From positions 384,001 to 448,000 of the forward strand of contig CAWDDT010000011.1 in the NCBI GenBank assembly GCA_963801165.1: a stretch of 64,000 nt of DNA, written 5' to 3'. The notes under the pieces were generated by a model, which worked only from the letters and a program-made list of their open reading frames with translations, was not told the origin of the DNA and did not search any database. This stretch comes from an uncultured bacterium. Lineage in GTDB: Bacteria; Actinomycetota; Acidimicrobiia; Spongiisociales; UBA5794. Position numbers and translations under genes: made by a program. This document shows positions 1-64,000 of the stretch, piece by piece (the first letter of the stretch is position 1; every line of letters begins with the position of its first letter).

Positions 1-1
1 G

Positions 2-121
2 GAGGTGATGAACTCGCTCCAGCGCGCCGAGGGTGGTCTGGTCAGGATCGGCTTCCTGCACTACACAACCACAGACGAAGTGGACCGGCTACTCACCGCG
101 CTCGATGAGCTTGCATCCTGA
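2..121 (+). CDS. C-terminal end of a class V aminotransferase / cysteine desulfurase-like protein (truncated by window edge)
   Basis: Frame 2 reads EVMNSLQRAEGGLVRIGFLHYTTTDEVDRLLTALDELAS*, matching the typical VRxxxxHYxxxxEVDRL C-terminus; not in the ORF track. Confidence 0.65.
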   Translation, partial: EVMNSLQRAEGGLVRIGFLHYTTTDEVDRLLTALDELAS

Positions 122-1172
122 TCGGCGGCTCGCCGCCACCGCCGGCGGAGAGCAATCGGAGCCGGCCGACATCTTCGACCAGGCGCCCAAGGTCGAGTTG
201 CACCTCCACATAGAAGGGGCCCTCCCACTTGACACCCTGTGGGACCTCGTCGGCAAGTACGGCGGAGATCCTGCGCTACCTACCACCGATTCCCTCGTCA
301 CCCGCCTCCGCTACACGAGTTTTGCGAACTTCATCGATGCCTGGGTTTGGATGACGGGCTTCCTGCGCAGCTACGAGGACTTCGAGCACATCGCTTCCGG
401 GGTCGCTGCCGCTCTAGCCCGTCAGCACATCACCTACGCCGAAGCGTCCTTCTCTCCCACGGATTTCGCCCACCATGGGATGACCCCCCAGGGAATCGCC
501 GTGGCCCTCCGGCGCGGTCTCGACCGGGTTGGACAGACGACCGTGGTGCTCAACTGCGATCTGGTCCGCGACACCGGTCCACAGCGTGCCATGGGCACAC
601 TCGAAGCAGTGACCGAGGTAATGGCGGATGCCGATATCAGGGGCATCACGATCGGGGGATCCGAGTCGACCTACCCACCCGAATTGTTCGCCGACGTGTA
701 CCGGAGGGCGAGCCACCTGGGGCTGCGGTTGACCGCCCATGCCGGCGAGGCTGCCGGCCCCGCAAGTGTGCGCGGGGCGCTCGACGCGCTGCGGGTGGAG
801 CGCATCGGGCACGGCATCCGCGCCGTCGAGGATCCGGAGCTCCTCGATCGGATCATTGCCGAACAAATACCGCTTGAGGTGTGCCCGACGTCGAACATAC
901 TCACTGGTGTGGTCGCGGACTGGGACCACCATCCTGTCGCGGCGCTGCTCAGCGAGGGAGCCAACGTGACCGTCAACACGGATGACCCGATGTTCTTCCA
1001 CACATCTATGGCAGCCGAGTTGCGCACCGTCTTCGACCGCTACGGCGCAGACCCGAGAACGCTCACCGAGCGGGCGATTGCCGCCTCCTGGATGACAGAC
1101 ACCGAGAAGACGGCGGCGACGAACCTGGTTGCCGATTGGTGGAAAGATCGCCCCATCGGGGTGACCGGATGA
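105..1172 (+). CDS. add: Adenosine deaminase family protein
   Basis: PKVELHLHIEG, TAHAGE, ERIGHG, LEVCPTSN and VNTDDP motifs; ATG at 105 overlaps the end of the upstream gene. Confidence 0.9.
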   Translation: MSLHPDRRLAATAGGEQSEPADIFDQAPKVELHLHIEGALPLDTLWDLVGKYGGDPALPTTDSLVTRLRYTSFANFIDAWVWMTGFLRSYEDFEHIASGVAAALARQHITYAEASFSPTDFAHHGMTPQGIAVALRRGLDRVGQTTVVLNCDLVRDTGPQRAMGTLEAVTEVMADADIRGITIGGSESTYPPELFADVYRRASHLGLRLTAHAGEAAGPASVRGALDALRVERIGHGIRAVEDPELLDRIIAEQIPLEVCPTSNILTGVVADWDHHPVAALLSEGANVTVNTDDPMFFHTSMAAELRTVFDRYGADPRTLTERAIAASWMTDTEKTAATNLVADWWKDRPIGVTG

Positions 1173-1202
1173 TTCTGCCCCCGGGTTAGCCTCACAGCAA
1201 CG

Positions 1203-2525
1203 ATGAAGCGTCTCCCCATCCTCTTTGCGATCCCGGCCCTTTTTGCGATCCCGGCCGTCCTGCTGGTGGCATGTAGCCCGCAGGCAACCCCGGCCGCCTC
1301 GGAGCCGCTACCGCCGGTGACCTCCCTGCCGCCGGTGACCACGACCACCACAACAACAACCACGACCACAACGACGACCACAACGATGCCGCCGGAGTTC
1401 GACGTCACCGTGACCGTTACCGATCCCGACGGGGCCTCGTTGCCACGGGCGGACGTCACCATCGGCGACGAGACCGTGACGAGCGATTCCGATGGCGCGG
1501 CAGCGTTCACCGCGATTGAGGCAGGGCCAATCGAAGTATCCCGACCGGGGTGGCTTCCCGCCGGGGAGGATTGGACCGGTGCACGATCGGCAGTGAGCAT
1601 CACTCTGGAGCCCCGCATCGTGCGCGGGCTCAGAGTGAGCAGCGGTGTCGCCGGCGACCCCGACGCCTTCTCCGCACTCCTCGACCTCGCCGCCAACTCG
1701 GTTGTCAACACTCTGGTGTTCGATACCAAGGACGAGACAGGCTACGTGCTCTACAACTCAGGTTCGGAGTTCGCCGCCGACATCGGGTCGGTGCGTCCAA
1801 TGTACGAGGGCAAGGATGTTCTGGCTCAGGCAAAGCGGGCCGGTTTCTACACCATCACCCGGATCGTCACCTTCGAAGACCCGACGTGGGCACGGGAGCG
1901 TCCCGAGCACAAGCTCGCCGGCGATTGGATCGACCCGACCAATCGGGAGGCGTGGGAATACCCGCTCCAGCTTGCCGCGGAAGCTTGCCAACTCGGTTTC
2001 GACGAAATCCAATTCGACTACGTCAGGTTCCCGAGTGGTCGGGCAGCGGTGACGGCGCAGCAGAACAAGCCGACGAACCAGGAGGTGCGCACAGCGGCCG
2101 TGCACGACTTCCTCACCGAGGCGCTCGATCGGCTCCACCCACTCGGGTGCGCGGTCTCCGCCGACCTCTTTGCCATCGTCCTGTCGGCATCGAACGACCA
2201 GGGCATCGGTCAGATGCCCGAAGCGGTTTCCGGCGCCGTGGATGCCGTGAGCCCCATGATCTACCCAAGCCACTACGCGGACGGGTGGCTCGGTTTCCCC
2301 GATCCCAACGACCACCCCGGCCCCGTCGTTGCCGATGCCCTCGACTCGGGGATGCCCCGGCTGGCGGACAGCACGCTGATGCGCCCCTGGCTGCAGGCGT
2401 TCTACTACAACGGATCCCAGATCGAGGCTGAGATCGCCGAGGCCGAGAAACGGGGCACCGGCTGGATCTTGTGGAATGTCCGCAGCAACTATGCGGAGTC
2501 GTGGCTACCGCCGGCCGAGGGGTGA
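1203..2525 (+). CDS. Lipoprotein with Thr-rich linker, carboxypeptidase-regulatory-like domain and DUF4015-like putative glycoside hydrolase domain
   Basis: Lipobox LVAC, poly-Thr tract, VFDTKDETG, RIVTFED, GFDEIQFDYVRFP, PMIYPSHY, RPWLQAF. Confidence 0.8.
   Translation: MKRLPILFAIPALFAIPAVLLVACSPQATPAASEPLPPVTSLPPVTTTTTTTTTTTTTTTTMPPEFDVTVTVTDPDGASLPRADVTIGDETVTSDSDGAAAFTAIEAGPIEVSRPGWLPAGEDWTGARSAVSITLEPRIVRGLRVSSGVAGDPDAFSALLDLAANSVVNTLVFDTKDETGYVLYNSGSEFAADIGSVRPMYEGKDVLAQAKRAGFYTITRIVTFEDPTWARERPEHKLAGDWIDPTNREAWEYPLQLAAEACQLGFDEIQFDYVRFPSGRAAVTAQQNKPTNQEVRTAAVHDFLTEALDRLHPLGCAVSADLFAIVLSASNDQGIGQMPEAVSGAVDAVSPMIYPSHYADGWLGFPDPNDHPGPVVADALDSGMPRLADSTLMRPWLQAFYYNGSQIEAEIAEAEKRGTGWILWNVRSNYAESWLPPAEG
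1221..1256 (+). repeat. 18-bp tandem duplication (LFAIPA x2) in the signal peptide
   Basis: ctctttgcgatcccggcc followed by ctttttgcgatcccggcc. Confidence 0.85.
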
Positions 2526-2539
2526 GCCCGCACCGCCGG

Positions 2540-2995
2540 CTAGATCAGCGTCCACTCCGTCTGGATGACCGCCCCCGATTCATCTTCGAGTTTGCAGGTC
2601 AGCCGTACCGAACCGGACGGGACGTCGGGGAACGTGAACCTGCCCAGCCGGTCGGAACGCGCCGTACGCGTCTCGTCCTGGTGATGGAGCGCTATCTCCG
2701 CTTCCTGAGGCGGAACGAGCTGACCAACTATGCGACGCCTTGTCTCCGAGACAACAACGAGCTCGATCTCCACGCCAGGAGTGCGGAAAGTCATCTGCCG
2801 GGCCGTCTCGGTGCTCCGCACCCCGACCAGGCCCTCATCAGCAGAATCGAACACCAGTGAGGCGAGCTCGGCGTCGATGGTGCGCCACGTGAACGTGGCC
2901 CGCGCCGCATCCAGCACCGCCTCCGGCACCGGATCGGCAGCGAGCGCGCCCGCGATCCTGGCCAGCAACTGGTCGTCGGTCACGTGATCACTCAT
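2540..2995 (-). CDS. Putative anti-sigma/partner protein with C-terminal carboxypeptidase-regulatory-like beta domain
   Basis: MSDHVTDDQLL start overlaps the ECF stop (ATGA); DPVPEAV..ARATF, LASLVFDS, GVRS, SDRLGRFTFPDVPSG. Confidence 0.65.
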   Translation of the reverse strand: MSDHVTDDQLLARIAGALAADPVPEAVLDAARATFTWRTIDAELASLVFDSADEGLVGVRSTETARQMTFRTPGVEIELVVVSETRRRIVGQLVPPQEAEIALHHQDETRTARSDRLGRFTFPDVPSGSVRLTCKLEDESGAVIQTEWTLI

Positions 2996-3534
2996 CGGCG
3001 CCCCAATAGCTTTCGAATCCGATCGAGGCATCGGGCCCGGGTCGGCCCGATACTCCCAACTGCCATGCCCAGAAGATTCGAGATCTCCTCGTACTCCAGG
3101 GGAGGGTCGAGACAGAGCATGCGCAGCAACTCCTGGCACTTCGCAGGAATCTCATCGAAGGCACCGAGGACTTCTCGCAACTGCTCGTTGTCCAATAGAC
3201 GCTCGTCGATCGCCGGCGACAAGTCATCGGCGACCTCCACCTCGAACTCCGTTGGAACCGTCCGCGCGAGCCGTTTCGAAGCCCGGATCGATTCGTTGCG
3301 AGCCGTGGTCGCCAGCCAGGAGCCCAGCCGCTCCGGGTCCCGGATGCGATCGCAATGTTCGACGAGCCGGAGCCACACCGTCTGGCTGATATCGGCGGCG
3401 GTGGCGGCGTCCAGCCGAAAACCGCGCACGACCGACCACACGAGTCGCCCGTAGCGGTCGACAAGCGCATTCCATGCCTCCTGACTGCCGTTGTGAGCGG
3501 CGGCGAGGAGCTCTGCAACTGGTGCCTCGGTCAT
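2992..3534 (-). CDS. ECF-type RNA polymerase sigma factor
   Basis: Region 2 (AWNALVDRY, DISQTVWLRL, WLATTARNE) and region 4 (YEEISNLLGMAVGSIGPTRARCLDRIR); start could be 3558. Confidence 0.9.
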   Translation of the reverse strand: MTEAPVAELLAAAHNGSQEAWNALVDRYGRLVWSVVRGFRLDAATAADISQTVWLRLVEHCDRIRDPERLGSWLATTARNESIRASKRLARTVPTEFEVEVADDLSPAIDERLLDNEQLREVLGAFDEIPAKCQELLRMLCLDPPLEYEEISNLLGMAVGSIGPTRARCLDRIRKLLGRR

Positions 3535-3689
3535 CGTGGGCAACGATACTCGCAGCATTCGGGGTTTCTATTGCGTTGACAGCTCGCACGCCACGCTCCT
3601 GGTCGCTGACAATATGACAACGCCCGCAGCTGTTTGATACAGGATTGTCGGCTGCCCCCGCATTTGCGCACCGGGTGCCGATATGATCC

Positions 3690-4940
3690 ATGGTGAATCC
3701 GATGAGGAGGGACGAATTGGACGAGAAAGCCGGAGACCCGCCGGGCTGGGGCCCGGGAGCGAAGATCGACGGCATTTCGATCGATCACAGCAGCCGGAAG
3801 TGTGGCTTTTACTTCCAGCGCGGTGTGCTCATGGTGCCCGACGAGGCGCTCGACGAGCTGCTGGCCGCCCTCGGTGGACTCGGCGATGCGGGACGCCGGG
3901 TCCGGGTCGAACCGATCGAAGGCACCGGGATCACCCAGGTGAGAGTTCCGTTCCGGCGGCCCACCGACGTCCTCATCGATGAGTTGGGGGGCTCACTCCC
4001 GGTCGAACCCGGCTACATCGCGATGGCCGCTCCGCATATCAAGGGTCTTGCGGCGGCCCGGCCGGCGTCGGTGAATCCCGACAAGATCCCGACCGAGCCG
4101 AGAAGAGGCAAGGGCAAGAACGTGAGCGTCGGCGTGGTCGACCTCGGCTTTTTCTCTCCGGAGAAAGCCGGTCACCCGAGCTGGGCGATCGAGAAGGTAG
4201 TGCTCGACAAGGAGATGCAGCTCCCCGACCCGACACAGCCACAGTTCCCGTACGTGGGACACGGAAACGCCATCATCGGCATCATCAAGCAGCTGGCGCC
4301 CGAAGCAACGGTGTACACCAGCACGATCCAGTCGTCCGCGGGCGATGCGCCGGGTGGCACTTCAGATCGGCGGCTCGGTGAGGCGATCGAGCGCCTCCTC
4401 TCCCGACATCGCGTTCATATCCTCGTCATCCCATTCGGCGGCTCCACTCGTCACGGGCTGATGCCCGTGACCGAACGCGTCCTCCAGCCGCATGTGGACT
4501 CGACGTTGATCCTCGCCTCGGCCGGCAACGACGGTGTCGACCCCACCGTCTATCCCGCCGCCGACCCGGATGTGATGGGCACGGGCGCGTGGCGCCGCGA
4601 CACTCTGCGCCTCGGATGGCTGAACAAAGTCTGTGCCACAGTCATGTCACCGCACGCAGCGCTCGGAAAATACCGTCTGGCCGAATGGTCGAACCAGGGC
4701 ATCGCCGCCCAACTCGGAGCTCCCGGTGTCGCCGTGCCCGCTCCCTTCATAAGGGGAAAGCTCAAAATCGGATCGGGTAGCCTCGATACTGATGGCCCCA
4801 AAACGATCAAGTTCGACGGGTGGGGTCTGTTCACCGGCACCTCGTTTTCAGTTGCAGTTGCTGCCGGTTGTATCGCAGGAACGGTCAGCGGCAAATGCGC
4901 GCCGTCACCCGAGCACCTGGCGGCAGCAGCCATCCGGTGA
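3690..4940 (+). CDS. S8 (subtilisin-like) serine peptidase with no evident signal peptide
   Basis: Catalytic motifs VGVVDLG (Asp), GHGNAI (His), ASAGN (oxyanion), GTSFS (Ser). Confidence 0.85.
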   Translation: MVNPMRRDELDEKAGDPPGWGPGAKIDGISIDHSSRKCGFYFQRGVLMVPDEALDELLAALGGLGDAGRRVRVEPIEGTGITQVRVPFRRPTDVLIDELGGSLPVEPGYIAMAAPHIKGLAAARPASVNPDKIPTEPRRGKGKNVSVGVVDLGFFSPEKAGHPSWAIEKVVLDKEMQLPDPTQPQFPYVGHGNAIIGIIKQLAPEATVYTSTIQSSAGDAPGGTSDRRLGEAIERLLSRHRVHILVIPFGGSTRHGLMPVTERVLQPHVDSTLILASAGNDGVDPTVYPAADPDVMGTGAWRRDTLRLGWLNKVCATVMSPHAALGKYRLAEWSNQGIAAQLGAPGVAVPAPFIRGKLKIGSGSLDTDGPKTIKFDGWGLFTGTSFSVAVAAGCIAGTVSGKCAPSPEHLAAAAIR

Positions 4941-7492
4941 CGAGAAGCGTGCTGGAGCGAGCCCGGGCGGCGCTCGCAGCCGCCAGGGAAACGCCGGTGG
5001 GCACGCTCGAGGCGGCCACACCCATCCTCGACGCGGCCTCGTCAACCGAGGTGTTGGCCACCGCCCACTTTGCCTGCGGGCTCGCCCATCGCACGCTGGC
5101 AAACGGCGCCGAATCTACTGCACACCTGGAGCGAGCCGCTGAGCATGCCACCGCGTTTCCCGAGCTCCTCGGGCAGATACTGCGGTCGCTTGCCTTCAAC
5201 TACGCCCAGACCGGTGACCACGAACGGGGCGATCGCCTGATCGAGCGTTCGATCGACCTGCTCACCGGGCAAGAGGCCGACCTGAGCCGGCTGCAGCAGG
5301 CGTTCCTCATGATGATGCGAGGTGAGCACCAGGCGGCCCTTCCAGTCCTCTCGGCCGCGATCGCGGGCTTCACTGAAAACGGAGCCGACGACTACCTGGA
5401 GCTGACCCTGTACAACCGCGCCCTGGTGTACCTGGCGTTCGGCGACTACGAATCATCGATCGCCGATCTGCACCGGGCATACGAGACGGCCATCAGTTGC
5501 GACCACCGCGTTTCGGCCGCGGACGCTGCGCTCCATCTGAGCCAGGTCCTCGGCTGGTGTGACGATGTGCCCGGAGCGATGCGCTGGCACGCGCTCTCGG
5601 TAAAACTGCGCAGGGCCGCGGGTGCCAACAACCCGGTCGCCGACACCGAGCATGCATTCGTGCTGATCCAGGCCCGGCTGATGCGGGAAGCCGAGCAGTT
5701 GCTCGAGAGCTCGCTCCCCCGGCTCGAAGCGGCGGGCGACAATCAGGCCGTCCTCGTCACAGGCCGCCTGCTCCTCATCGACGTGCTGCTGGACAAAGGG
5801 GACCACGCCGGAGCGCTTCGCCAGGTCGAGCTCGCAGCTGCCGACACACCCGACGACGGGAGGTGGCGGTTTGAAGTCGCCGCGGCCCGACACCGGGTTC
5901 GCACGGCAGCCGGTGAGGCCTCGGTCGCGCTTCTCCGTTCGATGATGGACACTGCCGCAGACATGGCGGCAAACGGGGAGCAGCAGTCTGCAGCGGTCGA
6001 GCGGTTCCGCGCCGTCGAGGTTGCCCTGGCAGTAGACGACCTCGACACCGCAAACCGACTCCTCGAAGAAGCCCGTCGCTATACCCGATCCGGCCCGCTC
6101 TCGTTGCAGATCCAGGCATGGACGGCGATCGCCGTGGTCAAGCTGGCGACCGGCAACAGACGCGGCGCCGCAGCCGCGGTACGGGCCGGTATTGACCGGT
6201 TGGACACTTATCGCAGCGGTATCGGTGCGACGGATCTGAGGATGCACGCCGCCGACTACGGGGAGAAGCTCGCCGGCATGGGGATCGAGCTGGCGATCGA
6301 GTCCGGATCGATTGAGAGGCTTTTCTCCTGGTCAGAACGGATGCGAGTCCAGCCTGCTCCCGCGGCACTCGATCACCCCGGGCTCGGCACCGCACTCGCC
6401 GATCTGCGTCGGGCTTCGGCGGCCACCCGGGCCGCAGGGGCCAATGAGCTGACCGCAGCACGACGCGAGGTGGCCGTGCTCGAGGCCAGGGTCCGCCAGC
6501 TCGGTCGTGAGATCGACGGCACACGGGCCACAGCCGCGGCAACTCGCCCGCTGCGCGATGTTCGCGCCCGGCTCGGTCGTCAGGTCCTCATCGAGTACGT
6601 ACACAGCGGTCCCCGGTTGTGCGCGATCGTGGTCAGCGGCCGCGGCTCTCGTCTGGTCGAACTCGGCGAATCGGCGGAGGCTGCCGAGCTCATCGACCAC
6701 CTCAGGTTTTCTGCGGAGCGGATAGCCCGACCCGGTACCAGCGCCGCATCACGGCTCGCCGCGATCGCTTCCGCCGAGGAAGCAATCGAATCGCTGCGCA
6801 GGCAATTGGTGGCTCCGCTCGGGGTGCGGGCCAATGGTGCGGTCGTTGTCCCCTCCGGCGCTCTCTACGGGATTCCGTGGGGGATGATGTTCGACATCCC
6901 CGTCGCCACCGCCCCCTCGGCGACTGCATGGCTCCAAGCCGGCGAGCGCGCCCATGGGGATGGAGCCCCGGTGGTGGTGACCGGACCTGACCTAACCCAT
7001 GCTGAGGACGAAGCCGGTGCCATTTCCCGAATCACCCGGGCGAAGAGAACCTCGTCGGTCGCAGAGACCATCGCCCTGCTGCCCCGGTCATCACTTGTTC
7101 ACTTCGCCTGTCACGCTCATCCCCGCGCCGATAGCCCTCTTTTCAGCAGTCTCGTTCTCGGCGACGGCGAGCTCACGCTTTACGACATCGAACGCCTGCC
7201 CCGTGTCCCGGCAACAATCGTCCTCGCATCCTGCTCGGGAGCGGGCTCTCTACTCGCTTCGGGTGACGAGGTGCTCAGCCTGGCAGGATCGTTCCTCGCA
7301 ATGGGTGCTCGCCGGGTCATTGCCCCCGTGTTCACGGTCTCCGACGAGGCGACGAGCGCAGTCATGTCTTCGATGTATCGCTCTATGGCCGGCGGGGCCG
7401 ATCCGGCAACCGCGCTGCTGGCCGCGGCCAAGAGTGACGATCCGAGCATCGCGTTCACCGCCCGATCGTTCAGCAGCTATGGGTATCTTTGA
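4937..7492 (+). CDS. TPR-like helical repeat plus CHAT (caspase-family) domain protein
   Basis: GTGA overlap with S8 stop; Ala/Leu-rich helical repeats; VVPSGALYGIPW, VHFACHA, SPLFSSLVL, IVLASC motifs. Confidence 0.88.
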   Translation: MTRSVLERARAALAAARETPVGTLEAATPILDAASSTEVLATAHFACGLAHRTLANGAESTAHLERAAEHATAFPELLGQILRSLAFNYAQTGDHERGDRLIERSIDLLTGQEADLSRLQQAFLMMMRGEHQAALPVLSAAIAGFTENGADDYLELTLYNRALVYLAFGDYESSIADLHRAYETAISCDHRVSAADAALHLSQVLGWCDDVPGAMRWHALSVKLRRAAGANNPVADTEHAFVLIQARLMREAEQLLESSLPRLEAAGDNQAVLVTGRLLLIDVLLDKGDHAGALRQVELAAADTPDDGRWRFEVAAARHRVRTAAGEASVALLRSMMDTAADMAANGEQQSAAVERFRAVEVALAVDDLDTANRLLEEARRYTRSGPLSLQIQAWTAIAVVKLATGNRRGAAAAVRAGIDRLDTYRSGIGATDLRMHAADYGEKLAGMGIELAIESGSIERLFSWSERMRVQPAPAALDHPGLGTALADLRRASAATRAAGANELTAARREVAVLEARVRQLGREIDGTRATAAATRPLRDVRARLGRQVLIEYVHSGPRLCAIVVSGRGSRLVELGESAEAAELIDHLRFSAERIARPGTSAASRLAAIASAEEAIESLRRQLVAPLGVRANGAVVVPSGALYGIPWGMMFDIPVATAPSATAWLQAGERAHGDGAPVVVTGPDLTHAEDEAGAISRITRAKRTSSVAETIALLPRSSLVHFACHAHPRADSPLFSSLVLGDGELTLYDIERLPRVPATIVLASCSGAGSLLASGDEVLSLAGSFLAMGARRVIAPVFTVSDEATSAVMSSMYRSMAGGADPATALLAAAKSDDPSIAFTARSFSSYGYL

Positions 7493-7641
7493 GGGCTTGT
7501 ATCACGGGCCGCCTTTGGGCATCTTGTAGAGAAGCGAAGCAAGCTGCGAGCGGCGAGCCGCGAGGCCCGTCCAAGGATCCCTCCATTTCGCAGCTACCGC
7601 GAGTGCGCGTTGGTGGGAGCGCAGCAAGTGGTTGGGGGTAG

Positions 7642-7667
7642 GACGGAGGGTCGCACGACCCTCCGTC
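7642..7667. terminator. GC-rich hairpin between convergent CHAT and VOC genes
   Basis: gacggagggtcg-ca-cgaccctccgtc perfect inverted repeat. Confidence 0.7.
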
Positions 7668-7680
7668 TGCTTCACTCAGC

Positions 7681-8295
7681 TCAGCTCAGCTCGATGGGGC
7701 CATAGGGTGAATCGAGAATGGCAACGAGCTTCGGTTTGGCGGAGACGCGGATCTCGAGATCGACGCGCAGAGCCTCGAGCATAGGGCGCACCGACTCGGG
7801 CACCGGGTGATGGCCACGCAGCTGAACCAGCTCTATACCGCCGGGGGAGGTCGTAGAGGGATGCGCTGAGTCGGCGTCCCATTCGATCAGATTCGGGACG
7901 AGACCGTCGCCATCGCCGGTCGGCATGGTGAGCCTGAATGACAGCTGGCCCCCGTCCGGTGTCTCGCGCAACACCGTATGTACGTCACCCGGGTTGTAGC
8001 CGAGAGCGTGGGCGTGCGCCGCAACCCGCTCGATCCTCTCGACCCGCGCCGTCCAGGTGATCAACCTCGGCTCTACGATGCCCTCGACCCCGTACCAGTA
8101 CCCGATGCTGGGTCGATGCTGGCCCGAGTCCGGACCGATGATCTCTAGATAGCTGGTCCCCATCGACAGCAGGGCATTACGGGTTCCGTAGCCGAGATGG
8201 CGGCCCCCGGCCTTTGCCTCCACCCCAAGCCGGTGTGCGAGATCATCGACTGTTCTGTCGATATCAGGGGTCGCATACACCAGGTGATCGATCAT
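7681..8295 (-). CDS. VOC / glyoxalase-like family protein
   Basis: IDHLVYATPD, GGRHLGYGTRNALL, YLEIIGPD, PNLIEW. Confidence 0.85.
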   Translation of the reverse strand: MIDHLVYATPDIDRTVDDLAHRLGVEAKAGGRHLGYGTRNALLSMGTSYLEIIGPDSGQHRPSIGYWYGVEGIVEPRLITWTARVERIERVAAHAHALGYNPGDVHTVLRETPDGGQLSFRLTMPTGDGDGLVPNLIEWDADSAHPSTTSPGGIELVQLRGHHPVPESVRPMLEALRVDLEIRVSAKPKLVAILDSPYGPIELS

Positions 8296-8314
8296 GGGTG
8301 AACGATAGTCCCCT

Positions 8315-8746
8315 CTAGCCGGCCTCCCCGGGCGTCGAGGCGTAATCTGGGTTTCGCGCCTCTAACAGGCTCAAGTCACCGAGCTCCCTCATCAACGCGC
8401 TTCGGGCGTGTTGCCATGCGCCGTGGAGCGCACAAGGTTCCTCTTGCGGGCATGCGTCGCCCGTCAAGACGCAGCGGCTGTCGAGCGTCGGCCCTTCCAT
8501 GGTCTCGATGAGCTCCAACACCGAGACGTCGTTCAACCCGACCAGCAGCTCATAGCCCCCATGGGGACCAGGCGTTGAACGGAGCCAGCGCTTCTTCACA
8601 AGCGGATTGAGGATCTGAGGTAGATACTGGCGGGTCGTTCCCAGAGCGTCGGCCAGCTCGGACCCGGGCACCCGCTCGTCGCGCTCGGACAGCTCCAGCA
8701 TGGCGCTTAGCGCCAGATCGGTTCTCTTGTGCAGATCCAGTCGCAT
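8315..8746 (-). CDS. Rrf2 family transcriptional regulator (three C-terminal Cys, likely Fe-S)
   Basis: TDLALSAM, YLPQILNPL, STPGPHGGY, CVLTGDACPQEEPC; TACACT just upstream of ATG suggests a leaderless start. Confidence 0.88.
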   Translation of the reverse strand: MRLDLHKRTDLALSAMLELSERDERVPGSELADALGTTRQYLPQILNPLVKKRWLRSTPGPHGGYELLVGLNDVSVLELIETMEGPTLDSRCVLTGDACPQEEPCALHGAWQHARSALMRELGDLSLLEARNPDYASTPGEAG

Positions 8747-8864
8747 CCCGGTCAGTGTACTCCAGAGAACAAAGGCCGAAGGTAACCATTGCCAGGGCCT
8801 AACGTCGCCAAGATCGGCTACCAATCGGTAACCTCAGCACGACGCCGCTTCTGGAGCCGGAAAC

Positions 8865-11555
8865 ATGATCATCGACGGATTCACCCATCAACTGCCAGAC
8901 ACCGACCCTGACGAGACCCGCGAATGGCTCGAATCCTTCGACAGTGTGGTCGACGCTGAAGGACCCGCCAGGGCCCGTTTCCTGATGGCGAAGTTGATCG
9001 AGCGGGCCCGCTTGCAGAACGTCGGTGTCCCGGCTTCGGTCAGTACCCCATACATCAACACCATTCCCAAAGACCAGGAAGCGTGGTTTCCCGGCGACGC
9101 GGAGATCGAGCAACGAATCCGCCGTTTTGTGCGCTGGAACGCGGCGGTCATGGTGGTCAAGGCAAACCACGAAGCCGAAGGCATCGGGGGGCATCTGTCC
9201 ACCTTCGCCTCGACCGCAGTCCTGTATGAGGTCGGTTTCAACCACTTCTTCCACGGCAAGAACGACGGCAACCCCGGCGACCATATCTACTTCCAGGGCC
9301 ATGCCGCTCCGGGGATCTATGCCAGGGCGTTCCTGGAGGGCCGGCTCAACGAGAGCGACCTCGACAACTTCCGGCGCGAGATCGGTGGCGGTCTCTCCTC
9401 GTACCCACACCCGCGTCTCATGCCCGATTTCTGGGAGTTCCCTACGGTGTCGATGGGTCTCGGCCCAATCAACTCGATCTATCAAGCGCGATTCAACAAG
9501 TACCTGGCTCAACGCAAGATCGACAAGACCGAGGAGACCCGGGTCTGGTGCTTCGTCGGCGACGGAGAGACCGACGAACCCGAGACACTCGGTTCGATCT
9601 CGCTGGCAGGCCGCGAGAAGCTGGACAACCTGACCTGGGTCGTCAACTGCAACCTGCAACGTCTCGACGGACCGGTGCGGGGCAACGGCAAGGTGATCCA
9701 GGAGCTCGAAGCCATGTTCCGGGGTGCAGGCTGGAACGTCATCAAGGTGATCTGGGGAGGCAGCTGGGATCCACTGCTCGCCCGGGACATCGATCGCGTC
9801 CTCGTGGACAAGATGAACCGAACCGTTGATGGTGAGTACCAGCGATACAAGGCAGAAGACGGTGCCTATGTGCGGGAGCATTTCTTCGGGCCAGACCCAC
9901 GTCTCCGCAAGCTGGTCGAAGACATGTCCGACGCTGAGATCTGGAAGCTACGCCGCGGCGGGCTCGACTACCACAAGGTTTACGCGGCATACAAAGCCGC
10001 CACAGAGCTCACGGGAGCCCCCACGGTCATACTGGCCAAGACGATCAAGGGTTGGACACTCGGCCCCGACGTCGAGGGACGCAATGCGACGCACTCGATC
10101 AAGAAGCTGACCAATCAGCAACTGCTCGACCTGCGCAACCGTCTCCACCTCCAGAGCGAAATCCCCGACGAGGCGCTGACGGGCGACGCCGAGCCACCCT
10201 ATTTCCGGCCCTCGGAGGACTCGCCCGAGCACAAGTACCTGATGAAGCGGCGCGCCGCCCTCAACGGGGCTGTACCCCGACGCGGAGTCGAGCTGCGTAT
10301 ACCTCTCGAGATGCCGGACGACAAGGTATACGAGGAGTTCGACGCCGGGTCGGGCAGCAACGAGGTCTCGACTACCGGGGCCTACGTACGGCTGCTCCGC
10401 TCACTGGCACGGGACGAGAAGTTCGGAAAGCGCGTCGTTCCCATCATCCCCGACGAGGGCCGCACCTTCGGGATGGATGCTTTGTTCAAGGAGCTCAGGA
10501 TCTACGCCTCGCAGGGTCAGATGTACGAGCCCGTCGACCATGACATGCTGCTCTCGTACGTCGAAAGCACCGACGGGCAGATCCTCGAAGAAGGCATCAC
10601 CGAAGCGGGGTCAATGGCCAGCTGGGTCGCGGCGGCAACCTCTTATGCCACCCGTGGTGTGCCGATGGCTCCGTTCTTCACGTTCTACTCGATGTTCGGT
10701 TTCCAGCGTGTCGGGGACATGATCTGGGCCGCAGCCGACGCCCGGGCCCGCGGGTTCCTCGTCGGCGGCACGGCGGGGCGCACTACCCTCCTCGGCGAAG
10801 GGCTCCAGCATCAGGACGGGCACAGCCTCCTGCTGGCCTCTGTCGTCCCTGTGTGCCAGGCATACGACCCCGCATTCGCATACGAGGTCGCAGCGATCAT
10901 CAAGGACGGGATCCGCCGCATGTTCCTCGGCGACGAGGACATCTTCTACTACCTCACCGCCTACAACGAGAACTACGTACAGCCCGCCAAACCCGAAGGC
11001 GTGAACGAAGGAATCGTCAACGGTCTCTACCGGTTCGCCGACCGCCCCGAGGGTGGTGAGCACCAGGCGACCATCCTGTTCTCGGGCCCGGCACACGCCG
11101 CCGCCAGAGCCGCGCACCGTGATCTGATCGAGCACTACGGTGTAGCGGCCGACCTGTGGAGCGCAACCAGCTACAAGCTCCTGCGCGAGGAGGCGGTCGA
11201 CGTAGAACGTTGGAACCGCCTGCACCCGGGCGATACGCCGCGGGTCCCCTTCGTGACCGACGTCCTTCGAGAAGGCGCCGGGCCCGTGGTGGCGGTCACC
11301 GACTACGTCAAGACGGTCCCCGATCAGGTGGGCCGATGGATTCCCCGCCCCTATGTGACCCTCGGCACCGACGGTTTCGGGCGCTCCGACACGCGCGCCG
11401 CGCTGCGCCGCTTCTTCGAGGTCGACACCGGTCACGTGGTCGTTGCCGTCCTGTCGGGTCTTGCCGCAGACGGCTCGATCGAACCCGGAGTCGTCAAAGA
11501 GGCCATCGAGAGGTACGAGATCGACACCGAGGTGGGCAATCCGTTCAGCCGATGA
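8865..11555 (+). CDS. aceE: Pyruvate dehydrogenase E1 component, homodimeric type
   Basis: DPDETREW, GGHLSTFAS, FPTVSMGLG, GDGETDEPE, NCNLQRLDGPV, GTDGFGRSD. Confidence 0.97.
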   Translation: MIIDGFTHQLPDTDPDETREWLESFDSVVDAEGPARARFLMAKLIERARLQNVGVPASVSTPYINTIPKDQEAWFPGDAEIEQRIRRFVRWNAAVMVVKANHEAEGIGGHLSTFASTAVLYEVGFNHFFHGKNDGNPGDHIYFQGHAAPGIYARAFLEGRLNESDLDNFRREIGGGLSSYPHPRLMPDFWEFPTVSMGLGPINSIYQARFNKYLAQRKIDKTEETRVWCFVGDGETDEPETLGSISLAGREKLDNLTWVVNCNLQRLDGPVRGNGKVIQELEAMFRGAGWNVIKVIWGGSWDPLLARDIDRVLVDKMNRTVDGEYQRYKAEDGAYVREHFFGPDPRLRKLVEDMSDAEIWKLRRGGLDYHKVYAAYKAATELTGAPTVILAKTIKGWTLGPDVEGRNATHSIKKLTNQQLLDLRNRLHLQSEIPDEALTGDAEPPYFRPSEDSPEHKYLMKRRAALNGAVPRRGVELRIPLEMPDDKVYEEFDAGSGSNEVSTTGAYVRLLRSLARDEKFGKRVVPIIPDEGRTFGMDALFKELRIYASQGQMYEPVDHDMLLSYVESTDGQILEEGITEAGSMASWVAAATSYATRGVPMAPFFTFYSMFGFQRVGDMIWAAADARARGFLVGGTAGRTTLLGEGLQHQDGHSLLLASVVPVCQAYDPAFAYEVAAIIKDGIRRMFLGDEDIFYYLTAYNENYVQPAKPEGVNEGIVNGLYRFADRPEGGEHQATILFSGPAHAAARAAHRDLIEHYGVAADLWSATSYKLLREEAVDVERWNRLHPGDTPRVPFVTDVLREGAGPVVAVTDYVKTVPDQVGRWIPRPYVTLGTDGFGRSDTRAALRRFFEVDTGHVVVAVLSGLAADGSIEPGVVKEAIERYEIDTEVGNPFSR

Positions 11556-12276
11556 GCCCGGTGCCGCACAACCCAGGGCGGACCTCTTTGCATTCGAGCG
11601 GGTTACGCTCGATTTCAACGGCGTCACCGCATTGCAGGAGGTCACGGCGCGGCTCCCCGGCGGCGGGTTGAGCGTCGTCGCCGGAGCGTCCGGTTCCGGC
11701 AAATCGAGTCTGTTGCGGCTGTGCAACCGTCTCGAGATTCCCAGCGGCGGAGTCGTGCGCTTTCGTGCCACGGATCTGAGCACCCTCGATCCATTGCAGC
11801 TGCGCCAACGGGTGGGAATGGTGTTTCAACGTCCCGCAGTGTTTCCCGGGACGGTACGTGACAACCTCCTTGTCGCAAAAGGCGACGCCGGAGACACCGA
11901 ACTGGCAGACGCGCTCGAGCAGGCCGAGCTGGGTACGGCGTTCCTCGGTCGGACCGGGGACGACCTCTCCGGTGGCGAAGCGCAACGGGTTTGTCTGGCC
12001 CGCACGCTCATTTGCCATCCGGAGGTGCTGCTGATGGACGAGCCGACCTCGTCGCTTCACCCGGCGGCCAGCCTGGCGTTGGAGAAGACGGTGGTGTCGT
12101 TGCACCGCGACCACGGCGTCGACGTCGTATGGGTGACCCACGATCTCGGCCAGATCGAGCGCCTCGCCGAGTACCTCCTCGTCCTCAGCTCAGGTCACCC
12201 CGTCTACGAAGGCGACCCGAGCGCGCATGAGGCACGTCGATCCCTCGACTCGCTGACCGGAGATGGAGCTACCTGA
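11443..12276 (+). CDS. ABC transporter ATP-binding protein (FetA/YbbL-like); start uncertain
   Basis: GASGSGKS Walker A, LSGGEAQR signature, LLMDEPT; adjacent to FetB-like permease. Confidence 0.8.
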   Translation: MPSCRVLPQTARSNPESSKRPSRGTRSTPRWAIRSADEPGAAQPRADLFAFERVTLDFNGVTALQEVTARLPGGGLSVVAGASGSGKSSLLRLCNRLEIPSGGVVRFRATDLSTLDPLQLRQRVGMVFQRPAVFPGTVRDNLLVAKGDAGDTELADALEQAELGTAFLGRTGDDLSGGEAQRVCLARTLICHPEVLLMDEPTSSLHPAASLALEKTVVSLHRDHGVDVVWVTHDLGQIERLAEYLLVLSSGHPVYEGDPSAHEARRSLDSLTGDGAT

Positions 12277-13058
12277 TGGGTCAAGGAGACGTCGGCGCGC
12301 TCGGATTGGTGACCTCGCTCATCCTGGTCGGTGTGGCGATCGTGGTCTCGCTCACCCAGCAGCTCCGGCTCGAGAAATCGCTCATCTGGTCAACCGTCCG
12401 GGCCTTCGTCCAGCTGATCGTCATGGGGTTCGTGCTCGCCTGGCTCCTCGAGCCGGGAAGGAGCCTCACGTATTCGTGGCTGTGGGTAGCCGGGATGGTG
12501 GTGTTTGCGGCGTGGACGGTCCGCAGCCGTGCCCCGGAGATACCAGGGCTCTTCTCGATAGCGCTCGTCGCGCTCGCCGTCGCCACGGTGGTCACGCTGG
12601 GCGTCATCTTCGGGCTGCGAGTGTTCCCGATGGAAGCGCGCGCCATCGTCCCTCTCGGGGGCATGATGATCGGAAACTCGCTCGGCGGCACGGTGGTGGC
12701 CGCCAGGAGGGTCGCCGACGAGCTCGCCGACAAGCGCCCTGAAGTCGAAGCCCGGCTCGCCCTCGGCCAGTCGTCGCGAGAGGCGGGACGGCCCTATGTG
12801 CGGAGTGCGATCCGCACTGCACTCACCCCCCGTATCGAATCGACCAAGGCGGTCGGTCTGGTCTTTCTGCCCGGAGCCATGACCGGCCTGATCCTTGCCG
12901 GAGTCGATCCCGTCGACGCCGTCCTCGTCCAGGCTGCGATCATGTATCTGATCCTGGGCACGGTCGCGACCACTTCGGTGGTGATCGGTCTCGGCTCACT
13001 GCGGCTCTTGTTCACCCCGGACCATCGGTTGCGACGCCTGGCTCGCCGCACCGATTGA
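12276..13058 (+). CDS. fetB: FetB/YbbM (UPF0014) ABC permease
   Basis: RAFVQL, IVPLGGMMIGNS, EARLALG, GLVFLPGAMTGLILAG. Confidence 0.85.
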   Translation: MGQGDVGALGLVTSLILVGVAIVVSLTQQLRLEKSLIWSTVRAFVQLIVMGFVLAWLLEPGRSLTYSWLWVAGMVVFAAWTVRSRAPEIPGLFSIALVALAVATVVTLGVIFGLRVFPMEARAIVPLGGMMIGNSLGGTVVAARRVADELADKRPEVEARLALGQSSREAGRPYVRSAIRTALTPRIESTKAVGLVFLPGAMTGLILAGVDPVDAVLVQAAIMYLILGTVATTSVVIGLGSLRLLFTPDHRLRRLARRTD

Positions 13059-13085
13059 CCCGCCGACCTTTCCCGAGGAGGAACC

Positions 13086-13937
13086 GTGCAATTCGGAGTA
13101 ACTATCTTCCCTACCGACAAGACCCTCGACCCGGCAAGTGTGGCACGCGCCACCGAGGAGCGAGGCTTCGAATCCCTCTGGTTTCCCGAGCACAGCGTGA
13201 TCCCGAGCAGCCGGGCCACCCCGTGGGGTGGCGTCGACGATGCGCCACCGCTCCCTGAGTGGTACTGGCGGACCTACGACCAGTTCGTCGCCCTCATGGC
13301 GGCGGCTGCGGCGACCACCACCTTGAAGATCGCCAGCGGGATCACTCTCGTTGCCCAGCACGATCCGATCTGGCTGGCGAAGCAGGTTGCCAGCGTGGAC
13401 GTCCTCTCGCAGGGTCGGCTCATCTTCGGTATCGGCTACGGCTGGAACAAGGAGGAGATGGCCCAACATGGGGTCCGCTACCAGGAGCGTCGAGCCCTGC
13501 TGCGGGAGAAGATCCTCATGATGAAGGAACTGTGGACCAGCGACGACGCCTCATACGCCGGAGAGCTGCTGCATCTCGACCCGAGCTGGGCGTGGCCCAA
13601 GCCGCTGCAGAAGCCGCACCCACCAATCATCCTCGGCGGGGCGGCCGGTCCCAAGACCCGGGCTCACATCGTCGAGTTCTGCGACGGCTGGATGCCACTC
13701 TACGGGCGCCACTCCGTCGTCGACATGATCGCCGCGCTCAACCAGACTGCGCTCGATGCCGGGCGTGACCCGGCCACGATCGAGATCGGTGTATTCAACG
13801 CTCCCCGCGACAAAGAGGAGCTCGCTGCGCTGGCCGCGGCCGGCGTGGGTCGGGCTGTGTTCAACCTGCCGCCGGTCGAACCGGATGTCGTCATCGCCAA
13901 GCTCGACAAGTATGCCGAGCTGATCGCCGACCTCTGA
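13086..13937 (+). CDS. LLM-class F420-dependent oxidoreductase
   Basis: GFESLWFPEH, LAKQVASVDVLSQGR, GIGYGWNKEE, PKPLQKPHPPI. Confidence 0.9.
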   Translation: MQFGVTIFPTDKTLDPASVARATEERGFESLWFPEHSVIPSSRATPWGGVDDAPPLPEWYWRTYDQFVALMAAAAATTTLKIASGITLVAQHDPIWLAKQVASVDVLSQGRLIFGIGYGWNKEEMAQHGVRYQERRALLREKILMMKELWTSDDASYAGELLHLDPSWAWPKPLQKPHPPIILGGAAGPKTRAHIVEFCDGWMPLYGRHSVVDMIAALNQTALDAGRDPATIEIGVFNAPRDKEELAALAAAGVGRAVFNLPPVEPDVVIAKLDKYAELIADL

Positions 13938-13964
13938 CGGATTGGCCCGCCCCGGTTGTCGCAG

Positions 13965-14390
13965 CTAGCCGGCAACGTTTGCGTGAGCGACGATGCGGGT
14001 GGGTCGAATGCGGACCAGGTACTCCCCGGGGACCCCATTTCGTCTCCCGTACTCCTCAGCCCGATCGGCCCCCATGTACCGCGCTCCAATGACGGTTGCC
14101 CAGCGGAGCAGGCCGTCCAGATCCTCCGACACCGATGCCATGCCTTCGACGAGGACGAAGGCGTACGGCGGCGTGTCGTCGTCGACCACCATCGCCACCC
14201 GGGGATCGCGACGGATGGCCCTGCCTTTGCCTGACGTCTCATGGGTTGTGAACAGGATGTCATCGCCGTCCGCCACAAACCAGATCGGAGTCACCAGCGG
14301 GTGACCATCCTTCTTGACGACTGCGAGCTTGCCGGTCCTGGTTCCCTCCATGAGAAACCGCCATACCGCTTCGTTCGTCATGTTCTCCAT
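13965..14390 (-). CDS. PPOX-class F420-dependent oxidoreductase
   Basis: TGKLAVVKKDGHPLVTPIWF, KGRAIRRDPRV. Confidence 0.88.
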   Translation of the reverse strand: MENMTNEAVWRFLMEGTRTGKLAVVKKDGHPLVTPIWFVADGDDILFTTHETSGKGRAIRRDPRVAMVVDDDTPPYAFVLVEGMASVSEDLDGLLRWATVIGARYMGADRAEEYGRRNGVPGEYLVRIRPTRIVAHANVAG

Positions 14391-14431
14391 GGCACGAACC
14401 TACACGAGCGCGGTACAACGAGTGACCGGGA

Positions 14432-15895
14432 TCAGCAAGCGGCAGCAGACTCCAGGGCCACAGGGAGCAGCAGGGTGAACACGGTCCATCCGTCCTGCTC
14501 TGACAGAACGAGGTCGCCGTTCATCAATCGGGCGAGCCGCTTGGCAACCGAGATACCGAGCCCCAATGAGGCAGCCTCCGCCGGGTTGCTGTCGTCCCTG
14601 GCATACGGCTCGAACACGTGGTCGTGCAGATGCCGGGGAATCCCCGAACCGTTGTCCCGGACCTCGAGACGGACCATGCCGTCGCCGGTCCGGTGCACAT
14701 GCAGCCTGGCTGAGTCGCCACCACGCCGATCCGCGTTGGTGAGCAAATGGCGCAAGATCTGGCGCACCCGCCCGGGGTCGGCCCATGCGTCTATGTCGTC
14801 ATGGGCCACGAAGTCGGCACGCCGGGGATGCGAGCAGAGCACATCACCGACCAGCTTGCGAACTGAGACGATCTCAGGGACGATGACGACGGTCCCCGAC
14901 TCGGCCCGGGCGGCCAGCAGCAGATCGTCGACAATCGATGCCACCTCGCGGCTCTGCTCGGCCATCAGGGAAATCAGCTCAGCCCGCTCTTCGCTCGAGA
15001 ACTCATCGGCGTGTGCATCGAGCTCGGCGGCGAACCCGAGGACGGCCGTGAGCGGGGTCCTGACCTCGTGGCTCACAGAGGCGATGAACTCATCCTTTGC
15101 CGCCAGGAGCTCCTCCAACTTCGCCTTCGCATCGCGCCGCTCCCAATAGGCGCCGATCATCTCAGCGGTGGTTGTGAGCAGACGCACCTCATCCTCGCTC
15201 CAGATCCGGTCCCGGTCGTGTGACATGAACCCAACGCTGCCTACCCAGGTCTCCTCGATCGTGATGGGGAGCAGAACCTCGGTGCGGATCTGCATCGCCC
15301 GGTAGTAGTTGACGGTGGTTCGGTCGAGACCGCTGATGTGGGTTTGGTGCCCGAGCCCGGCACCCAGAGCTTCCTTCGCCTCCACCCCCACTCGCCAGCC
15401 TGTCAGCTCCCACCTGCCCGGATCGCTGCTATCCCCCGCATAGAGGATGTCCCGCACCGTCGCGGTGTTGCCGAGATGGTCTGGCGGCTCTGTCGAATTG
15501 GTCTCGAGGAAGACGGCGCTCACATCGACGGCGGCGAGGAGAGCTGCCAACGCCGTCCCCACCGGATCTGCGACGTCGTGCTTGAGCAGTGCCCGCGACG
15601 CGGTGGCGGCGGCCCTCTCCAGACGCGCGGAGCGATCGGCTTCAGACGAGCGGCCCCCCGCCCGAACCGTGGCGCGGCGAGACAGCATCAGCGCAGAAGC
15701 AACGAGAGCGACCGAGACTGTGAGGATGCCGGCGGTTCCTCCCCAGAGCAGCCACGCCAGACCCCCGCCACAGACCGCACCGCCGACGGTGGTTATAGCG
15801 GTGGGCGCAAGGTAGCCGGTCCTGCCCGGATGCAGGAGCGATGCCTCTTCCATGACGGCGCTCTGATAGCTGACCACGACTCCTCCATGAGTCAC
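14432..15895 (-). CDS. Membrane sensor histidine kinase with GAF-like domain; start uncertain
   Basis: Two N-terminal hydrophobic segments, SVSHEVRTPL H-box, LLTNA, DNGSGIP, GLGISV. Confidence 0.85.
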   Translation of the reverse strand: MTHGGVVVSYQSAVMEEASLLHPGRTGYLAPTAITTVGGAVCGGGLAWLLWGGTAGILTVSVALVASALMLSRRATVRAGGRSSEADRSARLERAAATASRALLKHDVADPVGTALAALLAAVDVSAVFLETNSTEPPDHLGNTATVRDILYAGDSSDPGRWELTGWRVGVEAKEALGAGLGHQTHISGLDRTTVNYYRAMQIRTEVLLPITIEETWVGSVGFMSHDRDRIWSEDEVRLLTTTAEMIGAYWERRDAKAKLEELLAAKDEFIASVSHEVRTPLTAVLGFAAELDAHADEFSSEERAELISLMAEQSREVASIVDDLLLAARAESGTVVIVPEIVSVRKLVGDVLCSHPRRADFVAHDDIDAWADPGRVRQILRHLLTNADRRGGDSARLHVHRTGDGMVRLEVRDNGSGIPRHLHDHVFEPYARDDSNPAEAASLGLGISVAKRLARLMNGDLVLSEQDGWTVFTLLLPVALESAAAC

Positions 15896-15964
15896 CAGTT
15901 CTCCTAGCTGTCGGCAGGAAATCCGGCGATACAAGCACCGACCCAACGCACGCCCGAAGACGGG

Positions 15965-16573
15965 TCACCCGACTATGTTCTGGCGGATCCACGCGTGCAT
16001 GGCGATCCCGGACGCCACCCCGGCGTTGATCGAACGCGTCGACCCGAACTGGGCGATGGAGTAGACGACATTGCAGTGCTGCTGCATCTCGGCGGACAGA
16101 CCCGGCCCCTCCTGGCCGAAGACGAGAACACACCGCCCCGGCAACGCGGCCGTCTCGAGCGGGAGCGCGCCCGGGACGATGTCGATGCCGATCAGCGGCA
16201 GATCCTCTCCATCGGCCCACCGGGCAAACTCACCGACCGTGGCGTGATGTGTTATGTGCTGGTACCGATCCGTCACCATCGCGCCCCGCCGGTTCCAACG
16301 GCGCTTGCCGACGATGTGCACTTCCTTTGCCAGGAAGGCGTTGGCGTTCCGCACAACCGTCCCGATGTTGAAGTCGTGCTGCCAGTTCTCGATGGCGACG
16401 TGGAAGGCGTGACGGCGTGTGTCCAGATCGGCGATGATCGCCGCTCTGCTCCAGTATCGGTACCGATCGAGGACGTTGCGCCGGTCCCCATGTGCCAGCA
16501 ACTCCTCATCGAGCCGGGGGTCATCGGGCCAGGGCTCGGGATGGGGGCCGACCCCCACTTCACGATCCGTCAT
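15965..16573 (-). CDS. TrmH/SpoU family RNA methyltransferase
   Basis: ENWQHDFNIGTVVRNANAF, VFGQEGPGL, STRSINAGVA. Confidence 0.9.
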   Translation of the reverse strand: MTDREVGVGPHPEPWPDDPRLDEELLAHGDRRNVLDRYRYWSRAAIIADLDTRRHAFHVAIENWQHDFNIGTVVRNANAFLAKEVHIVGKRRWNRRGAMVTDRYQHITHHATVGEFARWADGEDLPLIGIDIVPGALPLETAALPGRCVLVFGQEGPGLSAEMQQHCNVVYSIAQFGSTRSINAGVASGIAMHAWIRQNIVG

Positions 16574-16583
16574 GACAGCGAGG

Positions 16584-17381
16584 TTAGGCAAATAACCGGG
16601 TTCGGCCGGCCAGCCTGCCGTGACGGCGTCCCAGCGCATAGGTTGCGGTGGCAAGTCCGGCGGCGCCAACCGCCGCGGTCGTCGTGCGCACAACCCGCCG
16701 GGCGGTCCGGCTGAATTCGACGATGGGCCAACCGCGCGACCGGGCGACCGCCTCGAGCCCTTTGTCGGGATTCACAGCGACCGGATGGCCGACGGCCTCC
16801 AGCATGGGCAGGTCACTTGCCGAGTCGCTGTAGGAGTAGCAGAGGGCGAGGTCGTAGCCGCGTCTGTCTGCCATCCGTCGAATGGCGTCGGCCTTGGCCG
16901 GTCCGTAGCAGAAGGGCTCGGCGAGCAGGCCCGTATAGACGTCGTCGACCGCCTCGGCCACCGTGGCGATCGCTCCGGTCATCCCGAGCTCCTGGGATAG
17001 GTTCTGAACGATCTCGATGGGAGAAGCAGTGACCAGAAAGGTATCGCGTCCTGCCTCCGCGTGGAGACCGATGAAGCCCTGCGACTCTTTGCGGACATCG
17101 TCGAGCAAGCGGGGAATGACGTCGGCGGCGAGCGCCTCCAACTCCTGGACGGTTCGGCCCTTGATCGCTTGCAGTATCCGGTCCCTGACCGCATTGCTCC
17201 TCTCGTCGGATGCACCCGCGAACCTGAAGGCGATCGCCTTCCTGGCGTCGCCTAGTAGCTCGCTCGTCGGCATCATGCCCGCCCGCCACGCGGCTGCGCC
17301 AAACACAAAAGCGGACGATCCGGCTATGAGAGTCCTATCTAGATCGAAGAAAGCTGCCGCCGTCGGCCCGGTCTCACCCAT
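16584..17381 (-). CDS. HAD-IB family hydrolase
   Basis: AAFFDLDRTL, LVTAS, YSDSASDLPML, PVAVNPD. Confidence 0.9.
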   Translation of the reverse strand: MGETGPTAAAFFDLDRTLIAGSSAFVFGAAAWRAGMMPTSELLGDARKAIAFRFAGASDERSNAVRDRILQAIKGRTVQELEALAADVIPRLLDDVRKESQGFIGLHAEAGRDTFLVTASPIEIVQNLSQELGMTGAIATVAEAVDDVYTGLLAEPFCYGPAKADAIRRMADRRGYDLALCYSYSDSASDLPMLEAVGHPVAVNPDKGLEAVARSRGWPIVEFSRTARRVVRTTTAAVGAAGLATATYALGRRHGRLAGRTRLFA

Positions 17382-17499
17382 TTCTGCATCCTCAGTCGCT
17401 CGAGCCCACGTTACCGGAGACGCGGCTTTTCGCCCGTGAGTATGAGCGAGAATCCGTCCCGGGAACGATGGCCCGGTCGGTAGCAGAGGGTACGATCCA

Positions 17500-18675
17500 T
17501 TGATGAACCGTGACGACCGCAGCCGTGCCGCTGCCATGGACACCGTGCTTGCGGTCAGCCTGCTACTGGTCAGCCTCTTCTCGGTACTCGCCCTCAAGCA
17601 GGAGCCAGATCCGGCCATCACGCCGCTAGGCCCATTTGCCTACGTGCTCATCGCGGGTCAGACTCTCCCATTGATCTGGCGGCGGCGGTTCCCCACATAC
17701 GTGCTGGCCGTGATCGTGCTCTGCTTCATGATTGCCCGGGGCATCGACTACCCGACCTCGTGGGCGCTCTTTGGCATGTCTTTGGGCGTCTACACCGTGG
17801 GCTCCCAGCTCCCACCCAAACAATCACTGCTCGTCGGTAGCGTCGCCATCGACGTCGTTCTGCTTTGGACCGTGGTCGGCGTTCTCATTTACGATGTCCA
17901 GGTGCTGTCGCTTGTAGCCGAGGTGGCGGTTCTAGGACTTCCGCTGCTGATCGGACGGGAAACCTACCGGCGGCAACAGCGTCTGATTGATCTCGAGAAA
18001 CGGGCAATTGCCGCCGAGCACGAGCGAGAACAGCGGGCCGTTGAGGCGGTCACCCGGGAACGAGTGAGGATCGCACGGGAGTTGCATGACGTGGTGGCGC
18101 ATGAGATCACCGTCATGACCATCCAGTCCGCCGCAGCACGCCGGGTCCTCGCCCGGGACGCAGAGCAGGCCGACACGGCCATCAAGGCAGCAGAAGAGGC
18201 CGGCCACAGGGCACTCACCGAAGTCCGCCGGCTCCTCGGGATGCTGCGGACCACCGACCCAAGAGTCGCCGATCCCCAGACCGGTTTGGACGCGCTCGAT
18301 CGCCTTGTAGATCAGATGAACAGTGCCGGGCTAACCGCGACATTGACGGTGAACGGCGAGGTTCGCAACCTGCCTCTGGGGATCGACATCAACGCCTACC
18401 GCATCATCCAGGAGTCGCTCACCAACACACTCAAACATGGCGGTCCGAACGTGAATGTCCACGTGGCCATCACCTACGATCACGATCTCCTCAGGATCGA
18501 AGTGAGCGACGACGGCCGTGGTGCGGCTGCTGAGAGAGCCGGAAACGGTGCCCCCGGTCAGGGTCTCGTCGGGATGCACGAGCGAGCAAGCCTTCTCGGC
18601 GGCGCTCTCCACGCCGGCCCGAGACCCGGCGGCGGATACCGGGTTACCGCCCGGATCCCGATACCCTCGCCATGA
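17500..18675 (+). CDS. HisKA_3-type sensor histidine kinase
   Basis: Multiple TM segments, ERVRIARELHDVVAH, YRIIQESLTN, GLVGMHER. Confidence 0.92.
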   Translation: MMNRDDRSRAAAMDTVLAVSLLLVSLFSVLALKQEPDPAITPLGPFAYVLIAGQTLPLIWRRRFPTYVLAVIVLCFMIARGIDYPTSWALFGMSLGVYTVGSQLPPKQSLLVGSVAIDVVLLWTVVGVLIYDVQVLSLVAEVAVLGLPLLIGRETYRRQQRLIDLEKRAIAAEHEREQRAVEAVTRERVRIARELHDVVAHEITVMTIQSAAARRVLARDAEQADTAIKAAEEAGHRALTEVRRLLGMLRTTDPRVADPQTGLDALDRLVDQMNSAGLTATLTVNGEVRNLPLGIDINAYRIIQESLTNTLKHGGPNVNVHVAITYDHDLLRIEVSDDGRGAAAERAGNGAPGQGLVGMHERASLLGGALHAGPRPGGGYRVTARIPIPSP

Positions 18676-19352
18676 CGTCGGCCAAGCTACGCGTCCTCGT
18701 CGTCGACGATCAGGCCCTGGTCCGCGCCGGGTTCACCATGATCCTCGACTCCGAAGCCGACATCGAGGTCGTCGGTGAGGCGGCAAACGGCCGCGACGCT
18801 CTTGCCGCTGCTCGGAAGCTGTCTCCCGATGTGATTCTGATGGACATACGGATGCCTGAGATGGACGGCATCACCGCTACCCGTGAGCTCATGGAGGCGA
18901 ACGCGCCGGATGGCGCAGGTCCCAAGGTGATCATCCTGACGACGTTCGACCTGGACGACTACATCTACGACGCAATTCGGGCCGGAGCGAGCGGGTTCCT
19001 GCTGAAGGACACACCACCAGACGAGCTAGCGGACGCGATCCGAGTGGTTGCCAGCGGCGACGCATTGCTGTCGCCGTCGATCACCCGCAAGCTGCTCGGG
19101 CAGTTCGTCAAAACGCCAACGACGCCAGCTCGCACGTTCGCCGTCGACCAGCTGACGGAGCGCGAGGAGGAGGTGCTTTGTCAGCTCGCCCGCGGTCGAT
19201 CCAACGCTGAGATCGCTGAGGCGCTATTCGTGTCTGAGACGACGGTGAAGACCCACGTCTCGCACATCCTCACCAAGCTCGAACTCCGCGATCGTGTGCA
19301 AGCAGTCGTCATCGCCTACGAGTCCGGCCTCGTCGTCCCCGGCGACCCCTAA
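18672..19352 (+). CDS. NarL/LuxR-family response regulator
   Basis: VVDDQALVR, LMDIRMP, LTEREEEVL..SNAEIA..TVKTHV HTH. Confidence 0.95.
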   Translation: MTSAKLRVLVVDDQALVRAGFTMILDSEADIEVVGEAANGRDALAAARKLSPDVILMDIRMPEMDGITATRELMEANAPDGAGPKVIILTTFDLDDYIYDAIRAGASGFLLKDTPPDELADAIRVVASGDALLSPSITRKLLGQFVKTPTTPARTFAVDQLTEREEEVLCQLARGRSNAEIAEALFVSETTVKTHVSHILTKLELRDRVQAVVIAYESGLVVPGDP

Positions 19353-19371
19353 CCACCGCCCCCTCCCGCTT

Positions 19372-19416
19372 CTTGCGTAGCGTGTGCCGGTACCCCGGCA
19401 TGTCCTACGCCGAAAG
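19372..19416. repeat. REP-like palindrome, left copy
   Basis: GCGTAG-cgtg-TGCCGG-tacc-CCGGCA-tgtc-CTACGC at 19375-19410; inverted relative to the copy at 20413-20457. Confidence 0.85.
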
Positions 19417-20367
19417 CGTGGCAGAGGGTTGTCGAGTCTTCGGTCGCGACAACGCATCCAGCGCCGCCTGGACTTGAGTGGTCACCCGGAGCGGATCTTC
19501 CTCGAGATCCCACCACGTGAATCGCAACACGGTCCAGCCGAGCACGACAGCAGAGTTCTGCTTAGAGCGATCACGGCGAAACGTGAGTCTGTCCATGTGG
19601 TGGGCCTCGCTATCGAGCTCGATGAGGATGTGCTCCGTCGGATAGGCGAAATCGGCTCGGCACACGAACCGTCCACCGTGACCCCTAACCGTGTACTGAG
19701 GCTGCGGCTCCGGCAACCCCGCCTCGTGGAGCGTCTCTCGAAAGCGGTCTTCGAGAACGCTCTCGGTAATCGTGTCCCACTTCCTTCGTGCCACGAGAAG
19801 CGGACGTATCACCCCCACACCTCGTCTTCCTCTGCGCGCCACGCGAGCCACGAACGCCTCCACATCTTTCAGAGTGAGCAACTGCCGTCTGATTCCAGTC
19901 TCGAGTGCGCCCTCGACCGCCCACGGGCTGGTCGCCCCGAGATCAACAACCGTTCGAGCCGGGGTTGTGATCGGAAGTCCATCCAGCGTCTTGATATCGG
20001 CGGCGACGAGATCGAGCGATTCGTGGATAGTGACACCGGTCTGCGGCACCCTGTCCCATCGCGTGGTAACGACCTCTAGGTGCCGGGCTTCCCCGGTGAC
20101 GAGCCCCCACATCTCGGCCGCGGCTCGGTGCGATACCGCGACTAAACCAGGCATGGAGAGCACGGCAATCGTCAGCCTCTGTTCTCCCGTGGATGGGCAA
20201 CCGCCAACGACAAACACAGCTGGGGCTGCCCGGCGAAATCGTCCTGCCACAACACCATCACTGAGTGTGCTGTCGGCGATTCCTAATCTTCGCGCATCAG
20301 CTCTGGTGAAAACGCCATGGTGATCGGCGGCGAACTCCGACAGTTGGTGATAGCTCTGTTTCTTCAT
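19405..20367 (-). CDS. AbiEi-like antitoxin N-terminal domain plus DUF559 (Vsr-like endonuclease) protein
   Basis: HHGVFTRADA, VSHRAAA, TTPARTVVDL, ESVLEDRF, RADFAYP..LIELDSEAHH..DRSKQN..GWTVLRFTW. Confidence 0.85.
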   Translation of the reverse strand: MKKQSYHQLSEFAADHHGVFTRADARRLGIADSTLSDGVVAGRFRRAAPAVFVVGGCPSTGEQRLTIAVLSMPGLVAVSHRAAAEMWGLVTGEARHLEVVTTRWDRVPQTGVTIHESLDLVAADIKTLDGLPITTPARTVVDLGATSPWAVEGALETGIRRQLLTLKDVEAFVARVARRGRRGVGVIRPLLVARRKWDTITESVLEDRFRETLHEAGLPEPQPQYTVRGHGGRFVCRADFAYPTEHILIELDSEAHHMDRLTFRRDRSKQNSAVVLGWTVLRFTWWDLEEDPLRVTTQVQAALDALSRPKTRQPSATLSA

Positions 20368-20412
20368 GCCACCAATATGAGCTGTCGGACCGACATGCAC
20401 CCGCCACCCGCC

Positions 20413-20457
20413 CTTGCGGCGTAGACCGTGCCGGGATACCGGCACGGTCTACGCAAG
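20413..20457. repeat. REP-like palindrome, right copy
   Basis: GCGTAGACCGTGCCGG-gata-CCGGCACGGTCTACGC, a perfect 16-bp stem at 20419-20454. Confidence 0.88.
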
Positions 20458-20473
20458 TTCGGTAGGGGCGGCG

Positions 20474-23035
20474 CTACTCGTAGGCGATGGATTCGAGGAT
20501 GTTGAGCTTGGCCGCACGGCGGGCGGGGAGGATGGCTGCCAGCAAGCCGGCAACGACACCGAACAGCACCAGCCCGATGATCTGACCCGTCGGAATCGAC
20601 AGGACATCGATGCCCTGGGAGGACAACGCCGACGTGACAACCACCCCGAAGAACAAACCCAGCACCACACCGAGCAAAGCACCGATGACGGCGACGATGA
20701 TCGCCTCCCACCGGATCATTCTGCGTATCTGGCCCCTCGTCATGCCGACCGCCCGCAGCAGCCCGATCTCACGGGTCCGCTCGAAGACGGACAGTGCGAG
20801 AGTGTTCGTGATGCCGACCATGGCGATGATCACAGCCAGCGCCAGCAGCGCGTTGAACATCACGAGAATCGTATCCACCTGCGCAGCCTGCGACTTCCGG
20901 TATTCGGTCTGATCGCGCACCTCGACATTCGGATAGTCGGCGGCGGCGGCCTCGACAACGGCCCGCGATGCCTCCGGGGATACGCCATCTGCTGCCTTGA
21001 CCGCCAGCACGTAATCAACGTCGGTGCCGAAGCCCTCGAAGTTGGCCTTGTAGGTATCCATGCCTATCAGGTAGTTCGACTGGACGACGGCCGCCTCGGT
21101 GTAGATGCCGACGATCGGCATCTGTTGAAGCCCGGTTGTCGCCAGCCCCATAGGTACTGTGTCGCCGACGGTCCAGCCCTCGTTGTCGGCAATGTCTTTC
21201 TGGACGAAAACGCCGCCGTCAGCGAGCGCAGCGATGGACCCATCGACAACACCGAGCTCTATGGTCTGCTCGACCGTGTCTGTGTCGATGCCCATGACGA
21301 AATCCTCGGTGCCGTTGTTGTCCCAGTAACCGAACCGAAGCGCAGAGACTGCTGCGATCTCCGGGGCTTTGCTGATGGTCTCTCCCAGCAGGGGACTGAA
21401 GCCACCGCTGAAGCCATTCACGCTGAGCACGTAGTCGGCACGAAGGCCCTTCTCGATAGCGGCGCTGGCAGATGCCTTGATCGAGCTGCCAAGTACGAAG
21501 AAGAACCCGACCAGCGCCAGCCCGATCATCAGAGCCGATGCGGTAGTAGCAGTGCGGCGGGGCTTGCGGGTCGTATTCTCGATCGCGAGTGTCCCGGTCA
21601 GGTTGTCGAGCCTGGGAAGGGGCCAGCCGAGCGTGCGAGCCACCGGTTTGACCACTCGCGAACTGAGCAGGCTGACGGCAAGGAACACTAAGAGCGCCCC
21701 GACGCCAACCGCCGACAGCTCATTGAGCGGACCTAGAGCGACGACATAGCCGAACAACCCGTCGACAACCAAAGCCAGACCAACGGCTAAAACGATCGAG
21801 CCGATGATGGTGCGCTTCCGATCCGACATCCGCAGCCGGACGTCGACATCCTGAAGCGCCGCCACGGGTGGAATCCGCGATGCCCGGATCGCCGGCAGCA
21901 CCGCGGCCGCCAGCGTCACAATGACACCCACCGAGAGCGCAACGACGATGGTGCGCATGGCCAGCGGAGCGGCCGTCGACGGCATGTCGAAACCGATCGC
22001 GCCCATAACCGCTGTGAGCCCGCGGGCGATCACGAAGCCGAGCGCGATACCGAGTATCGAGGCAACGAGTGCCACCAGCAGCGCTTCGATGACCACCATC
22101 CAAATGACCTGGGTACCGGTGGCTCCCACGGCACGCAGCAACGCCAACTCCTTCTGGCGCTGCCTGACGATGATGCGGAACGTGTTCTGGATGATGAAAG
22201 AGGCGACGAACACCGAGACGGCGGCAAAGACGAGCAGCGCAGTGTTCAAGAAGCCCAGGCTCTCGGACAACGCCTGGGATTGCGAGGCTGACTCATCTGC
22301 GGCGGTCACGGCTTCGATACCTGCGGGCAGAGCCGCGGCGATGCTGTTTCGCAGTATGCCGGCACTCGTACCGTCTTCGGCGACGACCGAGATCGTGGAG
22401 TACTGCCCCTGGAGACCGAACAGCTCCTGTGCCGTCTTCAGGTCGAACCCGGCCCACGTTGCTCCCGACAGGTTGTCGGAGTCACCGAAACGCAACGTGG
22501 CGACGATCTCATACTCGGCGACCTTTTCCGGGGTTTGCACCTTGACGACGTCGCCAACGTGGAGATCATGGTCGTCGGCCGTGCGGGCATCGATAGCCAC
22601 CTCGTTGGGTGCCGTTGGAACCCGGCCATCGCGGAGGCCGATGTTGCCGGAGAGGCGGAGATCACCCGTCATCGAGCCGCCAATTGTCGGCGGACCGGTG
22701 GGCACAATCGCCTTGTCTTCCCTGTCGTAGATGATCGCAAAGCCGCCGACGCCGCCTTCGGCTGCGGCGACTCCCGGGACCGAAAGAACGGTGTCGAGAA
22801 CGCTCTCGTCCATGGGCGGTGGCCCGCTGAAACCAACGTCGAACTCGCTGGCCGATTGAACGATGACGTCCTGGCCGGCATAAATGTTGTCGTACATCTG
22901 GCTGAATGTCTTGTCGATGGTGTCGGTGAAGATGTAGGTACCGGCGACGAAGGCGACGCCAATCATCACCGACAGCGCCGTCAATACCAGACGTAGCTTG
23001 TGGGCAAAGGCAGTCTTGAGTGCTGTGCGGATCAT
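20474..23035 (-). CDS. FtsX/MacB-family ABC transporter permease (double domain)
   Basis: IQNTFRIIVRQRQKELALLRAVGAT and NTLALSVFERTREIGLLRAVGM. Confidence 0.93.
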   Translation of the reverse strand: MIRTALKTAFAHKLRLVLTALSVMIGVAFVAGTYIFTDTIDKTFSQMYDNIYAGQDVIVQSASEFDVGFSGPPPMDESVLDTVLSVPGVAAAEGGVGGFAIIYDREDKAIVPTGPPTIGGSMTGDLRLSGNIGLRDGRVPTAPNEVAIDARTADDHDLHVGDVVKVQTPEKVAEYEIVATLRFGDSDNLSGATWAGFDLKTAQELFGLQGQYSTISVVAEDGTSAGILRNSIAAALPAGIEAVTAADESASQSQALSESLGFLNTALLVFAAVSVFVASFIIQNTFRIIVRQRQKELALLRAVGATGTQVIWMVVIEALLVALVASILGIALGFVIARGLTAVMGAIGFDMPSTAAPLAMRTIVVALSVGVIVTLAAAVLPAIRASRIPPVAALQDVDVRLRMSDRKRTIIGSIVLAVGLALVVDGLFGYVVALGPLNELSAVGVGALLVFLAVSLLSSRVVKPVARTLGWPLPRLDNLTGTLAIENTTRKPRRTATTASALMIGLALVGFFFVLGSSIKASASAAIEKGLRADYVLSVNGFSGGFSPLLGETISKAPEIAAVSALRFGYWDNNGTEDFVMGIDTDTVEQTIELGVVDGSIAALADGGVFVQKDIADNEGWTVGDTVPMGLATTGLQQMPIVGIYTEAAVVQSNYLIGMDTYKANFEGFGTDVDYVLAVKAADGVSPEASRAVVEAAAADYPNVEVRDQTEYRKSQAAQVDTILVMFNALLALAVIIAMVGITNTLALSVFERTREIGLLRAVGMTRGQIRRMIRWEAIIVAVIGALLGVVLGLFFGVVVTSALSSQGIDVLSIPTGQIIGLVLFGVVAGLLAAILPARRAAKLNILESIAYE

Positions 23036-23038
23036 GTC

Positions 23039-23785
23039 CTAACCCCCAAACGTGCGCATGCGGTCGATGACGCTGTCGGGGGTCGGATCGTCCAGCTCGT
23101 CGACGACCTTGCCGTCCTCGAGGAAAACCACCCGGTCCGCATAGGACGCCGCCACCGGATCATGGGTGACCATGACGATGGTCTGGCCGAACTCCTTGAC
23201 CGCCCGGCGCATGAAGTCGAGCAACTCGGCAGCGGATTTCGAATCTAGGTTCCCGCTCGGCTCGTCGGCAAACACGATGGCGGGCCGTGAGACCAGCGCA
23301 CGGGCCGCGGCGACCCGTTGCTGCTGGCCACCAGAGAGCTCAGAAGGCCGATGGCTCAACCGATCGGCCAGTCCGAGGATGTCGACGATCTGGTCGAACC
23401 AGGCCTCGTCGTGGTCCTCTCCCGCAATCAGCAGCGGCAGCAGCACGTTCTCACGGGCGTTCAGCGTCGGAATCAGGTTGAACGCCTGGAATACGAAACC
23501 GACCTTCTTGCGTCGCAACAGCGTGAGATCCTTGTCGCTGAGCGGTCCGAGCTCGGTATCGCCGATGAACACCTTCCCCGACGTGAGCTCGTCCAGACCG
23601 GCAACACAGTGCAACAACGTCGACTTGCCGCTGCCCGACGGGCCCATGATGGCCGTGAACACGCCGGTCTCGAATTCGGCGGACACCCCATTGAGGGCTC
23701 GCACCTCGGTGTGACCCTCGCCATAGATCTTGTATGCGTCTTCGATCCGAGCGGCGAGCCGCGTCGGAGTCTCCACTGTCGTCAT
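23039..23785 (-). CDS. ABC transporter ATP-binding protein (LolD-like)
   Basis: GPSGSGKS, LSGGQQQR, FADEPSGNLD. Confidence 0.95.
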   Translation of the reverse strand: MTTVETPTRLAARIEDAYKIYGEGHTEVRALNGVSAEFETGVFTAIMGPSGSGKSTLLHCVAGLDELTSGKVFIGDTELGPLSDKDLTLLRRKKVGFVFQAFNLIPTLNARENVLLPLLIAGEDHDEAWFDQIVDILGLADRLSHRPSELSGGQQQRVAAARALVSRPAIVFADEPSGNLDSKSAAELLDFMRRAVKEFGQTIVMVTHDPVAASYADRVVFLEDGKVVDELDDPTPDSVIDRMRTFGG

Positions 23786-23909
23786 GCGGGATTTCCTCTC
23801 CTGATCCGGGTACCGCCTGAACCGTATGGCATTGCGGGTCGGTTGACGTCGGCCGGACGGTCGATTCCATCTCATCCCGAAGGACGATTCGGGGTCGTAA
23901 GATCTGGAG

Positions 23910-24617
23910 ATGACAGCAACAGTCTTTGTCCACGGCGCCGGCTTGAGCAGCTCGTGCTGGACCTACCAGACACGCTTCTTCGCCGATTCGGTTGCGGTGG
24001 ACCTGCCGGGCCACGGCGAGTCCGACGGTCCGGCATTCGTCTCGATCTCCGACTATGCCCGCTGGCTAGGGGAGGACATCCGCCGCTCCGGCCCTGCGCC
24101 GGTCACGCTGATAGGGCACTCTATGGGGTCGTTGGTCGCGCTCGAGACTGCGGCCCACAACCCGGATATGGTTGCTCGCCTCGTTCTCATCGGCACGTCC
24201 GCCACCATGCAGGTCAACCCTGACCTGCTCGCGGCGGCGAAGGCCCGGGACGCGTCGGCGGCGGCAATGGTGATCAAGTGGACGCTGCCGAGCGCCAGCG
24301 GGTACGGCCGGCCTAAGAAGTGGCTGCTCGCAATCTCGGATGATCTCATGAACACGGCAGCCAGTGGAGTCATGGCGAGCGACCTCACGGCATGTTCCGA
24401 ATACACCGAGGCGATCGCCATGGCCGAGAGGGTTCGCTGCCCGGTGCTTCTCGTGCTCGGCGAGAACGACAAAATGACGCCCCCGCCCGGCGCCCAGCCG
24501 TTGGCGGCCGCCATCACCGATGCCCGCATCGTCGTCATCGAGAAGGTGGGTCACATGCTGCAGCTGGAGAAACCCGCCGAGGTCAACGACGCAATCAGCC
24601 TGTTCTTGGAAATGTGA
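23910..24617 (+). CDS. Alpha/beta hydrolase
   Basis: VFVHGAG, DLPGHG, GHSMG, GHMLQLE. Confidence 0.9.
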   Translation: MTATVFVHGAGLSSSCWTYQTRFFADSVAVDLPGHGESDGPAFVSISDYARWLGEDIRRSGPAPVTLIGHSMGSLVALETAAHNPDMVARLVLIGTSATMQVNPDLLAAAKARDASAAAMVIKWTLPSASGYGRPKKWLLAISDDLMNTAASGVMASDLTACSEYTEAIAMAERVRCPVLLVLGENDKMTPPPGAQPLAAAITDARIVVIEKVGHMLQLEKPAEVNDAISLFLEM

Positions 24618-25468
24618 CTGATACCCCTATCACGACATCGCGGCTACGTTGGGCAGCGATGTTGACAAAGCCTCTTGGAACGGTCGTTCTCGTGACGATC
24701 CTGAGCACGGGGTGCAGCTCCGGCTCGCCATCCGACGCCCTGGCGGCGCCGACGACACACACCTTGCCCGCAACCACCGCCGCGACCACCGCCGCGTTTG
24801 CCCCGACTAGCACGCTCGACCCTTCCGCCCCGGCGACTACACACGTCCCTGTTCCGCCCCCGACGACAACCCCACCGTTGCCGACCACGACGACGACTAC
24901 AGAGCCGCCCCACTTCGAGTACTCGGTTGTGCCCGTGACGGAGGAGACTGTGGCGCTCACGTGGCGTGTGGGATGCCCGCTCGACTGGTCCGAGCTGTCG
25001 CTGTTGACGCTGGCATACTGGGGTTTCGACGGGGAGGCCAAACAGGGGCAGATGGTGGTCAACACGGAGGTCGTCGATGACGTCGTGACCGCTTTCGAGG
25101 GTTTGTTCGAGATCGGATTCCCCATCGAGCGCATGGCTCTGGTCGACGACTACGGCGGCGACGACAAGGCGGCGATGGCGGCCGACGTCACATCCGGGTT
25201 CAACTGCCGCTTCGTCGACGGCACCGAACGCTGGTCGAACCACGCGTTCGGGCTGGCCGTCGACATCAACCCGCTCATCAACCCCTGGGCGCGCGAAGGC
25301 AACGTGCTCCCGCTCGAAGGGACGCCGTACGCCGCGCGCGACAACCCGACTCCGGGGATGATCAACCTCGGTGACGCTGCCATCGACATCTTTGCCGGCG
25401 TGGGATGGTCCTGGGGTGGGGTCTGGACGTCACCCGACTACATGCATTTCTCCCAGCCGGGAAACTGA
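24614..25468 (+). CDS. M15-family D,D-carboxypeptidase-like lipoprotein
   Basis: STGC lipobox, Pro/Thr linker, [22 protein letters not shown]. Confidence 0.85.
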
Positions 25469-25483
25469 GAGCGAATACCCGAT

Positions 25484-25505
25484 ACCAAACGAACGTTCGT
25501 TTGGT
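25484..25505. promoter_or_regulatory. 22-bp perfect palindrome, probable PaaR (TetR-family) operator next to the paaA -10 box
   Basis: ACCAAACGAACGTTCGTTTGGT directly followed by TAGCAT (25506-25511). Confidence 0.75.
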
Positions 25506-25518
25506 TAGCATGAACCGG

Positions 25519-26439
25519 ATGACCCAACACCTGTTCGACGCGACCATTGCTGCCGACGAGAAGGTCGAGCCGCGGGATTGGATGCCGGACGACTACCGCA
25601 GGACATTGATCCGGCAGATCGCCCAGCACGCCCACTCCGAGGTCATCGGTATGCAGCCGGAGGGGAACTGGATCACGAGGGCACCCAGCCTGAAACGCAA
25701 GGCGATCCTGATCGCCAAGGTCCAGGACGAAGCGGGTCACGGCCTCTATTTGTACTCGGCTGCCGAGACGCTCGGAGTGTCCCGTCACGAACTCGTCGAC
25801 CTTCTGCACGCCGGGAAGCAGAAATACTCGTCGATCTTCAACTATCCCACCCTGAGCTGGGCGGACATCGGCACCATCGGCTGGCTGGTCGACGGCGCCG
25901 CAATCACCAACCAGGTGATGCTTACCCGAACCTCATATGGCCCGTACGCCAGGGCTATGCACCGGATCTGCCGCGAGGAGAGCTTTCACCAACGCCAGGG
26001 GTACGAGATAATCCTGACATTGGCCCGCGGCTCCGCCGAGCAAAAGGCGCTGGCCCAGGATTCGCTCGATCGCTGGTGGTGGCCTTCGTTGATGATGTTC
26101 GGGCCGCACGACGAGGACTCTCCCCACACCAGACAGTCGATGGAGTGGAAGATCAAGCGCATCAGCAACGACGACCTGCGCCGCCAGTTCGTCGACGCCA
26201 CCGTCCCCCAGGCCGAGTACGCCGGTCTCACCATCCCCGACCCGGATCTTCGCTGGAACGAGGAGCGCGGTCACTACGACTTCGGGGAGATCGACTGGGA
26301 CGAGTTCTGGAATGTGCTGCGCGGCAACGGTCCCTGCAACCGGGACCGGATCGAGCACAAGCGCAGAGCCTGGGATGAAGGCGCCTGGGTCCGGGAGGCC
26401 GCCGCCGCGTACGCAGCCAAACAAGACGCCACGCCATGA
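25519..26439 (+). CDS. paaA: Phenylacetyl-CoA epoxidase subunit A
   Basis: [35 protein letters not shown]; start 25519 (leaderless) or 25510. Confidence 0.96.
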
Positions 26440-27002
26440 GCTACGACGTCCCACACATGGAGGGTGAGGCCGAGGTCGGCTTCGCAGCGGCAGACGGTGA
26501 CGACGGTTGGCCACGCTGGGAGGTCTTTGTCCGGCAGGGCGGCGGGCTCACCCATGTGTACTCGGAGTCGGTTCATGCCCCGGACGCCGAGACGGCACTG
26601 CTCAACGCCCGCGACACCTACCTGCGACGCATCGAGGGTGTGAGCCTGTGGGTGACCCCGGCGACTGCGGTCACGGCGTGGGAATCTGATCAACCCGGTC
26701 CGGCTGCTCCCGCAGAGACGGGCGGTGAGAGCATCCTGTGGGAGGTATTTGTCCGTCATCGCCGTGGCCTGGCCCATGTCCATGCGGGCTCGCTCCCCGC
26801 GGCGACGTCGGGCGACGCCATCACCCGCGCCCGGCAGGTGTACGTCACCCGGGATGAAGGGGTGAGCGTCTGGGTGATCCCGTCGAGCCGGATCTACGCC
26901 GCCGATCCGGCAGACGCAGAAGCGATGTTTGCACCGTTTCGTGACAAGGAGTACCGCTACCCCACGTACTACGACATACCCGACGAAGTGGGATACATGT
27001 GA
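26436..27002 (+). CDS. paaB: Phenylacetyl-CoA epoxidase subunit B, tandem double-domain form
   Basis: Two WEVFVR..GLxHV..S..A..AR..Y..R.EGVS.WV units, then [10 protein letters not shown]. Confidence 0.88.
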
Positions 27003-27748
27003 GCGCGCTCACCGACTACCTCATCCGGCACGCCGACGACAATCTGGTGCTGTCGCAGCGACTGGCGGAGTACGTCTCGCACGCCCCGGAGCTGGAAGAG
27101 GATCTTGCTATCGCCAACATCGCCCTTGATCATCTCGGCGTGGCCACACATCTCCTGGAGTACGCCGCCGCTGTCGGCGACACCGGCAAGACCGCAGATG
27201 AGTTGGCCTTCCTCCGCAGCGAACGCGAGTTCACCAACCTCCTCCTCGTCGAGCAACCCAACGGCGACTTCGCCCACATCATGGTCAGACAGTTCCTGTT
27301 CGATGCCTACCAACGGGAGCTCTGGGACGCCCTGGCACACTCCACCGACCACACCGTCGCCGGAATCGCGGCCAAAGCCTCCAAGGAGGCGGCCTACCAC
27401 GTGCGGCACTCGCACGGCTGGCTCGTGCGCCTCGGTGACGGAACAACAGAGAGTCACCTGCGAATGGAGCAGGCCATTGCGGATCTGTGGCGGTTCGTGG
27501 ATGAGATGTTCGACACCGATTCGCTCGACGAGAAGATGACCACAGCGGGGATGGGCGTGGCGCCTGCGGCGCTGCGGGGGGCGTGGGAGGCACTGGTCGA
27601 CGCAACCCTCGAGGAAGCGACGCTGCACCATGGCCCCGTTGACCCCCAGCGCCGCGGCGGTCGGAGTGGGTTTCACACCGAACACCTGGGCCACTTGCTC
27701 ACCGAAATGCAATGGATGCAACGCTCCTATCCGGGTCTGGAGTGGTGA
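26999..27748 (+). CDS. paaC: Phenylacetyl-CoA epoxidase subunit C
   Basis: APELEEDLAIANIALD, LLLVEQPNGDFA, KEAAYH, RLGDGTTES, HTEHLG. Confidence 0.95.
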   Translation: MSALTDYLIRHADDNLVLSQRLAEYVSHAPELEEDLAIANIALDHLGVATHLLEYAAAVGDTGKTADELAFLRSEREFTNLLLVEQPNGDFAHIMVRQFLFDAYQRELWDALAHSTDHTVAGIAAKASKEAAYHVRHSHGWLVRLGDGTTESHLRMEQAIADLWRFVDEMFDTDSLDEKMTTAGMGVAPAALRGAWEALVDATLEEATLHHGPVDPQRRGGRSGFHTEHLGHLLTEMQWMQRSYPGLEW

Positions 27749-28206
27749 TGGACACCCGGGAGCTACGTACGGTGCTGGCCGCGGTGGTCGATCCCGAGAT
27801 CCCGGTGCTGACGATCGCCGATCTCGGGATCCTGCGGGATGTCACCGAGGATCGCAACGGCTCCGTGCGGGTGACCATCACGCCGACCTACTCGGGGTGC
27901 CCCGCCATGGACCACCTACGCCGTGCGATCGAGCGAACACTGATCGCTGCGGGGTATGACGAGATCGAGATCATCACCACGTTCGAACCCCCGTGGACCA
28001 CTGACTGGATGACCGATGAGGGCCGACGGAAGCTCACAGAGTACGGCATCGCCCCTCCCCGACAGCACCCCGGCGAACCGATCCTCTGCCCGCAATGTCG
28101 TAGCGCCTCGAGCCGCGTCGTCTCGGAGTTCGGTGCCACCGCGTGCAAGGCTCTTCACGTCTGCTCGGCGTGCGGCGAGCCGTTCGATCATTTCAAGGAG
28201 ATCTGA
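27748..28206 (+). CDS. paaD: Phenylacetyl-CoA epoxidase subunit D
   Basis: DPEIPVLTIADLGILR, TPTYSGCPAM, CPQC, FGATACKAL..C..CGEPFDHFK. Confidence 0.95.
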   Translation: MDTRELRTVLAAVVDPEIPVLTIADLGILRDVTEDRNGSVRVTITPTYSGCPAMDHLRRAIERTLIAAGYDEIEIITTFEPPWTTDWMTDEGRRKLTEYGIAPPRQHPGEPILCPQCRSASSRVVSEFGATACKALHVCSACGEPFDHFKEI

Positions 28207-28207
28207 C

Positions 28208-29278
28208 GTGGCCGACGTGGTCTACCACTCGCTCGCAGTCGCCGCGATCGAAGAGCTCACAGACGACGCGGTGGCGGTCACGTTCGCAGTGCCGGAAACG
28301 CTCGCCGCGACCTTTCGGTTCGCTCCGGGCCAGCACATCGGCGTAAAAGCCGAGATCGATGGGCAAGATGTGCGCCGCACCTACTCGGTGTGCACCGACC
28401 CCGGCGAGAACCGGCTGCGCATCGGCGTGAAGCGGATCCCGGGCGGGGCGTTCTCGACGTATGCGACGAGCCGACTCCGGCCGGGCGACCACCTCGAGGT
28501 CGCTGCGCCGTATGGTGATTTCGTCATCGCTCCTGAGCCGGGCACGCTGCGCCACTACGCCGCGGTTGCAGCCGGGAGCGGGATCACACCGGTACTGGCG
28601 ATGGTCGCTGCGGTGCTCAACACGGAGCAGGAGAGCAGGTTCACTCTATTGTTCGGCAATCGCACGTCGACGTCGATCATGTTCCTCGAGGAACTCGAAG
28701 GTCTCAAGGATCGCTACCCGGATCGGTTCCATCTGATCCACGTCTTGTCCCGGGAGGCACAGATCGTTCCCATCCTCTCCGGACGCCTCGACGAGCCGAA
28801 GCTCGAAGACCTCTTCACGACTCTCGTCGATGTCGATTCGGTGGATGGCTGGTATCTGTGCGGGCCGTTCGAGATGGTGGAAGCCACGCGGAACGTGCTT
28901 GCCGACCATGGTGTAGATCCGGCGGCGATCCACGATGAGCTCTTCTTCTCGGAGCCGACGCCACCTGCGCCACCCTCGACAGTGGAGGATGCGGTGGGCG
29001 CGGTACGGCTTCGCTTCACGCTCGACGGCCGGACCACCGCAACCGCCGTGGACCCGGACGGACCTCCGATCCTCTCCTATGCGCTCGCCGAACGCCGGGA
29101 CACCCCTTTCAGCTGCCGGGGCGGCATGTGCACGACCTGCAAGGCGCAGGTGATCGAGGGAGCGGTGAAGATGGATCTCAACTTTGCCCTCACCGCCGAA
29201 GATCTCGCCAAGGGCTACATCCTCACCTGCCAGGCACACCCGACGAGCGAGAAACTGGAGATCACCTACGACGTCTAG
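28208..29278 (+). CDS. paaE: Phenylacetyl-CoA epoxidase reductase subunit E
   Basis: RRTYS, AAGSGITP, YLCGP, CRGGMCTTC..LTCQ 2Fe-2S motif. Confidence 0.93.
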   Translation: MADVVYHSLAVAAIEELTDDAVAVTFAVPETLAATFRFAPGQHIGVKAEIDGQDVRRTYSVCTDPGENRLRIGVKRIPGGAFSTYATSRLRPGDHLEVAAPYGDFVIAPEPGTLRHYAAVAAGSGITPVLAMVAAVLNTEQESRFTLLFGNRTSTSIMFLEELEGLKDRYPDRFHLIHVLSREAQIVPILSGRLDEPKLEDLFTTLVDVDSVDGWYLCGPFEMVEATRNVLADHGVDPAAIHDELFFSEPTPPAPPSTVEDAVGAVRLRFTLDGRTTATAVDPDGPPILSYALAERRDTPFSCRGGMCTTCKAQVIEGAVKMDLNFALTAEDLAKGYILTCQAHPTSEKLEITYDV

Positions 29279-29376
29279 GAGACCGTTGAGGATTCCGAGT
29301 TCAGGCTCGTGGCAAGCTCGACAACACCCATTTCTCGGAGCGCGGCGAGCTTTCACCGCGATTGATCAACGACCTC

Positions 29377-29964
29377 CTAGCCAGCCGGGGGCGTAGCCGG
29401 TGGGTACTCGACCTCCCAGGCGAGTGACGCCTCGACCAGGTACTCGCTGACCTCGCGACACCTGTCGAGGATGTCGCAGAGTTCCTCCTGACCGATCATC
29501 ACGTCGACAAGAGACAGCTCGACCCTGCCTACGATCGAGAGGCGGATATCGGACCCTGTTGACAGAGCACCGGTCGACTCGACTCCGGATACCTCGATGG
29601 GAAGGTCGAAGCCGGCGATCCCGGCCAGCTCGGCAGCGAGCACCACCAGATCGGGCGGGGCCTTCATCGTCGGCAGCGCCCAGTTGAAGTAGATCGGCAG
29701 CTCGAAGTCACCGTCCGCCTCTGCGATGTCCTCCTCGTGCTCCTTGACCCAGTCCTCGAGCCGGAGCAGCACCCGTGGCTCGACGTCAAATGCGAGGTTC
29801 AGGTCGAGCGGCCCGTCACACGCCGATTCCGGGTGCAGATCAACCTCGAACGACTGACGCAGCGAGAAGGTCTCTATGAAATGCCGTTCGTCGTGAACAT
29901 GAAATCCGTGCTCGATGGCATGGTCCTTCACGTAGGTGACGAAGCCGGCGATGTCGATAGCCAT
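29377..29964 (-). CDS. Hypothetical acidic protein
   Basis: 195-aa ORF with coding-like composition; TAGCAT box just upstream of ATG. Confidence 0.7.
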   Translation of the reverse strand: MAIDIAGFVTYVKDHAIEHGFHVHDERHFIETFSLRQSFEVDLHPESACDGPLDLNLAFDVEPRVLLRLEDWVKEHEEDIAEADGDFELPIYFNWALPTMKAPPDLVVLAAELAGIAGFDLPIEVSGVESTGALSTGSDIRLSIVGRVELSLVDVMIGQEELCDILDRCREVSEYLVEASLAWEVEYPPATPPAG

Positions 29965-30003
29965 GACTCGATGCTACCGGCTGATAGCACAATGACACAC
30001 CCC

Positions 30004-30432
30004 TCAGCCGAACCGGGCTGCAAACCGTGCGAGGTTGCGCTTCCACACCCGGCCGAGCAGTGGGCGTGCGAGGTACGCGGCCACCGCACCGCCCAGATAC
30101 CACGGGAACACGAGCTGCTCCGTCCACGTGAACCGGGTGCCGTCTCCCTCCGCGCCGAGCCGGAACTCGCCGGTGCCGGTGACCAGACCCTCGTGTAGTA
30201 CGGCGATACGCCGAGGCGGCTCCCAGACGGCCACCCTGATCACATCTGTGGTGCGGAGCGGACCGAGCCGGGTGAGAACGTGCATGGTCGTACCCACACC
30301 ATCTCTTTGATCACCGACGAACTCGACCGAGGAGGCGTCCGCCATCCACTCGGCATGGGTCTCCAGTCGCGCCAAATCGGCCCACACCGTCTCCTGTTGG
30401 GCGGGGACCACGACGCTGACCACGAGGTTCAC
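30004..30432 (-). CDS. SRPBCC family protein
   Basis: VWADLA..HAEWM, GVGT, WEPPRRI, GTRFTWTE. Confidence 0.85.
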   Translation of the reverse strand: MNLVVSVVVPAQQETVWADLARLETHAEWMADASSVEFVGDQRDGVGTTMHVLTRLGPLRTTDVIRVAVWEPPRRIAVLHEGLVTGTGEFRLGAEGDGTRFTWTEQLVFPWYLGGAVAAYLARPLLGRVWKRNLARFAARFG

Positions 30433-30461
30433 CAGGACGACACTAGGAGTACTCTGCCCGA

Positions 30462-30932
30462 ATGCCGTTTGATTTCAAGCAGAAGCCGACCGGTGTGTTC
30501 AAGCACATCCTGCATGCCCCGGTGTGGTTGTTCCGGGCCAGACTCGGTTTCGTCTTCGGGAAACGGATCGTCATGCTCGAGCACGAGGGTCGTCGCAGCC
30601 GCAAGCTGCGCCGGACACCGCTCGAGGTGGTGCACCACCAAGGCGATTCGTACATCCTGTGCTCGGGTACCGGCCCCAACGCGGACTGGTACCGGAACCT
30701 CAAGGCGAAACCCGCATTGGGGTTGTGGGTGGGCTCCCGACGTCGTGAAGTAATACAGCGGTTCCTCGACGACTCCGAGGCAGCAACCGTGTTCGCCGGA
30801 TACGAGACGGCCCATCCGAAGGCCGCCGGGAAGCTCGCCGCATTGATGGGTGTGTCTCACGACGGCACACACGAGGGCCGTGTGAGGATGGTTGCACAGA
30901 TCCCGATGGTCGAGTTGCGCCTGATGCCGTGA
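30462..30932 (+). CDS. Deazaflavin-dependent nitroreductase (Ddn) family protein
   Basis: LEHEGRRSRKLRRTPL, DWYRNLKAKP. Confidence 0.85.
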   Translation: MPFDFKQKPTGVFKHILHAPVWLFRARLGFVFGKRIVMLEHEGRRSRKLRRTPLEVVHHQGDSYILCSGTGPNADWYRNLKAKPALGLWVGSRRREVIQRFLDDSEAATVFAGYETAHPKAAGKLAALMGVSHDGTHEGRVRMVAQIPMVELRLMP

Positions 30933-31199
30933 TCAGAGGGTGCCGTCACCGCGGGTGTAGGCGGTGACCGCACGACGCAGCTGCGGCGCCATCTCGATGT
31001 CGTGGTTTACCTGCGCCATGTAGCTGGCGATCAATCGCTGCAAACGATCAGCTTCGGCAATCAGCCGGCACAGCGCCTGCTCGTCTTCAGGAGTCACCTC
31101 GGGCTCGAGCGTCCTGGTTGCCGCGACCGCGTCCCAATCTCCTCTGGCGACGGAGTCCTCCAGGTCGGTGAACAGCCGGGCAACCTCGTCGAGTCCGAT
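30933..31199 (-). CDS. Unannotated FliT-like helical protein (ATC start, or readthrough of the fliS stop)
   Basis: 88 sense codons IGLDEVARLFTDLEDSVARGDWDAV...LRRAVTAYTRGDGTL*, in frame with fliS, GGGGAG 6 nt upstream; position fits fliD-fliS-fliT order. Confidence 0.55.
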   Translation of the reverse strand: MGLDEVARLFTDLEDSVARGDWDAVAATRTLEPEVTPEDEQALCRLIAEADRLQRLIASYMAQVNHDIEMAPQLRRAVTAYTRGDGTL

Positions 31200-31202
31200 G
31201 AG

Positions 31203-31607
31203 CTACTCCCCCGTCTGCGCCGCGATCGCCGCCCACGCCTCGCGCAGGTCGGTGAGGCTCCTGGCAACGAACGGCAATGCCGTGGCGTCCTTGCTCAGGT
31301 TGGCCTGGGTGAGCTGCTCGAGGCAGAACTGGTAGATGGCATTGAGCGAGGTGGAGATCTCCCCACCCTTGTCGTGGTCGAGCGAGAGCATCAGCTCAGT
31401 GATGATGTCCTGCGCCCGGGTCAGCTCCTTGTGGGCGAGCTCTATAGAGCCGGGCTCCTTGTTCTTGAGCGCCCACTCGGATCGGGCGATGGCGGCCAGC
31501 GCCCGGTCGTACAACATGAGTACGAGCTGTAGCGGACCTGCGGTCCCCACTGCCTGGCTCTGATAGGCATCGCCGGCTGCCTGATACGATACGGCCAGGC
31601 TGGTCAT
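31203..31607 (-). CDS. fliS: Flagellar export chaperone FliS
   Basis: TAGPLQLVLMLYDRAL, RAQDIITEL..SLD, LNAIYQF, LREAW. Confidence 0.93.
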   Translation of the reverse strand: MTSLAVSYQAAGDAYQSQAVGTAGPLQLVLMLYDRALAAIARSEWALKNKEPGSIELAHKELTRAQDIITELMLSLDHDKGGEISTSLNAIYQFCLEQLTQANLSKDATALPFVARSLTDLREAWAAIAAQTGE

Positions 31608-31633
31608 GTTTCCATTCTCCTTTGCGTTGAGGA

Positions 31634-33529
31634 TCACTGTGAACCATTCATCGAGGCCAGCTGTGTCGAGAGCCACTGTGACTGCGACTGCAGACTGGCC
31701 ATCGCGGTCTCGAGAGCCGCGTATTGCTTGATCAGCAATGCTTGGCGACGGTCGAGCCGATCCTCGAGCTCCTGGATCCGCTCGTCGATTAGATCTATCT
31801 GCGATGAGGTCAGGTCCTGTGCCCTGGCGATGCTCCCGCTGGTTCCCTCGGCGTAGCTCACGGTCTGGTCGAGGGTGCCGAACACACCACGGGAATAGGT
31901 CATCTCGCCCAGCGAGAGCGAGCCCCCGGCGCCACTGACATCGGAGGTGGATGCTGTGACGAGCAGAACGAGACCTTGCGGGCTACCAGCAGATGCGGTC
32001 AGCGAGCGCCCTGATCCGGTTGCCGCCTCGCCTCCGATGGTCCCGGCGACGTCCTGCCCGGCGTAAGTCCCGGCGAGCCCGAACGGGTCGCCGGTCACTG
32101 TGAACGAGGCCGACGAGCCGTATGCGCTGTGGTCCAGCTGTATGTAGTCGGTACCGGAAACATTCGTCTCGGTGGCCGACACCTTGGTGATGCCCGCGTC
32201 CTGGAGGGCGTCATTGATCGCGGACACCGCGTCGGTAATCGTCATGCCTGTCGTGACGGCCACATTGACCGTCGTCGAACCCACCGTGATCTGAAACGTG
32301 GAGTCCGAGCCGGGCACAACGTACGCCGACGACATCGCCTGTGCCTGGGTGGCCGCTTGGGTCACGACAACTTCGTAGCTTCCGGCGATGGTCGCGTCAC
32401 TGGAGGCAACAAAGCTCGCCCTGGTATCCGCCGATTCGCCTCCCTGGACCAGCAAGTCGAGCACTGCGCTGTAGTCGGTCTCGAGGGCATCTCGTAGCTT
32501 GGACTCGTCGAGATCGAACGTCCCGTCCCGGTTGAGCGAGATACCGACCGACGAGGCTACGGGATATGCGGAGCCGCTCTTCAAGGTGGATGAGATCGCC
32601 GTGCGGAGATTGATGGCAAGCGAGCGAGCGGTACTGTTGCCGACCAGCGGCCCCCCCGTGTTCGTGTCGGGCGAGTACTTGGTGGCGCTGGCAATGGTGC
32701 CGAGCGCTGCGTTGACCGCATCGACGAGAGCCTTGATCGCGGACGCGGTCCCGTCGATATCTCGCTGGGTCGAGATGCTCACCGCACCGGTTGTCGTCGC
32801 CTTGAGCTTGATGGTCGCCCCGGAGATGAGATCGTTGATGGTGTTGGAAGAGCGAGAAAGGGTAATTGCGCCGGCTCCCGACCCGAGGGTCAGGTGGGCA
32901 TCCACTCCCTGTTGCAGGATATCCATCGTGCCCAGCGACGCAACGGTGCTCGAGATCGTAAACACGTTGTCTTCGCCTGTGGTGTCGGCGGAGAGGACGA
33001 GCTTGTAGCTCGTGCCGTCAACCGACACGACGGATGCCGAGACACCCGACCCGAGGGCGTTGATGCCGGCGGCGGCACCGGCGAGCGTTGTCTCAGAAGT
33101 CGCGGTCATCGTGTAGTCGGCACCGCCGATGGTGACCGTGAAGTCGCCAGCTCCGATCAAGGCGTCCGCTCCTGAGAAGCTGGTGTTGGAGACGACCTGG
33201 TGGTTCGTCGCAAGCTGGTCGACGGTGAACGACGTGGTCCCGGCCGCCGGTGTTCCGGTAACGGACACGGAGACGGCGCTCTCGTTTGAGGAGGTCGCCA
33301 GCGCCAGCTTGTTGAAGTCCGAGACGGAGTCAAGGCCGTCGAGGGCAGAGCGGATGGCCGAGTACTTGGTGTTGATGAGTTGCCAGGCGTTGTCCTCGAG
33401 CTGGTGACTCTGTTTCCTGGTCTGCAGCTGGTCGATCGGGGTTCGCTCGACCTTCAGGATGCTGTCGATGATGGAGTTGGTGTCCAGCCCGGAGGCCAGG
33501 CCCCCTATGTTGAAGAGCGGAACTGCCAT
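31634..33529 (-). CDS. fliD: Flagellar filament cap protein FliD
   Basis: GLASGLDTNSII, VDQLA, SNTINDLISGATI, LIKQYAALETAMASLQSQ. Confidence 0.95.
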   Translation of the reverse strand: MAVPLFNIGGLASGLDTNSIIDSILKVERTPIDQLQTRKQSHQLEDNAWQLINTKYSAIRSALDGLDSVSDFNKLALATSSNESAVSVSVTGTPAAGTTSFTVDQLATNHQVVSNTSFSGADALIGAGDFTVTIGGADYTMTATSETTLAGAAAGINALGSGVSASVVSVDGTSYKLVLSADTTGEDNVFTISSTVASLGTMDILQQGVDAHLTLGSGAGAITLSRSSNTINDLISGATIKLKATTTGAVSISTQRDIDGTASAIKALVDAVNAALGTIASATKYSPDTNTGGPLVGNSTARSLAINLRTAISSTLKSGSAYPVASSVGISLNRDGTFDLDESKLRDALETDYSAVLDLLVQGGESADTRASFVASSDATIAGSYEVVVTQAATQAQAMSSAYVVPGSDSTFQITVGSTTVNVAVTTGMTITDAVSAINDALQDAGITKVSATETNVSGTDYIQLDHSAYGSSASFTVTGDPFGLAGTYAGQDVAGTIGGEAATGSGRSLTASAGSPQGLVLLVTASTSDVSGAGGSLSLGEMTYSRGVFGTLDQTVSYAEGTSGSIARAQDLTSSQIDLIDERIQELEDRLDRRQALLIKQYAALETAMASLQSQSQWLSTQLASMNGSQ

Positions 33530-33759
33530 CTGTTGCTCTTTCCAGTCTGCTTGCTTGTCTGCCCTGGTTGAGGGGGCGGCCCGAAGACCACCCCCTCTCT
33601 GTCGGTCATTTCCCTACTTGCGAAAGGAGGGAAAGGACACTGTTCGTGTTGGTGTCGGCCCTTGTGCTGTTCAATTCCAGTTCAGGCTCGACGGCGTGGT
33701 ACACAACGATGGTGTCCGGCCTGCGACCCTTTACGGCGATCAAACAGCACCCTCCTGGC

Positions 33760-34596
33760 TCACTGGAGGAGTTGGAGGACTGATGCCGGGACCTGGTTGG
33801 CCTGGGCAAGCATCGCAGTGCCCGCCTGAACCATGATCTGATGCCGGGTGAACGACACCATCTCTTCAGCCATGTCGGTGTCACGAACCCGGGACTCGGA
33901 AGCCGACAGGTTCTCAACAGCGACACTCAGGTTCGCCACCGTGTGCTCCAGACGGTTCTGGGTAGCACCAAGAGTCGACCTGGTCGAGGACACTGCGTCG
34001 ATCGCATTGTCGATGACCGTGATCGCCGCATTGGCGCCGGTACCAACATTCACCGAAGCCAGGTTGATCGCCGATCCATCGTTGAAGATTCCGGCAGACC
34101 CTGTCGTGTCGACGCTCAGGTTCGTGGTGATCTTCAGGGTCTGGCTGGCGCCGGAACCGACATGGAATGTCAGGTTGGTCGTGCTGTAGTCGGCAAATAC
34201 GGACTTGCCTGCGAATGTGCTGTTGGTGCCGATCGAGGTGATCTCTGCCAGCAGCTGGGTCACCTCGGCCTGCTGGGCAGTACCGTCGGTGGTTGCAGTG
34301 TTGGCCGCATCAACAGCCAACTCACGCATACGCTGCAGGATCGAATGCACCTCATTGAGAGCACCCTCAGCGGTCTGGACAAAACTCACACCATCTTGAG
34401 CGTTCCGGATCGCCTGACGGGAACCCGAGATCTCCGCACGGAGCGACTCAGACTTCGCCAACCCGGCCGCATCATCAGCAGCACGATTGATCCGGAAACC
34501 CGAAGACAGCTTCTCGAGCGACTTACTCAACTGAGCATTGGTCGTGGAAAGATTGCGGTATGCGTTGTATGCCGCAATGTTCTGATTAATACGCAC
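33760..34596 (-). CDS. fliC: Flagellin (copy 1)
   Basis: RINQNIAA, LSSGFRINRAADDAAGL, LGATQNRLEH, SRVRDTDMA, VLQLLQ. Confidence 0.97.
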   Translation of the reverse strand: MRINQNIAAYNAYRNLSTTNAQLSKSLEKLSSGFRINRAADDAAGLAKSESLRAEISGSRQAIRNAQDGVSFVQTAEGALNEVHSILQRMRELAVDAANTATTDGTAQQAEVTQLLAEITSIGTNSTFAGKSVFADYSTTNLTFHVGSGASQTLKITTNLSVDTTGSAGIFNDGSAINLASVNVGTGANAAITVIDNAIDAVSSTRSTLGATQNRLEHTVANLSVAVENLSASESRVRDTDMAEEMVSFTRHQIMVQAGTAMLAQANQVPASVLQLLQ

Positions 34597-34602
34597 TTCG
34601 TG

Positions 34603-34649
34603 TACCTCCTTGTAGGGCGGTGCGTCACTTCGTCAACATCCATGTCAAC
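34603..34649 (-). promoter_or_regulatory. Two CsrA-binding sites in flagellin 1 leader
   Basis: Hairpin GUUGACA-UGGA-UGUUGAC (34632-34649) and UACAAGGAGGUA over the SD (34603-34614), resembling the CsrA consensus RUACARGGAUGU. Confidence 0.8.
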
Positions 34650-34662
34650 GTTTCAGAAGGAC

Positions 34663-34689
34663 CAGTCGACCAGACACCCCATGGCGTAA
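34663..34689 (-). promoter_or_regulatory. Sigma28-like promoter, flagellin 1
   Basis: TTAC-N15-GTCGACTG. Confidence 0.55.
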
Positions 34690-34703
34690 GCGATTAACCA
34701 CCG

Positions 34704-34727
34704 AAAAACCCGGCGCAAACCGGGTCT
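34704..34727 (-). terminator. Intrinsic terminator after EAL-HDOD gene
   Basis: ACCCGG-TTTGCG-CCGGGT followed by a T tract on the minus strand. Confidence 0.75.
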
Positions 34728-34730
34728 TCG

Positions 34731-36050
34731 TCAGGTCGCGACGTGCGCCCACATCTCGTCGGAGGCAACCACCGCATCACGGAAGATTGCGGCCAGCTGA
34801 CCGTCGTCGATCCCGGGGCACCGAGCATTCTCCCAGTCCCCACGCTCGTATGCGATGACGCCGGCGAGCGTCGCCCCCATGATCCCGCTCTGGTTGACGA
34901 TGGCGTTGCGGGTGTCGTCGGACAGGGGAAGGGCCACGAGCGCCGTTTCCATCGACACGTCGAGCAGGGCATCGAGCACACTGAACAGGCCGACCGTATA
35001 GAACGTGTCGCTGTCGCCCCGGCCCGAGATCGAGGCAACGAGCTCGCACATCCTGGCTCGCACAAGAGCTGTGATCGTCAGCTCCTTTGGCTTCCTGGCG
35101 ATCTGGGCCAGGTTGATGAGGCTTACCCAGCTTCCGATCTGCCTCGTCCCCAGTAGGACTATGGCATCCTTGATCGACTCGACGTGTCGGGGCAGCGAGT
35201 AGTAGGCGGAGTTGACGATCCTGAGCAGTTTGTAGCTGAGAGCGACATCCCGCTGGATGATCGCAGCGAGGTTCTCGATCGCGACATCGGGGTTCTGCAT
35301 CTGCGAGACCAGCTCGAGGGTGAAGATCTGGCTCGGCAACACGGCGGTTCGCTTCAGAACCTGCGGCCGGCTCAGGAAGAGACCCTGGAAGAAGTCGAAG
35401 TCGAGCTCGCGGCACCGGCGCAGCTCGGCGTAGTTCTGGACGTTCTCGGCGACGAGTTGGACCCCGAAGGTCTTCAGCCAACCAACCTCGGCGACGAGCC
35501 GACCGTGTTCGAATGCCTGGATATCGATCTTGACGAGATCGGCAACGGGAAGTAGCGGCCGCAGCTTCTTGAAGGAGATCCAGTCCCTGAGCGCGATGCT
35601 GTATCCCTGGCTGCGTAGCCGGTGTAAGGCGGTCACGAGCAGATCGTCGACATTGGCGGTCTCGACCACCTCGACTATGACTCGCTCAGGTGGGAGAAGG
35701 GTCGGGATGCCTTCGAGAATCAGATCGCGAGTGAGACTGATGAGGGCTCGCCGCCCCCCGAGGATGTCCTCGAGGTCGAAGTCGGTGAAGGTGTTGAGAA
35801 TCGCATCCGACGTTGCCCTATTCTCGTCACCGGCGACGGCCTCAGCGTGATCGAAGGCGCCGCGCAATAGGATCTCGTAGCCAACAACATCCAGCCGCCG
35901 GTCGAACAGCGGCTGTCTGCCGATAAATGTCTCTCGAGGATTGAGGGCGTAAGCGGCTCGCGCCGCGAGCGCGGCGCTTCCACTTCTCCTCTTTGTCCGC
36001 TCGCGATGGAGATTTGCTTTGGCGCGATTGGCCGCTGTCGAAGAGCTCAC
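34731..36050 (-). CDS. EAL-HDOD domain protein (YuxH/PdeH-like); start uncertain
   Basis: RQPLFD..GYEILLR, VKIDI, LVAENVQ, FFQGLFLSRP; HDOD DVALSYKLLRIVNS, GLFSVLDALL. Confidence 0.88.
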   Translation of the reverse strand: MSSSTAANRAKANLHRERTKRRSGSAALAARAAYALNPRETFIGRQPLFDRRLDVVGYEILLRGAFDHAEAVAGDENRATSDAILNTFTDFDLEDILGGRRALISLTRDLILEGIPTLLPPERVIVEVVETANVDDLLVTALHRLRSQGYSIALRDWISFKKLRPLLPVADLVKIDIQAFEHGRLVAEVGWLKTFGVQLVAENVQNYAELRRCRELDFDFFQGLFLSRPQVLKRTAVLPSQIFTLELVSQMQNPDVAIENLAAIIQRDVALSYKLLRIVNSAYYSLPRHVESIKDAIVLLGTRQIGSWVSLINLAQIARKPKELTITALVRARMCELVASISGRGDSDTFYTVGLFSVLDALLDVSMETALVALPLSDDTRNAIVNQSGIMGATLAGVIAYERGDWENARCPGIDDGQLAAIFRDAVVASDEMWAHVAT

Positions 36051-36057
36051 AATGCTC

Positions 36058-36084
36058 AAGTCGGCAGGTGTTGCGTCCAGTCAA
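36058..36084 (-). promoter_or_regulatory. Sigma28-like promoter, EAL-HDOD gene
   Basis: TTGA-N15-GCCGACTT. Confidence 0.6.
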
Positions 36085-36101
36085 CCGGTGTGTTCCGGGC
36101 T

Positions 36102-36421
36102 ACCGGCAAACCTAGAGCGGCGGCCCGAAGGCCGCCGCTCGTTGTGTGTGGGACCGTCCGTCCTACGAGACATGACTGGCAATCTATGCCAGCGTCTGGC
36201 TCACTGGAGGAGTTGGAGGACCGATGCCGGGACCTGGTTGGCCTGGGCAAGCATCGCAGTGCCCGCCTGAACCATGATCTGATGCCGGGTGAACGACACC
36301 ATCTCTTCAGCCATGTCGGTGTCACGAACCCGGGACTCGGAAGCCGACAGGTTCTCAACAGCGACACTCAGGTTCGCCACCGTGTGCTCCAGACGGTTCT
36401 GGGTAGCACCAAGAGTCGACC
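36102..36421. repeat. Near-identical direct repeat with 37178-37498 (flagellin 3-prime coding end, 3-prime UTR and hairpin)
   Basis: Sequences match by eye apart from a few differences; hairpins gagcggcggcc..ggccgccgctc at 36115-36140 and 37191-37216. Confidence 0.9.
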
Positions 36422-37052
36422 TGGTCGAGGACACTGCGTCGATCCACTGGTCTATGTAGCCGATCTCACCCTCGGAGCCGCCCTGTAGGTTGATGCCCGG
36501 AAGGTTGATGAGGCCATCGAAGATGCCCCCATCGATCATATCGGGAGCGGTCCCGACATTGAGCCGCAAGTCGTCGGTGATGTCCAGCGTTTGGCCTGCA
36601 CCGGAACCGACCTGGAACGTCAAGGCAGCGCCCGTGCCGCTGTAGTCGGCGAACACCGACTTGCCGGCGAAGGTGCTGTTGGCGCCGATCGCGGAAATCT
36701 CCGCGACGAGCTCGTCGACCTCGGCCTGCTGGGCGGCACCATCGGTGGTAGCGGTGTTGGCCGCATCAACAGCCAACTCACGCATCCGCTGCAAAATGGC
36801 ATGCACCTCATTGAGAGCACCCTCAGCAGTCTGCACAAAACTCACACCATCCTGGGCATTCCGAATCGCCTGCCGCGAACCCGAAATCTCCGCACGCAGC
36901 GACTCAGACTTCGCCAACCCGGCCGCATCATCAGCAGCACGATTGATCCGAAAACCCGAAGACAGCTTCTCGAGCGACTTACTCAACTGAGCATTGGTCG
37001 TGGAAAGATTGCGGTATGCGTTATACGCCGCAATGTTCTGATTAATACGCAC
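36201..37052 (-). CDS. fliC: Flagellin (copy 2)
   Basis: Same conserved termini; distinct central region. Confidence 0.97.
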   Translation of the reverse strand: MRINQNIAAYNAYRNLSTTNAQLSKSLEKLSSGFRINRAADDAAGLAKSESLRAEISGSRQAIRNAQDGVSFVQTAEGALNEVHAILQRMRELAVDAANTATTDGAAQQAEVDELVAEISAIGANSTFAGKSVFADYSGTGAALTFQVGSGAGQTLDITDDLRLNVGTAPDMIDGGIFDGLINLPGINLQGGSEGEIGYIDQWIDAVSSTRSTLGATQNRLEHTVANLSVAVENLSASESRVRDTDMAEEMVSFTRHQIMVQAGTAMLAQANQVPASVLQLLQ

Positions 37053-37058
37053 CTCATG

Positions 37059-37144
37059 TACCTCCTTGTAGGGCAGTGCGTCTCACTTCGTCAACATCCA
37101 TGTCAACGCTTCTCTTCTAGTCGGCCGTCCCCGCCTATCGTCAA
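37059..37144 (-). promoter_or_regulatory. Sigma28-like promoter and two CsrA sites, flagellin 2
   Basis: TTGA-N15-GCCGACTA (37118-37144); GGA hairpin 37090-37107; UACAAGGAGGUA 37059-37070. Confidence 0.75.
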
Positions 37145-37277
37145 GTGAATCGCCGCCACGTTGGCGCATTCTCTGCGACCGGCAAACCTAGAGCGGCGGC
37201 CCTGGGGCCGCCGCTCGTTGTGTGTAGGGACCGTCCGTCCTACGAGACATGACTGGCAATCTATGCCAGCGTCTGGC

Positions 37278-38111
37278 TCACTGGAGGAGTTGGAGGACCG
37301 ATGCCGGGACCTGGTTGGCCTGGGCAAGCATCGCAGTGCCCGCCTGAACCATGATCTGATGCCGGGTGAACGACACCATCTCTTCAGCCATGTCGGTGTC
37401 ACGAACCCGGGACTCGGAAGCCGACAGGTTCTCAACAGCGACACTCAGGTTCGCCACCGTGTGCTCCAGACGGTTCTGGGTAGCACCAAGAGTCGACCGG
37501 ACACTGGAAACGTCGCCGATCGCATTGTCGATGGCCGTGATCGCGGCATCGGCATCGGACGACACGTCGACCGAACCGATCGCATGACCGTTGAAGATGC
37601 CATTCGTGCCGGCAACATTGAGCTGAAGATCGCTCGTGATCTTGAGCGTCTGGTCAGCGCCGGAACCGACATGGAACGTCAGCGCGCCACCCGATGCGGC
37701 ATAGTCCTTGAATACACTGTTACCTGCGAATGTGCTGTTGGAACCGATCGCGGTGATCTCCGATAGCAGCTGGGACACCTCGGCCTGCTGGGCAGTACCG
37801 TCGGTGGTTGCAGTGTTGGCCGCATCAACAGCCAACTCACGCATACGCTGCAGGATCGAATGCACCTCATTGAGAGCACCCTCAGCGGTCTGGACAAAAC
37901 TCACACCATCTTGAGCGTTCCGGATCGCCTGACGGGAACCCGAGATCTCCGCACGGAGCGACTCAGACTTCGCCAACCCGGCCGCATCATCAGCAGCACG
38001 ATTGATCCGGAAACCCGAAGACAGCTTCTCGAGCGACTTACTCAACTGAGCATTGGTCGTGGAAAGATTGCGGTATGCGTTGTATGCCGCAATGTTCTGA
38101 TTAATACGCAC
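37278..38111 (-). CDS. fliC: Flagellin (copy 3)
   Basis: Same conserved termini; distinct central region. Confidence 0.97.
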   Translation of the reverse strand: MRINQNIAAYNAYRNLSTTNAQLSKSLEKLSSGFRINRAADDAAGLAKSESLRAEISGSRQAIRNAQDGVSFVQTAEGALNEVHSILQRMRELAVDAANTATTDGTAQQAEVSQLLSEITAIGSNSTFAGNSVFKDYAASGGALTFHVGSGADQTLKITSDLQLNVAGTNGIFNGHAIGSVDVSSDADAAITAIDNAIGDVSSVRSTLGATQNRLEHTVANLSVAVENLSASESRVRDTDMAEEMVSFTRHQIMVQAGTAMLAQANQVPASVLQLLQ

Positions 38112-38117
38112 TTCGTG

Positions 38118-38203
38118 TACCTCCTTGTAGGGCGGTGCGTGACTTCGTCAACATCCATGTCAACGTTTCACCACCACTATCGGCACACGCGGCCACCGTA
38201 TTA
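38118..38203 (-). promoter_or_regulatory. Sigma28 promoter and two CsrA sites, flagellin 3
   Basis: TAAT-N15-GCCGATAG (38177-38203), close to the TAAA-N15-GCCGATAA consensus; GGA hairpin 38147-38164; SD site 38118-38129. Confidence 0.82.
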
Positions 38204-38320
38204 GGCAACGCTCAGTGACTATTTCGCGAATGGTCATCAAGGCTAGACAGCCTTGATCCGATTCCATCGCATCACAGCAGGCATCGTCCGGGTGGGACGG
38301 TGGTTGGAGGCCAGAACACG

Positions 38321-39181
38321 ATGAACAGCCGAGATGCCGAGCATGACACCAACCAACTGGTGAGAGACCATCTCGATCTGGTTGGGCGCACCGTCGCCAA
38401 GGTTTCCGCTCGCTATCCGCGACACGTCGACCGGGAAGAACTGTGGAACGCCGGTGCGCTTGGCCTGGTGGAGGCGGCACGCCGTTACAAGCCCGACTCG
38501 GGAATCCCATTCGAGCGCTTCGCCGCAATCAGGATCCGTGGTGCGATCATCGATTCGACCCGGACGCGGGATTGGGCTTCTCGCTCGGTGCGCCGGCGCA
38601 ACCGCGAGGTCGAGGAGACCAGCTCCGCACTGCGCGACGAAACCGGACGCGACCCCGATCGGGAGACGCTGGCTAATGCCCTCGGCGTCACCATGCAAGA
38701 GCTCGAGAAAACCCAGGCGCAATCGGCGGCCTCGATGCTTCTCTATCTCGATCACCAGAGGCCCGACGACAACGTCTCTCTCCGTGACATGATCGTCGAC
38801 GAAGACACGACCGTGCAGCCGGAAGCCGCCCTGGAGCACCGCGAGATGCTCGGTACTCTTCGCAGCGCGGTCACGGGCCTGCCCGCGACGCACGCCGAGG
38901 TCATCAAGCGCTACTACTTCGACGGCGAGATGCTTCAGGATATCGCCAAGGATCTCGGGGTCACCCAGGCCAGGGTGTCGCAGATCCGCTCCGAGGCCCT
39001 CACCTCGTTGCGCGCCTGGTTCGGTACCCTCTACGAGGGCACCCCTGAGGTCAGCGACGACGCCGCCGGCAAGAGGGCCCGCGCCGCCTACGTGGCACAG
39101 CTCTCCACCGAAACCAACTGGCGCAGCCGGCTCGACGCCGCAGACGACGATCCCGGCCTTGCCTTGATTCTCAACGGCTAG
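38321..39181 (+). CDS. fliA: FliA/WhiG family sigma factor
   Basis: GALGLVEAARRY, RIRGAIIDSTRTRDW, IAKDLGVTQARVSQI; located in flagellar cluster. Confidence 0.92.
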   Translation: MNSRDAEHDTNQLVRDHLDLVGRTVAKVSARYPRHVDREELWNAGALGLVEAARRYKPDSGIPFERFAAIRIRGAIIDSTRTRDWASRSVRRRNREVEETSSALRDETGRDPDRETLANALGVTMQELEKTQAQSAASMLLYLDHQRPDDNVSLRDMIVDEDTTVQPEAALEHREMLGTLRSAVTGLPATHAEVIKRYYFDGEMLQDIAKDLGVTQARVSQIRSEALTSLRAWFGTLYEGTPEVSDDAAGKRARAAYVAQLSTETNWRSRLDAADDDPGLALILNG

Positions 39182-39188
39182 ATCCCCC

Positions 39189-39240
39189 CGACGACGACCT
39201 TTTACTTCTCTCCCTCCTCCCTCCTAAAGGGTCGTCGTCG
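39189..39240. other. 16-bp hairpin with 20-nt all-pyrimidine loop downstream of fliA
   Basis: cgacgacgacctttta / taaagggtcgtcgtcg stem; loop cttctctccctcctccctcc. Confidence 0.75.
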
Positions 39241-39724
39241 CGCCTGAGGTCACTCCCGTCTACTGGTCGCTCTCTGGTTAGCCGACGCACTCGAGGGCGT
39301 CTCAATTCGGCGTCTGGATTCATGGCCATGACCAACTCGGTCGCTGACATGGGCAACGGGTCGGTCTCGGGGTCGGGCTTCTCCCGGAGCACCATCAGAG
39401 CCTCGGGAAGATCCGGGTGATTCTCCGCCAACCATTGGTTGAACGAACCGAGCACAGGAACGTAGCCATCCATCTCTCCGGCAACCCCTGGGACTCGATG
39501 GCGCTGATGAAGTCGTCGGTGAACAGGTTCACCTGCCAGTTGGCTTCCAGCAACCCGGAGCCCAGCGCTCCGGCGGCTTGCAGAATCCGATTGGTGTTGG
39601 GGGTCGGGGTTGGCGACCACGCAGGTCTGGGACCGCTGAGTAGCCGGCAGGATTAGCCGCGTCGTGGTTCGACGCTCTCAACGAAGACCGGCAACTCGTT
39701 TGCCCGCTCGTGCTCTGAGACCAT

Positions 39725-39788
39725 GTCCCTCTCGTGTGGCGTCCCTCTCGTGTGGCGTCCCTCTCGTGTGGCGTCCCTCTCGTGTGGC
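39725..39788. repeat. Tandem repeat, 4 x 16 bp
   Basis: gtccctctcgtgtggc repeated exactly four times. Confidence 0.95.
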
Positions 39789-39974
39789 TTCACCCATCAG
39801 TGCCGCGACGAGCTCGAGCGGATGACAGGGAAGCTGAGATTGGGGGGACGAGTGAAACGCGCTCTCGCCGGCTGTGGATCTACCAACTGGGAGTCCGCAG
39901 AGATACCGGCGGCTTCGCCGCAGGCACCCCTTACCGCCAGAGCACTGGCTGAGTTTGGCACGAGGTCGAACGCA

Positions 39975-40022
39975 AATCTCAAGGAAGCTGAATCTCAAGG
40001 AAGCTGAATCTCAACGAAGCTG
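39975..40022. repeat. Tandem repeat, 3 x 16 bp
   Basis: aatctcaaggaagctg x2 plus aatctcaacgaagctg. Confidence 0.95.
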
Positions 40023-40039
40023 AGGCAGGGACTAGCGAT

Positions 40040-40273
40040 CTATTGATGGATGGTGGCTACCGGGGTCGAGCGGTTGCGCATCTCGGCTGCGCTCACCAGG
40101 ACCGAGGCACGGAACTCGATGATCCGATCGGCGACGACCTCGGGATCGTCGGCAACGACGATGCGCCTGCCGTCGACCAGGGTCAACACCGTGTCGGGTG
40201 TCGCCTCGATCGACTCGATGAGGTCGGCATTGAGGAACATCGGCTCACCTCGAAGTCGATGCACGGCGATCAT
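40040..40273 (-). CDS. flbD: Flagellar FlbD/SwrD family protein
   Basis: MIAVHRLRG..FLNADLIESIEATPDTVLTLVDG; directly downstream of flgE. Confidence 0.92.
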   Translation of the reverse strand: MIAVHRLRGEPMFLNADLIESIEATPDTVLTLVDGRRIVVADDPEVVADRIIEFRASVLVSAAEMRNRSTPVATIHQ

Positions 40274-40321
40274 TTCGTCGTCTCCTTGCCGGGCTGGGTG
40301 CAGCCCTCTAGCTTGTGCCTA

Positions 40322-40348
40322 CTGTCGGCCGGTCCCCCGTGGGATTAA
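40322..40348 (-). promoter_or_regulatory. Sigma28-like promoter, flbD
   Basis: TTAA-N15-GCCGACAG. Confidence 0.7.
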
Positions 40349-40396
40349 CCGCCAACCCTGGTCGGGGCCCCGTCACGGCGGGGCCCGTCATTGAAA

Positions 40397-41623
40397 CTAC
40401 CGCTTGATATTCACCAGATCGGCCAACACCTCGTCGGAGGCGGTGATCACCCGGCTGTTGGCCTGGAAACCGCGCTGGGCGATGATCAGGTTGGTGAACT
40501 CCTGCGCCAGATCGACGTTGCTCATCTCGAGAGCACCCGAGGCAAGCGTCCCGCGGTTGCCGTTGCCCGGCGCACCAATGAGTGGTTGACCGGAGTTCAC
40601 GGACGCCTCAAAGCGGGTCTCGCCGGACCGGATCAGACCGGACGGGTTGTTGAAGGTTGCGGTGGCGATCATGGCCAACACCTTCGTCTCACCGTTGGAG
40701 AACTGGCCGCTGATCGTGCCGTTGGCCGCAATGGCGAAGTCGGTGAGGAAGCCAATGGCATTGCCGTTCTGGTCGACGCTCTCTGCGCTCGAGTTGCCAC
40801 CGAACTGAACCAGCGGCGAGTTGCTGTCGAGTACCAAGTCGAGACCGAGCGGCGAGGCGCCCGGAGGCGTGTAGCCGCTGACCGCGATCGTGCCGGTGCT
40901 GGTCAGCTCGCCGTTGGAGTCAAAAGTCACCGAGGTCGAGCCAAGCGTGAGGTTGGTGCCGTTCATCGACGCCGATACGTCCCACGTGTTCGCTGAGGTC
41001 TTCTCGAATTGGACCATCAGCTCCTGGGGCTCACCGAGTGAGTCGTAGACCACGATCGAGGTGGTGTGGGTGTCCCCGATCACGGCATCGGCCGACAGGT
41101 TGCCCCCGACGTGCACGGTCGAGGTCTCGACGGGCTCGATCACCTGGGCGAGAGGCAGCTTGATCGACTGAACGGCGGTCTGGGTCTCGACGCTGCCGTC
41201 GGCGGCGGCGAGCCAACCCTGGACGAGCTGGCCACCCGGCGCCACCAGGTTGCCGGACTCGTCCCAGCGGAACGTTCCGGCCCGGGTGAACTGCCGTCCG
41301 GAAGCGGCCTCGAGGACGAAGAAGCCGTCGCCCTCGATGGCAATGTCCGTAGGACGGCCGGTGATCTGAATGGCACCCTGAGTGAAGACGCCATCGATGG
41401 AAGCGACCTGGACACCGAGCCCGATCTGGAGGGGGTTGGTACCGCCGGACTCGACACCGGCACCAGCCGGGCCCTGCAGCGTTTGCGCCATCGCCTCACC
41501 GAAGGTGATTTGGGCGCTCTTGAATCCTGCCGTGTTGACATTGGCGATGTTGTTGCCCACCACGTCCATCATGGTTTGGTGGGAACGAAGACCGGATACA
41601 CCGGCAAACATCGAACGCATCAT
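40397..41623 (-). CDS. flgE: Flagellar hook protein FlgE
   Basis: MRSMFAGVSGL, GNNIANVNTAGFK, TRAG, LEMSNVDLAQEFTNLIIAQRGFQAN. Confidence 0.96.
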   Translation of the reverse strand: MMRSMFAGVSGLRSHQTMMDVVGNNIANVNTAGFKSAQITFGEAMAQTLQGPAGAGVESGGTNPLQIGLGVQVASIDGVFTQGAIQITGRPTDIAIEGDGFFVLEAASGRQFTRAGTFRWDESGNLVAPGGQLVQGWLAAADGSVETQTAVQSIKLPLAQVIEPVETSTVHVGGNLSADAVIGDTHTTSIVVYDSLGEPQELMVQFEKTSANTWDVSASMNGTNLTLGSTSVTFDSNGELTSTGTIAVSGYTPPGASPLGLDLVLDSNSPLVQFGGNSSAESVDQNGNAIGFLTDFAIAANGTISGQFSNGETKVLAMIATATFNNPSGLIRSGETRFEASVNSGQPLIGAPGNGNRGTLASGALEMSNVDLAQEFTNLIIAQRGFQANSRVITASDEVLADLVNIKR

Positions 41624-41669
41624 GTTGCATCACCCCTAGTGTGATGTCACTCCGTCCGTAGATGGCTGA

Positions 41670-41787
41670 GCCACCACATCCGTGGGCGGCGTCTGTTTGC
41701 AAGCGCAGCAGCCGGTCACCGCTGGAGTCGCGCCCCGGGCACAACGTCGCTCGCCAAACACCGTCGGCGAAGCCACCCCGGGGTTAA
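41670..41787 (-). promoter_or_regulatory. Sigma28-like promoter and CsrA-type hairpin in flgE leader
   Basis: TTAA-N15-GCCGACGG (41761-41787); GCCGCCCACGGAUGUGGUGGC (41670-41690). Confidence 0.7.
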
Positions 41788-41802
41788 GCAGTGTCGGGAG
41801 AA

Positions 41803-42423
41803 TCAGGAGGAGCTGGCGTGGCGAATGACCGGAGTGCCCGGCACCGCCGTGGCGCGGGCCTCGATCAGCCGGTTCATCACCTCGGGGGGGTCCACACGGG
41901 CAGCGGTGCTGCAGAGCACGACGGTGAAAGCGGGAACGAGAAAGAACTCTTCGCCGTCGTCGAGCGTCAGTGGTGTCGAGTCGAGCGCCCTCTCGATCCG
42001 GGCCACCACGGGAGCGACCCCGTCGTCGGACATCATCGGCATGACCGACACGAACCCGTCTTCATCGATCCGACCAACCGTATCGAGCTGACGGACCGCG
42101 GCGCCCACGAGCGAGCCGGCGTGGCGCATGGCTTCTTCGAGTGCCCGCCGCCCCCGCTCCGCGGAGATGCGAGGGAACGCAGGGAAACCGACGTGCATCA
42201 ATCCGAAAGCCTCACCCGAACGCGAGTACCGGGCTGCCGCTTTCTGTAACTGGGCGGCTATCCCGTTGCTGTTCGGCAGCCCGGTGACGATGTCGGTCGA
42301 CGTGAGCATGTCGAGCTGAAGCCGGAGCACACCGTTGTCGGCTTCGGCCTCTTCCAGCCTCGCCTCGAGGTGCGCGATACGCTCCTCGGCGCCTTCACCT
42401 TTCGTGGTGCCACCCGGGTTCAT
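41803..42423 (-). CDS. Coiled-coil plus degenerate GGDEF domain protein
   Basis: DIVTGLPN; RQLD at the I-site position; GRIDEDGF in place of GRxGGDEF. Confidence 0.8.
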   Translation of the reverse strand: MNPGGTTKGEGAEERIAHLEARLEEAEADNGVLRLQLDMLTSTDIVTGLPNSNGIAAQLQKAAARYSRSGEAFGLMHVGFPAFPRISAERGRRALEEAMRHAGSLVGAAVRQLDTVGRIDEDGFVSVMPMMSDDGVAPVVARIERALDSTPLTLDDGEEFFLVPAFTVVLCSTAARVDPPEVMNRLIEARATAVPGTPVIRHASSS

Positions 42424-42469
42424 CAGCTCCCCAATCCGTTGGCTGAAAGTTACCAGTGCGATAGCCGTA

Positions 42470-42571
42470 CATTCGGCACCGCGATCGCCCACCTTGAGCA
42501 TATCGGACGGCGGTTCCCAGGCTCAAAGAAACCCCCGCCGACACTTAACCGACGGCCCCTTCCGCCGACTG
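42470..42571. promoter_or_regulatory. Divergent pair of sigma28-like promoters (GGDEF gene and flgN-flgK operon)
   Basis: Minus strand TCAA-N16-GCCGAATG (42470-42497); plus strand TTAA-N15-GCCGACTG (42545-42571). Confidence 0.7.
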
Positions 42572-42579
42572 GTTTTCCA

Positions 42580-43080
42580 ATGGCTACATCAACCGGATTC
42601 ACCCACATGTCCGAGCTGGCAGACACCCTGTGGTACGAGCGGGGCCTGCTCGAGTACCTGCTGTTCAAGCTGGTGTCGGCCAACCTCGTGCTGATCGCCG
42701 ACGATCGCCGCTTCGTAGGACCGGCCATTGCCGAGGTGGAAGCAGTGATGAAGGAGATACGGCGAGCCGAGGAGCAACGCAGCCTGGTTGTTGCGAAGGT
42801 AGCCGAGGAGTACGACGTACCGCACCGCGCGGTAGGGCTCGCCTTTCTCGCCGAAAACGCCCCCGCCTCGCTCCGAGCCGTCTTCGAGGATCACATGACC
42901 CGTTTCATGGATCTCGTCAATGAGATCGAAACCCTCACCAAGGCGAACCAGCGTCTGGCCAGGGTCGCCCTCGACGGCATCCGGGGGACCCTCGGGTTCG
43001 CCGGCGGTGACATCTACGACGCGGCCGGAAGGGCCACCAGGACTCCCGACCATCCGCTCCGAGTGGACCAGGTGCTCTGA
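42580..43080 (+). CDS. flgN: FlgN-family export chaperone (actinobacterial type)
   Basis: LADTLWYERGLLEYLLFKL, EVEAV, YDAAG; immediately upstream of flgK. Confidence 0.82.
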   Translation: MATSTGFTHMSELADTLWYERGLLEYLLFKLVSANLVLIADDRRFVGPAIAEVEAVMKEIRRAEEQRSLVVAKVAEEYDVPHRAVGLAFLAENAPASLRAVFEDHMTRFMDLVNEIETLTKANQRLARVALDGIRGTLGFAGGDIYDAAGRATRTPDHPLRVDQVL

Positions 43081-44447
43081 TGAGTGACTTCATATCGCTA
43101 TACACGGCATTCAGCGGTTTGACCGCCGCTCAGGCTGGTATCGATACAGCGTCAAATAACGTGGCCAACGCCTCGAACCCCGGCTACACCCGACAGCAGG
43201 TCGACCTCGTCAGCCGAGACCCCTATTACCGCCGCTACGGGGTGGTGGGCCAGGGCGTCGATGTCGCCGGCATCACCCGTGCCCGGGTCGCAGGTCTCGA
43301 TGCCCAGGTCCGGCTGTCTTCGAGCGCCCAGGGGCGTCTCGACACCCTTGCCGACCTGCTCGCCGGTACCGAATCGGTGATGGGGGAACCGAACTCCGGG
43401 ATAACCTCGTCGATGACCGGCCTGTGGAGTGCCCTCGACGAGCTACAGCTCGATCCTCCCAACGCCTCCGCCCGACAACACGTGATCTCGGCGCTCGGCG
43501 ACGTTGCCAGGACCATCAACAGCGTATCCGACAAGTGGAAGATCGAGGAGACCACGGCTTCCGATTCACTCTCCAGCTACGTCGACAAGACAAACGACAT
43601 GCTGCGAGACCTCGCCGATCTCAACAAGCAGATCCTCAACGCCGGTGCGTTTCGGGGTGATCCAAACGCTCTCCTCGACCAACGCGATGACCTCCTCGAC
43701 AAGCTCGCCGGGCTCGCAGGCGTCTCTGTCACCATCGCCGACAACGGTGCGGCCCGGGTCAGCCTGAACGGGCTGGCGCTGGTGTCCGACACGGTGGTTA
43801 GCCCGCTCTCGTACAACGAGACGACCCACGAGATAAGCCATTCCTCGGGAGCCGTCGTCAAAGCGGGTGGGGATCTGGCCGGCTACCAGAGCTACCTCCA
43901 GACCGAGCTTCCCCGGTTTGTCGACGCCCTCAATTCATTCGCCAAGGACCTCGCCAACGCGCTGAACGCCCAGCACGCCGCCGGGTATACCCCGGATGGG
44001 TCGTCGGGCGGCGACCTCCTCGGCTTTGCCGTAGGGGACGAAGCGGCCACCTTGACCGTGGCCGTCTCGAACGCCTCCGAGATCGCGGCCGCGGGCTCCG
44101 GCGCCCCGGTCGCCGACTACGACGGCTTGAACGCCGAGGCGCTTTCCCAGCTCAGACAGACTCTGAGTGCAGCCGGCGGCACGACCAATCTCGACGACTC
44201 ACTCCGCGACGTGATATCGCTTGTCGGGGAGATGACGGCGGCGGCTGCCACGGGGGCAAGGAGCCAAGCCGCCCTCACCAGCGCCGCAGAGAACTCGCGG
44301 ATGCAGGCACACGGTGTCTCGATCGACGAGGAGATGGTGAATCTGATCACCTACCAGCGTGCCTACGAAGCCGCCGCCAGGGTGATGACGGCGGTCGACC
44401 AGAACCTCGACACATTGATCAACCGGACCGGCATGGTGGGGAGGTAG
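43080..44447 (+). CDS. flgK: Hook-associated protein FlgK
   Basis: NNVANASNPGYTRQ, LLDQRD, GVSIDEEMVNLITYQRAYEAAARV. Confidence 0.96.
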   Translation: MSDFISLYTAFSGLTAAQAGIDTASNNVANASNPGYTRQQVDLVSRDPYYRRYGVVGQGVDVAGITRARVAGLDAQVRLSSSAQGRLDTLADLLAGTESVMGEPNSGITSSMTGLWSALDELQLDPPNASARQHVISALGDVARTINSVSDKWKIEETTASDSLSSYVDKTNDMLRDLADLNKQILNAGAFRGDPNALLDQRDDLLDKLAGLAGVSVTIADNGAARVSLNGLALVSDTVVSPLSYNETTHEISHSSGAVVKAGGDLAGYQSYLQTELPRFVDALNSFAKDLANALNAQHAAGYTPDGSSGGDLLGFAVGDEAATLTVAVSNASEIAAAGSGAPVADYDGLNAEALSQLRQTLSAAGGTTNLDDSLRDVISLVGEMTAAAATGARSQAALTSAAENSRMQAHGVSIDEEMVNLITYQRAYEAAARVMTAVDQNLDTLINRTGMVGR

Positions 44448-44449
44448 CC

Positions 44450-45334
44450 ATGCGTGTAACCCACCTCGGAGCACACCAGGCAGCCCTTGAAAGGCTCGGC
44501 AGCCGGCTGTCCGAATACACGGCAACCCAGGACCGGCTTTCCACGGGCAAGAAACTGACCCGATCCTCCGACGACCCAATCGGCATGAACCGGGCGCTCG
44601 AGCTGAGGGCGACTCTCGCCGCCCGGCAGCAAGAGACCCGCAACGCCGACGACGGCAAGATGTGGCTGGACCTCGCCGACACCACTCTCCAGGACGTGGT
44701 CACCCAGATCCAGCGAGCGCGCGAGCTGGCGGTGCGCGGCTCGACCTCAGTGGGGCCACAGGAACGGGAGGCGATCGCCCTGGAGGTGAGTCACCTCCGC
44801 GACGACATCGTCTCGCTGGCCAACGCGAAGCACCAGGGCCGCGGCCTGTTCTCCGGGTTCAGTTCGGGTGATGCTGTCCAGAAGATCGCAGGCAACTGGA
44901 CGTACACCGGAGACACCGGTCAGATCAATCGCCGGGTCGGGGAGAACGAGGTCGTCACGGTGAACGTCACCGGCGACGTAGCCCTCGGATTCTCGGCAGG
45001 CGACGATATCTTCACGGTGCTCGACAACCTCGAGGCGTCGTTGTATGCGAACGACACAACGGGAATCGAGACCTCTATCGCCGACCTCGATTCGAGCCTG
45101 GACACGGTGCTCGGCGGTCTTGGGACGATCGGCGCCCGCACCAACCAGGTGGAAGCCGCGCTCGGACGCACCCAGCACGACATCCAGTCGATCACCGACC
45201 AGCTCTCCTCGATCGAGGACGTAGACATAGCAGAAGCGGTCATGGACCTGCAGCTTCAGAAAACCGCATACGAGGCTGCGCTGGCGGCGTTCTCGCAGTC
45301 ATCGCGGACCTCACTGCTCGACTTCCTCTACTAG
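44450..45334 (+). CDS. flgL: Hook-associated protein FlgL
   Basis: LSTGKKLTRSSDDP, IEDVDIAE, YEAAL, SLLDFL. Confidence 0.95.
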   Translation: MRVTHLGAHQAALERLGSRLSEYTATQDRLSTGKKLTRSSDDPIGMNRALELRATLAARQQETRNADDGKMWLDLADTTLQDVVTQIQRARELAVRGSTSVGPQEREAIALEVSHLRDDIVSLANAKHQGRGLFSGFSSGDAVQKIAGNWTYTGDTGQINRRVGENEVVTVNVTGDVALGFSAGDDIFTVLDNLEASLYANDTTGIETSIADLDSSLDTVLGGLGTIGARTNQVEAALGRTQHDIQSITDQLSSIEDVDIAEAVMDLQLQKTAYEAALAAFSQSSRTSLLDFLY

Positions 45335-45397
45335 ACGTCTCCGCCTACAGCGTGGGACTAACTCGTTGTTTCGAGTTGCCGGATTAACCTATCCCCA

Positions 45398-45832
45398 ATG
45401 ACCGACGAGCCGACAAGAGATCAGAGAGAGCACAAAGCGGTTCTCGAGAAGGCGCTGCACTTCCCCGACGGCCTGCCCGGTCTGCCGGATCTCGAGAATT
45501 TCGTCATCGTCGAGCTGCGGGAGGACGGGGCTTTCCAACAGCTGCAGAGCCTCGACAACATCGATGTGTCGATAGTCGTGTGTGTACCCTGGCTCTTCTT
45601 TCCAGACTACGCCCCGGCGCTTTCCGACATCGAGCAGGCCGAGCTCGGGCTGGAGAAGCCCGACGAGGCCATACTGTTCGTACCGGTTTCGATCGATCCG
45701 GACAGCCACCAGATCTTCCTCAACTTGCTGGGCCCGTTTGTCGTCAACTCGAGAACCCACAAGGGTCGGCAACTGGTGCTGACCGGGACCAGCTACACGA
45801 CACGGACGCCGATCGAACTGCCGGGGACCTGA
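45398..45832 (+). CDS. fliW: Flagellar assembly factor FliW
   Basis: FPDGLPGL, LQSLD, PWLFFPDY, NLLGPFVVN..GRQLVL. Confidence 0.92.
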   Translation: MTDEPTRDQREHKAVLEKALHFPDGLPGLPDLENFVIVELREDGAFQQLQSLDNIDVSIVVCVPWLFFPDYAPALSDIEQAELGLEKPDEAILFVPVSIDPDSHQIFLNLLGPFVVNSRTHKGRQLVLTGTSYTTRTPIELPGT

Positions 45833-46059
45833 TGCTTGTACTGACACGAAGGCCAGGGGAATCGATCATCGTCGGCGAGAACATCGTGGTGACGGTCATC
45901 GAGATCAAGGGCGGCCAGGTACGTATCGGGATCGACGCCCCGCGTGAGGTGGACGTCTACCGCGAGGAGATTTACGAGCAGGTCAAGCAGGAGAACCTGT
46001 CGGCAATCGCCAACGCCGAGCAGATCCGGCGCGCGGTCCAGGATCCTTCCACGCCGTAG
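45832..46059 (+). CDS. csrA: Carbon storage regulator CsrA
   Basis: MLVLTRRPGESIIVG, VRIGIDAPR, YREEIY, plus C-terminal ENLSA extension typical of FliW-partnered CsrA. Confidence 0.96.
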   Translation: MLVLTRRPGESIIVGENIVVTVIEIKGGQVRIGIDAPREVDVYREEIYEQVKQENLSAIANAEQIRRAVQDPSTP

Positions 46060-46125
46060 CGCTGACGGCGGGCCAACACGAAACCCACCGTCGGTAGAGT
46101 TCGAGTTGTCCACCCAGGAGGTTCC

Positions 46126-46809
46126 ATGCGCAAGGCGCTGTCTGTAGCTTCTCTGGCGATCGCGTTGACACTGCTCGGCTCGGGCATCGCGTTCGCCGCG
46201 CACCAGTTCACCGACGTCCCCGACGGTCACGTGTTCCACAGCGATATCTCGTGGCTGGCCGATCACGGGATCACCAAGGGCTGTAACCCGCCGGGCAACG
46301 ACGAATACTGCCCCGATGATGCCGTCACCCGTGGGCAGATGGCGGCGTTCTTGCACCGGTTCGGTGACATCGACATCTCGACCACCATCGCCATCGACCA
46401 GTTCGGTTTCACCCCGGTTCGCGACAACCACACTTTCCTCGACTACGACTACCAGGCGGCGGGGAATCTCGGTCGATACTCGACAGACATTCTCGGGGCA
46501 TCCGTCCCGGTTCCCGACGGGGCGACAATCACCGGGCTCTCGGCAACGTTTTGCGACTCGACATCCATGGACGACTACGTCGCCCGGCTCCTCCGCCGAC
46601 CAGACCCAGCCGTTAGCGCGCCTGCCGAGGTTCTGGCTGAGGTGAGCAGCTCGGGCGCAGACTGTGCGATGACGGTGTCGACAACATCGATCAACGACCC
46701 GGAGGTCGACACCTCCGCCTATTCGTACGCCATTTTGATCACCAGCGCCACCGGGAACGTCAACATCCGCCGGGCAACGGTCACCTACGACATGCCGCTC
46801 GTGCCGTAG
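46126..46809 (+). CDS. Secreted S-layer homology (SLH) domain protein
   Basis: Signal peptide ending AFA, FTDVPDGHVFHSDISWL..GITKGC..YCPDDAVTRGQMAAFL. Confidence 0.85.
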   Translation: MRKALSVASLAIALTLLGSGIAFAAHQFTDVPDGHVFHSDISWLADHGITKGCNPPGNDEYCPDDAVTRGQMAAFLHRFGDIDISTTIAIDQFGFTPVRDNHTFLDYDYQAAGNLGRYSTDILGASVPVPDGATITGLSATFCDSTSMDDYVARLLRRPDPAVSAPAEVLAEVSSSGADCAMTVSTTSINDPEVDTSAYSYAILITSATGNVNIRRATVTYDMPLVP

Positions 46810-46818
46810 GCGTGGGTG

Positions 46819-47343
46819 CTACGCGTTGTAGTCGAAGAAAGACGACGATGTCGCCGGGGGCGTAGTGAGTCCGATGGCGTCATAGCCGGAACGACCGAAG
46901 GCCGTAGGTTCGACGCGATCGATCGCCCTGGTGATATTGTCGATCCTCTCGACCACCATGCGCGAGCCCAACTCCTGCAGCTCCTTGATCTCGTCCATCG
47001 TGGCGACCATGCGCCGCTTGAGGCCCTCGAGTGGCGCAACCGCCAGGTCGGGGGCATATGCGATGAGCTGGGTGAGGGTCAGGCTGTCGTTGGCGAGCCC
47101 GAGGGCGGCGGTGACATCGCCGACCAGCATCGACCTGGCCACCTCGAGGGCACCGAGGTCGTCACGGATGGCATCGATCTCGTCGAAGATCTTGGGAAGA
47201 AACCGGGACTCGTCGGCTCGGGCCAGCATCTCCGCCTGCGTCAGCTTGAAGGTCAGCCGCTCCAGAATCGACAACTCGCGATTGAGTACGCCGACGAGAG
47301 CGATGTAGCGCTCATTGATGAGGAGTTTCACTGAGGTTGCCAT
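46819..47343 (-). CDS. Second FlgN-family protein
   Basis: LVGVLNRELSILERLTFKL aligns by eye with the flgN at 42580; YDAIG near the C-terminus. Confidence 0.7.
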   Translation of the reverse strand: MATSVKLLINERYIALVGVLNRELSILERLTFKLTQAEMLARADESRFLPKIFDEIDAIRDDLGALEVARSMLVGDVTAALGLANDSLTLTQLIAYAPDLAVAPLEGLKRRMVATMDEIKELQELGSRMVVERIDNITRAIDRVEPTAFGRSGYDAIGLTTPPATSSSFFDYNA

Positions 47344-47382
47344 GGCATGCTCCGCACGCTCAACTTCCGGCCGTCTTCGATC

Positions 47383-47451
47383 CTGTCGGCACCCGATCGA
47401 GCCGAATAAGGACTGTCGTGGCGCTTAGGCAGGCGCCCGATCGGTCGACAG
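47383..47451. promoter_or_regulatory. Divergent pair of sigma28-like promoters
   Basis: Minus strand TTAT-N15-GCCGACAG (47383-47409); plus strand TTAG-N15-GTCGACAG (47425-47451). Confidence 0.6.
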
Positions 47452-47457
47452 GATGGG

Positions 47458-47700
47458 GGTCCACCCGCACGGAGGCGGGCAGCGAGGTACAAGGAGGTAC
47501 GTCCCGCAAGGACCCGTTGTCCATCAGGCTGCTGCCGTCCGTCTTCACAGACGGAGTTTCGGAGTCCTCAGCGGCTCCATCCGTCTTCAACCGCCAACCG
47601 TGACGACGCCCGGCGGCAGCCGGCAACGGACATGGTGCCGGGGTAAGCGATGGTCCCCTCACACCGCCGTTGGTGGATCGTTGAGCCCCGGCACCAAGAA
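47458..47700 (+). ncRNA. Candidate CsrA-binding small RNA
   Basis: Hairpins CCCGC-ACGGAG-GCGGG, GUAC-AAGGAG-GUAC, CCGGCA-ACGGACAUGG-UGCCGG; further GGA motifs; 11-bp stem 47633-47643/47686-47696; no convincing ORF. Confidence 0.45.
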
Positions 47701-47730
47701 ACCCTCGCCGGATCAGCCCTTCTGCCCTGC

Positions 47731-47967
47731 TCAGTCGTTTGCCCGTCGTTGCGGGCGCTCCGCTCCCTGACGCTCCATGGAACCGGCCATCGCAGACAGC
47801 CCGATCCTTCCGATCAGTCTGACCACGACCACAGCACCAAACGTCATCCCCGCCCTGATGGCCGCGTCGACGATATCCAGATCCCCCGAAGCGACGCCGT
47901 AGGCGATGAGCCCGATGGCGATCAGACCCAGCATGGCCGCGAGCCGGTTGATCGGATTGCCGCTCAT
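47731..47967 (-). CDS. Small two-TM membrane protein
   Basis: ATGA-coupled to the upstream gene; two hydrophobic segments. Confidence 0.7.
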   Translation of the reverse strand: MSGNPINRLAAMLGLIAIGLIAYGVASGDLDIVDAAIRAGMTFGAVVVVRLIGRIGLSAMAGSMERQGAERPQRRAND

Positions 47968-49220
47968 CGGCGCCCCACCATCCGCCGCACGGCGAGCGCA
48001 ACGTCAGTCGGCTGTGCCCGCACCATCGACGACACGAACCCGTCGACGGTCCCATATCCGAGGGTGGCGCCGAGAGTGAACGCCAAATACAACGCATCCG
48101 CGACGGCCGTCTCGCCGACCCAGGAGACCGCTACGGGCTCGCCGATCAACAGATCCTGCCATCGCTCGTCGCCGATAACCAGATGGATGCCCCGGCCGCC
48201 CCGCACAAACTCCAACCACTGCCGGTCGGCGGGTGTGTCGTCCACCATCGCACAGAACGAGCCGGCATATGGAGCCATGTCCCCGGACCGGATCAGGGGC
48301 AGACCGAGCGGCTCGGCAAGACGCTCGGCGTGCGGCCCGACCACGATGACGTCGCCTTCGGGCAGCGGCCCGCAGTGGGGCGCCACGGTAGCGGCGATGC
48401 GGTCGATCCAACCCATGTCGTCATTCCCGTCGAGATCGGTGACCGCGGCGATGATCGGGGCGGGGAGACCGAGCCTGAGCAGAGCCGTGGTGCTCCAAGC
48501 GATCCGGCCCATGCCATGGGGAGCGTCGATCGGCTCCGCGGTACGCCACCAACCGGTGTCGCCATCTGCCACCGTCATGTCCTGGTCGGGTGCCGTCTCC
48601 CGCTCATCAACCGGGGCCGGCTCCGCGTAATCCTCTCCCGCGGCCTCCGTGACCTCCACGGCGAGCAATGCCGGGAAGACCACAGCCGGCGTCTCGACCT
48701 CGGGATCTGTAGGTGCGACCTCGGATTGCCGAGCGTCTTCGGCAGGCTCGGGATCGGTGACTGCCAGCAGCGCCGGGCCCACGACGACGGGCTCCGGGAC
48801 CTCGTCGGCAAACGGGGGCACGAAATGCACTTCGGGTGCGCTGTCCTCGAGCGGCTCGGGGGCAGGCAGGGCGGCAACGCCGCCGTCCTCGTCCGCTACC
48901 GCCAGCTCACGCTGTAGCACCGTCCGGAAGTCGGAGTCTTCGGCGTCGGCGCTCTGCGCCATCCGCTCCAACACGTCGGCGATCCCTCCACCCTGAGGCC
49001 GGGAAGGCGGGCGAAACTGTGCCGGAGCCGCGGTGCGCCGCCGCCTGGCGGTCAGCTGCACCATCTCCTTGGCAAAGAATCCACCCACTCCACCGCGGTG
49101 TACCTTCTGGGCCCGCATGATCTCGGCATCCTCGCCAAACTGGGCAGAGATCTCGGCAAGGGCATCTTCGACGGTCGGGGCTTCGACCGTCACCTGGTCG
49201 GGGTTGGCTGATTCAAGCAT
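47964..49220 (-). CDS. FlhF-like protein lacking an intact GTPase P-loop
   Basis: N-terminal TVEDALAEI..GEDAEI..GGVGGFFAKE resembles the FlhF start; follows flhA; VIVVGPHAERL where VGPTGxGKT is expected. Confidence 0.65.
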   Translation of the reverse strand: MLESANPDQVTVEAPTVEDALAEISAQFGEDAEIMRAQKVHRGGVGGFFAKEMVQLTARRRRTAAPAQFRPPSRPQGGGIADVLERMAQSADAEDSDFRTVLQRELAVADEDGGVAALPAPEPLEDSAPEVHFVPPFADEVPEPVVVGPALLAVTDPEPAEDARQSEVAPTDPEVETPAVVFPALLAVEVTEAAGEDYAEPAPVDERETAPDQDMTVADGDTGWWRTAEPIDAPHGMGRIAWSTTALLRLGLPAPIIAAVTDLDGNDDMGWIDRIAATVAPHCGPLPEGDVIVVGPHAERLAEPLGLPLIRSGDMAPYAGSFCAMVDDTPADRQWLEFVRGGRGIHLVIGDERWQDLLIGEPVAVSWVGETAVADALYLAFTLGATLGYGTVDGFVSSMVRAQPTDVALAVRRMVGRR

Positions 49221-51258
49221 TTGCTAACGCTGCTCCTATGACTCCGATTGGTTCGAGTTCGATATCTGGGGGAAGTTCGGGGTAAGCGAGAGCCGGTACG
49301 TCGAGTCCCATGCCGCGGAGGCTCTTGGTGAGCGGTCCACGCAGGGCCTGACCGACGACCAGCGCACACGGCTTCTGGGCCCTCGCCGCTGCTCCGGCGA
49401 GGTGGTCGACGTCGATACGCACGACGTCGAGCTTGGAGGGGTCCATCACGAGGAATATCTGCCCGTCGACCTCCCGCAAGGACTCGTGCATACCGGCTTC
49501 GAGGCTGGGGGCAAGGGTCATCACTGCGAGGTGTCCCTCCGGGGCAATCCTGGCGACGATCGAGCGACCGACCGCCACCCGGGCAGCGGAGGCCAATTGC
49601 TCGGCCGACTTCGTCTCGCGGGCACGGTTGGAGATGACCTCGACGATCGGCCCAAGGTCTCGAATCGAGACCCGGTCCTCGAGCAGCTTCCTCAGCACGC
49701 CGTGGAGCAGACCGAGCGGGAGGACCTCGGTCGATACCTCGTTGGCCAGGATCGGCTCGTCGTATCGAAGGCCGTCGACAAGGGCCTGGACGTCCTGCCG
49801 GCTCAGCAGCGAGGCGGCATTGGATCTGACCACCTCGGCCAGGTGGGTGACGATGACCGAGGAGCGGTCCACAGCGGTTGCACCGGTAGCGGCTGCGGCC
49901 GCTCGGGCCGAATCCGCCACCCAGAATGCCTTGAGCCCGAACACCGGCTCTACCGTCTCCGTTCCTCCCATGGCGCGCAGCTCCTCGCCGTCGCCGAGCG
50001 GAAGCGCCAGGATCTGATCTTGCGGTGCGGTCCCCCGCCCTACCTCGGTGCCGCGCAGCACGATGCTGTAGGTCGCAGGCGGGAGCGACACGTCGTCCCG
50101 CGTTCGGACGAACGGCATCACAACCCCGAGCTCGAGAGCGATCTGGCGGCGCAGCGACTTGACCCGATCGAGCAGGTCGCCCTTCTTGCCCGGATCTATG
50201 AGATCGAGGATGTCATAGGAGAGACGCAGCTCGAGCGGCTCGACTCGCATCTCCCCCATGAGCGCCTCGGGGGCATCGGGGTCGAACGCGACCGAAAGCG
50301 TCGCGTCGGCCTCGCTTGGCTCGATAGCGTCGAGAGCTGCCCGCCTGCTGCTGGCGAAGATGAGAATGCCGGCGAAAGCGAAGAACGGGATCTTGGGAAG
50401 ACCGGGCAACATGCCGAGACCCGCTACCGAGATGCCGGCAAAACGCATGGCTCTGGCGTTGCCAAACAGCTGGCTGCCGATCTCGGAACCGATGTCCTTC
50501 TCCGAACCTACCCTGGTCACGAGCAGGCCGGTAGAGATAGAAATCAGCAAAGCGGGAATCTGGCTCACCAGACCGTCACCAACCGAGAGCAACGAGAACG
50601 TGCTGACGGCCTCCGAGAAATTCATCCCGAGGACGCCCATCCCGACGGCCAGTCCGCCGAACAGGTTGATGACGACGATAACGATGCTGGCGATAGCATC
50701 GCCCTTGACGAACTTGGCGGCACCATCCATCGCCCCGTAGAAGTCTGCCTCGGTGGCGATGCGCTTGCGTTGAGCTCTCGCCTGGGTTTCGTCGATCAGA
50801 CCCGCACCCAGGTCGGCGTCGATGGCCATCTGCTTGCCGGGCATTGCGTCCAACGTGAACCTCGCCGCCACCTCGGCGACACGGGTGGCACCGTTGGTGA
50901 TGACAACGAACTGGATGACGATCAGGATCAGGAACACGACCAGACCGACGATCACCGAACTGCCGATCACGAAATTGCCAAAGGTGTCGATGACCTTCCC
51001 CGCGTTGCCGTCGAGGAGGATGAGCCTGGTCGAGGAGACATTGAGGGCCAGCCGGGTCAGCGTCGTCACCAGCAAGAGCGACGGGAACACCGAGAAATCG
51101 AGGCTGTCCGAGAGAAGGATGACACCGAGCAGCACGAGAACGGAGATCGTGATGTTGGCCGCCAGCATCGTGTCGAGCACCGTGGCCGAGATGGGAATGA
51201 TCATCATCAGGATCACCCCGATGAGGGTCATGGGAACGACAACCGAGGAGCGCTTCAT
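49213..51258 (-). CDS. flhA: Flagellar export protein FlhA
   Basis: FSVFPSLLL, RVAEVAARFTLDAMPGKQMAIDADL, FYGAMDGAAKFVKGDAIA. Confidence 0.97.
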   Translation of the reverse strand: MKRSSVVVPMTLIGVILMMIIPISATVLDTMLAANITISVLVLLGVILLSDSLDFSVFPSLLLVTTLTRLALNVSSTRLILLDGNAGKVIDTFGNFVIGSSVIVGLVVFLILIVIQFVVITNGATRVAEVAARFTLDAMPGKQMAIDADLGAGLIDETQARAQRKRIATEADFYGAMDGAAKFVKGDAIASIVIVVINLFGGLAVGMGVLGMNFSEAVSTFSLLSVGDGLVSQIPALLISISTGLLVTRVGSEKDIGSEIGSQLFGNARAMRFAGISVAGLGMLPGLPKIPFFAFAGILIFASSRRAALDAIEPSEADATLSVAFDPDAPEALMGEMRVEPLELRLSYDILDLIDPGKKGDLLDRVKSLRRQIALELGVVMPFVRTRDDVSLPPATYSIVLRGTEVGRGTAPQDQILALPLGDGEELRAMGGTETVEPVFGLKAFWVADSARAAAAATGATAVDRSSVIVTHLAEVVRSNAASLLSRQDVQALVDGLRYDEPILANEVSTEVLPLGLLHGVLRKLLEDRVSIRDLGPIVEVISNRARETKSAEQLASAARVAVGRSIVARIAPEGHLAVMTLAPSLEAGMHESLREVDGQIFLVMDPSKLDVVRIDVDHLAGAAARAQKPCALVVGQALRGPLTKSLRGMGLDVPALAYPELPPDIELEPIGVIGAALANA

Positions 51259-52301
51259 GCGACCTTCCTTCGGGGCCGGCGCCTATAGGCGACCGCAAGC
51301 ACGGCGGCCACCGCCTCGAACAGGTTCGCCGGGACGAACCCACCCAGCTTGACCCGCCGGTAGAGCGTCCGCGCCAGGGGCTTGTTCTCGACGAGGGGAA
51401 CACCGTTACGGCGGGCTTCGGCGCGGATCTTGGCGGCGATTCTGTTGGCGCCCTTGGCTACGATCCGGGGCGACGGCTCATCGGGTTCGTACTTCAGGGC
51501 GATGGCCAGCCGGGTCGGGTTGGTGATCACGACATCGGCGTTGGCCACATCGAAGATCATCCGGTTCCGGCTCATCTCCCGGGCACGCTGCCTCCGGGCC
51601 GACCGGACCATCGGGTCACCCTCAGACCGCTTGAACTCCTCCCGCATCTCCTGCTTGGTCATCTTCATCTCTTTGTTGTGACGGACGCGGGTGACGGCGT
51701 AGTCGGCACCGGCGATGACGACGGCAAGGCCGGCGGCCCGCAGCACGATGGCCCACACCTGGTCTCCGGTAAAAGAGATAGCGTCGATAATCCCCAGCGG
51801 CTCGCCGAGACGGTCCATCCAGGCCATCAGGGGCCCCCAGATGAATGCGACCAACAGCCCTACCTTGCCCACAGCCTTGACCAGCTCCCACATGAACACG
51901 GATGCCTTGAACCGGTTGAGGCCCTTCTTGAGGGAGAGGTTGGAGAGCTTGGGCTTTGCGGCCTTGGGGGCGATAGTGAACCCGACCTGGGCGACACCAC
52001 CGGCGATCCCAAAGACCACGGCGGCGACCAGGAACGGGACCAGCCCGACCAGGAGCATCGCCAGGACGTCCCCCTGGAGCTGTGGCTGAATCGTCCCCGT
52101 ACCGGCGACGGATAGGATGGAACGAACCCGCTCCGTTATGGCGCCGGCGGCGGGAGGGGCCATGAAACGGATGGCCAGGACGAGCATGATCATCGAGAGC
52201 GCAACGCCGACTTCCTGGGACTTGGCGACGCGACCCTCTTGGCGGGCATCCCGCTTACGTCGCTCTGACGGCTTTTCTGTCTTGTCCTGAGAACGGCTCA
52301 C
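51255..52301 (-). CDS. flhB: Flagellar export protein FlhB
   Basis: DKTEKPS, GRVAKSQE, KMTKQE..EGDP, VITNPTR autocleavage motif. Confidence 0.96.
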   Translation of the reverse strand: MSRSQDKTEKPSERRKRDARQEGRVAKSQEVGVALSMIMLVLAIRFMAPPAAGAITERVRSILSVAGTGTIQPQLQGDVLAMLLVGLVPFLVAAVVFGIAGGVAQVGFTIAPKAAKPKLSNLSLKKGLNRFKASVFMWELVKAVGKVGLLVAFIWGPLMAWMDRLGEPLGIIDAISFTGDQVWAIVLRAAGLAVVIAGADYAVTRVRHNKEMKMTKQEMREEFKRSEGDPMVRSARRQRAREMSRNRMIFDVANADVVITNPTRLAIALKYEPDEPSPRIVAKGANRIAAKIRAEARRNGVPLVENKPLARTLYRRVKLGGFVPANLFEAVAAVLAVAYRRRPRRKVA

Positions 52302-52367
52302 GCACGACTCCGGTAGTCGGTTCAGCCATTCCATTGGCAACGAAGCCGATCCTTCGGCCTTGTGACC

Positions 52368-52394
52368 CTGTCGGCGGGTGCGGAGACGACGTAA
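52368..52394 (-). promoter_or_regulatory. Sigma28-like promoter upstream of flhB
   Basis: TTAC-N15-GCCGACAG. Confidence 0.6.
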
Positions 52395-52531
52395 GGGGGT
52401 TGTGCGACGGGCGACAGACTCGGGACATTGGTCCCTAGCCACCGGCCGGCAGCCGAAGCAGAATGGATTCTCTGCTCGAGTCTGCGCCTCGGCAGCGGAG
52501 GGAAGATACCGGCTCACAAAGGAGTAGGCGG

Positions 52532-53629
52532 ATGGCCATTGAGGTTCGCAAGGTCGTGCTCGAGAGCGTCAGCGATGCATCTGGTCTGGCGGCTCTGATC
52601 GATGAGGGCGTCTTTGACGCCGACGGGGTGATCGCCGTCGTCGGCAAGACCGAAGGCAACGGCGGCGTGAACGACTTCACCCGCATCCTGGCCGACCAGG
52701 CGTTTCGCAAGGTCCTCATGGACAGGGGCACCCGCACCGAGGCGGAGGTGAAGGAGATCCCGATGGTCTGGTCGGGCGGCACCGACGGGATACTCTGCCC
52801 GCACGCCACGGTTTTTGCCCGGGTCACTACCGACGAGCCGGCAGGCGACGAGCCCCGGCTTGCCGTCGGGTACGCCATGAGCGACGTGATCCTTCCAGAG
52901 GACATCGGCCGCCCGGCGATGGTCGCCAAGGTGGCCGAGGGTGTCCGGAGAGCGATGAAGAAAGCCGGCATCGAAGACCCGGCCGATGTGCACTACGTCC
53001 AGACGAAGACCCCTTTGCTGGTGATGGAGACGATCAACGACGCCAAGTCGCGGGGAATGACCGTGTACACCGAGGATCCGCTCGAATCGATGAATGTGTC
53101 AAACGGCACCTCGGCACTCGGCATCGCGGTAGCGCTCAGTGAGATCGACATGCCTACCGCCGACCAGATCGGGCACGACCTCAGCCTGTACTCGTCTGTG
53201 GCCTCGTGCTCCTCGGGTGTCGAGCTGGATCAGGCACAGACGGTCGTCGTCGGCAACGTGCGCGGTGCCGGAGGTCGCTACCGCATCGGCCACGACGTGA
53301 TGCGGGATGCCCTCGACTTCGAAGGCGTGTACCGCGCCATTCGGTCCGCCGGTCTCGATCTGCCGGAGCGGGCGAGAGCCGAGGACCTGGACGGCAGGCT
53401 GGTCAACGTCTTCGCCAAATGCGAGGCGGACCCGACGTCCCGGTTGCGCGGACGGCGCCAGGTGTCGCTGGACGACTCGGATGTTCACCACCACCGGCAC
53501 ATCAAGGGCGCCGTCGGCGGTGTAATCGGCGCCGCGGTGGATGACGCCGCCGTATTCGTGTCTGTCGCCGCCCTGCACCAGGGCCCGAGCGGCGGAGGGC
53601 CGGTAGCGGCCATCGTCGACGTGGGATAG
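52532..53629 (+). CDS. Ring-opening amidohydrolase (AtzD/barbiturase family), barbiturase-type
   Basis: [33 protein letters not shown] and IK at positions where cyanuric acid hydrolases have Arg, [18 protein letters not shown]; closely recalls Rhodococcus barbiturase. Confidence 0.88.
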
Positions 53630-53631
53630 GG

Positions 53632-54471
53632 ATGATCTGTCCCGAGACGGCTGAAGTCGAGCGATCCCCGGTGCCCGTACGGGTGCCGGGGGTCGCGAGC
53701 ACGGCGATCCACGGTCTTCTCACAGGTATGGGAGCCGAGGCGACGGTGCTCGGCAGCTCCAGCCAGGCGGCGTGGCTACAAGCGGGCAGACGAGTTGTGG
53801 TGATCTCGACCGGTGACGGCGCCCGCCTCCCCAACAGCATCCGCCTCGCAGCAAAGTATGGAGACGAGGTGCTGCGGCGGATTGCCTCCGAAACCCGGGT
53901 ACTGGTCGGGCACGGCATGATCATGGTCGATGGCATCGCCGTTACGGCAACCAGGTGGTGGGACCCCCGTCCCGCACTTCCCACGTTCACCAGCGACACG
54001 TTGACAGCTCGCCTCCGGGGTCTTCCTGCCGGAGTTCCCGGCATCGACACGGCGTCGCTGCGGCTGGCTCTCGAAGTGGGCTCAGCGGGAGGGGTCCTGC
54101 ACTCGGCGCGTTCGCTACTCGGCAGAGGACCGGGCCTCACGCCCGAAGGAGACGACGTCCTGGCCGGTACACTGGCAGCAACCCGATTGCTCGGAGAGGC
54201 ACTCGGGCGAGAGAACAGCGTCGCCATGATTGCCGGCGTCTCGCCGCCTCTGGCCGAGCTCGCCGCACTACGAACGACCGCGTTCTCGGCGGCGCTCATC
54301 GAGATGGCGATGCAGGGCCAGGTGGTCGAGTCTGCGGGAGTGCTGTTGCGGGCGCTCGCCGGTCGCGGCGATGTCGCCGCCGCCCACCTCGGTTTGATCC
54401 GACTTGGGCACACATCCGGACCTGCCCTCGCTGCAGGCATCGTCTTGGGAGCACGTTCGCTAGTCAAATAG
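53632..54471 (+). CDS. DUF2877 / AllH (YlbF)-like protein
   Basis: LLGRGPGLTPEGDDVLAG, RTT..S, GHTSG. Confidence 0.88.
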   Translation: MICPETAEVERSPVPVRVPGVASTAIHGLLTGMGAEATVLGSSSQAAWLQAGRRVVVISTGDGARLPNSIRLAAKYGDEVLRRIASETRVLVGHGMIMVDGIAVTATRWWDPRPALPTFTSDTLTARLRGLPAGVPGIDTASLRLALEVGSAGGVLHSARSLLGRGPGLTPEGDDVLAGTLAATRLLGEALGRENSVAMIAGVSPPLAELAALRTTAFSAALIEMAMQGQVVESAGVLLRALAGRGDVAAAHLGLIRLGHTSGPALAAGIVLGARSLVK

Positions 54472-54490
54472 GCGTCAACGGAGGTTGGTG

Positions 54491-55921
54491 ATGGTTTCTC
54501 GAGTGGAGATACACCCCGGGCGGTACCACGACTCGGTTCGCCTGATGCAGGCGAGCAAGACACTCCAGAGTGTGCCGGGTGTAACGGACGCCCTCGTAGC
54601 GATGGCGACCGAGCTCAACCTGGCTCTACTCGCCGAGATGGGCTTCGATCTGACGCTCACAGCAGACGCCGGCCCCAACGATCTCGTGCTTGCCGTGAGG
54701 GCCGACAACGAGGAGGCGATCGCCGCCGCGAACCATGCCCTCGATGAAACTCTCAGCAGCAGGGCGGCGCCCGACGGAAGCCTCGACGCGCCTTCTCCAA
54801 AGAGGATCGGGTCGGCGGCAGATCTGAATGGGGCGAACATCGTGCTGCTATCGGTGCCGGGCGAACACGCCTTCGTCGAGGCAGCCGAGGCTCTCGACAC
54901 CGGACGCCACGTGATGATCTTCAGCGACAACGTGCCGCTGGAGCAGGAGCTCGTCCTGAAGAGACGCGGCGTGGAGCGCAAGCTGCTTGTGATGGGACCC
55001 GACTGCGGAACCGCCATCGTCCACGGACTCGGCCTGGGCTTCGCCAACGCCGTGCAACCGGGACCGGTCGGGATAGTCGGTGCCTCGGGGACGGGCATCC
55101 AACAGGTTTGCTGTCTCCTCGATGATGCGGGGGTCGGGGTCCGCCATGCGCTGGGGACGGGCAGCCACGATCTATCGGAGGAGATCGGCGGGCTCGCCAC
55201 TCTCCAGGCTCTGGCCGCCCTCGACGCCGACCCGTCAGTTGCGGTCATCGCGGTCATCTCCAAGCCGCCCGCTGCCACCGTTGCCGACAGGGTTCGAGCT
55301 GCGGCCGCCGGCTGCTCGAAACCGACCGTCATCATCTTCATGGGCGAAAGCACGCTAGAGGATGGCACCACGAAGATCCTGGATCGACTCGAGAAGCCTC
55401 CCGCCACCTACAGCACGTGGCCCACCGACCAGGATGGACATCGCCCCGGTACGGTGCGCGGGTTGTTCTCGGGCGGCACCCTGCGCGACGAAGCCCGTTT
55501 TGCGGCGACGCCCGGTCTCGGCGCCATAGGAAAGCACGAGGGCGAGACCGGCCATTGTTTCATCGACTACGGCGACGACGAGTACACGAGAGGGCGGGCG
55601 CATCCAATGATCGACCAGACGGTGCGTATCGATCGGCTGCGGGCAGCCACCGCCGATCCGTCGGTCGGGGTGATTCTCATCGACGTGGTCCTCGGCTACG
55701 GAGCCAACGCCGATCCGGCGCCTGAACTGGTCCCGGCGATCCAGCAGGCCGTCGCCGCCGGAGCGGCGGTCGTCATCTCCCTCTGCGGCACCGGCCGGGA
55801 CCCGCAGAATCGGGACCGGCAGGCAGAGATGCTCCAGGCGGCCGGTGCTTCCGTGTTGGTGTGCAACGCCGCGGCGGCCCGCGAGGCAGCCCGGCTGGCA
55901 ACGATAGGGAGTCAAGCATGA
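54491..55921 (+). CDS. fdrA: FdrA / AllF-like acyl-CoA synthetase-fold protein
   Basis: YHDSVRLM, SVPGEHA, IFSDNV, MGPDCGT, GASGTG, GLFSGGTL, DDEYTRGRAHPMID. Confidence 0.9.
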   Translation: MVSRVEIHPGRYHDSVRLMQASKTLQSVPGVTDALVAMATELNLALLAEMGFDLTLTADAGPNDLVLAVRADNEEAIAAANHALDETLSSRAAPDGSLDAPSPKRIGSAADLNGANIVLLSVPGEHAFVEAAEALDTGRHVMIFSDNVPLEQELVLKRRGVERKLLVMGPDCGTAIVHGLGLGFANAVQPGPVGIVGASGTGIQQVCCLLDDAGVGVRHALGTGSHDLSEEIGGLATLQALAALDADPSVAVIAVISKPPAATVADRVRAAAAGCSKPTVIIFMGESTLEDGTTKILDRLEKPPATYSTWPTDQDGHRPGTVRGLFSGGTLRDEARFAATPGLGAIGKHEGETGHCFIDYGDDEYTRGRAHPMIDQTVRIDRLRAATADPSVGVILIDVVLGYGANADPAPELVPAIQQAVAAGAAVVISLCGTGRDPQNRDRQAEMLQAAGASVLVCNAAAAREAARLATIGSQA

Positions 55922-57336
55922 CCGACCTCAACGAGCTCCTCGACACCGAGCCACGCGTGGCGACCGCGGGTGCGGACATGCTTGCCGACTCGATCGAGCA
56001 GCAAGGATCCGCCGTTTCCCGCGCCGACTGGCGCCCCCCGGTTCCCGGCACGGAAGCCGCGCTGGCCGATCTCGCCGCCGACGGGCGGATAGCCGAGGCC
56101 AACCGGACCGCCGTCGACCGCATGCTGGCAGTCCGCCCGCACCTGGCGGATGTCCGAACGGCACGGGAAGTGTTCCCCGACATGTCGGGCCGGACCCTGT
56201 TCCATGCCGGACCTCCGATCGACTGGGCTCGTGCCTCCGGCCCGATGCGCGGAGCAATCATCGGTGCGATGCTCTACGAAGGCTGGGCCGATGACGCGGA
56301 CGACGCCGCCACCCGGGCCGCTCACAACGAGGTCGAGCTCTCCCCGTGTCACCACCATGGCGCCGTGGGTCCGATGGCGGGCGTGGTCTCCCCGTCGATG
56401 CCGATCGCGGTCATCGAGGATGGAGCCGGTGCCGGAGTCTCGTACGCAACGCTGAACGAGGGTCTCGGCAAGGTCCTCCGCTACGGAGCGTTCGCTCCCG
56501 AGGTGATCGACCGGCTGCGATGGATGGATCGGGTACTCGGACCGGTGGTCGCCGCCGTGCTTCACGACCACGGTCCCGTCGATCTCCGATCGCTGATAGC
56601 CCAGGCTCTGCAGATGGGCGACGATGGGCACAACCGCAACCGCGCCGTCACCTCGCTGTTTCTTCGCGAAATCGGGGCCACTCTCGTCGCCGGCGCCGAT
56701 GCCACCGTCGACCAACGGCGCGAGGTGTTCGAGTTCATCAACAACAACGACCATTTCATGCTCAACCTGGTGATGGCCGCGGGCAAGCTCGCAGCCGATG
56801 CGGCTTCCGGCGTCCCCGCCTCGAGCCTCGTCACCGCCATGGCGCGCAACGGGACCGACTTCGGGATACGGTTGTCCGGAACGGGTGACCGCTGGTTCGT
56901 CGCACCGGCACCTCCCGTGGTCGGGCTCTACCTGGGCGGATACACCGAGGAGGACGCCAGCCCGGACATCGGTGACTCAACCATCACCGAGACGGTCGGG
57001 ATCGGTGGGTTCGCCATGGCCGCGGCACCCGCGATCGTCGGGTTCGTCGGCGGCACCGCCGCCGGTGCGGTACGGCGCACCCTCGCCATGTACGAGATCA
57101 CGGTGACCGAGCACCCGGCGTACCAGATCCCCATGCTCGAGTTCCGCGGCACACCCACCGGCATCGACGCCGCCAGGGTGGTCCGCACCGGTGTCGTGCC
57201 GCAGATCAACACCGGCATCGCCGGCAAGGTGCCGGGAACCGGCATGGTTGGCGCCGGCCTCGTCGAAGCCCCGATGCAGTGCTTCGCCGATGCCGTGCAG
57301 GCGCTGGCCGGAACGATCACAAGTCTGTCTACGTAG
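55918..57336 (+). CDS. DUF1116 / AllG (YlbE)-like protein
   Basis: HAGPP, PCHHHGAVGPMAG, NEGLGKVLRYGA, MGDDGHNRN, MARNG, PDIGDSTITE, INTGIA. Confidence 0.9.
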   Translation: MTDLNELLDTEPRVATAGADMLADSIEQQGSAVSRADWRPPVPGTEAALADLAADGRIAEANRTAVDRMLAVRPHLADVRTAREVFPDMSGRTLFHAGPPIDWARASGPMRGAIIGAMLYEGWADDADDAATRAAHNEVELSPCHHHGAVGPMAGVVSPSMPIAVIEDGAGAGVSYATLNEGLGKVLRYGAFAPEVIDRLRWMDRVLGPVVAAVLHDHGPVDLRSLIAQALQMGDDGHNRNRAVTSLFLREIGATLVAGADATVDQRREVFEFINNNDHFMLNLVMAAGKLAADAASGVPASSLVTAMARNGTDFGIRLSGTGDRWFVAPAPPVVGLYLGGYTEEDASPDIGDSTITETVGIGGFAMAAAPAIVGFVGGTAAGAVRRTLAMYEITVTEHPAYQIPMLEFRGTPTGIDAARVVRTGVVPQINTGIAGKVPGTGMVGAGLVEAPMQCFADAVQALAGTITSLST

Positions 57337-57374
57337 CCCGGTATACAATTTGTCAAAGATGGAGGAGGTTGGCT

Positions 57375-58259
57375 TTGGTCATCGCCAAGGATTTCGAGTA
57401 CCACCGCCCCACGACGCTGCAAGAGGCGTCGCAGCTTCTCGCCGACCACCCCGGCACGGCCCGAGTTCTCGCCGGAGGCACGGATCTGATCGCCTGGCTG
57501 CGCGACGGCGCGGTCGACCCCGACCTCGTGGTCGACATCAAATCCATCCCGGATCTGCACGACCTCAGCCTCGATGGCGACACGTTGCACATCGGGTCGT
57601 TGGTCACTTTCACCGATCTCATCCGCTCCGAGCTCATCGAGGCACGCGCACCTCTGTTCGCAGAGATGGCAGAGACCGTGGCTTCTCCCGGTATCCGCAA
57701 CCGGGCCACGTTGGTCGGCAATATCTGCTCGGCCATCCCATCTTGTGATGCCGGACCGGTGCTGCTGGCTTACGACACTACGGTCCACCTCGCAGGACCC
57801 GGCGGCACCAGAAGCGTCGGCATCAACCAGTGGTTCACGGGCCCGCGCCGAACCGTACGAAGTGACGACGAGATCGTTACGCATCTCACTGTCGCCGTAC
57901 CCACCCACGGTGGCGCCTACGTCAAGCTGATGCGTTACGCAGGTGAGGATCTCGCCCAGGCGGCCGTAGGCATCGTCGTGCTGCGCGGTGACGAGTACCG
58001 GGTGGCGTTTGGCGCGGTCGCCCCCACCCCGATCCGGTCGGCCCGGATCGAAGACGTACTTCGTGGAAGGCCACTCAGCGACGATCTCATCGCGGAGGCG
58101 GCTGCCATGGTCAAGGACGAGATCAGCCCGATCACCGACATAAGGGCAACCGCCACCTACCGCATCCGGATGACGGAGGTCATGCTGGAGCGTGGTCTTC
58201 CGGTGGCGAGAGACAGGCTCGATGGAAAAGGACCAGCGTACGGCACACGACTCATCTGA
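57375..58259 (+). CDS. Molybdenum hydroxylase FAD-binding subunit (CoxM/XdhB-like)
   Basis: FEYHRPTTL, LAGGTDL, IRNRATLVGN, PITDIRATATYR. Confidence 0.92.
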   Translation: MVIAKDFEYHRPTTLQEASQLLADHPGTARVLAGGTDLIAWLRDGAVDPDLVVDIKSIPDLHDLSLDGDTLHIGSLVTFTDLIRSELIEARAPLFAEMAETVASPGIRNRATLVGNICSAIPSCDAGPVLLAYDTTVHLAGPGGTRSVGINQWFTGPRRTVRSDDEIVTHLTVAVPTHGGAYVKLMRYAGEDLAQAAVGIVVLRGDEYRVAFGAVAPTPIRSARIEDVLRGRPLSDDLIAEAAAMVKDEISPITDIRATATYRIRMTEVMLERGLPVARDRLDGKGPAYGTRLI

Positions 58260-58290
58260 GACCCGATCGAGATGGGGTGAGAGGACAGCA

Positions 58291-58779
58291 ATGGAGTTAA
58301 CGATCAATGTCAACGGAGAGCGCTGGGACATCGATGTCGCCCCCAACGATGTGCTTCTCGACGTCCTCCGCGAGAGGGTCGGTGTCAAGAGCCCCAAGAT
58401 CGGATGCGAGCGTGGGGACTGTGGATCGTGCACCATCCTTCTCGACGGAACCACTGTCCGCAGCTGTCTCGTGCTGGCGATCGAAGTCGACGGTCATGGG
58501 ATAACCACCGTCGAAGGTATCGGCCATGACGAGCTCAGCCACTTACAGAATCTGCTGCTCCAAAACAACTCGTTCCAGTGTGGGTTCTGCGCACCGGGTA
58601 TCGTGCTGGCGGCCACCGAGCTGCTCGACAACAACCCGAACCCGACCCGACATGACGTTCAGGAGGCTCTTGCCGGCAACCTGTGCCGGTGCACCGGATA
58701 CGAACCGATAATCGAAGCGGTCTTGAGGGCGGGTCATCCCGTTGAATCGGGGGCCGACTTGCAGGGAGGTACCACGTGA
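58291..58779 (+). CDS. Molybdenum hydroxylase 2Fe-2S subunit (CoxS/XdhC-like)
   Basis: GCERGDCGSCT, SCL, QCGFCAPG, NLCRCTGY. Confidence 0.95.
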   Translation: MELTINVNGERWDIDVAPNDVLLDVLRERVGVKSPKIGCERGDCGSCTILLDGTTVRSCLVLAIEVDGHGITTVEGIGHDELSHLQNLLLQNNSFQCGFCAPGIVLAATELLDNNPNPTRHDVQEALAGNLCRCTGYEPIIEAVLRAGHPVESGADLQGGTT

Positions 58780-61154
58780 CCACGACATATCCGTTCGAAG
58801 CCGACGCACCCGTCAAAGAGCTGCAATCAGTCGGCACCGGGGCGATCCGCATCGACGGTCTGGAGAAGATCAGCGGCGCCGCTCAGTTCGTCGACGACAT
58901 CGACTTCGGCCCCGGGTTGCTGCACGCAGCCATCCTGGAGAGCCCGCACGCTCATGCCCGCATCGTCTCGATAGACACAGCTAAGGCTGAGAACGCTCCG
59001 GGCGTGGTGAAAGTCGTGACCGGCAAGGACTTCCCGTACAAGTTCGGCATGTACATGGAGGACCGCTACATCTTCGCCCAGGATCACGTCCGGTTTGCCG
59101 GCGAGCAGGTCGCCGGTGTAATCGCCCGTTCCCATCGGCAAGCCGTCCAGGCGCTCGAGCTGATCGACGTCGAGTACGACGTGCTGACACCGCTGTTCGA
59201 TCCCAAGGAGGCGGTGGCAGACGGAGCAGATCTAATCCACCCGGATCTCGGCAACTACACCCATGTGCCCTGGTTCTTCCCGACTGCGAACACCAACATC
59301 GCCCACTGGCGCAAGGTCCGCAAAGGCGATACCGAGAAGGCGTTTGCCGAGGCGGACTTCGTCCTGGCCGACACTTACCGGGTTCCCCGTTACGCCCACT
59401 GCGCCATCGAGCCGCACGTCACGGTAAGCAAGCTCGACCATGCCGGCAGGTTGACCGTTTGGACCGCATCGCAATCGCCGCATACCCAGCGGCACCTCTT
59501 CGCCGAGGCACTTGCCCCCCTCGGGTTCACCCACAAAGACGTCAGGGTGATCACCCCGTACATCGGTGGCGGCTTCGGCGGCAAGGCCGGGGTCTCGATG
59601 GAGATCATGGGGGCGGCCATGGCCACCCTGGTCAAGGGCCGGCCGATCAAGATGCGTTGGACGCGGGAACAGGAGTTCTACAACACCTACCAGCGCCAGG
59701 GCGTCATCGCCGAGTTGAAGGTCGGCGTCATGAACGACGGCACCATCACCGCGGTCGAGCACAAGCTCTACTGGGACGCAGGCGCTTACGTCGAATACGG
59801 CGCAAACGTGGTCAACGCCGCCGGTCTTTCGGCGAGCGGTCCCTACCGGGTGCCCAACATCACCAACGACTCGCTGTGCGTCTACACCAACCTGCCGCCC
59901 GGTGGGCCGTACCGCGGCTTCGGGTACTCGGAGTTCCACTTCGGTCTCGAATCGCACATGGACCGCATCGCCGAGGCGATCGGGATGGACCCGGTGGAGT
60001 TCCGCAAGAAGAACGCCATAGAGGAGGGCGACGAGCTCGCCTACGGCGCCCATATGAACCCGTCGGGTCTCATCGAGGCGATCGACAAGGTTGCTGCCGC
60101 CATCGAATGGGGCGTCCCGGAGGAATCGGCTAACCCGAACACAGTGATGGGCAAGGGAATCGCGTGCTTCTGGAAGGCGCCGGCGATGCCGCCAAACGCC
60201 TCGTCTGCCTCGTTTCTCAAGTTCAACGAAGACGGCAGCATCAACATCAGCGTGTCCGGCATGGAGCTAGGGCAGGGCTACCTGACCGTGATGGCCCAGA
60301 TCGCTTCGGAGATCCTCACCGTTCCGGTGGCGAAGATCAGGGTCGAGACACCCGATACCGACCGCAACCCGTACGAATGGCAGACGGTCGCCTCCCACGT
60401 CACGTGGAGCTCGGGGCTCGCTGTCGAGAAGGCAGCGGTGGAGGCGCGGGCGAAGATCTTCGAGGTGATCCACGAGGCCTACGGCTACGAGGACGACTCG
60501 CTGTACCTGGAGGACGAGAGTGTCCGCTGCACGACCGACCCGGGGTTCGCCAAACCACTACGTGAATTCGTCATCGACGGCATCCAGACCGACGACGGCA
60601 CCTGGAGGGGCGGACCGATCATCGCCAGCGGAAAGTTCATGCCCGATTTCACAAACGCCAACAGCGATCCCGAGACCGGGCAAGGCGGACATCCCAACGT
60701 CCATTACACGGTCGGCACCTGCGGGGTGGTGCTCGAGATCGACAAGGACACCGGGCGGATCTGGGTACGCAAAGCGGCACTCGCGGTCGACGCCGGTCGT
60801 GCCATCAACCCGGACCTTGTCAAAGGGCAGATCGTCGGCGGTCTGGTGCAAGGCCTCGCCACCGTGCTCTATGAGGACATGCGCTTCGACGAGAACGGCA
60901 AGATGCTGAATCCGACGTTCACCGACTACAAGATCCCGACGGCCTTCGACATCCCGGACGAGATCGTACCGATCATCGTCGAGGTGCCCCAGCCCGACGG
61001 CCCGTTCGGAGCCCGCGGGGTCGGCGAGCACACCATGATCGCCGCAGCCCCTGCGATCGCCAACGCGGTCTACAACGCTCTGGGAACCCGTATCACGTCG
61101 ATGCCGGTCACCCAGGAGAAGATTGCAATGTCGCTACTCGAGAAGAGGAGTTGA
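58776..61154 (+). CDS. Molybdenum hydroxylase large (molybdopterin) subunit, xanthine dehydrogenase family
   Basis: IGGGFGGK, PYRGFG, ELGQG, GQIVGG, DYKIPT, GARGVGE; lacks the AYxCSFR motif of aerobic CO dehydrogenase. Confidence 0.93.
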   Translation: MTTTYPFEADAPVKELQSVGTGAIRIDGLEKISGAAQFVDDIDFGPGLLHAAILESPHAHARIVSIDTAKAENAPGVVKVVTGKDFPYKFGMYMEDRYIFAQDHVRFAGEQVAGVIARSHRQAVQALELIDVEYDVLTPLFDPKEAVADGADLIHPDLGNYTHVPWFFPTANTNIAHWRKVRKGDTEKAFAEADFVLADTYRVPRYAHCAIEPHVTVSKLDHAGRLTVWTASQSPHTQRHLFAEALAPLGFTHKDVRVITPYIGGGFGGKAGVSMEIMGAAMATLVKGRPIKMRWTREQEFYNTYQRQGVIAELKVGVMNDGTITAVEHKLYWDAGAYVEYGANVVNAAGLSASGPYRVPNITNDSLCVYTNLPPGGPYRGFGYSEFHFGLESHMDRIAEAIGMDPVEFRKKNAIEEGDELAYGAHMNPSGLIEAIDKVAAAIEWGVPEESANPNTVMGKGIACFWKAPAMPPNASSASFLKFNEDGSINISVSGMELGQGYLTVMAQIASEILTVPVAKIRVETPDTDRNPYEWQTVASHVTWSSGLAVEKAAVEARAKIFEVIHEAYGYEDDSLYLEDESVRCTTDPGFAKPLREFVIDGIQTDDGTWRGGPIIASGKFMPDFTNANSDPETGQGGHPNVHYTVGTCGVVLEIDKDTGRIWVRKAALAVDAGRAINPDLVKGQIVGGLVQGLATVLYEDMRFDENGKMLNPTFTDYKIPTAFDIPDEIVPIIVEVPQPDGPFGARGVGEHTMIAAAPAIANAVYNALGTRITSMPVTQEKIAMSLLEKRS

Positions 61155-61160
61155 GCGCAC

Positions 61161-61919
61161 ATGTCTGTTGATCTGGAGAAGATCCTGCGGCCGGTCGAGC
61201 ATCCGATGACGCCGTACGATCCCAAATACATGATGCTCGCCAGCGGTGAGGCGGTGGTGGTCCGGCAGGTGTTCCGGGACGAGATCCCCGATCTCCTCAA
61301 GCACGTCGAGCCGCTGATCCATGTAGAGCGCGACTTCTACGACGTTGTGGCGGCCCGCGTCTACGCCGAGCTGCTCGGCTACTACAGATACCGGTTCCAA
61401 GACCAGTACGTGCTGGCACTCCAGGTCGACGGCGAGCTGGCTGCCATCGTCAACGGGCGCCAGATCAACCCCAAGCTGGGTCTGTCGCTGCACACGCTGG
61501 CAATGCGGCGCGGGCTACGGGTGGGCGCGCACGGGTTCGCCGCCAAGATGGAGTATCACATCGACACTCTCGGTCACGACGAGGTTCTCGTCGTTGCCGA
61601 GTCCCCGATCGGATTCAGGCGCTGGATGCTCGAGTACGAGTTGGAGAAGCGCTTCGACACTCCCCATGAGCTCGGTGGCGTCCCATCGTGGGCGCTCACC
61701 CGTGAGCTGTTCAACAGGGCCCGTTCCAAGCTGGTTGTGGGGAGACGCCCGGTGCCTCCCGACATCCTCGGCAAGGCAATGGAGAAGATCCTGCCGCCGT
61801 CGGATCCGCCGACACCGCCGCTCGATCCGATGGCCGCCACGAGGGCGCTGTACGACCCGACCGGTACGGCCCTCGTCCAGCAGCGCTGGGAGATGGAGAA
61901 AGGGATGGAGCATGCGTGA
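61161..61919 (+). CDS. Uncharacterised protein, possibly GNAT-fold
   Basis: YVLALQVDGELAAIV strand pair and RRGLRVG motif-A-like segment; tightly spaced within the operon. Confidence 0.55.
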   Translation: MSVDLEKILRPVEHPMTPYDPKYMMLASGEAVVVRQVFRDEIPDLLKHVEPLIHVERDFYDVVAARVYAELLGYYRYRFQDQYVLALQVDGELAAIVNGRQINPKLGLSLHTLAMRRGLRVGAHGFAAKMEYHIDTLGHDEVLVVAESPIGFRRWMLEYELEKRFDTPHELGGVPSWALTRELFNRARSKLVVGRRPVPPDILGKAMEKILPPSDPPTPPLDPMAATRALYDPTGTALVQQRWEMEKGMEHA

Positions 61920-63087
61920 CGTGTACGTAGCCGGGATCGGCATCACCACCTTCACCCGGCTCGAGTACCCGTTGACGGAGATCGCCGCCTACGCCTCGAT
62001 GATGGCTCTCCGGGATGCCGGCGTCACCGAGGTCGACCAGATCTACGTCGCCAATATGGGAGCGGCGAGGATAAACCATCAGACCGCACTTGCCAGTGCC
62101 GTGGCCGACAGCCTCAGCCTGCTTCCGGCGGGCGCCGCCTCTATCGAGAACGGCCCTGCGTCCGGTGCTGCCGCCATCAAGGCCGGCTTCCAGGCGGTTG
62201 CGTCGGGGATGGACGACGTCGTGCTGGTGGCCGGGGCGGAGCGGATGCGCGAGGTCAACAACCTCGAGGCAACCGATTTTGTCGCCACCCTCACCCATCC
62301 GATCACCGAGTACATCTACGGGGTGACCCTGCCGGCGCACGCCGCCATGTTCGCCCGGCTCTACATGGACAGATACGGTGTCACCGAACGGCATCTCGCC
62401 ATGGTCGGCGTCAAGAACCAGAACGCCGCTCTCAACAATCAGTGGGCTCATCTGCAACAGGCGATCACGCTCGAGGGCATCCTCGACTCGCCAGAGGCGA
62501 TGACCAACAACCCGTACGTTGCCGAGCCGTTGCGCTTCTTCGATGCCTGCCCGGTCTCCGATGGCGGGGCAGCTCTTGTGCTGGTCTCCGAGGAGAAGGC
62601 TCGGGAGTTGGGCCGGCCCATGATCCGCATCACAGGGATCGGGCAGGCAACCGACACGCACGCCGTCTTCGAGCGGGAGGAGCCGACAGATCTGCTCGCA
62701 GTTCGCCTGGCGGCAAATGCCGCCTACGAGATGGCGGGCGTCGGCCCCGAGGACATCGACGTCGCGGAATTGCACGACGCTTTCACCATCCTCGAGATCG
62801 CCGAGAGCGAGGAGGTCGGCTTCTTCCCCAAGGGCGAGGGACACCTGGCGTTGGAGAAGGGCGACACCGCGCTCGGCGGCAAGATCCCGATCAACGTCGG
62901 CGGCGGGCTCAAGGGCCGCGGCCACCCGGTGGGGGCAACCGGCGTCGCCCAGGCATGGGAGATCGTCACCCAACTGCGTGGTGACGGCGGCAAGCGTCAG
63001 GTAGAGGGCGCCAGGACCGGGCTGACCCTCAACTTCGGCGGATTCGGCAACAACGTCGTCTGCCTGATTTTCCAGAGGGAGGACTGA
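61912..63087 (+). CDS. SCP2-type thiolase-fold protein lacking the nucleophilic Cys
   Basis: CPVSDGGAA, AELHDAFT, GHPVGATG; ENGPASG where ExACASG is expected. Confidence 0.88.
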   Translation: MRDVYVAGIGITTFTRLEYPLTEIAAYASMMALRDAGVTEVDQIYVANMGAARINHQTALASAVADSLSLLPAGAASIENGPASGAAAIKAGFQAVASGMDDVVLVAGAERMREVNNLEATDFVATLTHPITEYIYGVTLPAHAAMFARLYMDRYGVTERHLAMVGVKNQNAALNNQWAHLQQAITLEGILDSPEAMTNNPYVAEPLRFFDACPVSDGGAALVLVSEEKARELGRPMIRITGIGQATDTHAVFEREEPTDLLAVRLAANAAYEMAGVGPEDIDVAELHDAFTILEIAESEEVGFFPKGEGHLALEKGDTALGGKIPINVGGGLKGRGHPVGATGVAQAWEIVTQLRGDGGKRQVEGARTGLTLNFGGFGNNVVCLIFQRED

Positions 63088-63434
63088 TGGCTCGCGAGAT
63101 CTACGCATACAAGTGTCGGCGGTGCGGGACTTTGCACTACCCGATGCGCATGGTGTGCAAGGGCTGCAAGCAGAACGACTTCTTCGAGTTCGACGCGGTG
63201 CCGCTGCCGAAGACCGGCAAGCTGGTCACCTTCACTACGGTGTACAACCTGCCGGCACAGTACGAGGTACCCACGCTCGGGCTGGGCGTAGTCGAACTCG
63301 AGAACGGGATGCGCATGCTGGGACAGATCGAGATCGACAACCCCAAGATCGGGATGCCGGTCAAGGGGGCGGTCAGAATCGTCCGCCGTGAGGCATACGA
63401 CAACTATTACGGGATGGTCTTCTCCGCGGCGTGA
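63087..63434 (+). CDS. DUF35 Zn-ribbon/OB-fold protein
   Basis: CRRCG..YP..VCKGC, GKLVTFT, GVVELENG; adjacent to thiolase. Confidence 0.9.
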   Translation: MAREIYAYKCRRCGTLHYPMRMVCKGCKQNDFFEFDAVPLPKTGKLVTFTTVYNLPAQYEVPTLGLGVVELENGMRMLGQIEIDNPKIGMPVKGAVRIVRREAYDNYYGMVFSAA

Positions 63435-63469
63435 CCGGCGGCTCGGTACCAAAGACGCCGTCCTGCTTC

Positions 63470-63510
63470 CGGCGTATCTGAGGCCGGTGTCCCGGCACCA
63501 TATACGCAGG
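63470..63510. repeat. REP-like palindrome, third (solo) copy
   Basis: GCGTAT-ctga-GGCCGG-tgtc-CCGGCA-ccat-ATACGC (63472-63507); same 36-bp layout as the copies at 19375 and 20419. Confidence 0.7.
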
Positions 63511-63532
63511 AACCAGACGTGGTCGTGACCCT

Positions 63533-64000
63533 CTACATCATGCCCCGCAACGCGGTGCGGAAGGTGTCCTGGACGATGTGGAGCACACCGTCCATCGTCT
63601 CGGGGACGAGCAAAAGGACTGCGCCGACGCTGGCGAACGCGGCGAACAGCTTGATCGGCAGGCCGATGAGGAACACGTTGGACTGCGGGGCGAACCGGGC
63701 GGCGATGCCGAGGACGACCTCCGCAATGAACAGAGCAGCCAGCGCCGGCATCGCCATCTCGACCGCCCCGATGAGCATGCGGCCCATCAGGTCGAGAGCG
63801 ACGTCGGCGAGCCCGCCCGACAAGGCGATAGTCCCCGTGATCGGCACGGCGTCGAAGCTGAGGCGGAGACCGGCTACGAGCAGATGGTCACCGCCGAGCA
63901 CTAGAAACAGGGTCACCGCCATCACGTTGAAGATCCGGCCGAAGATGGTGACCCGGTCATTGGACATCGGGTCGAAGACCTGCGCCACGCTCAAGCTCGA
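63533..64000 (-). CDS. fliR: Flagellar export protein FliR (5-prime truncated by window edge)
   Basis: QVFDP, GGDHLL..SF..VP, LGIAARFAPQSNVFLIGLPIK. Confidence 0.93.
   Translation of the reverse strand, partial: SSLSVAQVFDPMSNDRVTIFGRIFNVMAVTLFLVLGGDHLLVAGLRLSFDAVPITGTIALSGGLADVALDLMGRMLIGAVEMAMPALAALFIAEVVLGIAARFAPQSNVFLIGLPIKLFAAFASVGAVLLLVPETMDGVLHIVQDTFRTALRGMM

Follow-up and report, generated by a model that had tools for sequence, protein, structure and literature searches.

A conserved plus-strand element without an ORF lies about 1.4 kb from fliW–csrA in the 64,000-nt stretch of DNA analysed here (the window). Its 5′ domain carries two predicted CsrA sites that imitate a flagellin leader, and comparison with sister genera identifies it as an orphaned HD-GYP leader, that of a putative CsrA target, kept after the ORF itself was lost. 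We regard the chances as about even that it is a decoy for CsrA, timed by sigma28 and able to hold a single dimer on each RNA. The fuller proposal, that a dedicated RNA antagonist arose in an Actinomycetota Csr system of the ancestral FliW type, from a CsrA-repressed sigma28 HD-GYP mRNA that lost its ORF but kept its high-affinity leader as a free-standing decoy, is more tentative, and we put it somewhat short of even.

A conserved unit beside fliW and csrA

A preliminary description of the locus had placed an ORF-less plus-strand unit near fliW–csrA. The unit proved to be conserved, and all the sequence features listed for it were found at the positions given (Table 1). The csrA start and the fliW stop overlap by one base. 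The organisms are represented by metagenome-assembled genomes only.

Table 1. The element and its surroundings, in window coordinates
Feature	Position	Strand	Remarks
FliA/WhiG-family sigma factor gene	38300–39181
Flagellin Shine–Dalgarno 13-mer	38117–38129	−
Further flagellin Shine–Dalgarno 13-mers	37058–37070 and 34602–34614
fliW	45398–45832	+	Pfam FliW, E = 9.4e-31
csrA (75 aa)	45832–46059	+	Pfam CsrA, E = 9.5e-27; NCBIfam CsrA, 94.7 bits (cut-off 73)
flgN2	46819–47343		Pfam FlgN, 30.7 bits (cut-off 30.5)
flgN2 promoter, sigma28-like, CTTAT-N15-GCCGACAG	47383–47410 (C11:431383–431410)	−	divergent; motif
RNA promoter, sigma28 (FliA)-like, CTTAG-N15-GTCGACAG	47424–47451	+	sequence motif
Candidate ncRNA, ~240 nt	~47457–47697	+	between flgN2 and orf78–flhF
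5′ domain	47457–47515	+	centroid fold; helix P1 (GGGUCC 47457–47462/GGACCC 47510–47515) around both hairpins
Hairpin 1, CCCGC-ACGGAG-GCGGG	47464–47479	+	CANGGANG hexaloop; predicted CsrA site 1
Hairpin 2, GGUAC-AAGGAG-GUAC	47486–47500	+	CANGGANG hexaloop; predicted CsrA site 2; holds the flagellin Shine–Dalgarno 13-mer
Metatranscriptome contig, 218 nt, run X20	47468–47685	not given by contig
Middle domain	47516–47633	+	variable; conserved CGGARUC/GAUUCCG-type helix
Third GGA, within ACGGA 47626–47630	47628–47630	+	just 5′ of terminal hairpin
Terminal hairpin, GGUGCCGGGG...ACCGCCGUUGGUGG...CCCCGGCACC	47634–47695	+	conserved; probable terminator, no U tract

Sigma28 promoters have a TAAA-like −35 element and a GCCGATAA-like −10 element, 15 nt apart. 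The sigma28-like motif claimed ahead of the element, TTAG-N15-GTCGACAG, is present on the plus strand at 47425–47451. Its two blocks, GCTWAG and GYCGACAGG, are kept in 9/9 species with an exact 15-nt spacer, the sequence of which is just 46% identical between species. The motif resembles the four flagellin promoters of the genome (CTTAC-N15-GTCGACTG, CTAAT-N15-GCCGATAG and CTTGA-N15-GCCGACTA), and it stands back-to-back with the flgN2 promoter motif on the opposite strand, whose −10 element (plus-strand reading CCTGTCGGC) is unchanged in 10/10 loci. A degenerate sigma28 pattern gave 5 matches genome-wide and 5 for a reversed control, and the motif by itself therefore falls short of significance; the 5 forward matches all fell inside C11:372990–507926. 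No sigma70 promoter was found at the locus by a simple promoter scan. The RNA would be transcribed from a sigma28-type promoter alongside the flagellin genes.

The preliminary description had proposed a search for a transcript, and the element is represented in a salt-marsh metatranscriptome. A 218-nt contig of run X20 lies wholly inside the unit, with 0 differences and a depth of 3.8; this is one contig from one run of one study, contigs of this type give neither strand nor true ends, and DNA carry-over is possible. The only other contigs of this run in 44000–50000 were two of 151 nt each in fliW, and lack of cover elsewhere in that region carries no meaning.

The element was found in 10/15 genomes of the genus and in 0/118 other genomes of the family. 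Within the genus it is present in the 9 genomes with csrA and absent from the 5 without it; in the tenth genome that bears it, the contig begins 646 nt before the element. This co-occurrence with csrA is partly a matter of simple physical linkage in the flagellar cluster. The 5′ domain is under purifying selection: mean pairwise identity between species is 0.84 for this part of the RNA, 0.745 for the FlgN2 protein, 0.46 for the 15-nt promoter spacer and 0.41 for four-fold sites of the adjacent flgN2. The difference between 0.84 and the 0.41–0.46 of adjacent neutral sites excludes the possibility that the region is a decaying relic of an HD-GYP leader with no functional RNA.

The plus strand of 47455–47705 folds with z = −5.2, and 0/200 shuffles fold as well. 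Values of z for the whole RNA are weak in most species, lying between −0.9 and −1.8 in 6/9, and are more negative on the plus than on the minus strand in 8/9, with G006 reversed. Folding and covariation across related genomes had been suggested as a check. The promoter, the hexaloops and the terminal hairpin were all kept in 9 other species of the genus, which places these features beyond chance, but the 5′ domain gave no covariation among 9 species (282/500 shuffles reach the observed score) because its stems are almost invariant, standard pairs being formed in 95.6% of cells.

The long closing hairpin noted at the 3′ end was recovered in 9/9 species, and in 3 of these the next gene downstream is other than orf78–flhF. 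RNAalifold gave it 18 pairs, and compensatory changes were seen at 4 of these. It is probably a terminator, and was missed by a simple terminator scan because it has no U tract. The length of the RNA ranges from ~200 to ~360 nt between species, with all the variation in the middle domain; the sequences of the middle helix CGGARUC/GAUUCCG and of the terminal loop ACCGCCGUUGGUGG are conserved across the 9 species.

The earlier remark that the unit holds no convincing ORF was upheld by the same comparison. After GGAGG there is no ATG, GTG or TTG before TTG 47517, which is 19 nt away, compared with 5 nt in the flagellin genes. This TTG is kept in 8/9 species (CTG in G006) inside the conserved GGACCCGTTG, and in G000 it opens a frame of 28 codons, as might be expected if the element led into a small translated ORF whose peptide CsrA repressed. 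However, the length of the frame differs among the 9 species (28, 1, 76, 51, 2, 2, 43, 55 and 83 codons), in which neither a shared peptide nor any other common ORF was found, and the GGACCC sequence is accounted for by helix P1, of which it forms the 3′ side. We consider a small-ORF leader hardly credible.

Two hexaloops and the flagellin leaders

It had been claimed that the unit exposes two GGA hexaloops in imitation of a flagellin leader, and conservation of these loops in relatives had been set as a test. The GGAs are located at 47471–47473 and 47493–47495, 22 nt apart, each in a CANGGANG hexaloop, and both are invariant in 9/9 species. The loop of hairpin 1 varies at position 2 (C/U/A) and position 6 (G/A/C/U), with an unpaired probability of 0.72–1.0 over the species, while in hairpin 2 GGTACAAGGAGGTA is invariant in 9/9 and the unpaired probability is 0.53–1.0. 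Both loops fit CANGGANG and are predicted to be unpaired in every species compared. Tandem hairpins with such loops (stems of at least 4 pairs, hairpins at most 60 nt apart) occur at just 2 places in the genome, this locus and C9:137855.

The second hairpin had also been said to repeat the flagellin Shine–Dalgarno sequence, and it matches four flagellin sites exactly over a 13-mer, TACAAGGAGGTAC. Exactly 5 copies of the 13-mer are present in the 4.55-Mb genome; four lie 5 nt 5′ of flagellin GTG starts, and the fifth is hairpin 2. With up to 2 mismatches allowed, 6 matches were observed against a mean of 0.36 in window shuffles. Each of the flagellin leaders has an additional upstream hexaloop hairpin, CGUUGAC-AUGGAU-GUUGACG. 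A workable spacing for two CsrA sites is 10–63 nt. Like a leader of the hag/flaA type, the element combines an upstream loop with a Shine–Dalgarno site (AAGGAGG) at a distance suited to one dimer; it lacks the start codon at working distance and the ORF that such a leader would have. A further CAAGGAGG hexaloop with no start codon, near 11872 on the minus strand of the window, lies antisense within a coding frame and was therefore set aside as a chance occurrence.

The hairpins are also palindromes at the DNA level (CCCGC-N6-GCGGG and GTAC-N6-GTAC), situated ~55–115 bp upstream of the flgN2 promoter −35, and invariant stems without covariation would also be expected from sequence-specific DNA binding. 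Together with the divergent promoter motifs, they could form a shared flgN2 control region bound by a transcription factor and giving rise to no functional RNA. An operator, however, needs neither an asymmetric GGA invariant in both loops nor an exact match to the flagellin Shine–Dalgarno sequence. In addition, both P3 and the terminal hairpin contain G–U pairs that agree with a plus-strand RNA, the terminal hairpin ~180 nt further on is likewise conserved, and the unit is covered by a contig from an RNA library. A function exerted through the DNA thus seems improbable to us.

Origin from the leader of an HD-GYP gene

The gene order in 10 genomes of sister genera is fliW–csrA–flgN2–[leader]–HD-GYP–orf78–flhF, with an HD-GYP ORF of ~500 aa in the same syntenic slot as the element. 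The leader in these genomes consists of a GCCGACAGG promoter, a CANGGANG hairpin and AAGGAGG, followed 5–9 nt on by GTG or ATG. Model R1 had its best match on the sister HD-GYP leader in 6 loci, with rough E-values of 0.004–0.02. By synteny and by model R1, the element is homologous to a genuine leader of the hag/flaA type. Since the same promoter and leader precede HD-GYP in the sister genera, the element is the orphaned leader of that gene, a putative CsrA target. We propose that a gene for an HD-GYP protein (c-di-GMP phosphodiesterase) would have been under sigma28 and CsrA control, that its ORF would have been lost in the ancestor of the genus, and that the leader would then have been retained under selection. 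The preliminary description had not raised this origin.

A remnant of the HD-GYP ORF was sought by blastx of the 10 genus loci and the window against the sister proteins, and nothing significant was found; the best E-value was 0.025 in the 440-nt regions, and the window gave no match at 1e-3. HD-GYP homologues in the genus were considered as the moved gene, but they are ~35% identical and lie 20–38 kb away, and they were treated as paralogues. They are the sole full-length HD-GYP homologues in the genus. The homologue in G000 directly follows another gene and is apparently split over two frames. A source for the 3′ domain was sought with model R2, which gave no significant match in 11 sister loci (best E = 0.13), and none downstream of the sister HD-GYP gene.

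CsrA titration and related systems

As a decoy, the RNA would display the two CANGGANG hexaloops 22 nt apart on the three-way junction of its 5′ domain. One CsrA dimer would clamp both loops, as on the flagellin leaders, and in the second loop it would meet the flagellin Shine–Dalgarno hairpin letter for letter. As no start codon or ORF lies downstream, bound CsrA would repress nothing and the RNA would act as a decoy; with just two good sites, one dimer would be held per RNA. Each RNA would in this way draw one CsrA dimer off the mRNAs of the four flagellin genes, and the FliW–CsrA–flagellin partner switch would gain an RNA layer timed by sigma28. CsrA binding and a feed-forward effect on flagellin are predictions from the sequence, and real titration would require high levels of the RNA in relation to CsrA.

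Sponges of the CsrB/RsmZ type belong to Gammaproteobacteria and expose many GGAs, that is more than about four. The element had been described as a putative CsrA sponge. This holds in so far as it is an ORF-less unit with two GGA hexaloops, but GGA counts and Rfam searches do not place it with the many-site type. In G000 the total is 7 GGAs against 4.2 expected, a number reached by 26/500 dinucleotide shuffles, and the counts in 6/8 other species are not significant against shuffles. The two 5′ hexaloops alone have GGAs that are reliably unpaired throughout the 9 species; for the remaining 5 GGAs of G000 the probability of being unpaired ranges from 0 to 0.45. The third looped ACGGA of the preliminary description is present, but its GGA is only partly unpaired, with the upper of these values. 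No Csr/Rsm family was found by Rfam cmscan of 35000–50000 at E ≤10. The sole Rfam match in that region was a minus-strand one to snoRNA sR1, which at 16.1 bits (gathering score 45) is put down to chance.

A pure decoy role leaves both the conserved middle helix and the ACCGCCGUUGGUGG loop unexplained. These parts would be superfluous for a two-site decoy, and they favour an alternative in which the element is a conserved regulatory RNA that binds CsrA, with titration no more than a secondary function. One possibility is a base-pairing sRNA, with CsrA at the 5′ domain governing its stability or its pairing; another is a CsrA-sensing read-through unit whose terminal hairpin controls antisense transcription into the convergent orf78–flhF–flhA–flhB operon. 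The RNA is directed towards the flhF operon in 7/10 loci. In the other three (G012, G006 and G004), however, the hairpin is kept without orf78–flhF downstream, which counts against an antisense function linked to that operon, and the most conserved part of the RNA is the mimic of the CsrA sites. McaS and GadY are Hfq-dependent base-pairing RNAs that reportedly antagonise CsrA, an effect seen on overexpression. The element resembles them as a small RNA with few GGA sites able to bind CsrA (a predicted ability in the case of the element), and differs in being unrelated to them in sequence. According to the cited passages, McaS and GadY of E. coli bind CsrA, which may join RNA–RNA interactions (PMC7652899). 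We consider this broader regulatory role unlikely, though a good deal less so than a function through the DNA.

Returning to the decoy, its proposed competition with mRNAs for CsrA through GGA loops is the mechanism of CsrB/CsrC and RsmX/Y/Z. It differs from the CsrB/RsmZ type in having two reliable sites and not many, and in its separate evolutionary origin; those sRNAs are controlled via BarA–UvrY/GacA, whereas the element has a sigma28-like promoter. The distributions of CsrB/Rsm sRNAs and FliW are strongly anti-correlated in the part of the survey cited here (Zere et al. 2015, PMC4682653), whereas the element adjoins fliW.

In B. subtilis, hag is transcribed by SigD. The hag leader, in the cited portions of two accounts (PMC7652899, PMC13443453), resembles the element in having two GGA stem–loops, one of them over the Shine–Dalgarno sequence, and the systems are alike in the position of fliW beside csrA and in a CsrA with an extended C-terminus. 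Unlike the element as proposed, hag is a repressed target and not an antagonist; the same portions describe near-equimolar protein ratios and no RNA antagonist.

The flaA leader of C. jejuni, in the sections cited here, has two GGA hexaloops 21 nt apart, which were likened to high-affinity CANGGANG loops, and it titrates CsrA in competition with other flagellar mRNAs; FliW bacteria are described there as without antagonising sRNAs (Dugar et al. 2016, PMC4894983). Both the flaA leader and the element belong to the flagellar regulon of a FliW–CsrA system without CsrB-type sRNAs. However, flaA is a translated dual-function mRNA, whereas the element, with no start codon or ORF and with an end hairpin of its own, would be a dedicated RNA. 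It also comes from an HD-GYP leader and not from a flagellin gene, and binding and titration, demonstrated for flaA, are predicted for the element. Among the cases described in these sources, the translated flaA mRNA is the nearest to a free-standing ORF-less decoy.

No paper on an RNA component of an Actinomycetota Csr system was found in a literature search, and the element would be the first proposed. If the decoy reading is true, it would be a counter-example to the view that RNA antagonists and FliW are alternative solutions, as both could coexist, and it would reveal how the leaders of CsrA's own targets can give rise to CsrA sponges. The locus would represent an evolutionary intermediate, and because the leader is found with its gene in the sister genera and without it in this genus, the origin of a CsrA sponge becomes directly testable.

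Organization and probable expression of the element

The element lies within a flagellar gene cluster in the window (C11:384001-448000; the genome comprises 4.55 Mb on 13 contigs). Its sigma28-like promoter, the divergent promoter motif of flgN2, two hexaloop hairpins, a third ACGGA and a long closing hairpin were all located where a preliminary description had placed them. The region from 47455 to 47705 gave a fold z-score of -5.2 on the plus strand. Hairpin 2 was said to repeat the flagellin Shine-Dalgarno sequence, and the 13-mer TACAAGGAGGTAC indeed occurs exactly five times in the genome, once in the element and four times 5 nt before a flagellin GTG. The fourth flagellin gene is outside the window, with its 13-mer at C11:474943-474955.

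Features of the element and of the surrounding cluster (window positions unless a contig or locus is named)
Feature	Position	Strand	Remark
Sigma28-like promoter of the RNA	47424-47451	+	CTTAG-N15-GTCGACAG
Mirror promoter motif for flgN2	47383-47410	-	CTTAT-N15-GCCGACAG
Hairpin 1	47464-47479	+	CCCGC-ACGGAG-GCGGG
Hairpin 2	47487-47500	+	GUAC-AAGGAG-GUAC
ACGGA	47626-47630	+	
Long closing hairpin	47634-47695	+	
Flagellin-leader CGTTGACATGGATGTTGACG hairpins	34640-34660, 37095-37115, 38150-38170; L015:1466-1486	- (first three)	Shine-Dalgarno GGA follows about 32 nt on
Three flagellin genes	33760-34596, 36201-37052, 37278-38111	-	
EAL-HDOD protein	34734-36059	-	
FliA/WhiG-family sigma factor	38300-39181	+	187.2 bits; subfamily cut-off 189.6
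GGDEF-domain protein	41806-42501	-	
flgN-like, flgK, flgL	about 42600-45334	+	names from translations alone
fliW	45398-45832	+	
csrA	45832-46059	+	
SLH-domain protein	46126-46809	+	
flgN2, second FlgN-family gene	46819-47343	-	
387-nt gap containing the element	47344-47730		
orf78	47731-47967	-	
ORF with weak FlhF N-terminal match	47964-49220	-	29.9 bits; cut-off 174
flhA, flhB	49213-51258, 51255-52517	-	names from translations alone

The earliest possible start codon 3′ of the GGAGG in the element is a TTG 19 nt away, as expected from the claim that none lies at normal spacing. The frame from this conserved codon (CTG in one species) runs for 28, 1, 76, 51, 2, 2, 43, 55 and 83 codons in nine species without a common peptide, and no other ORF common to the species was found. 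These results uphold the earlier view that no convincing ORF is present; judged from its sequence, the element is not a gene.

Twenty sequencing runs were listed with part of 44000-50000, and one of them, the salt-marsh metatranscriptome X20, is recorded as RNA. Over these 6 kb it yielded three contigs: two of 151 nt within fliW (45544-45823; depth 2), and one of 218 nt matching 47468-47685 without a difference (depth 3.8), which is entirely within the predicted unit and touches neither flgN2 nor orf78. DNA runs span 44000-50000 in all 30 bins. This pattern is what a separate small RNA of comparatively high abundance would produce, although it comes from a single contig of a single run, whose library may contain DNA, and contigs reveal neither strand nor true ends.

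Conservation and structure

The region was found by blastn in nine of 14 other same-genus genomes and in none of 26 genomes from other genera. A covariance model of the promoter and 5′ domain, R1, matched 10 of the 15 genus genomes, including the window's own, and none of 118 genomes representing 29 further genera in the family. When one genome from each of 185,579 species was scanned for the exact pattern, eight loci were returned, all in MAGs. Within the genus the element was present in every csrA genome, and in one genome whose contig starts just before the element, and was missing from all five csrA-less genomes. This co-occurrence is largely a consequence of physical linkage in the flagellar cluster. 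In three genomes (G012, G006 and G004; loci L009, L010 and L006) tblastn detected neither orf78 nor flhF in the roughly 1.1 kb past the terminal hairpin, unlike the other seven, where these genes lie downstream of the RNA; it is therefore flgN2 and csrA that the RNA accompanies, not the flhF operon. In G005 (L002), the flgN2 frame from the conserved LVNERYIAL motif ends after 47 codons and the remainder is picked up piecewise by tblastn, which points to a possible frameshift in this MAG.

Across nine distinct species, the invariant or near-invariant parts are GCTWAG and GYCGACAGG with a spacer of always 15 nt, GUCC, CCCGCA-N-GGA-N-GCGGG, GGUACAAGGAGGUA, GGACCCG, a CGGARUC/GAUUCCG-type helix, a GGA no more than about 12 nt from the last hairpin, and that hairpin itself, including an apical ACCGCCGUUGGYGG. 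Sequence varies in the promoter spacer and the central part of the RNA, and the whole length is about 200 nt at the shortest and about 360 nt at the longest. Neutral sites are saturated between species. The element is not a decaying relic, because its 5′ domain (64 columns) is 84% identical between species, compared with 41% at flgN2 four-fold degenerate sites and 46% in the 15-nt promoter spacer; the FlgN2 protein is 74.5% identical.

In the 5′ domain, helix P1 (GGGUCC with GGACCC) encloses both hairpins, and standard pairs occupy 95.6% of cells in the nine species. In the terminal hairpin, four of 18 consensus pairs show compensatory changes; in the 5′ domain, covariation is uninformative either way because the stems barely vary. 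Several G-U pairs of the terminal hairpin become A-C mismatches if read from the other strand, and helix P3 likewise contains G-U pairs. In eight of nine species the plus strand had the lower whole-RNA fold z-score, G006 folding better on the minus strand; strong values were confined to three species (-5.4, -4.2 and -3.0). Three further features set the orientation as plus: the promoter, the GGA motifs, which would read UCC in the opposite direction, and homology to a leader that stands in front of an ORF. We are highly confident that the element is a real, conserved and probably transcribed non-coding RNA.

Predicted CsrA sites and the decoy model

Both element loops are CANGGANG in all species, with a spacing of 22 nt. 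The corresponding spacing is 21 nt between two GGA hexaloops of the Campylobacter jejuni flaA leader, which Dugar et al. (PMC4894983) liken to high-affinity CANGGANG loops, in a leader demonstrated to titrate CsrA alongside FliW; for the element, binding is predicted from sequence. The four flagellin leaders also follow this two-site plan, in which an identical hairpin (7-bp stem, AUGGAU loop; CGUUGAC-AUGGAU-GUUGACG) is followed 32 nt further by the Shine-Dalgarno 13-mer. This hairpin looks like a textbook CsrA site 1, as a prediction. Same-strand tandem CANGGANG hexaloop hairpins no more than 60 nt apart occur at two places in the genome, the element and C9:137855-137930 (+), where they are UUUCAAGGAUGGAA and CGUCACGGAGGACG.

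The promoter of the element is close to the flagellin promoters CTTAC-N15-GTCGACTG, CTAAT-N15-GCCGATAG and CTTGA-N15-GCCGACTA; as a bare pattern it has five matches in the genome, versus five for a reversed control. Transcribed from this sigma28-type promoter, a decoy would be made simultaneously with flagellin, and would bind one CsrA dimer exactly like flagellin mRNA, with nothing to repress. Among the functions considered, a CsrA decoy timed by sigma28 has the best support, and we regard it as evenly poised between right and wrong. The main rival is a regulatory RNA that CsrA binds but whose primary role is another one; conservation of the middle helix and of the terminal loop gives a hint of such a further or different function.

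A CsrB/RsmZ-type sponge had been proposed. The likeness extends to the proposed activity but not to family membership: the element has only two dependable GGA sites, its other GGAs being mainly within stems (with a probability of 0 to 0.5 of being unpaired), the total number of GGAs does not clearly exceed that in shuffles, and Rfam gave no Csr/Rsm family match. With two dependable sites, the capacity of the decoy would therefore be one dimer per RNA, and its effect would depend on abundance.

Actinobacteria are among the groups possibly using FliW, according to Zere et al. (PMC4682653), and a study of actinobacterial flagella merely names CsrA and FliW among searched-for proteins (PMC10746217). 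FliW is the Bacillus subtilis antagonist in a review (PMC7652899) and a survey (PMC13443453), and FliW bacteria such as C. jejuni and Helicobacter pylori are described as being without antagonising sRNAs by Dugar et al. (PMC4894983). Searches of open-access papers and bioRxiv listed no title or abstract start reporting that RNA antagonises CsrA in Actinomycetota, or that a FliW-type system has a free-standing antagonist RNA with no ORF.

Relation to an HD-GYP gene leader

The same slot, past fliW-csrA and divergent flgN2 and ahead of convergent orf78-flhF, is occupied in 10 genomes of nine other csrA-carrying genera of the family. There, a promoter of GCCGAC(A/T)GG type is followed by a hairpin with GGA in the loop (mostly of CANGGANG type, judged by eye), then by (C/G)ACAAGGAGGU (CACACGGAGGUG in one genome), and 5-9 nt further on by a GTG or ATG start. 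The ORF, of about 500 aa, ends in an HD domain of HD-GYP type (Pfam HD_5, E = 5.7e-27); one copy is cut off at a contig edge, one (G016) is seemingly frameshifted, and an eleventh contig did not extend far enough to judge. In the G016 copy (L033, contig C7, minus strand, about 2263-3760) the leader-proximal ORF ends after 62 codons and tblastn aligns HD-GYP residues 40-497 in a different frame, reflecting a pseudogene or an error in this nine-contig assembly.

The best R1 match fell on the sister HD-GYP leader in six loci (E 0.004-0.02, as rough E-values). No counterpart of the 3′ domain was detectable in sister genera, and blastx found no trace of the HD-GYP ORF in the window's genus, where the remaining homologue is about 35% identical and 20-38 kb off. 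In the window's genome this homologue (C11:469640-471035, outside the window; L043:1038-2505), which is about 33-34% identical to the sister-genus query protein, comes straight after another gene, with a stop/start overlap. It is divided between two frames that overlap (405 and 372 aa), possibly through a frameshift.

As sister genera carry both leader and ORF, and the ORF is lost from the window's genus, the element is the orphaned bipartite leader of a CsrA target, which gained or retained its own end and remained under selection. Motility genes in the window are still linked to c-di-GMP genes, with GGDEF and EAL-HDOD proteins embedded in the cluster, despite loss of the leader-associated HD-GYP gene. 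In the sister genera (L026-L035, e.g. L030:2668-4164, minus strand) the HD-GYP gene between flgN2 and orf78-flhF is preceded by a sigma28-like promoter and by a leader of flagellin type with two predicted CsrA sites. This arrangement suggests that c-di-GMP breakdown may be co-regulated with flagellin through FliA and CsrA in these Acidimicrobiia.

Follow-up and report, generated by a model that had tools for sequence, protein, structure and literature searches.

Ten co-oriented genes at positions 52532-63434 (+ strand) of the window (the whole 64,000-nucleotide stretch of DNA that was analyzed) probably form one operon, at a probability of roughly 60%, for the oxidative breakdown of a pyrimidine-type base with a phosphorolytic, urea-free lower branch. 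The pairing of a barbiturase with a phosphate-dependent, carbamoyl-transferring enzyme in one operon suggests an undescribed, energy-saving form of bacterial pyrimidine base breakdown, and we found no paper describing this operon or the proposed pathway.

Beyond the family membership of the enzymes, we infer the pathway from gene context. In the first step, a molybdenum hydroxylase would convert a base (uracil or thymine being the simplest guess) to barbiturate, the ring of which would then be opened by barbiturase to ureidomalonate, a step well supported by sequence. Gene context and phylogeny suggest that ureidomalonate, an N-acylurea, would react with phosphate through AllH/AllF/AllG to give carbamoyl phosphate and malonamate, paralleling the E. 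coli conversion of oxalurate to oxamate and carbamoyl phosphate. A single carbamate kinase, encoded elsewhere, may use the carbamoyl phosphate to form ATP, NH3 and CO2, while a GNAT/thiolase-like/DUF35 complex, supported by a structural model, probably carries out CoA-dependent work on the three-carbon remainder. This lower branch would replace the hydrolytic ureidomalonase step of Rhodococcus, which yields urea and malonate.

Gene cluster and borders

The genes, described as closely spaced and co-oriented in the earlier note, are indeed tightly packed, with intergenic gaps of -8 to +38 nt (bar-allH 2 nt; allH-allF 19 to 31 nt, depending on the allF start; allF-allG -4 nt). GC3-based gene calling recovered nine of the ten and placed the flanking genes on either side on the - strand; the one missed, allH (GC3 0.73), is backed by Pfam. 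The bar start at 52532, as given earlier, has the RBS AAGGAG 7 nt upstream. Candidate starts of allF are ATG 54491 (with GGAGG upstream), GTG 54488 and TTG 54485, and the start of the 2Fe-2S subunit is uncertain, an earlier in-frame ATG being possible. Beyond the first gene of the right border lie - strand genes of 89 and 230 aa, followed by FliL, MotB and MotA. Neither a transporter nor a regulator was found in the window. The earlier note had counted a lack of conservation in other genomes against its reading; the cluster's gene order is found again in dozens of them, and the ten-gene arrangement is therefore far beyond chance.

Table 1. Genes of the cluster and its borders (positions in the window)
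Feature	Position	Strand	Length (aa)	Matches and remarks
flhB, left island border	51255..52193	-		PF01312, 336 bits; start from GC3 calling; longest ORF to 52517
Barbiturase (bar; AtzD/Bar family, Group VI type)	52532..53629	+	365	PF09663, 474 bits
AllH-like subunit (DUF2877)	53632..54471	+	279	PF11392, 74 bits
AllF/FdrA-like subunit, CoA-binding and CoA-ligase domains	54491..55921	+		NF004760, PF00549, PF02629
AllG-like subunit (DUF1116)	55918..57336	+	472	PF06545, 305 bits
Mo hydroxylase, FAD-binding subunit	57375..58259	+		PF00941, PF03450; no NCBIfam equivalog cut-off reached
Mo hydroxylase, 2Fe-2S subunit	58291..58779	+		PF01799, PF00111; start from GC3 calling
Mo hydroxylase, molybdopterin-binding large subunit	58776..61154	+	792	PF02738, PF20256, PF01315
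GNAT-fold protein, unnamed family	61161..61919	+	252	No Pfam or NCBIfam match; fold is GNAT
Thiolase-fold protein without nucleophilic cysteine	61912..63087	+	391	PF22691, PF00108
DUF35 protein (zinc ribbon and OB fold)	63087..63434	+	115	PF01796, PF12172
First right-border gene, putative fliR by size and position	63533..64000	-		GC3 0.90

Barbiturase and the AllHFG enzyme

The best PDB match of the hydrolase is the barbiturase of R. erythropolis (5hwe, 524 bits), with cyanuric acid hydrolases scoring at most 307 bits. In the alignment it carries the complete Bar specificity signature (Asn191, His321, Lys325, Val345 and Ala346), described by Peat et al. 2013 (PMC3758960) as five residues, Asn, His, Lys, Val and Ser/Ala. 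Counting against this assignment, the protein also passes the NCBIfam 'cyanuric acid amidohydrolase' equivalog (461 bits, cut-off 360). Sequence comparison bears out the amidohydrolase as a barbiturase, an identification we regard as well supported.

The trio that follows belongs to the same three subunit families as E. coli AllFGH (AllF 41% identical to FdrA, AllG 46% to YlbE, AllH 35% to YlbF over 125 aa), an oxamate carbamoyltransferase with the carbamate kinase AllK as partner (PMC11326118). The chemistry we propose here is likewise the conversion of an N-acylurea and phosphate to carbamoyl phosphate and an amide, and a carbamate kinase partner is found in relatives. The two systems differ in gene order (H-F-G here, F-G-H-K in E. 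coli), in the absence here of allantoin genes nearby and of AllD from the genome, and in the predicted substrate, which is one carbon longer than oxalurate. AllF is also shorter at its C-terminus, lacking the last ∼60 positions of the FdrA profile NF004760 and falling slightly under its cut-off (418 vs 433 bits). AllG, the only one in its genome, falls in the single clade formed by the 26 bar-linked AllG rows (SH-aLRT 96), apart from E. coli AllG. The allFGHK genes of comammox Nitrospira, located beside triuret/biuret genes, offer another non-allantoin, acylurea-type nitrogen context; as described in PMC12625717, that locus is without an AtzD-family hydrolase, and its authors read it as serving oxalurate degradation.

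A survey of barbiturase neighborhoods for AllHFG-type genes, proposed in the earlier note, was made on the 80 loci closest to this bar, counting the 52 with at least 4.5 kb of downstream flank. Both allF and allG lie downstream of bar in 49 of these, one of them in 1 and neither in 2 (L079 and L028, which have enough flank, yet no allF or allG near bar), and an allH homolog follows bar in 47 related loci. Related loci also show a nucleobase context in the form of NCS2 permease and PucR regulators. Among 401 sampled genomes of the phylum, barbiturase (called at ≥69% identity) is present in 17 from 7 families, including this one; AllG is present in 17/17 of them vs 35/384 others, counts drawn from related genomes that are mutually non-independent. 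AllG lies on the contig of bar, about 6-44 kb away, in 12 of the 16 other barbiturase-bearing genomes.

Carbamate kinase is absent from the window, as stated earlier, and a search of the genome found a single one elsewhere (G000:C4:94724-95653; TIGR00746, 378 bits, cut-off 358), where it shares a seemingly unrelated gene cluster with a carbamoyltransferase of the aspartate/ornithine type. Among relatives, 15 of the 80 closest loci have the kinase gene after bar (NF009007, 307 bits, cut-off 266). In a further set, comprising 79 Actinomycetes loci, its end lies ≤400 nt from the bar start in 59 of the 72 with enough upstream flank, and AllG is single-copy in all five genomes checked that have such kinase-bar loci.

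On the strength of the synteny, the carbamate kinase adjacency in relatives, the co-occurrence in all barbiturase-bearing genomes, the bar-specific AllG clade and the counter-example of Rhodococcus (see below), comparative evidence supports a functional tie of AllHFG to barbiturase, and the trio most likely converts the ring-opened product to carbamoyl phosphate. For the earlier proposal that the trio cleaves ureidomalonate to carbamoyl phosphate, the comparative support is strong; the side of the cleaved bond is assumed by analogy.

Molybdenum hydroxylase and the GNAT/thiolase-like/DUF35 proteins

A three-subunit Mo hydroxylase of the XDH family is present, as first noted, but it differs in type from the one next to bar in Rhodococcus: its large subunit belongs to another clade, only 27-29% identical to the bar-adjacent Mo enzymes of R. 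erythropolis, Embleya and P. simplex. Because of this distance, and because its best PDB match is the alpha subunit of 4-hydroxybenzoyl-CoA reductase (338 bits), uracil as substrate is a guess. The large subunit reaches no equivalog cut-off (top NCBIfam match XdhA, 512 vs 780 bits), and has 69-70% identical orthologs in Verrucomicrobiota.

For the GNAT-fold protein, an AF2 model (pLDDT 65) gives top-listed Foldseek PDB matches that are nearly all GNAT acetyltransferases (E 2e-6), and ESM Atlas points to the same fold. It has 3050 homologs, and all of the 120 listed are named 'hypothetical protein'. Among solved proteins, those nearest to the thiolase-like protein are 7yvy (an acetyl-CoA acetyltransferase), 4yzo and 6esq (an archaeal thiolase). 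It carries ENGPASG at the site of the thiolase motif EAACASG, Pro replacing the nucleophilic Cys, and this sequence is invariant in 24/24 orthologs covering the site (one further row is without coverage) and in a Verrucomicrobiota copy. The protein is therefore unable to act as a classical thiolase, which corrects the label 'thiolase' used earlier. In the DUF35 protein, the zinc-ribbon cysteines C10, C13, C24 and C27 are all invariant.

A fold model of the three proteins together gave an ipSAE of 0.67, compared to 0.00 for the best control; 58 of 80 solved complexes attain this ipSAE mark, as do 2 of 110 mismatched pairs, benchmark counts only roughly valid here because our own alignments and three chains were used. 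Contacts agreed by at least 72% over three runs, with partner pLDDT of at least 75, and the predicted contact involves thiolase-like residues 183-201, including an insertion missing in 7yvy and 6esq. The model supports one complex, in which the GNAT-fold protein would bind the thiolase-like/DUF35 pair, and a role of this complex in handling the C3 product is possible. Like the archaeal acetoacetyl-CoA thiolase/HMG-CoA synthase/DUF35 complex (6esq; same thiolase subfamily, 206 bits), it would join a thiolase-fold protein, DUF35 and a third CoA-type enzyme, with differences in the third partner (GNAT-fold, not HMG-CoA synthase), the absent nucleophilic Cys and the contact stretch. A thiolase-fold protein without the acyl-accepting Cys also works with DUF35 in the cleavage of steroid side chains, where the cysteine-less SCP2-thiolase-like aldolase Ltp2 (6ok1) is paired with the ChsH2 DUF35 domain; this relative is distant (120 bits), and the cluster has no hydratase partner or steroid genes.

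The Mo, GNAT, thiolase-like and DUF35 genes form a separate module, found at 68-75% identity in Verrucomicrobiota, Elusimicrobiota and related MAGs, where it is accompanied by AllHFG and a PF04199 hydrolase. An AtzD-family gene was found in 0 of 5 genomes with the Verrucomicrobiota-type module. Since the module occurs without barbiturase elsewhere, its substrate need not be a barbiturate precursor.

Alternative substrates and lower branches

It is conceivable, though rather doubtful, that the same lower branch serves another substrate, with the Mo hydroxylase and the GNAT/thiolase-like/DUF35 proteins acting as an upper module that makes a cyclic ureide, not from uracil or thymine but from a different N-heterocycle or from a pyrimidine that is substituted or CoA-bound; the ureide would be opened by barbiturase here and by the PF04199 hydrolase in Verrucomicrobiota. 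The genes of this module always stay together, whether the module precedes or follows bar-allHFG, as in L041, L042 and L373, or is tens of kb away (L298 and L299 vs L027 and L024), and the module, 68-75% identical across phyla, is paired there with a different AllG clade and ring hydrolase. Among solved structures, the nearest to the Mo subunit is that of an enzyme using a CoA thioester, and the bar-adjacent Mo enzyme of Rhodococcus is of another type. However, the operon is without a CoA ligase or transferase to make a CoA-bound substrate, barbiturase is reportedly specific for barbiturate (as stated in PMC4051656), and many Acidimicrobiia loci have a permease of the NCS2 (xanthine/uracil) family after DUF35. 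NCS2 permeases and PucR-type regulators serve purine catabolism too, XdhA is the top NCBIfam match of the Mo subunit, and the only AllFGH characterized, per PMC11326118, uses oxalurate. A purine/allantoin branch, with xanthine dehydrogenase as the Mo enzyme and AllHFG as a genuine oxamate carbamoyltransferase that uses oxalurate, is nevertheless highly improbable, given the missed xanthine dehydrogenase cut-off, the separate AllG clade and the barbiturase signature of the hydrolase. AllD (198 vs 496 bits) and allantoinase (268 vs 358 bits) are far below cut-off in the genome, which therefore has no route to oxalurate, and among 18 other loci from the phylum, none has a homolog of AllC, AllD or AllE beside AllG.

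A hydrolytic ureidomalonase has been reported from the genus Rhodococcus, and the classical pathway to urea and malonate might operate here via an unrecognized ureidomalonase, AllHFG being a mere neighbor with its own substrate. We consider this very unlikely: although the R. erythropolis products are urea and malonate (Soong et al. 2001, cited in PMC3758960) and the kinase is missing from the window, bar, allH, allF and allG are closely spaced and kept in order in nearly all loci, AllG accompanies barbiturase throughout the sample, and bar-linked AllG is a clade of its own. Four Rhodococcus genomes carry bar (68% identical to this one), and AllG and carbamate kinase are each found in 0/4 of them. 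R. erythropolis shares with our cluster the specificity signature of barbiturase and an XDH-family three-subunit Mo enzyme in the bar cluster, and with its relatives the nucleobase context. It differs in the genes around bar, which include an amidase-family gene immediately 3', an adjoining UPRTase, a CoA-transferase III and a carboxyltransferase, where our cluster has AllHFG and, in addition, the GNAT/thiolase-like/DUF35 trio. Our literature searches found no ureidomalonase gene named in any paper; the best match to the R. erythropolis amidase in our genome is just 27% identical, and by Pfam the ten-gene cluster contains no amidase-family gene. The lack of an amidase for malonamate in the operon counts against the proposed phosphorolytic branch. 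In Pimelobacter simplex, carbamate kinase and AllHFG are both present.

Barbiturase, AllHFG and carbamate kinase

The operon consists of ten co-oriented plus-strand genes with intergenic gaps of -8 to +38 nt, a close spacing already described in the earlier note. In Pfam and NCBIfam scans they encode, in order, an AtzD/TrzD-family ring-opening amidohydrolase, AllH (DUF2877), an FdrA/AllF-like protein, AllG (DUF1116), the FAD, 2Fe-2S and molybdopterin subunits of a Mo hydroxylase, a 252-aa protein, a thiolase-family protein and a DUF35 protein.

Positions of the operon, its borders and features discussed in the text (G, genome, G000 being that of the window; C, contig; L, extracted locus)
Feature	Location	Strand	Remarks
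S-layer homology domain protein	window 46165-46809		PF00395, E 8e-5
flhB, flhA (left border)	window 49213-52517	-	
Operon, ten genes	window 52532-63434	+	
Direct repeat, 49 nt, in the GNAT-fold gene	window 61174-61222 and 61780-61828		76% identity
ORFs 3' of the DUF35 gene, dropped	window 63519 onward; L004 1519-4254	+	no Pfam match
Three unannotated genes, then fliL, motB, motA, fliI, fliG (right border)	window 63533-64000, continuing in L004	-	GC3-based calling
Carbamate kinase	G000:C4:94724-95653	-	sole copy in G000
Gene run including carbamate kinase	G000:C4:92000-96700 (L088 7002-11631)	-	
Orphan AllH paralogue	G000:C5:57856-58707 (L397 7856-8707)		PF11392, 64 bits; 54% identity to window AllH
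Amidase-family gene of R. erythropolis NBRC 15567	L294 16025-17518 (G406:C20)		PF01425, 288 bits; directly 3' of bar
Module of the Verrucomicrobiota/Elusimicrobiota type	L352 10001-20671		like loci, L330-L364
AtzD-family gene near allF-allG	L393 (G091:C6:98001-116000)		45-47% identity to window barbiturase

The first gene (bar) encodes a full-length member of the AtzD/TrzD family (PF09663, 474 bits over profile positions 1-358 of 358; TIGR02714, 504 bits against a cut-off of 153), whose best solved relative is the Rhodococcus erythropolis barbiturase (5hwe, 524 bits), the cyanuric acid hydrolases scoring 307, 305, 304, 249 and 239 bits. According to Peat et al. 2013 (PMC3758960), barbiturase and cyanuric acid hydrolases differ at five active-site positions, which are Asn, His, Lys, Val and Ser/Ala in the former and Arg, Thr, Arg, Gly and Gly in the latter. 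When these positions (the equivalents of AtzD 195, 321, 325, 345 and 346) are transferred through an alignment to 5hwe, the window residues Asn191, His321, Lys325, Val345 and Ala346 align with 5hwe Asn194, His324, Lys328, Val348 and Ser349 (chain numbering minus 20), which is the full Bar-like signature (Group VI of Peat et al. 2013). An assignment as cyanuric acid hydrolase (AtzD/TrzD) was rejected because the Arg195, Thr321, Arg325, Gly345 and Gly346 signature is absent. There is thus strong sequence support for a barbiturase, which would open barbiturate to ureidomalonate. The NCBIfam equivalog NF052395 (“cyanuric acid amidohydrolase”) also passes on this protein (461 bits against 360), which we read as a weakness of the model; as the full barbiturase signature does not prevent a pass, automatic annotation probably mislabels barbiturases as cyanuric acid hydrolases.

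The next three genes together encode all three AllFGH-type subunits, namely AllH (PF11392, 74 bits; 35% identical to E. coli YlbF), AllF (NF004760, 418 bits, just below the cut-off of 433; 41% identical to FdrA) and AllG (PF06545, 305 bits; 46% identical to YlbE). Among the 80 loci closest to the window barbiturase, mostly from Acidimicrobiia MAGs, 52 extend at least 4.5 kb downstream; both allF and allG lie downstream of bar in 49 of these, one of the two in a single locus and neither in two, so that the cluster of the earlier note is indeed conserved in other genomes. In a 401-genome sample of the phylum, a barbiturase of at least 69% identity occurs in 17 genomes from 7 families (the window's own included), and AllG is present in 17/17 of these and in 35/384 of the remainder, counts that overstate the co-occurrence because related genomes are not independent, and that take in four genomes flagged unpublished (G273 among the 17; G244, G179 and G023 among the 35). 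AllG is on the bar contig, roughly 6-44 kb off, in 12 of the 16 other bar genomes. All 26 bar-linked AllG sequences fall into one clade (SH-aLRT 96), with E. coli AllG elsewhere, in a quick IQ-TREE phylogeny with SH-aLRT support only, comprising 50 rows from hand-picked loci (matches shorter than 300 residues or containing a stop were dropped). This comparative pattern points to barbiturase and AllHFG belonging together.

AllFGH has been established as an oxamate carbamoyltransferase (PMC11326118), and according to PMC12625717 allFGHK adjoins triuret/biuret genes in comammox Nitrospira. In the whole of the window's own genome, the best matches to AllD (198 bits, cut-off 496) and allantoinase (268 bits, cut-off 358) do not come near the family cut-offs, which speaks against a role of AllHFG in allantoin and oxalurate degradation. 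Genes for AllC, AllD, AllE and allantoinase are absent from the window, and homologues of AllC, AllD or AllE adjoin AllG in 0/18 further AllG loci of the phylum, which show instead carbamate kinase, Mo enzymes, HyuAB or a PF04199 hydrolase. With AllD and allantoinase below their cut-offs and the window AllG outside the E. coli branch of the 50-row tree, the oxalurate reading is weak, and oxalurate as the only substrate of AllHFG, an outcome that the earlier note had held against its own proposal, is not favoured.

Two further gene arrangements were seen around AllFGH. In loci L379, L381 and L382 (genomes G296, G363 and G270), a third arrangement without bar comprises a Mo enzyme, HyuA and HyuB (ATP-dependent hydantoinase type), AllF and AllG; L382 has a PF04199 hydrolase and AllH in addition. 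The AllG sequences of this arrangement form the sister clade to those linked to bar. In locus L393, an AtzD-family gene lies ∼4 kb from allF-allG. Its low identity to the window barbiturase places it outside the barbiturase clade, which suggests that AllFGH also pairs with other AtzD-family ring-opening hydrolases.

In 15 of the 80 loci, bar is followed by a gene for carbamate kinase (NF009007, 307 bits, cut-off 266). The Embleya barbiturase as query yielded another set of 79 loci, from Actinomycetes; 72 of these have enough flank upstream, and 60 of the 72 contain carbamate kinase, which ends less than 400 nt from the bar start in 59. Only 11 of the 79 loci have allF or allG within 10 kb of bar. 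AllG occurs exactly once in each of the five genomes tested from this set, in at least four on the same contig, ∼13-56 kb from bar. In Pimelobacter simplex, carbamate kinase abuts bar and allHFG lies ∼15-18 kb off. The window itself contains no carbamate kinase as an operon partner, as had been noted from the sequence, and the single copy in its genome is on another contig. On these comparisons, carbamoyl phosphate is the likely product of AllHFG in the operon. The gene run around the G000 carbamate kinase also encodes two PLP enzymes, one threonine-synthase-like and the other cysteine-synthase-like, and a carbamoyltransferase of the aspartate/ornithine type (TIGR00670, 266 bits, cut-off 237); a divergent GntR regulator adjoins it.

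Degradation of barbiturate in Rhodococcus appears to be organized differently. The Rhodococcus loci were located with a short motif from the solved barbiturase, and a barbiturase with 68% identity is encoded in four genomes, including R. erythropolis NBRC 15567. AllG and carbamate kinase are each found in 0/4 of these genomes. In R. erythropolis, the gene immediately 3' of bar encodes an amidase-family protein. UPRTase, a class-III aminotransferase, a carboxyltransferase and a CoA-transferase III are encoded in the same surroundings, as are NCS2 permeases, PucR regulators, HyuA/HyuB and a Mo enzyme with CoxG. To our knowledge, ureidomalonase is an orphan enzyme, and the bar-adjacent amidase is a candidate for it; likewise, the CoxG-associated Mo enzyme encoded only a few genes away is a candidate uracil/thymine dehydrogenase. 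A hydrolytic ureidomalonase producing urea and malonate was reported from Rhodococcus (Soong et al. 2001, as cited in PMC3758960 and PMC4051656). Whereas R. erythropolis has an amidase beside bar and all four Rhodococcus genomes lack AllG and carbamate kinase, loci of the window type have AllHFG, with carbamate kinase in relatives. We read this as a choice between two lower branches, one with the amidase, in Rhodococcus, and one with AllHFG and carbamate kinase, in the other bar carriers. Two entries of the plasmid collection were mislabelled chromosomes without annotation, and were used as DNA only.

The molybdenum enzyme and the GNAT-fold, thiolase-like and DUF35 proteins

The Mo hydroxylase contains MoCo, FAD and 2x[2Fe-2S] domains (PF02738, PF20256, PF01315, PF00941, PF03450, PF01799 and PF00111 all match), and the best solved relative of its large subunit is 4-hydroxybenzoyl-CoA reductase. 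The Mo-hydroxylase gene of the earlier note is therefore upheld as a three-subunit member of the XDH family, but no equivalog cut-off for a named specificity group is reached (XdhA, 512 bits against 780; 4-HBCR alpha, 481 against 995), and with only 27-29% identity to the bar-adjacent Mo enzyme of Rhodococcus, Embleya and P. simplex it is not of that type.

Together with the genes for the 252-aa, thiolase-like and DUF35 proteins (hereafter, the trio), the Mo enzyme genes form a separate evolutionary module. The module accompanies bar-allHFG in 21 of the 53 loci with enough flank, can lie 5' of bar (L041, L042 and L373), and elsewhere stands tens of kb apart (L298 and L299 against L027 and L024). 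Its place in bar loci less closely related to the window's is taken by the other Mo type with CoxG, CN-hydrolase and HyuA. The module is also present in Verrucomicrobiota, Kiritimatiellae, Elusimicrobiota and one deltaproteobacterial MAG, with 68-75% identity. Verrucomicrobiota and Elusimicrobiota loci that are long enough have the order GNAT, thiolase-like, DUF35, AllH, AllF, AllG, PF04199 “cyclase” hydrolase, FAD, FeS and MoCo, and the shorter Kiritimatiellae loci have at least the trio. An AtzD-family gene is present in 0/5 of the genomes with this type of module that were tested, a positive control on the window's own genome having worked, and AllG of these barbiturase-free genomes belongs to a different clade from bar-linked AllG. 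The combination of ring amidohydrolase and AllHFG thus recurs with the module, and since a PF04199 hydrolase takes the place of the AtzD-family gene, the hydrolase is exchangeable.

The thiolase-like protein has a thiolase fold with N- and C-terminal domains (PF22691, 147 bits; PF00108, 83 bits) and aligns end to end with acetyl-CoA acetyltransferase 7yvy (268 bits) and archaeal thiolase 6esq. It lacks the nucleophilic, acyl-carrying Cys, having Pro82 in ENGPASG where 7yvy and 6esq have EAACASG, and retains the His of GHPVGATG. The Pro is invariant in 24/24 orthologues (one further row does not cover the site), in 19/19 rows of alignment A2 and in a Verrucomicrobiota copy. Because the acyl-accepting residue is replaced, the protein cannot be a classical thiolase, as which it had initially been described. 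The DUF35 protein matches PF12172 (zinc ribbon) and PF01796 (OB fold), and across 22 sequences there is no variation in the four zinc-ribbon cysteines, C10, C13, C24 and C27.

The 252-aa protein has no Pfam or NCBIfam match at E ≤0.001, and among its 3050 homologues all 120 listed are named “hypothetical protein”. Its AF2 model, of moderate quality (pLDDT 65, low after residue 195), has a GNAT fold, the top-listed Foldseek PDB matches being nearly all GNATs (E from 1.7e-6, probability 1.00, TM to target 0.5-0.66), and ESM Atlas concurs. GNATs carry an R/Q-x-x-G-x-G/A loop, binding the acyl-CoA pyrophosphate, at a strand-to-helix junction, where the 252-aa protein has an invariant RRGLRxGA (residues 116-123), an imperfect match to the motif. 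A similarity to malonyl-CoA decarboxylase was considered and dropped, as no such enzyme is among the listed Foldseek matches. The 401-genome phylum sample contains only the window's own copy of this protein, and is thus uninformative on its partners. The two copies of the direct repeat within its gene encode mutually similar “EKILxP...” stretches rich in proline, one near each terminus of the protein.

The trio genes overlap by 8 and 1 nt. In a three-chain model built with custom alignments, the GNAT-fold protein reaches an ipSAE of 0.67 with the thiolase-like/DUF35 pair, compared with 0.00 for the highest-scoring of three controls; the ipSAE mark is reached by 58/80 solved complexes and 2/110 mismatched pairs, counts that serve here as a rough guide only. 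Agreement between the three model runs covers at least 72% of contacts, and the partner pLDDT is at least 75. The predicted contact involves residues 183-201 of the thiolase-like protein (including an insertion absent from 7yvy and 6esq) and residues 53-63 of DUF35. We know of no solved GNAT/thiolase/DUF35 complex, so it seems unlikely that the result reflects a memorised structure. The modelling supports binding of the three proteins as one complex, predicted to be conserved across phyla and comprising a GNAT fold, a cysteine-less thiolase fold and DUF35.

Proposed pathway

In the first step of the proposed pathway, the Mo enzyme would hydroxylate a pyrimidine-type base to barbiturate, which barbiturase would open to ureidomalonate in the second step, the one with strong sequence support. 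In the third, AllHFG would phosphorolyse the acylurea to carbamoyl phosphate and malonamate, as suggested by gene context, the bond that is cleaved being assumed by analogy with oxalurate. In the fourth, carbamate kinase, acting in trans, would form ATP, and in the fifth, the trio might carry out CoA-linked work on the three-carbon remainder, which is speculative. Relatives carry CN-hydrolase or amidase together with CoA-transferase III and carboxyltransferase, which appear to cover the three-carbon task there, making such a role plausible for the trio.

The complete scheme, to which we give a probability of about 0.12, would lead from uracil to acetyl-CoA with a yield of ATP and no urea. AllHFG would be a ureidomalonate phosphorylase, its carbamoyl phosphate being used to form ATP, and the trio a new channelling complex, in which the GNAT-fold subunit would exchange the amide nitrogen of malonamate for CoA in an uphill step, and the cysteine-less thiolase-fold subunit would pull this step by decarboxylating bound malonyl-CoA to acetyl-CoA. 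The proposed pull follows the logic of the archaeal thiolase/HMG-CoA synthase/DUF35 complex. A parallel pathway in Verrucomicrobiota, with the PF04199 hydrolase in place of barbiturase, would use this channelling complex as well. The five-step pathway has as its main rival a reading of the Mo enzyme and the trio as an upper module for a different heterocycle, with which the type of the Mo enzyme and the barbiturase-free module genomes are compatible. The proposal of the earlier note is partly supported: the synteny of bar with AllHFG and the carbamate kinase of relatives speak for phosphorolysis of ureidomalonate, but the type of the Mo enzyme and the missing Cys of the thiolase-like protein do not support the roles it gave to these two.

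In open-access papers and preprints, we found no link of barbiturase with AllFGH, DUF1116 or DUF2877, and no genes named for uracil dehydrogenase or ureidomalonase. The oxidative pyrimidine genes past barbiturase appear never to have been assigned, with urea and malonate as the sole known outcome. The present comparison points to a second, widespread lower branch, in which the energy of the acylurea bond would be kept as carbamoyl phosphate, hence ATP, making urease unnecessary. The AllHFG-type branch is seen in Acidimicrobiia, many Actinomycetes and Nitriliruptorales. If correct, it would provide a second physiological substrate for the recently identified AllFGH family, whose members might be acylurea phosphorylases more generally. 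Gene candidates are bar-allHFG-carbamate kinase for the new branch, and the bar-adjacent genes of Rhodococcus for ureidomalonase (amidase, R. erythropolis) and uracil/thymine dehydrogenase (Mo enzyme).

Genomic setting

The 11-kb operon is an island within a flagellar gene region, interrupting the flagellar export gene set on the strand opposite to its neighbours, and both of its borders are on the minus strand. No sigma-70-like promoter was found for the operon, and terminator-like sites at it do not exceed shuffled expectation. It has the same GC content as its flanks, with no composition shift, and flanking direct or inverted repeats that would suggest a mobile element are absent, the sole island-spanning pair (20 nt, 85% complementary) lying within coding sequence. 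The closest relatives have the operon at other sites (e.g. after adk-map in locus L005), which, with its flagellar-region placement here, points to relocation or transfer.

The three unannotated genes of the right border fit fliR/fliQ/fliP in size and position. Plus-strand ORFs 3' of the DUF35 gene were dropped, as GC3 puts the real genes on the minus strand. The small S-layer homology domain protein adjoins flagellin and hook-associated genes. The orphan AllH paralogue, outside the window, stands between HypA/ParA-like genes and an APH_6_hur kinase gene; since these flanks enclose bar-allH-allF-allG in relatives such as locus L024, it seems to be a remnant of an older bar locus, the complete operon being in the flagellar region.
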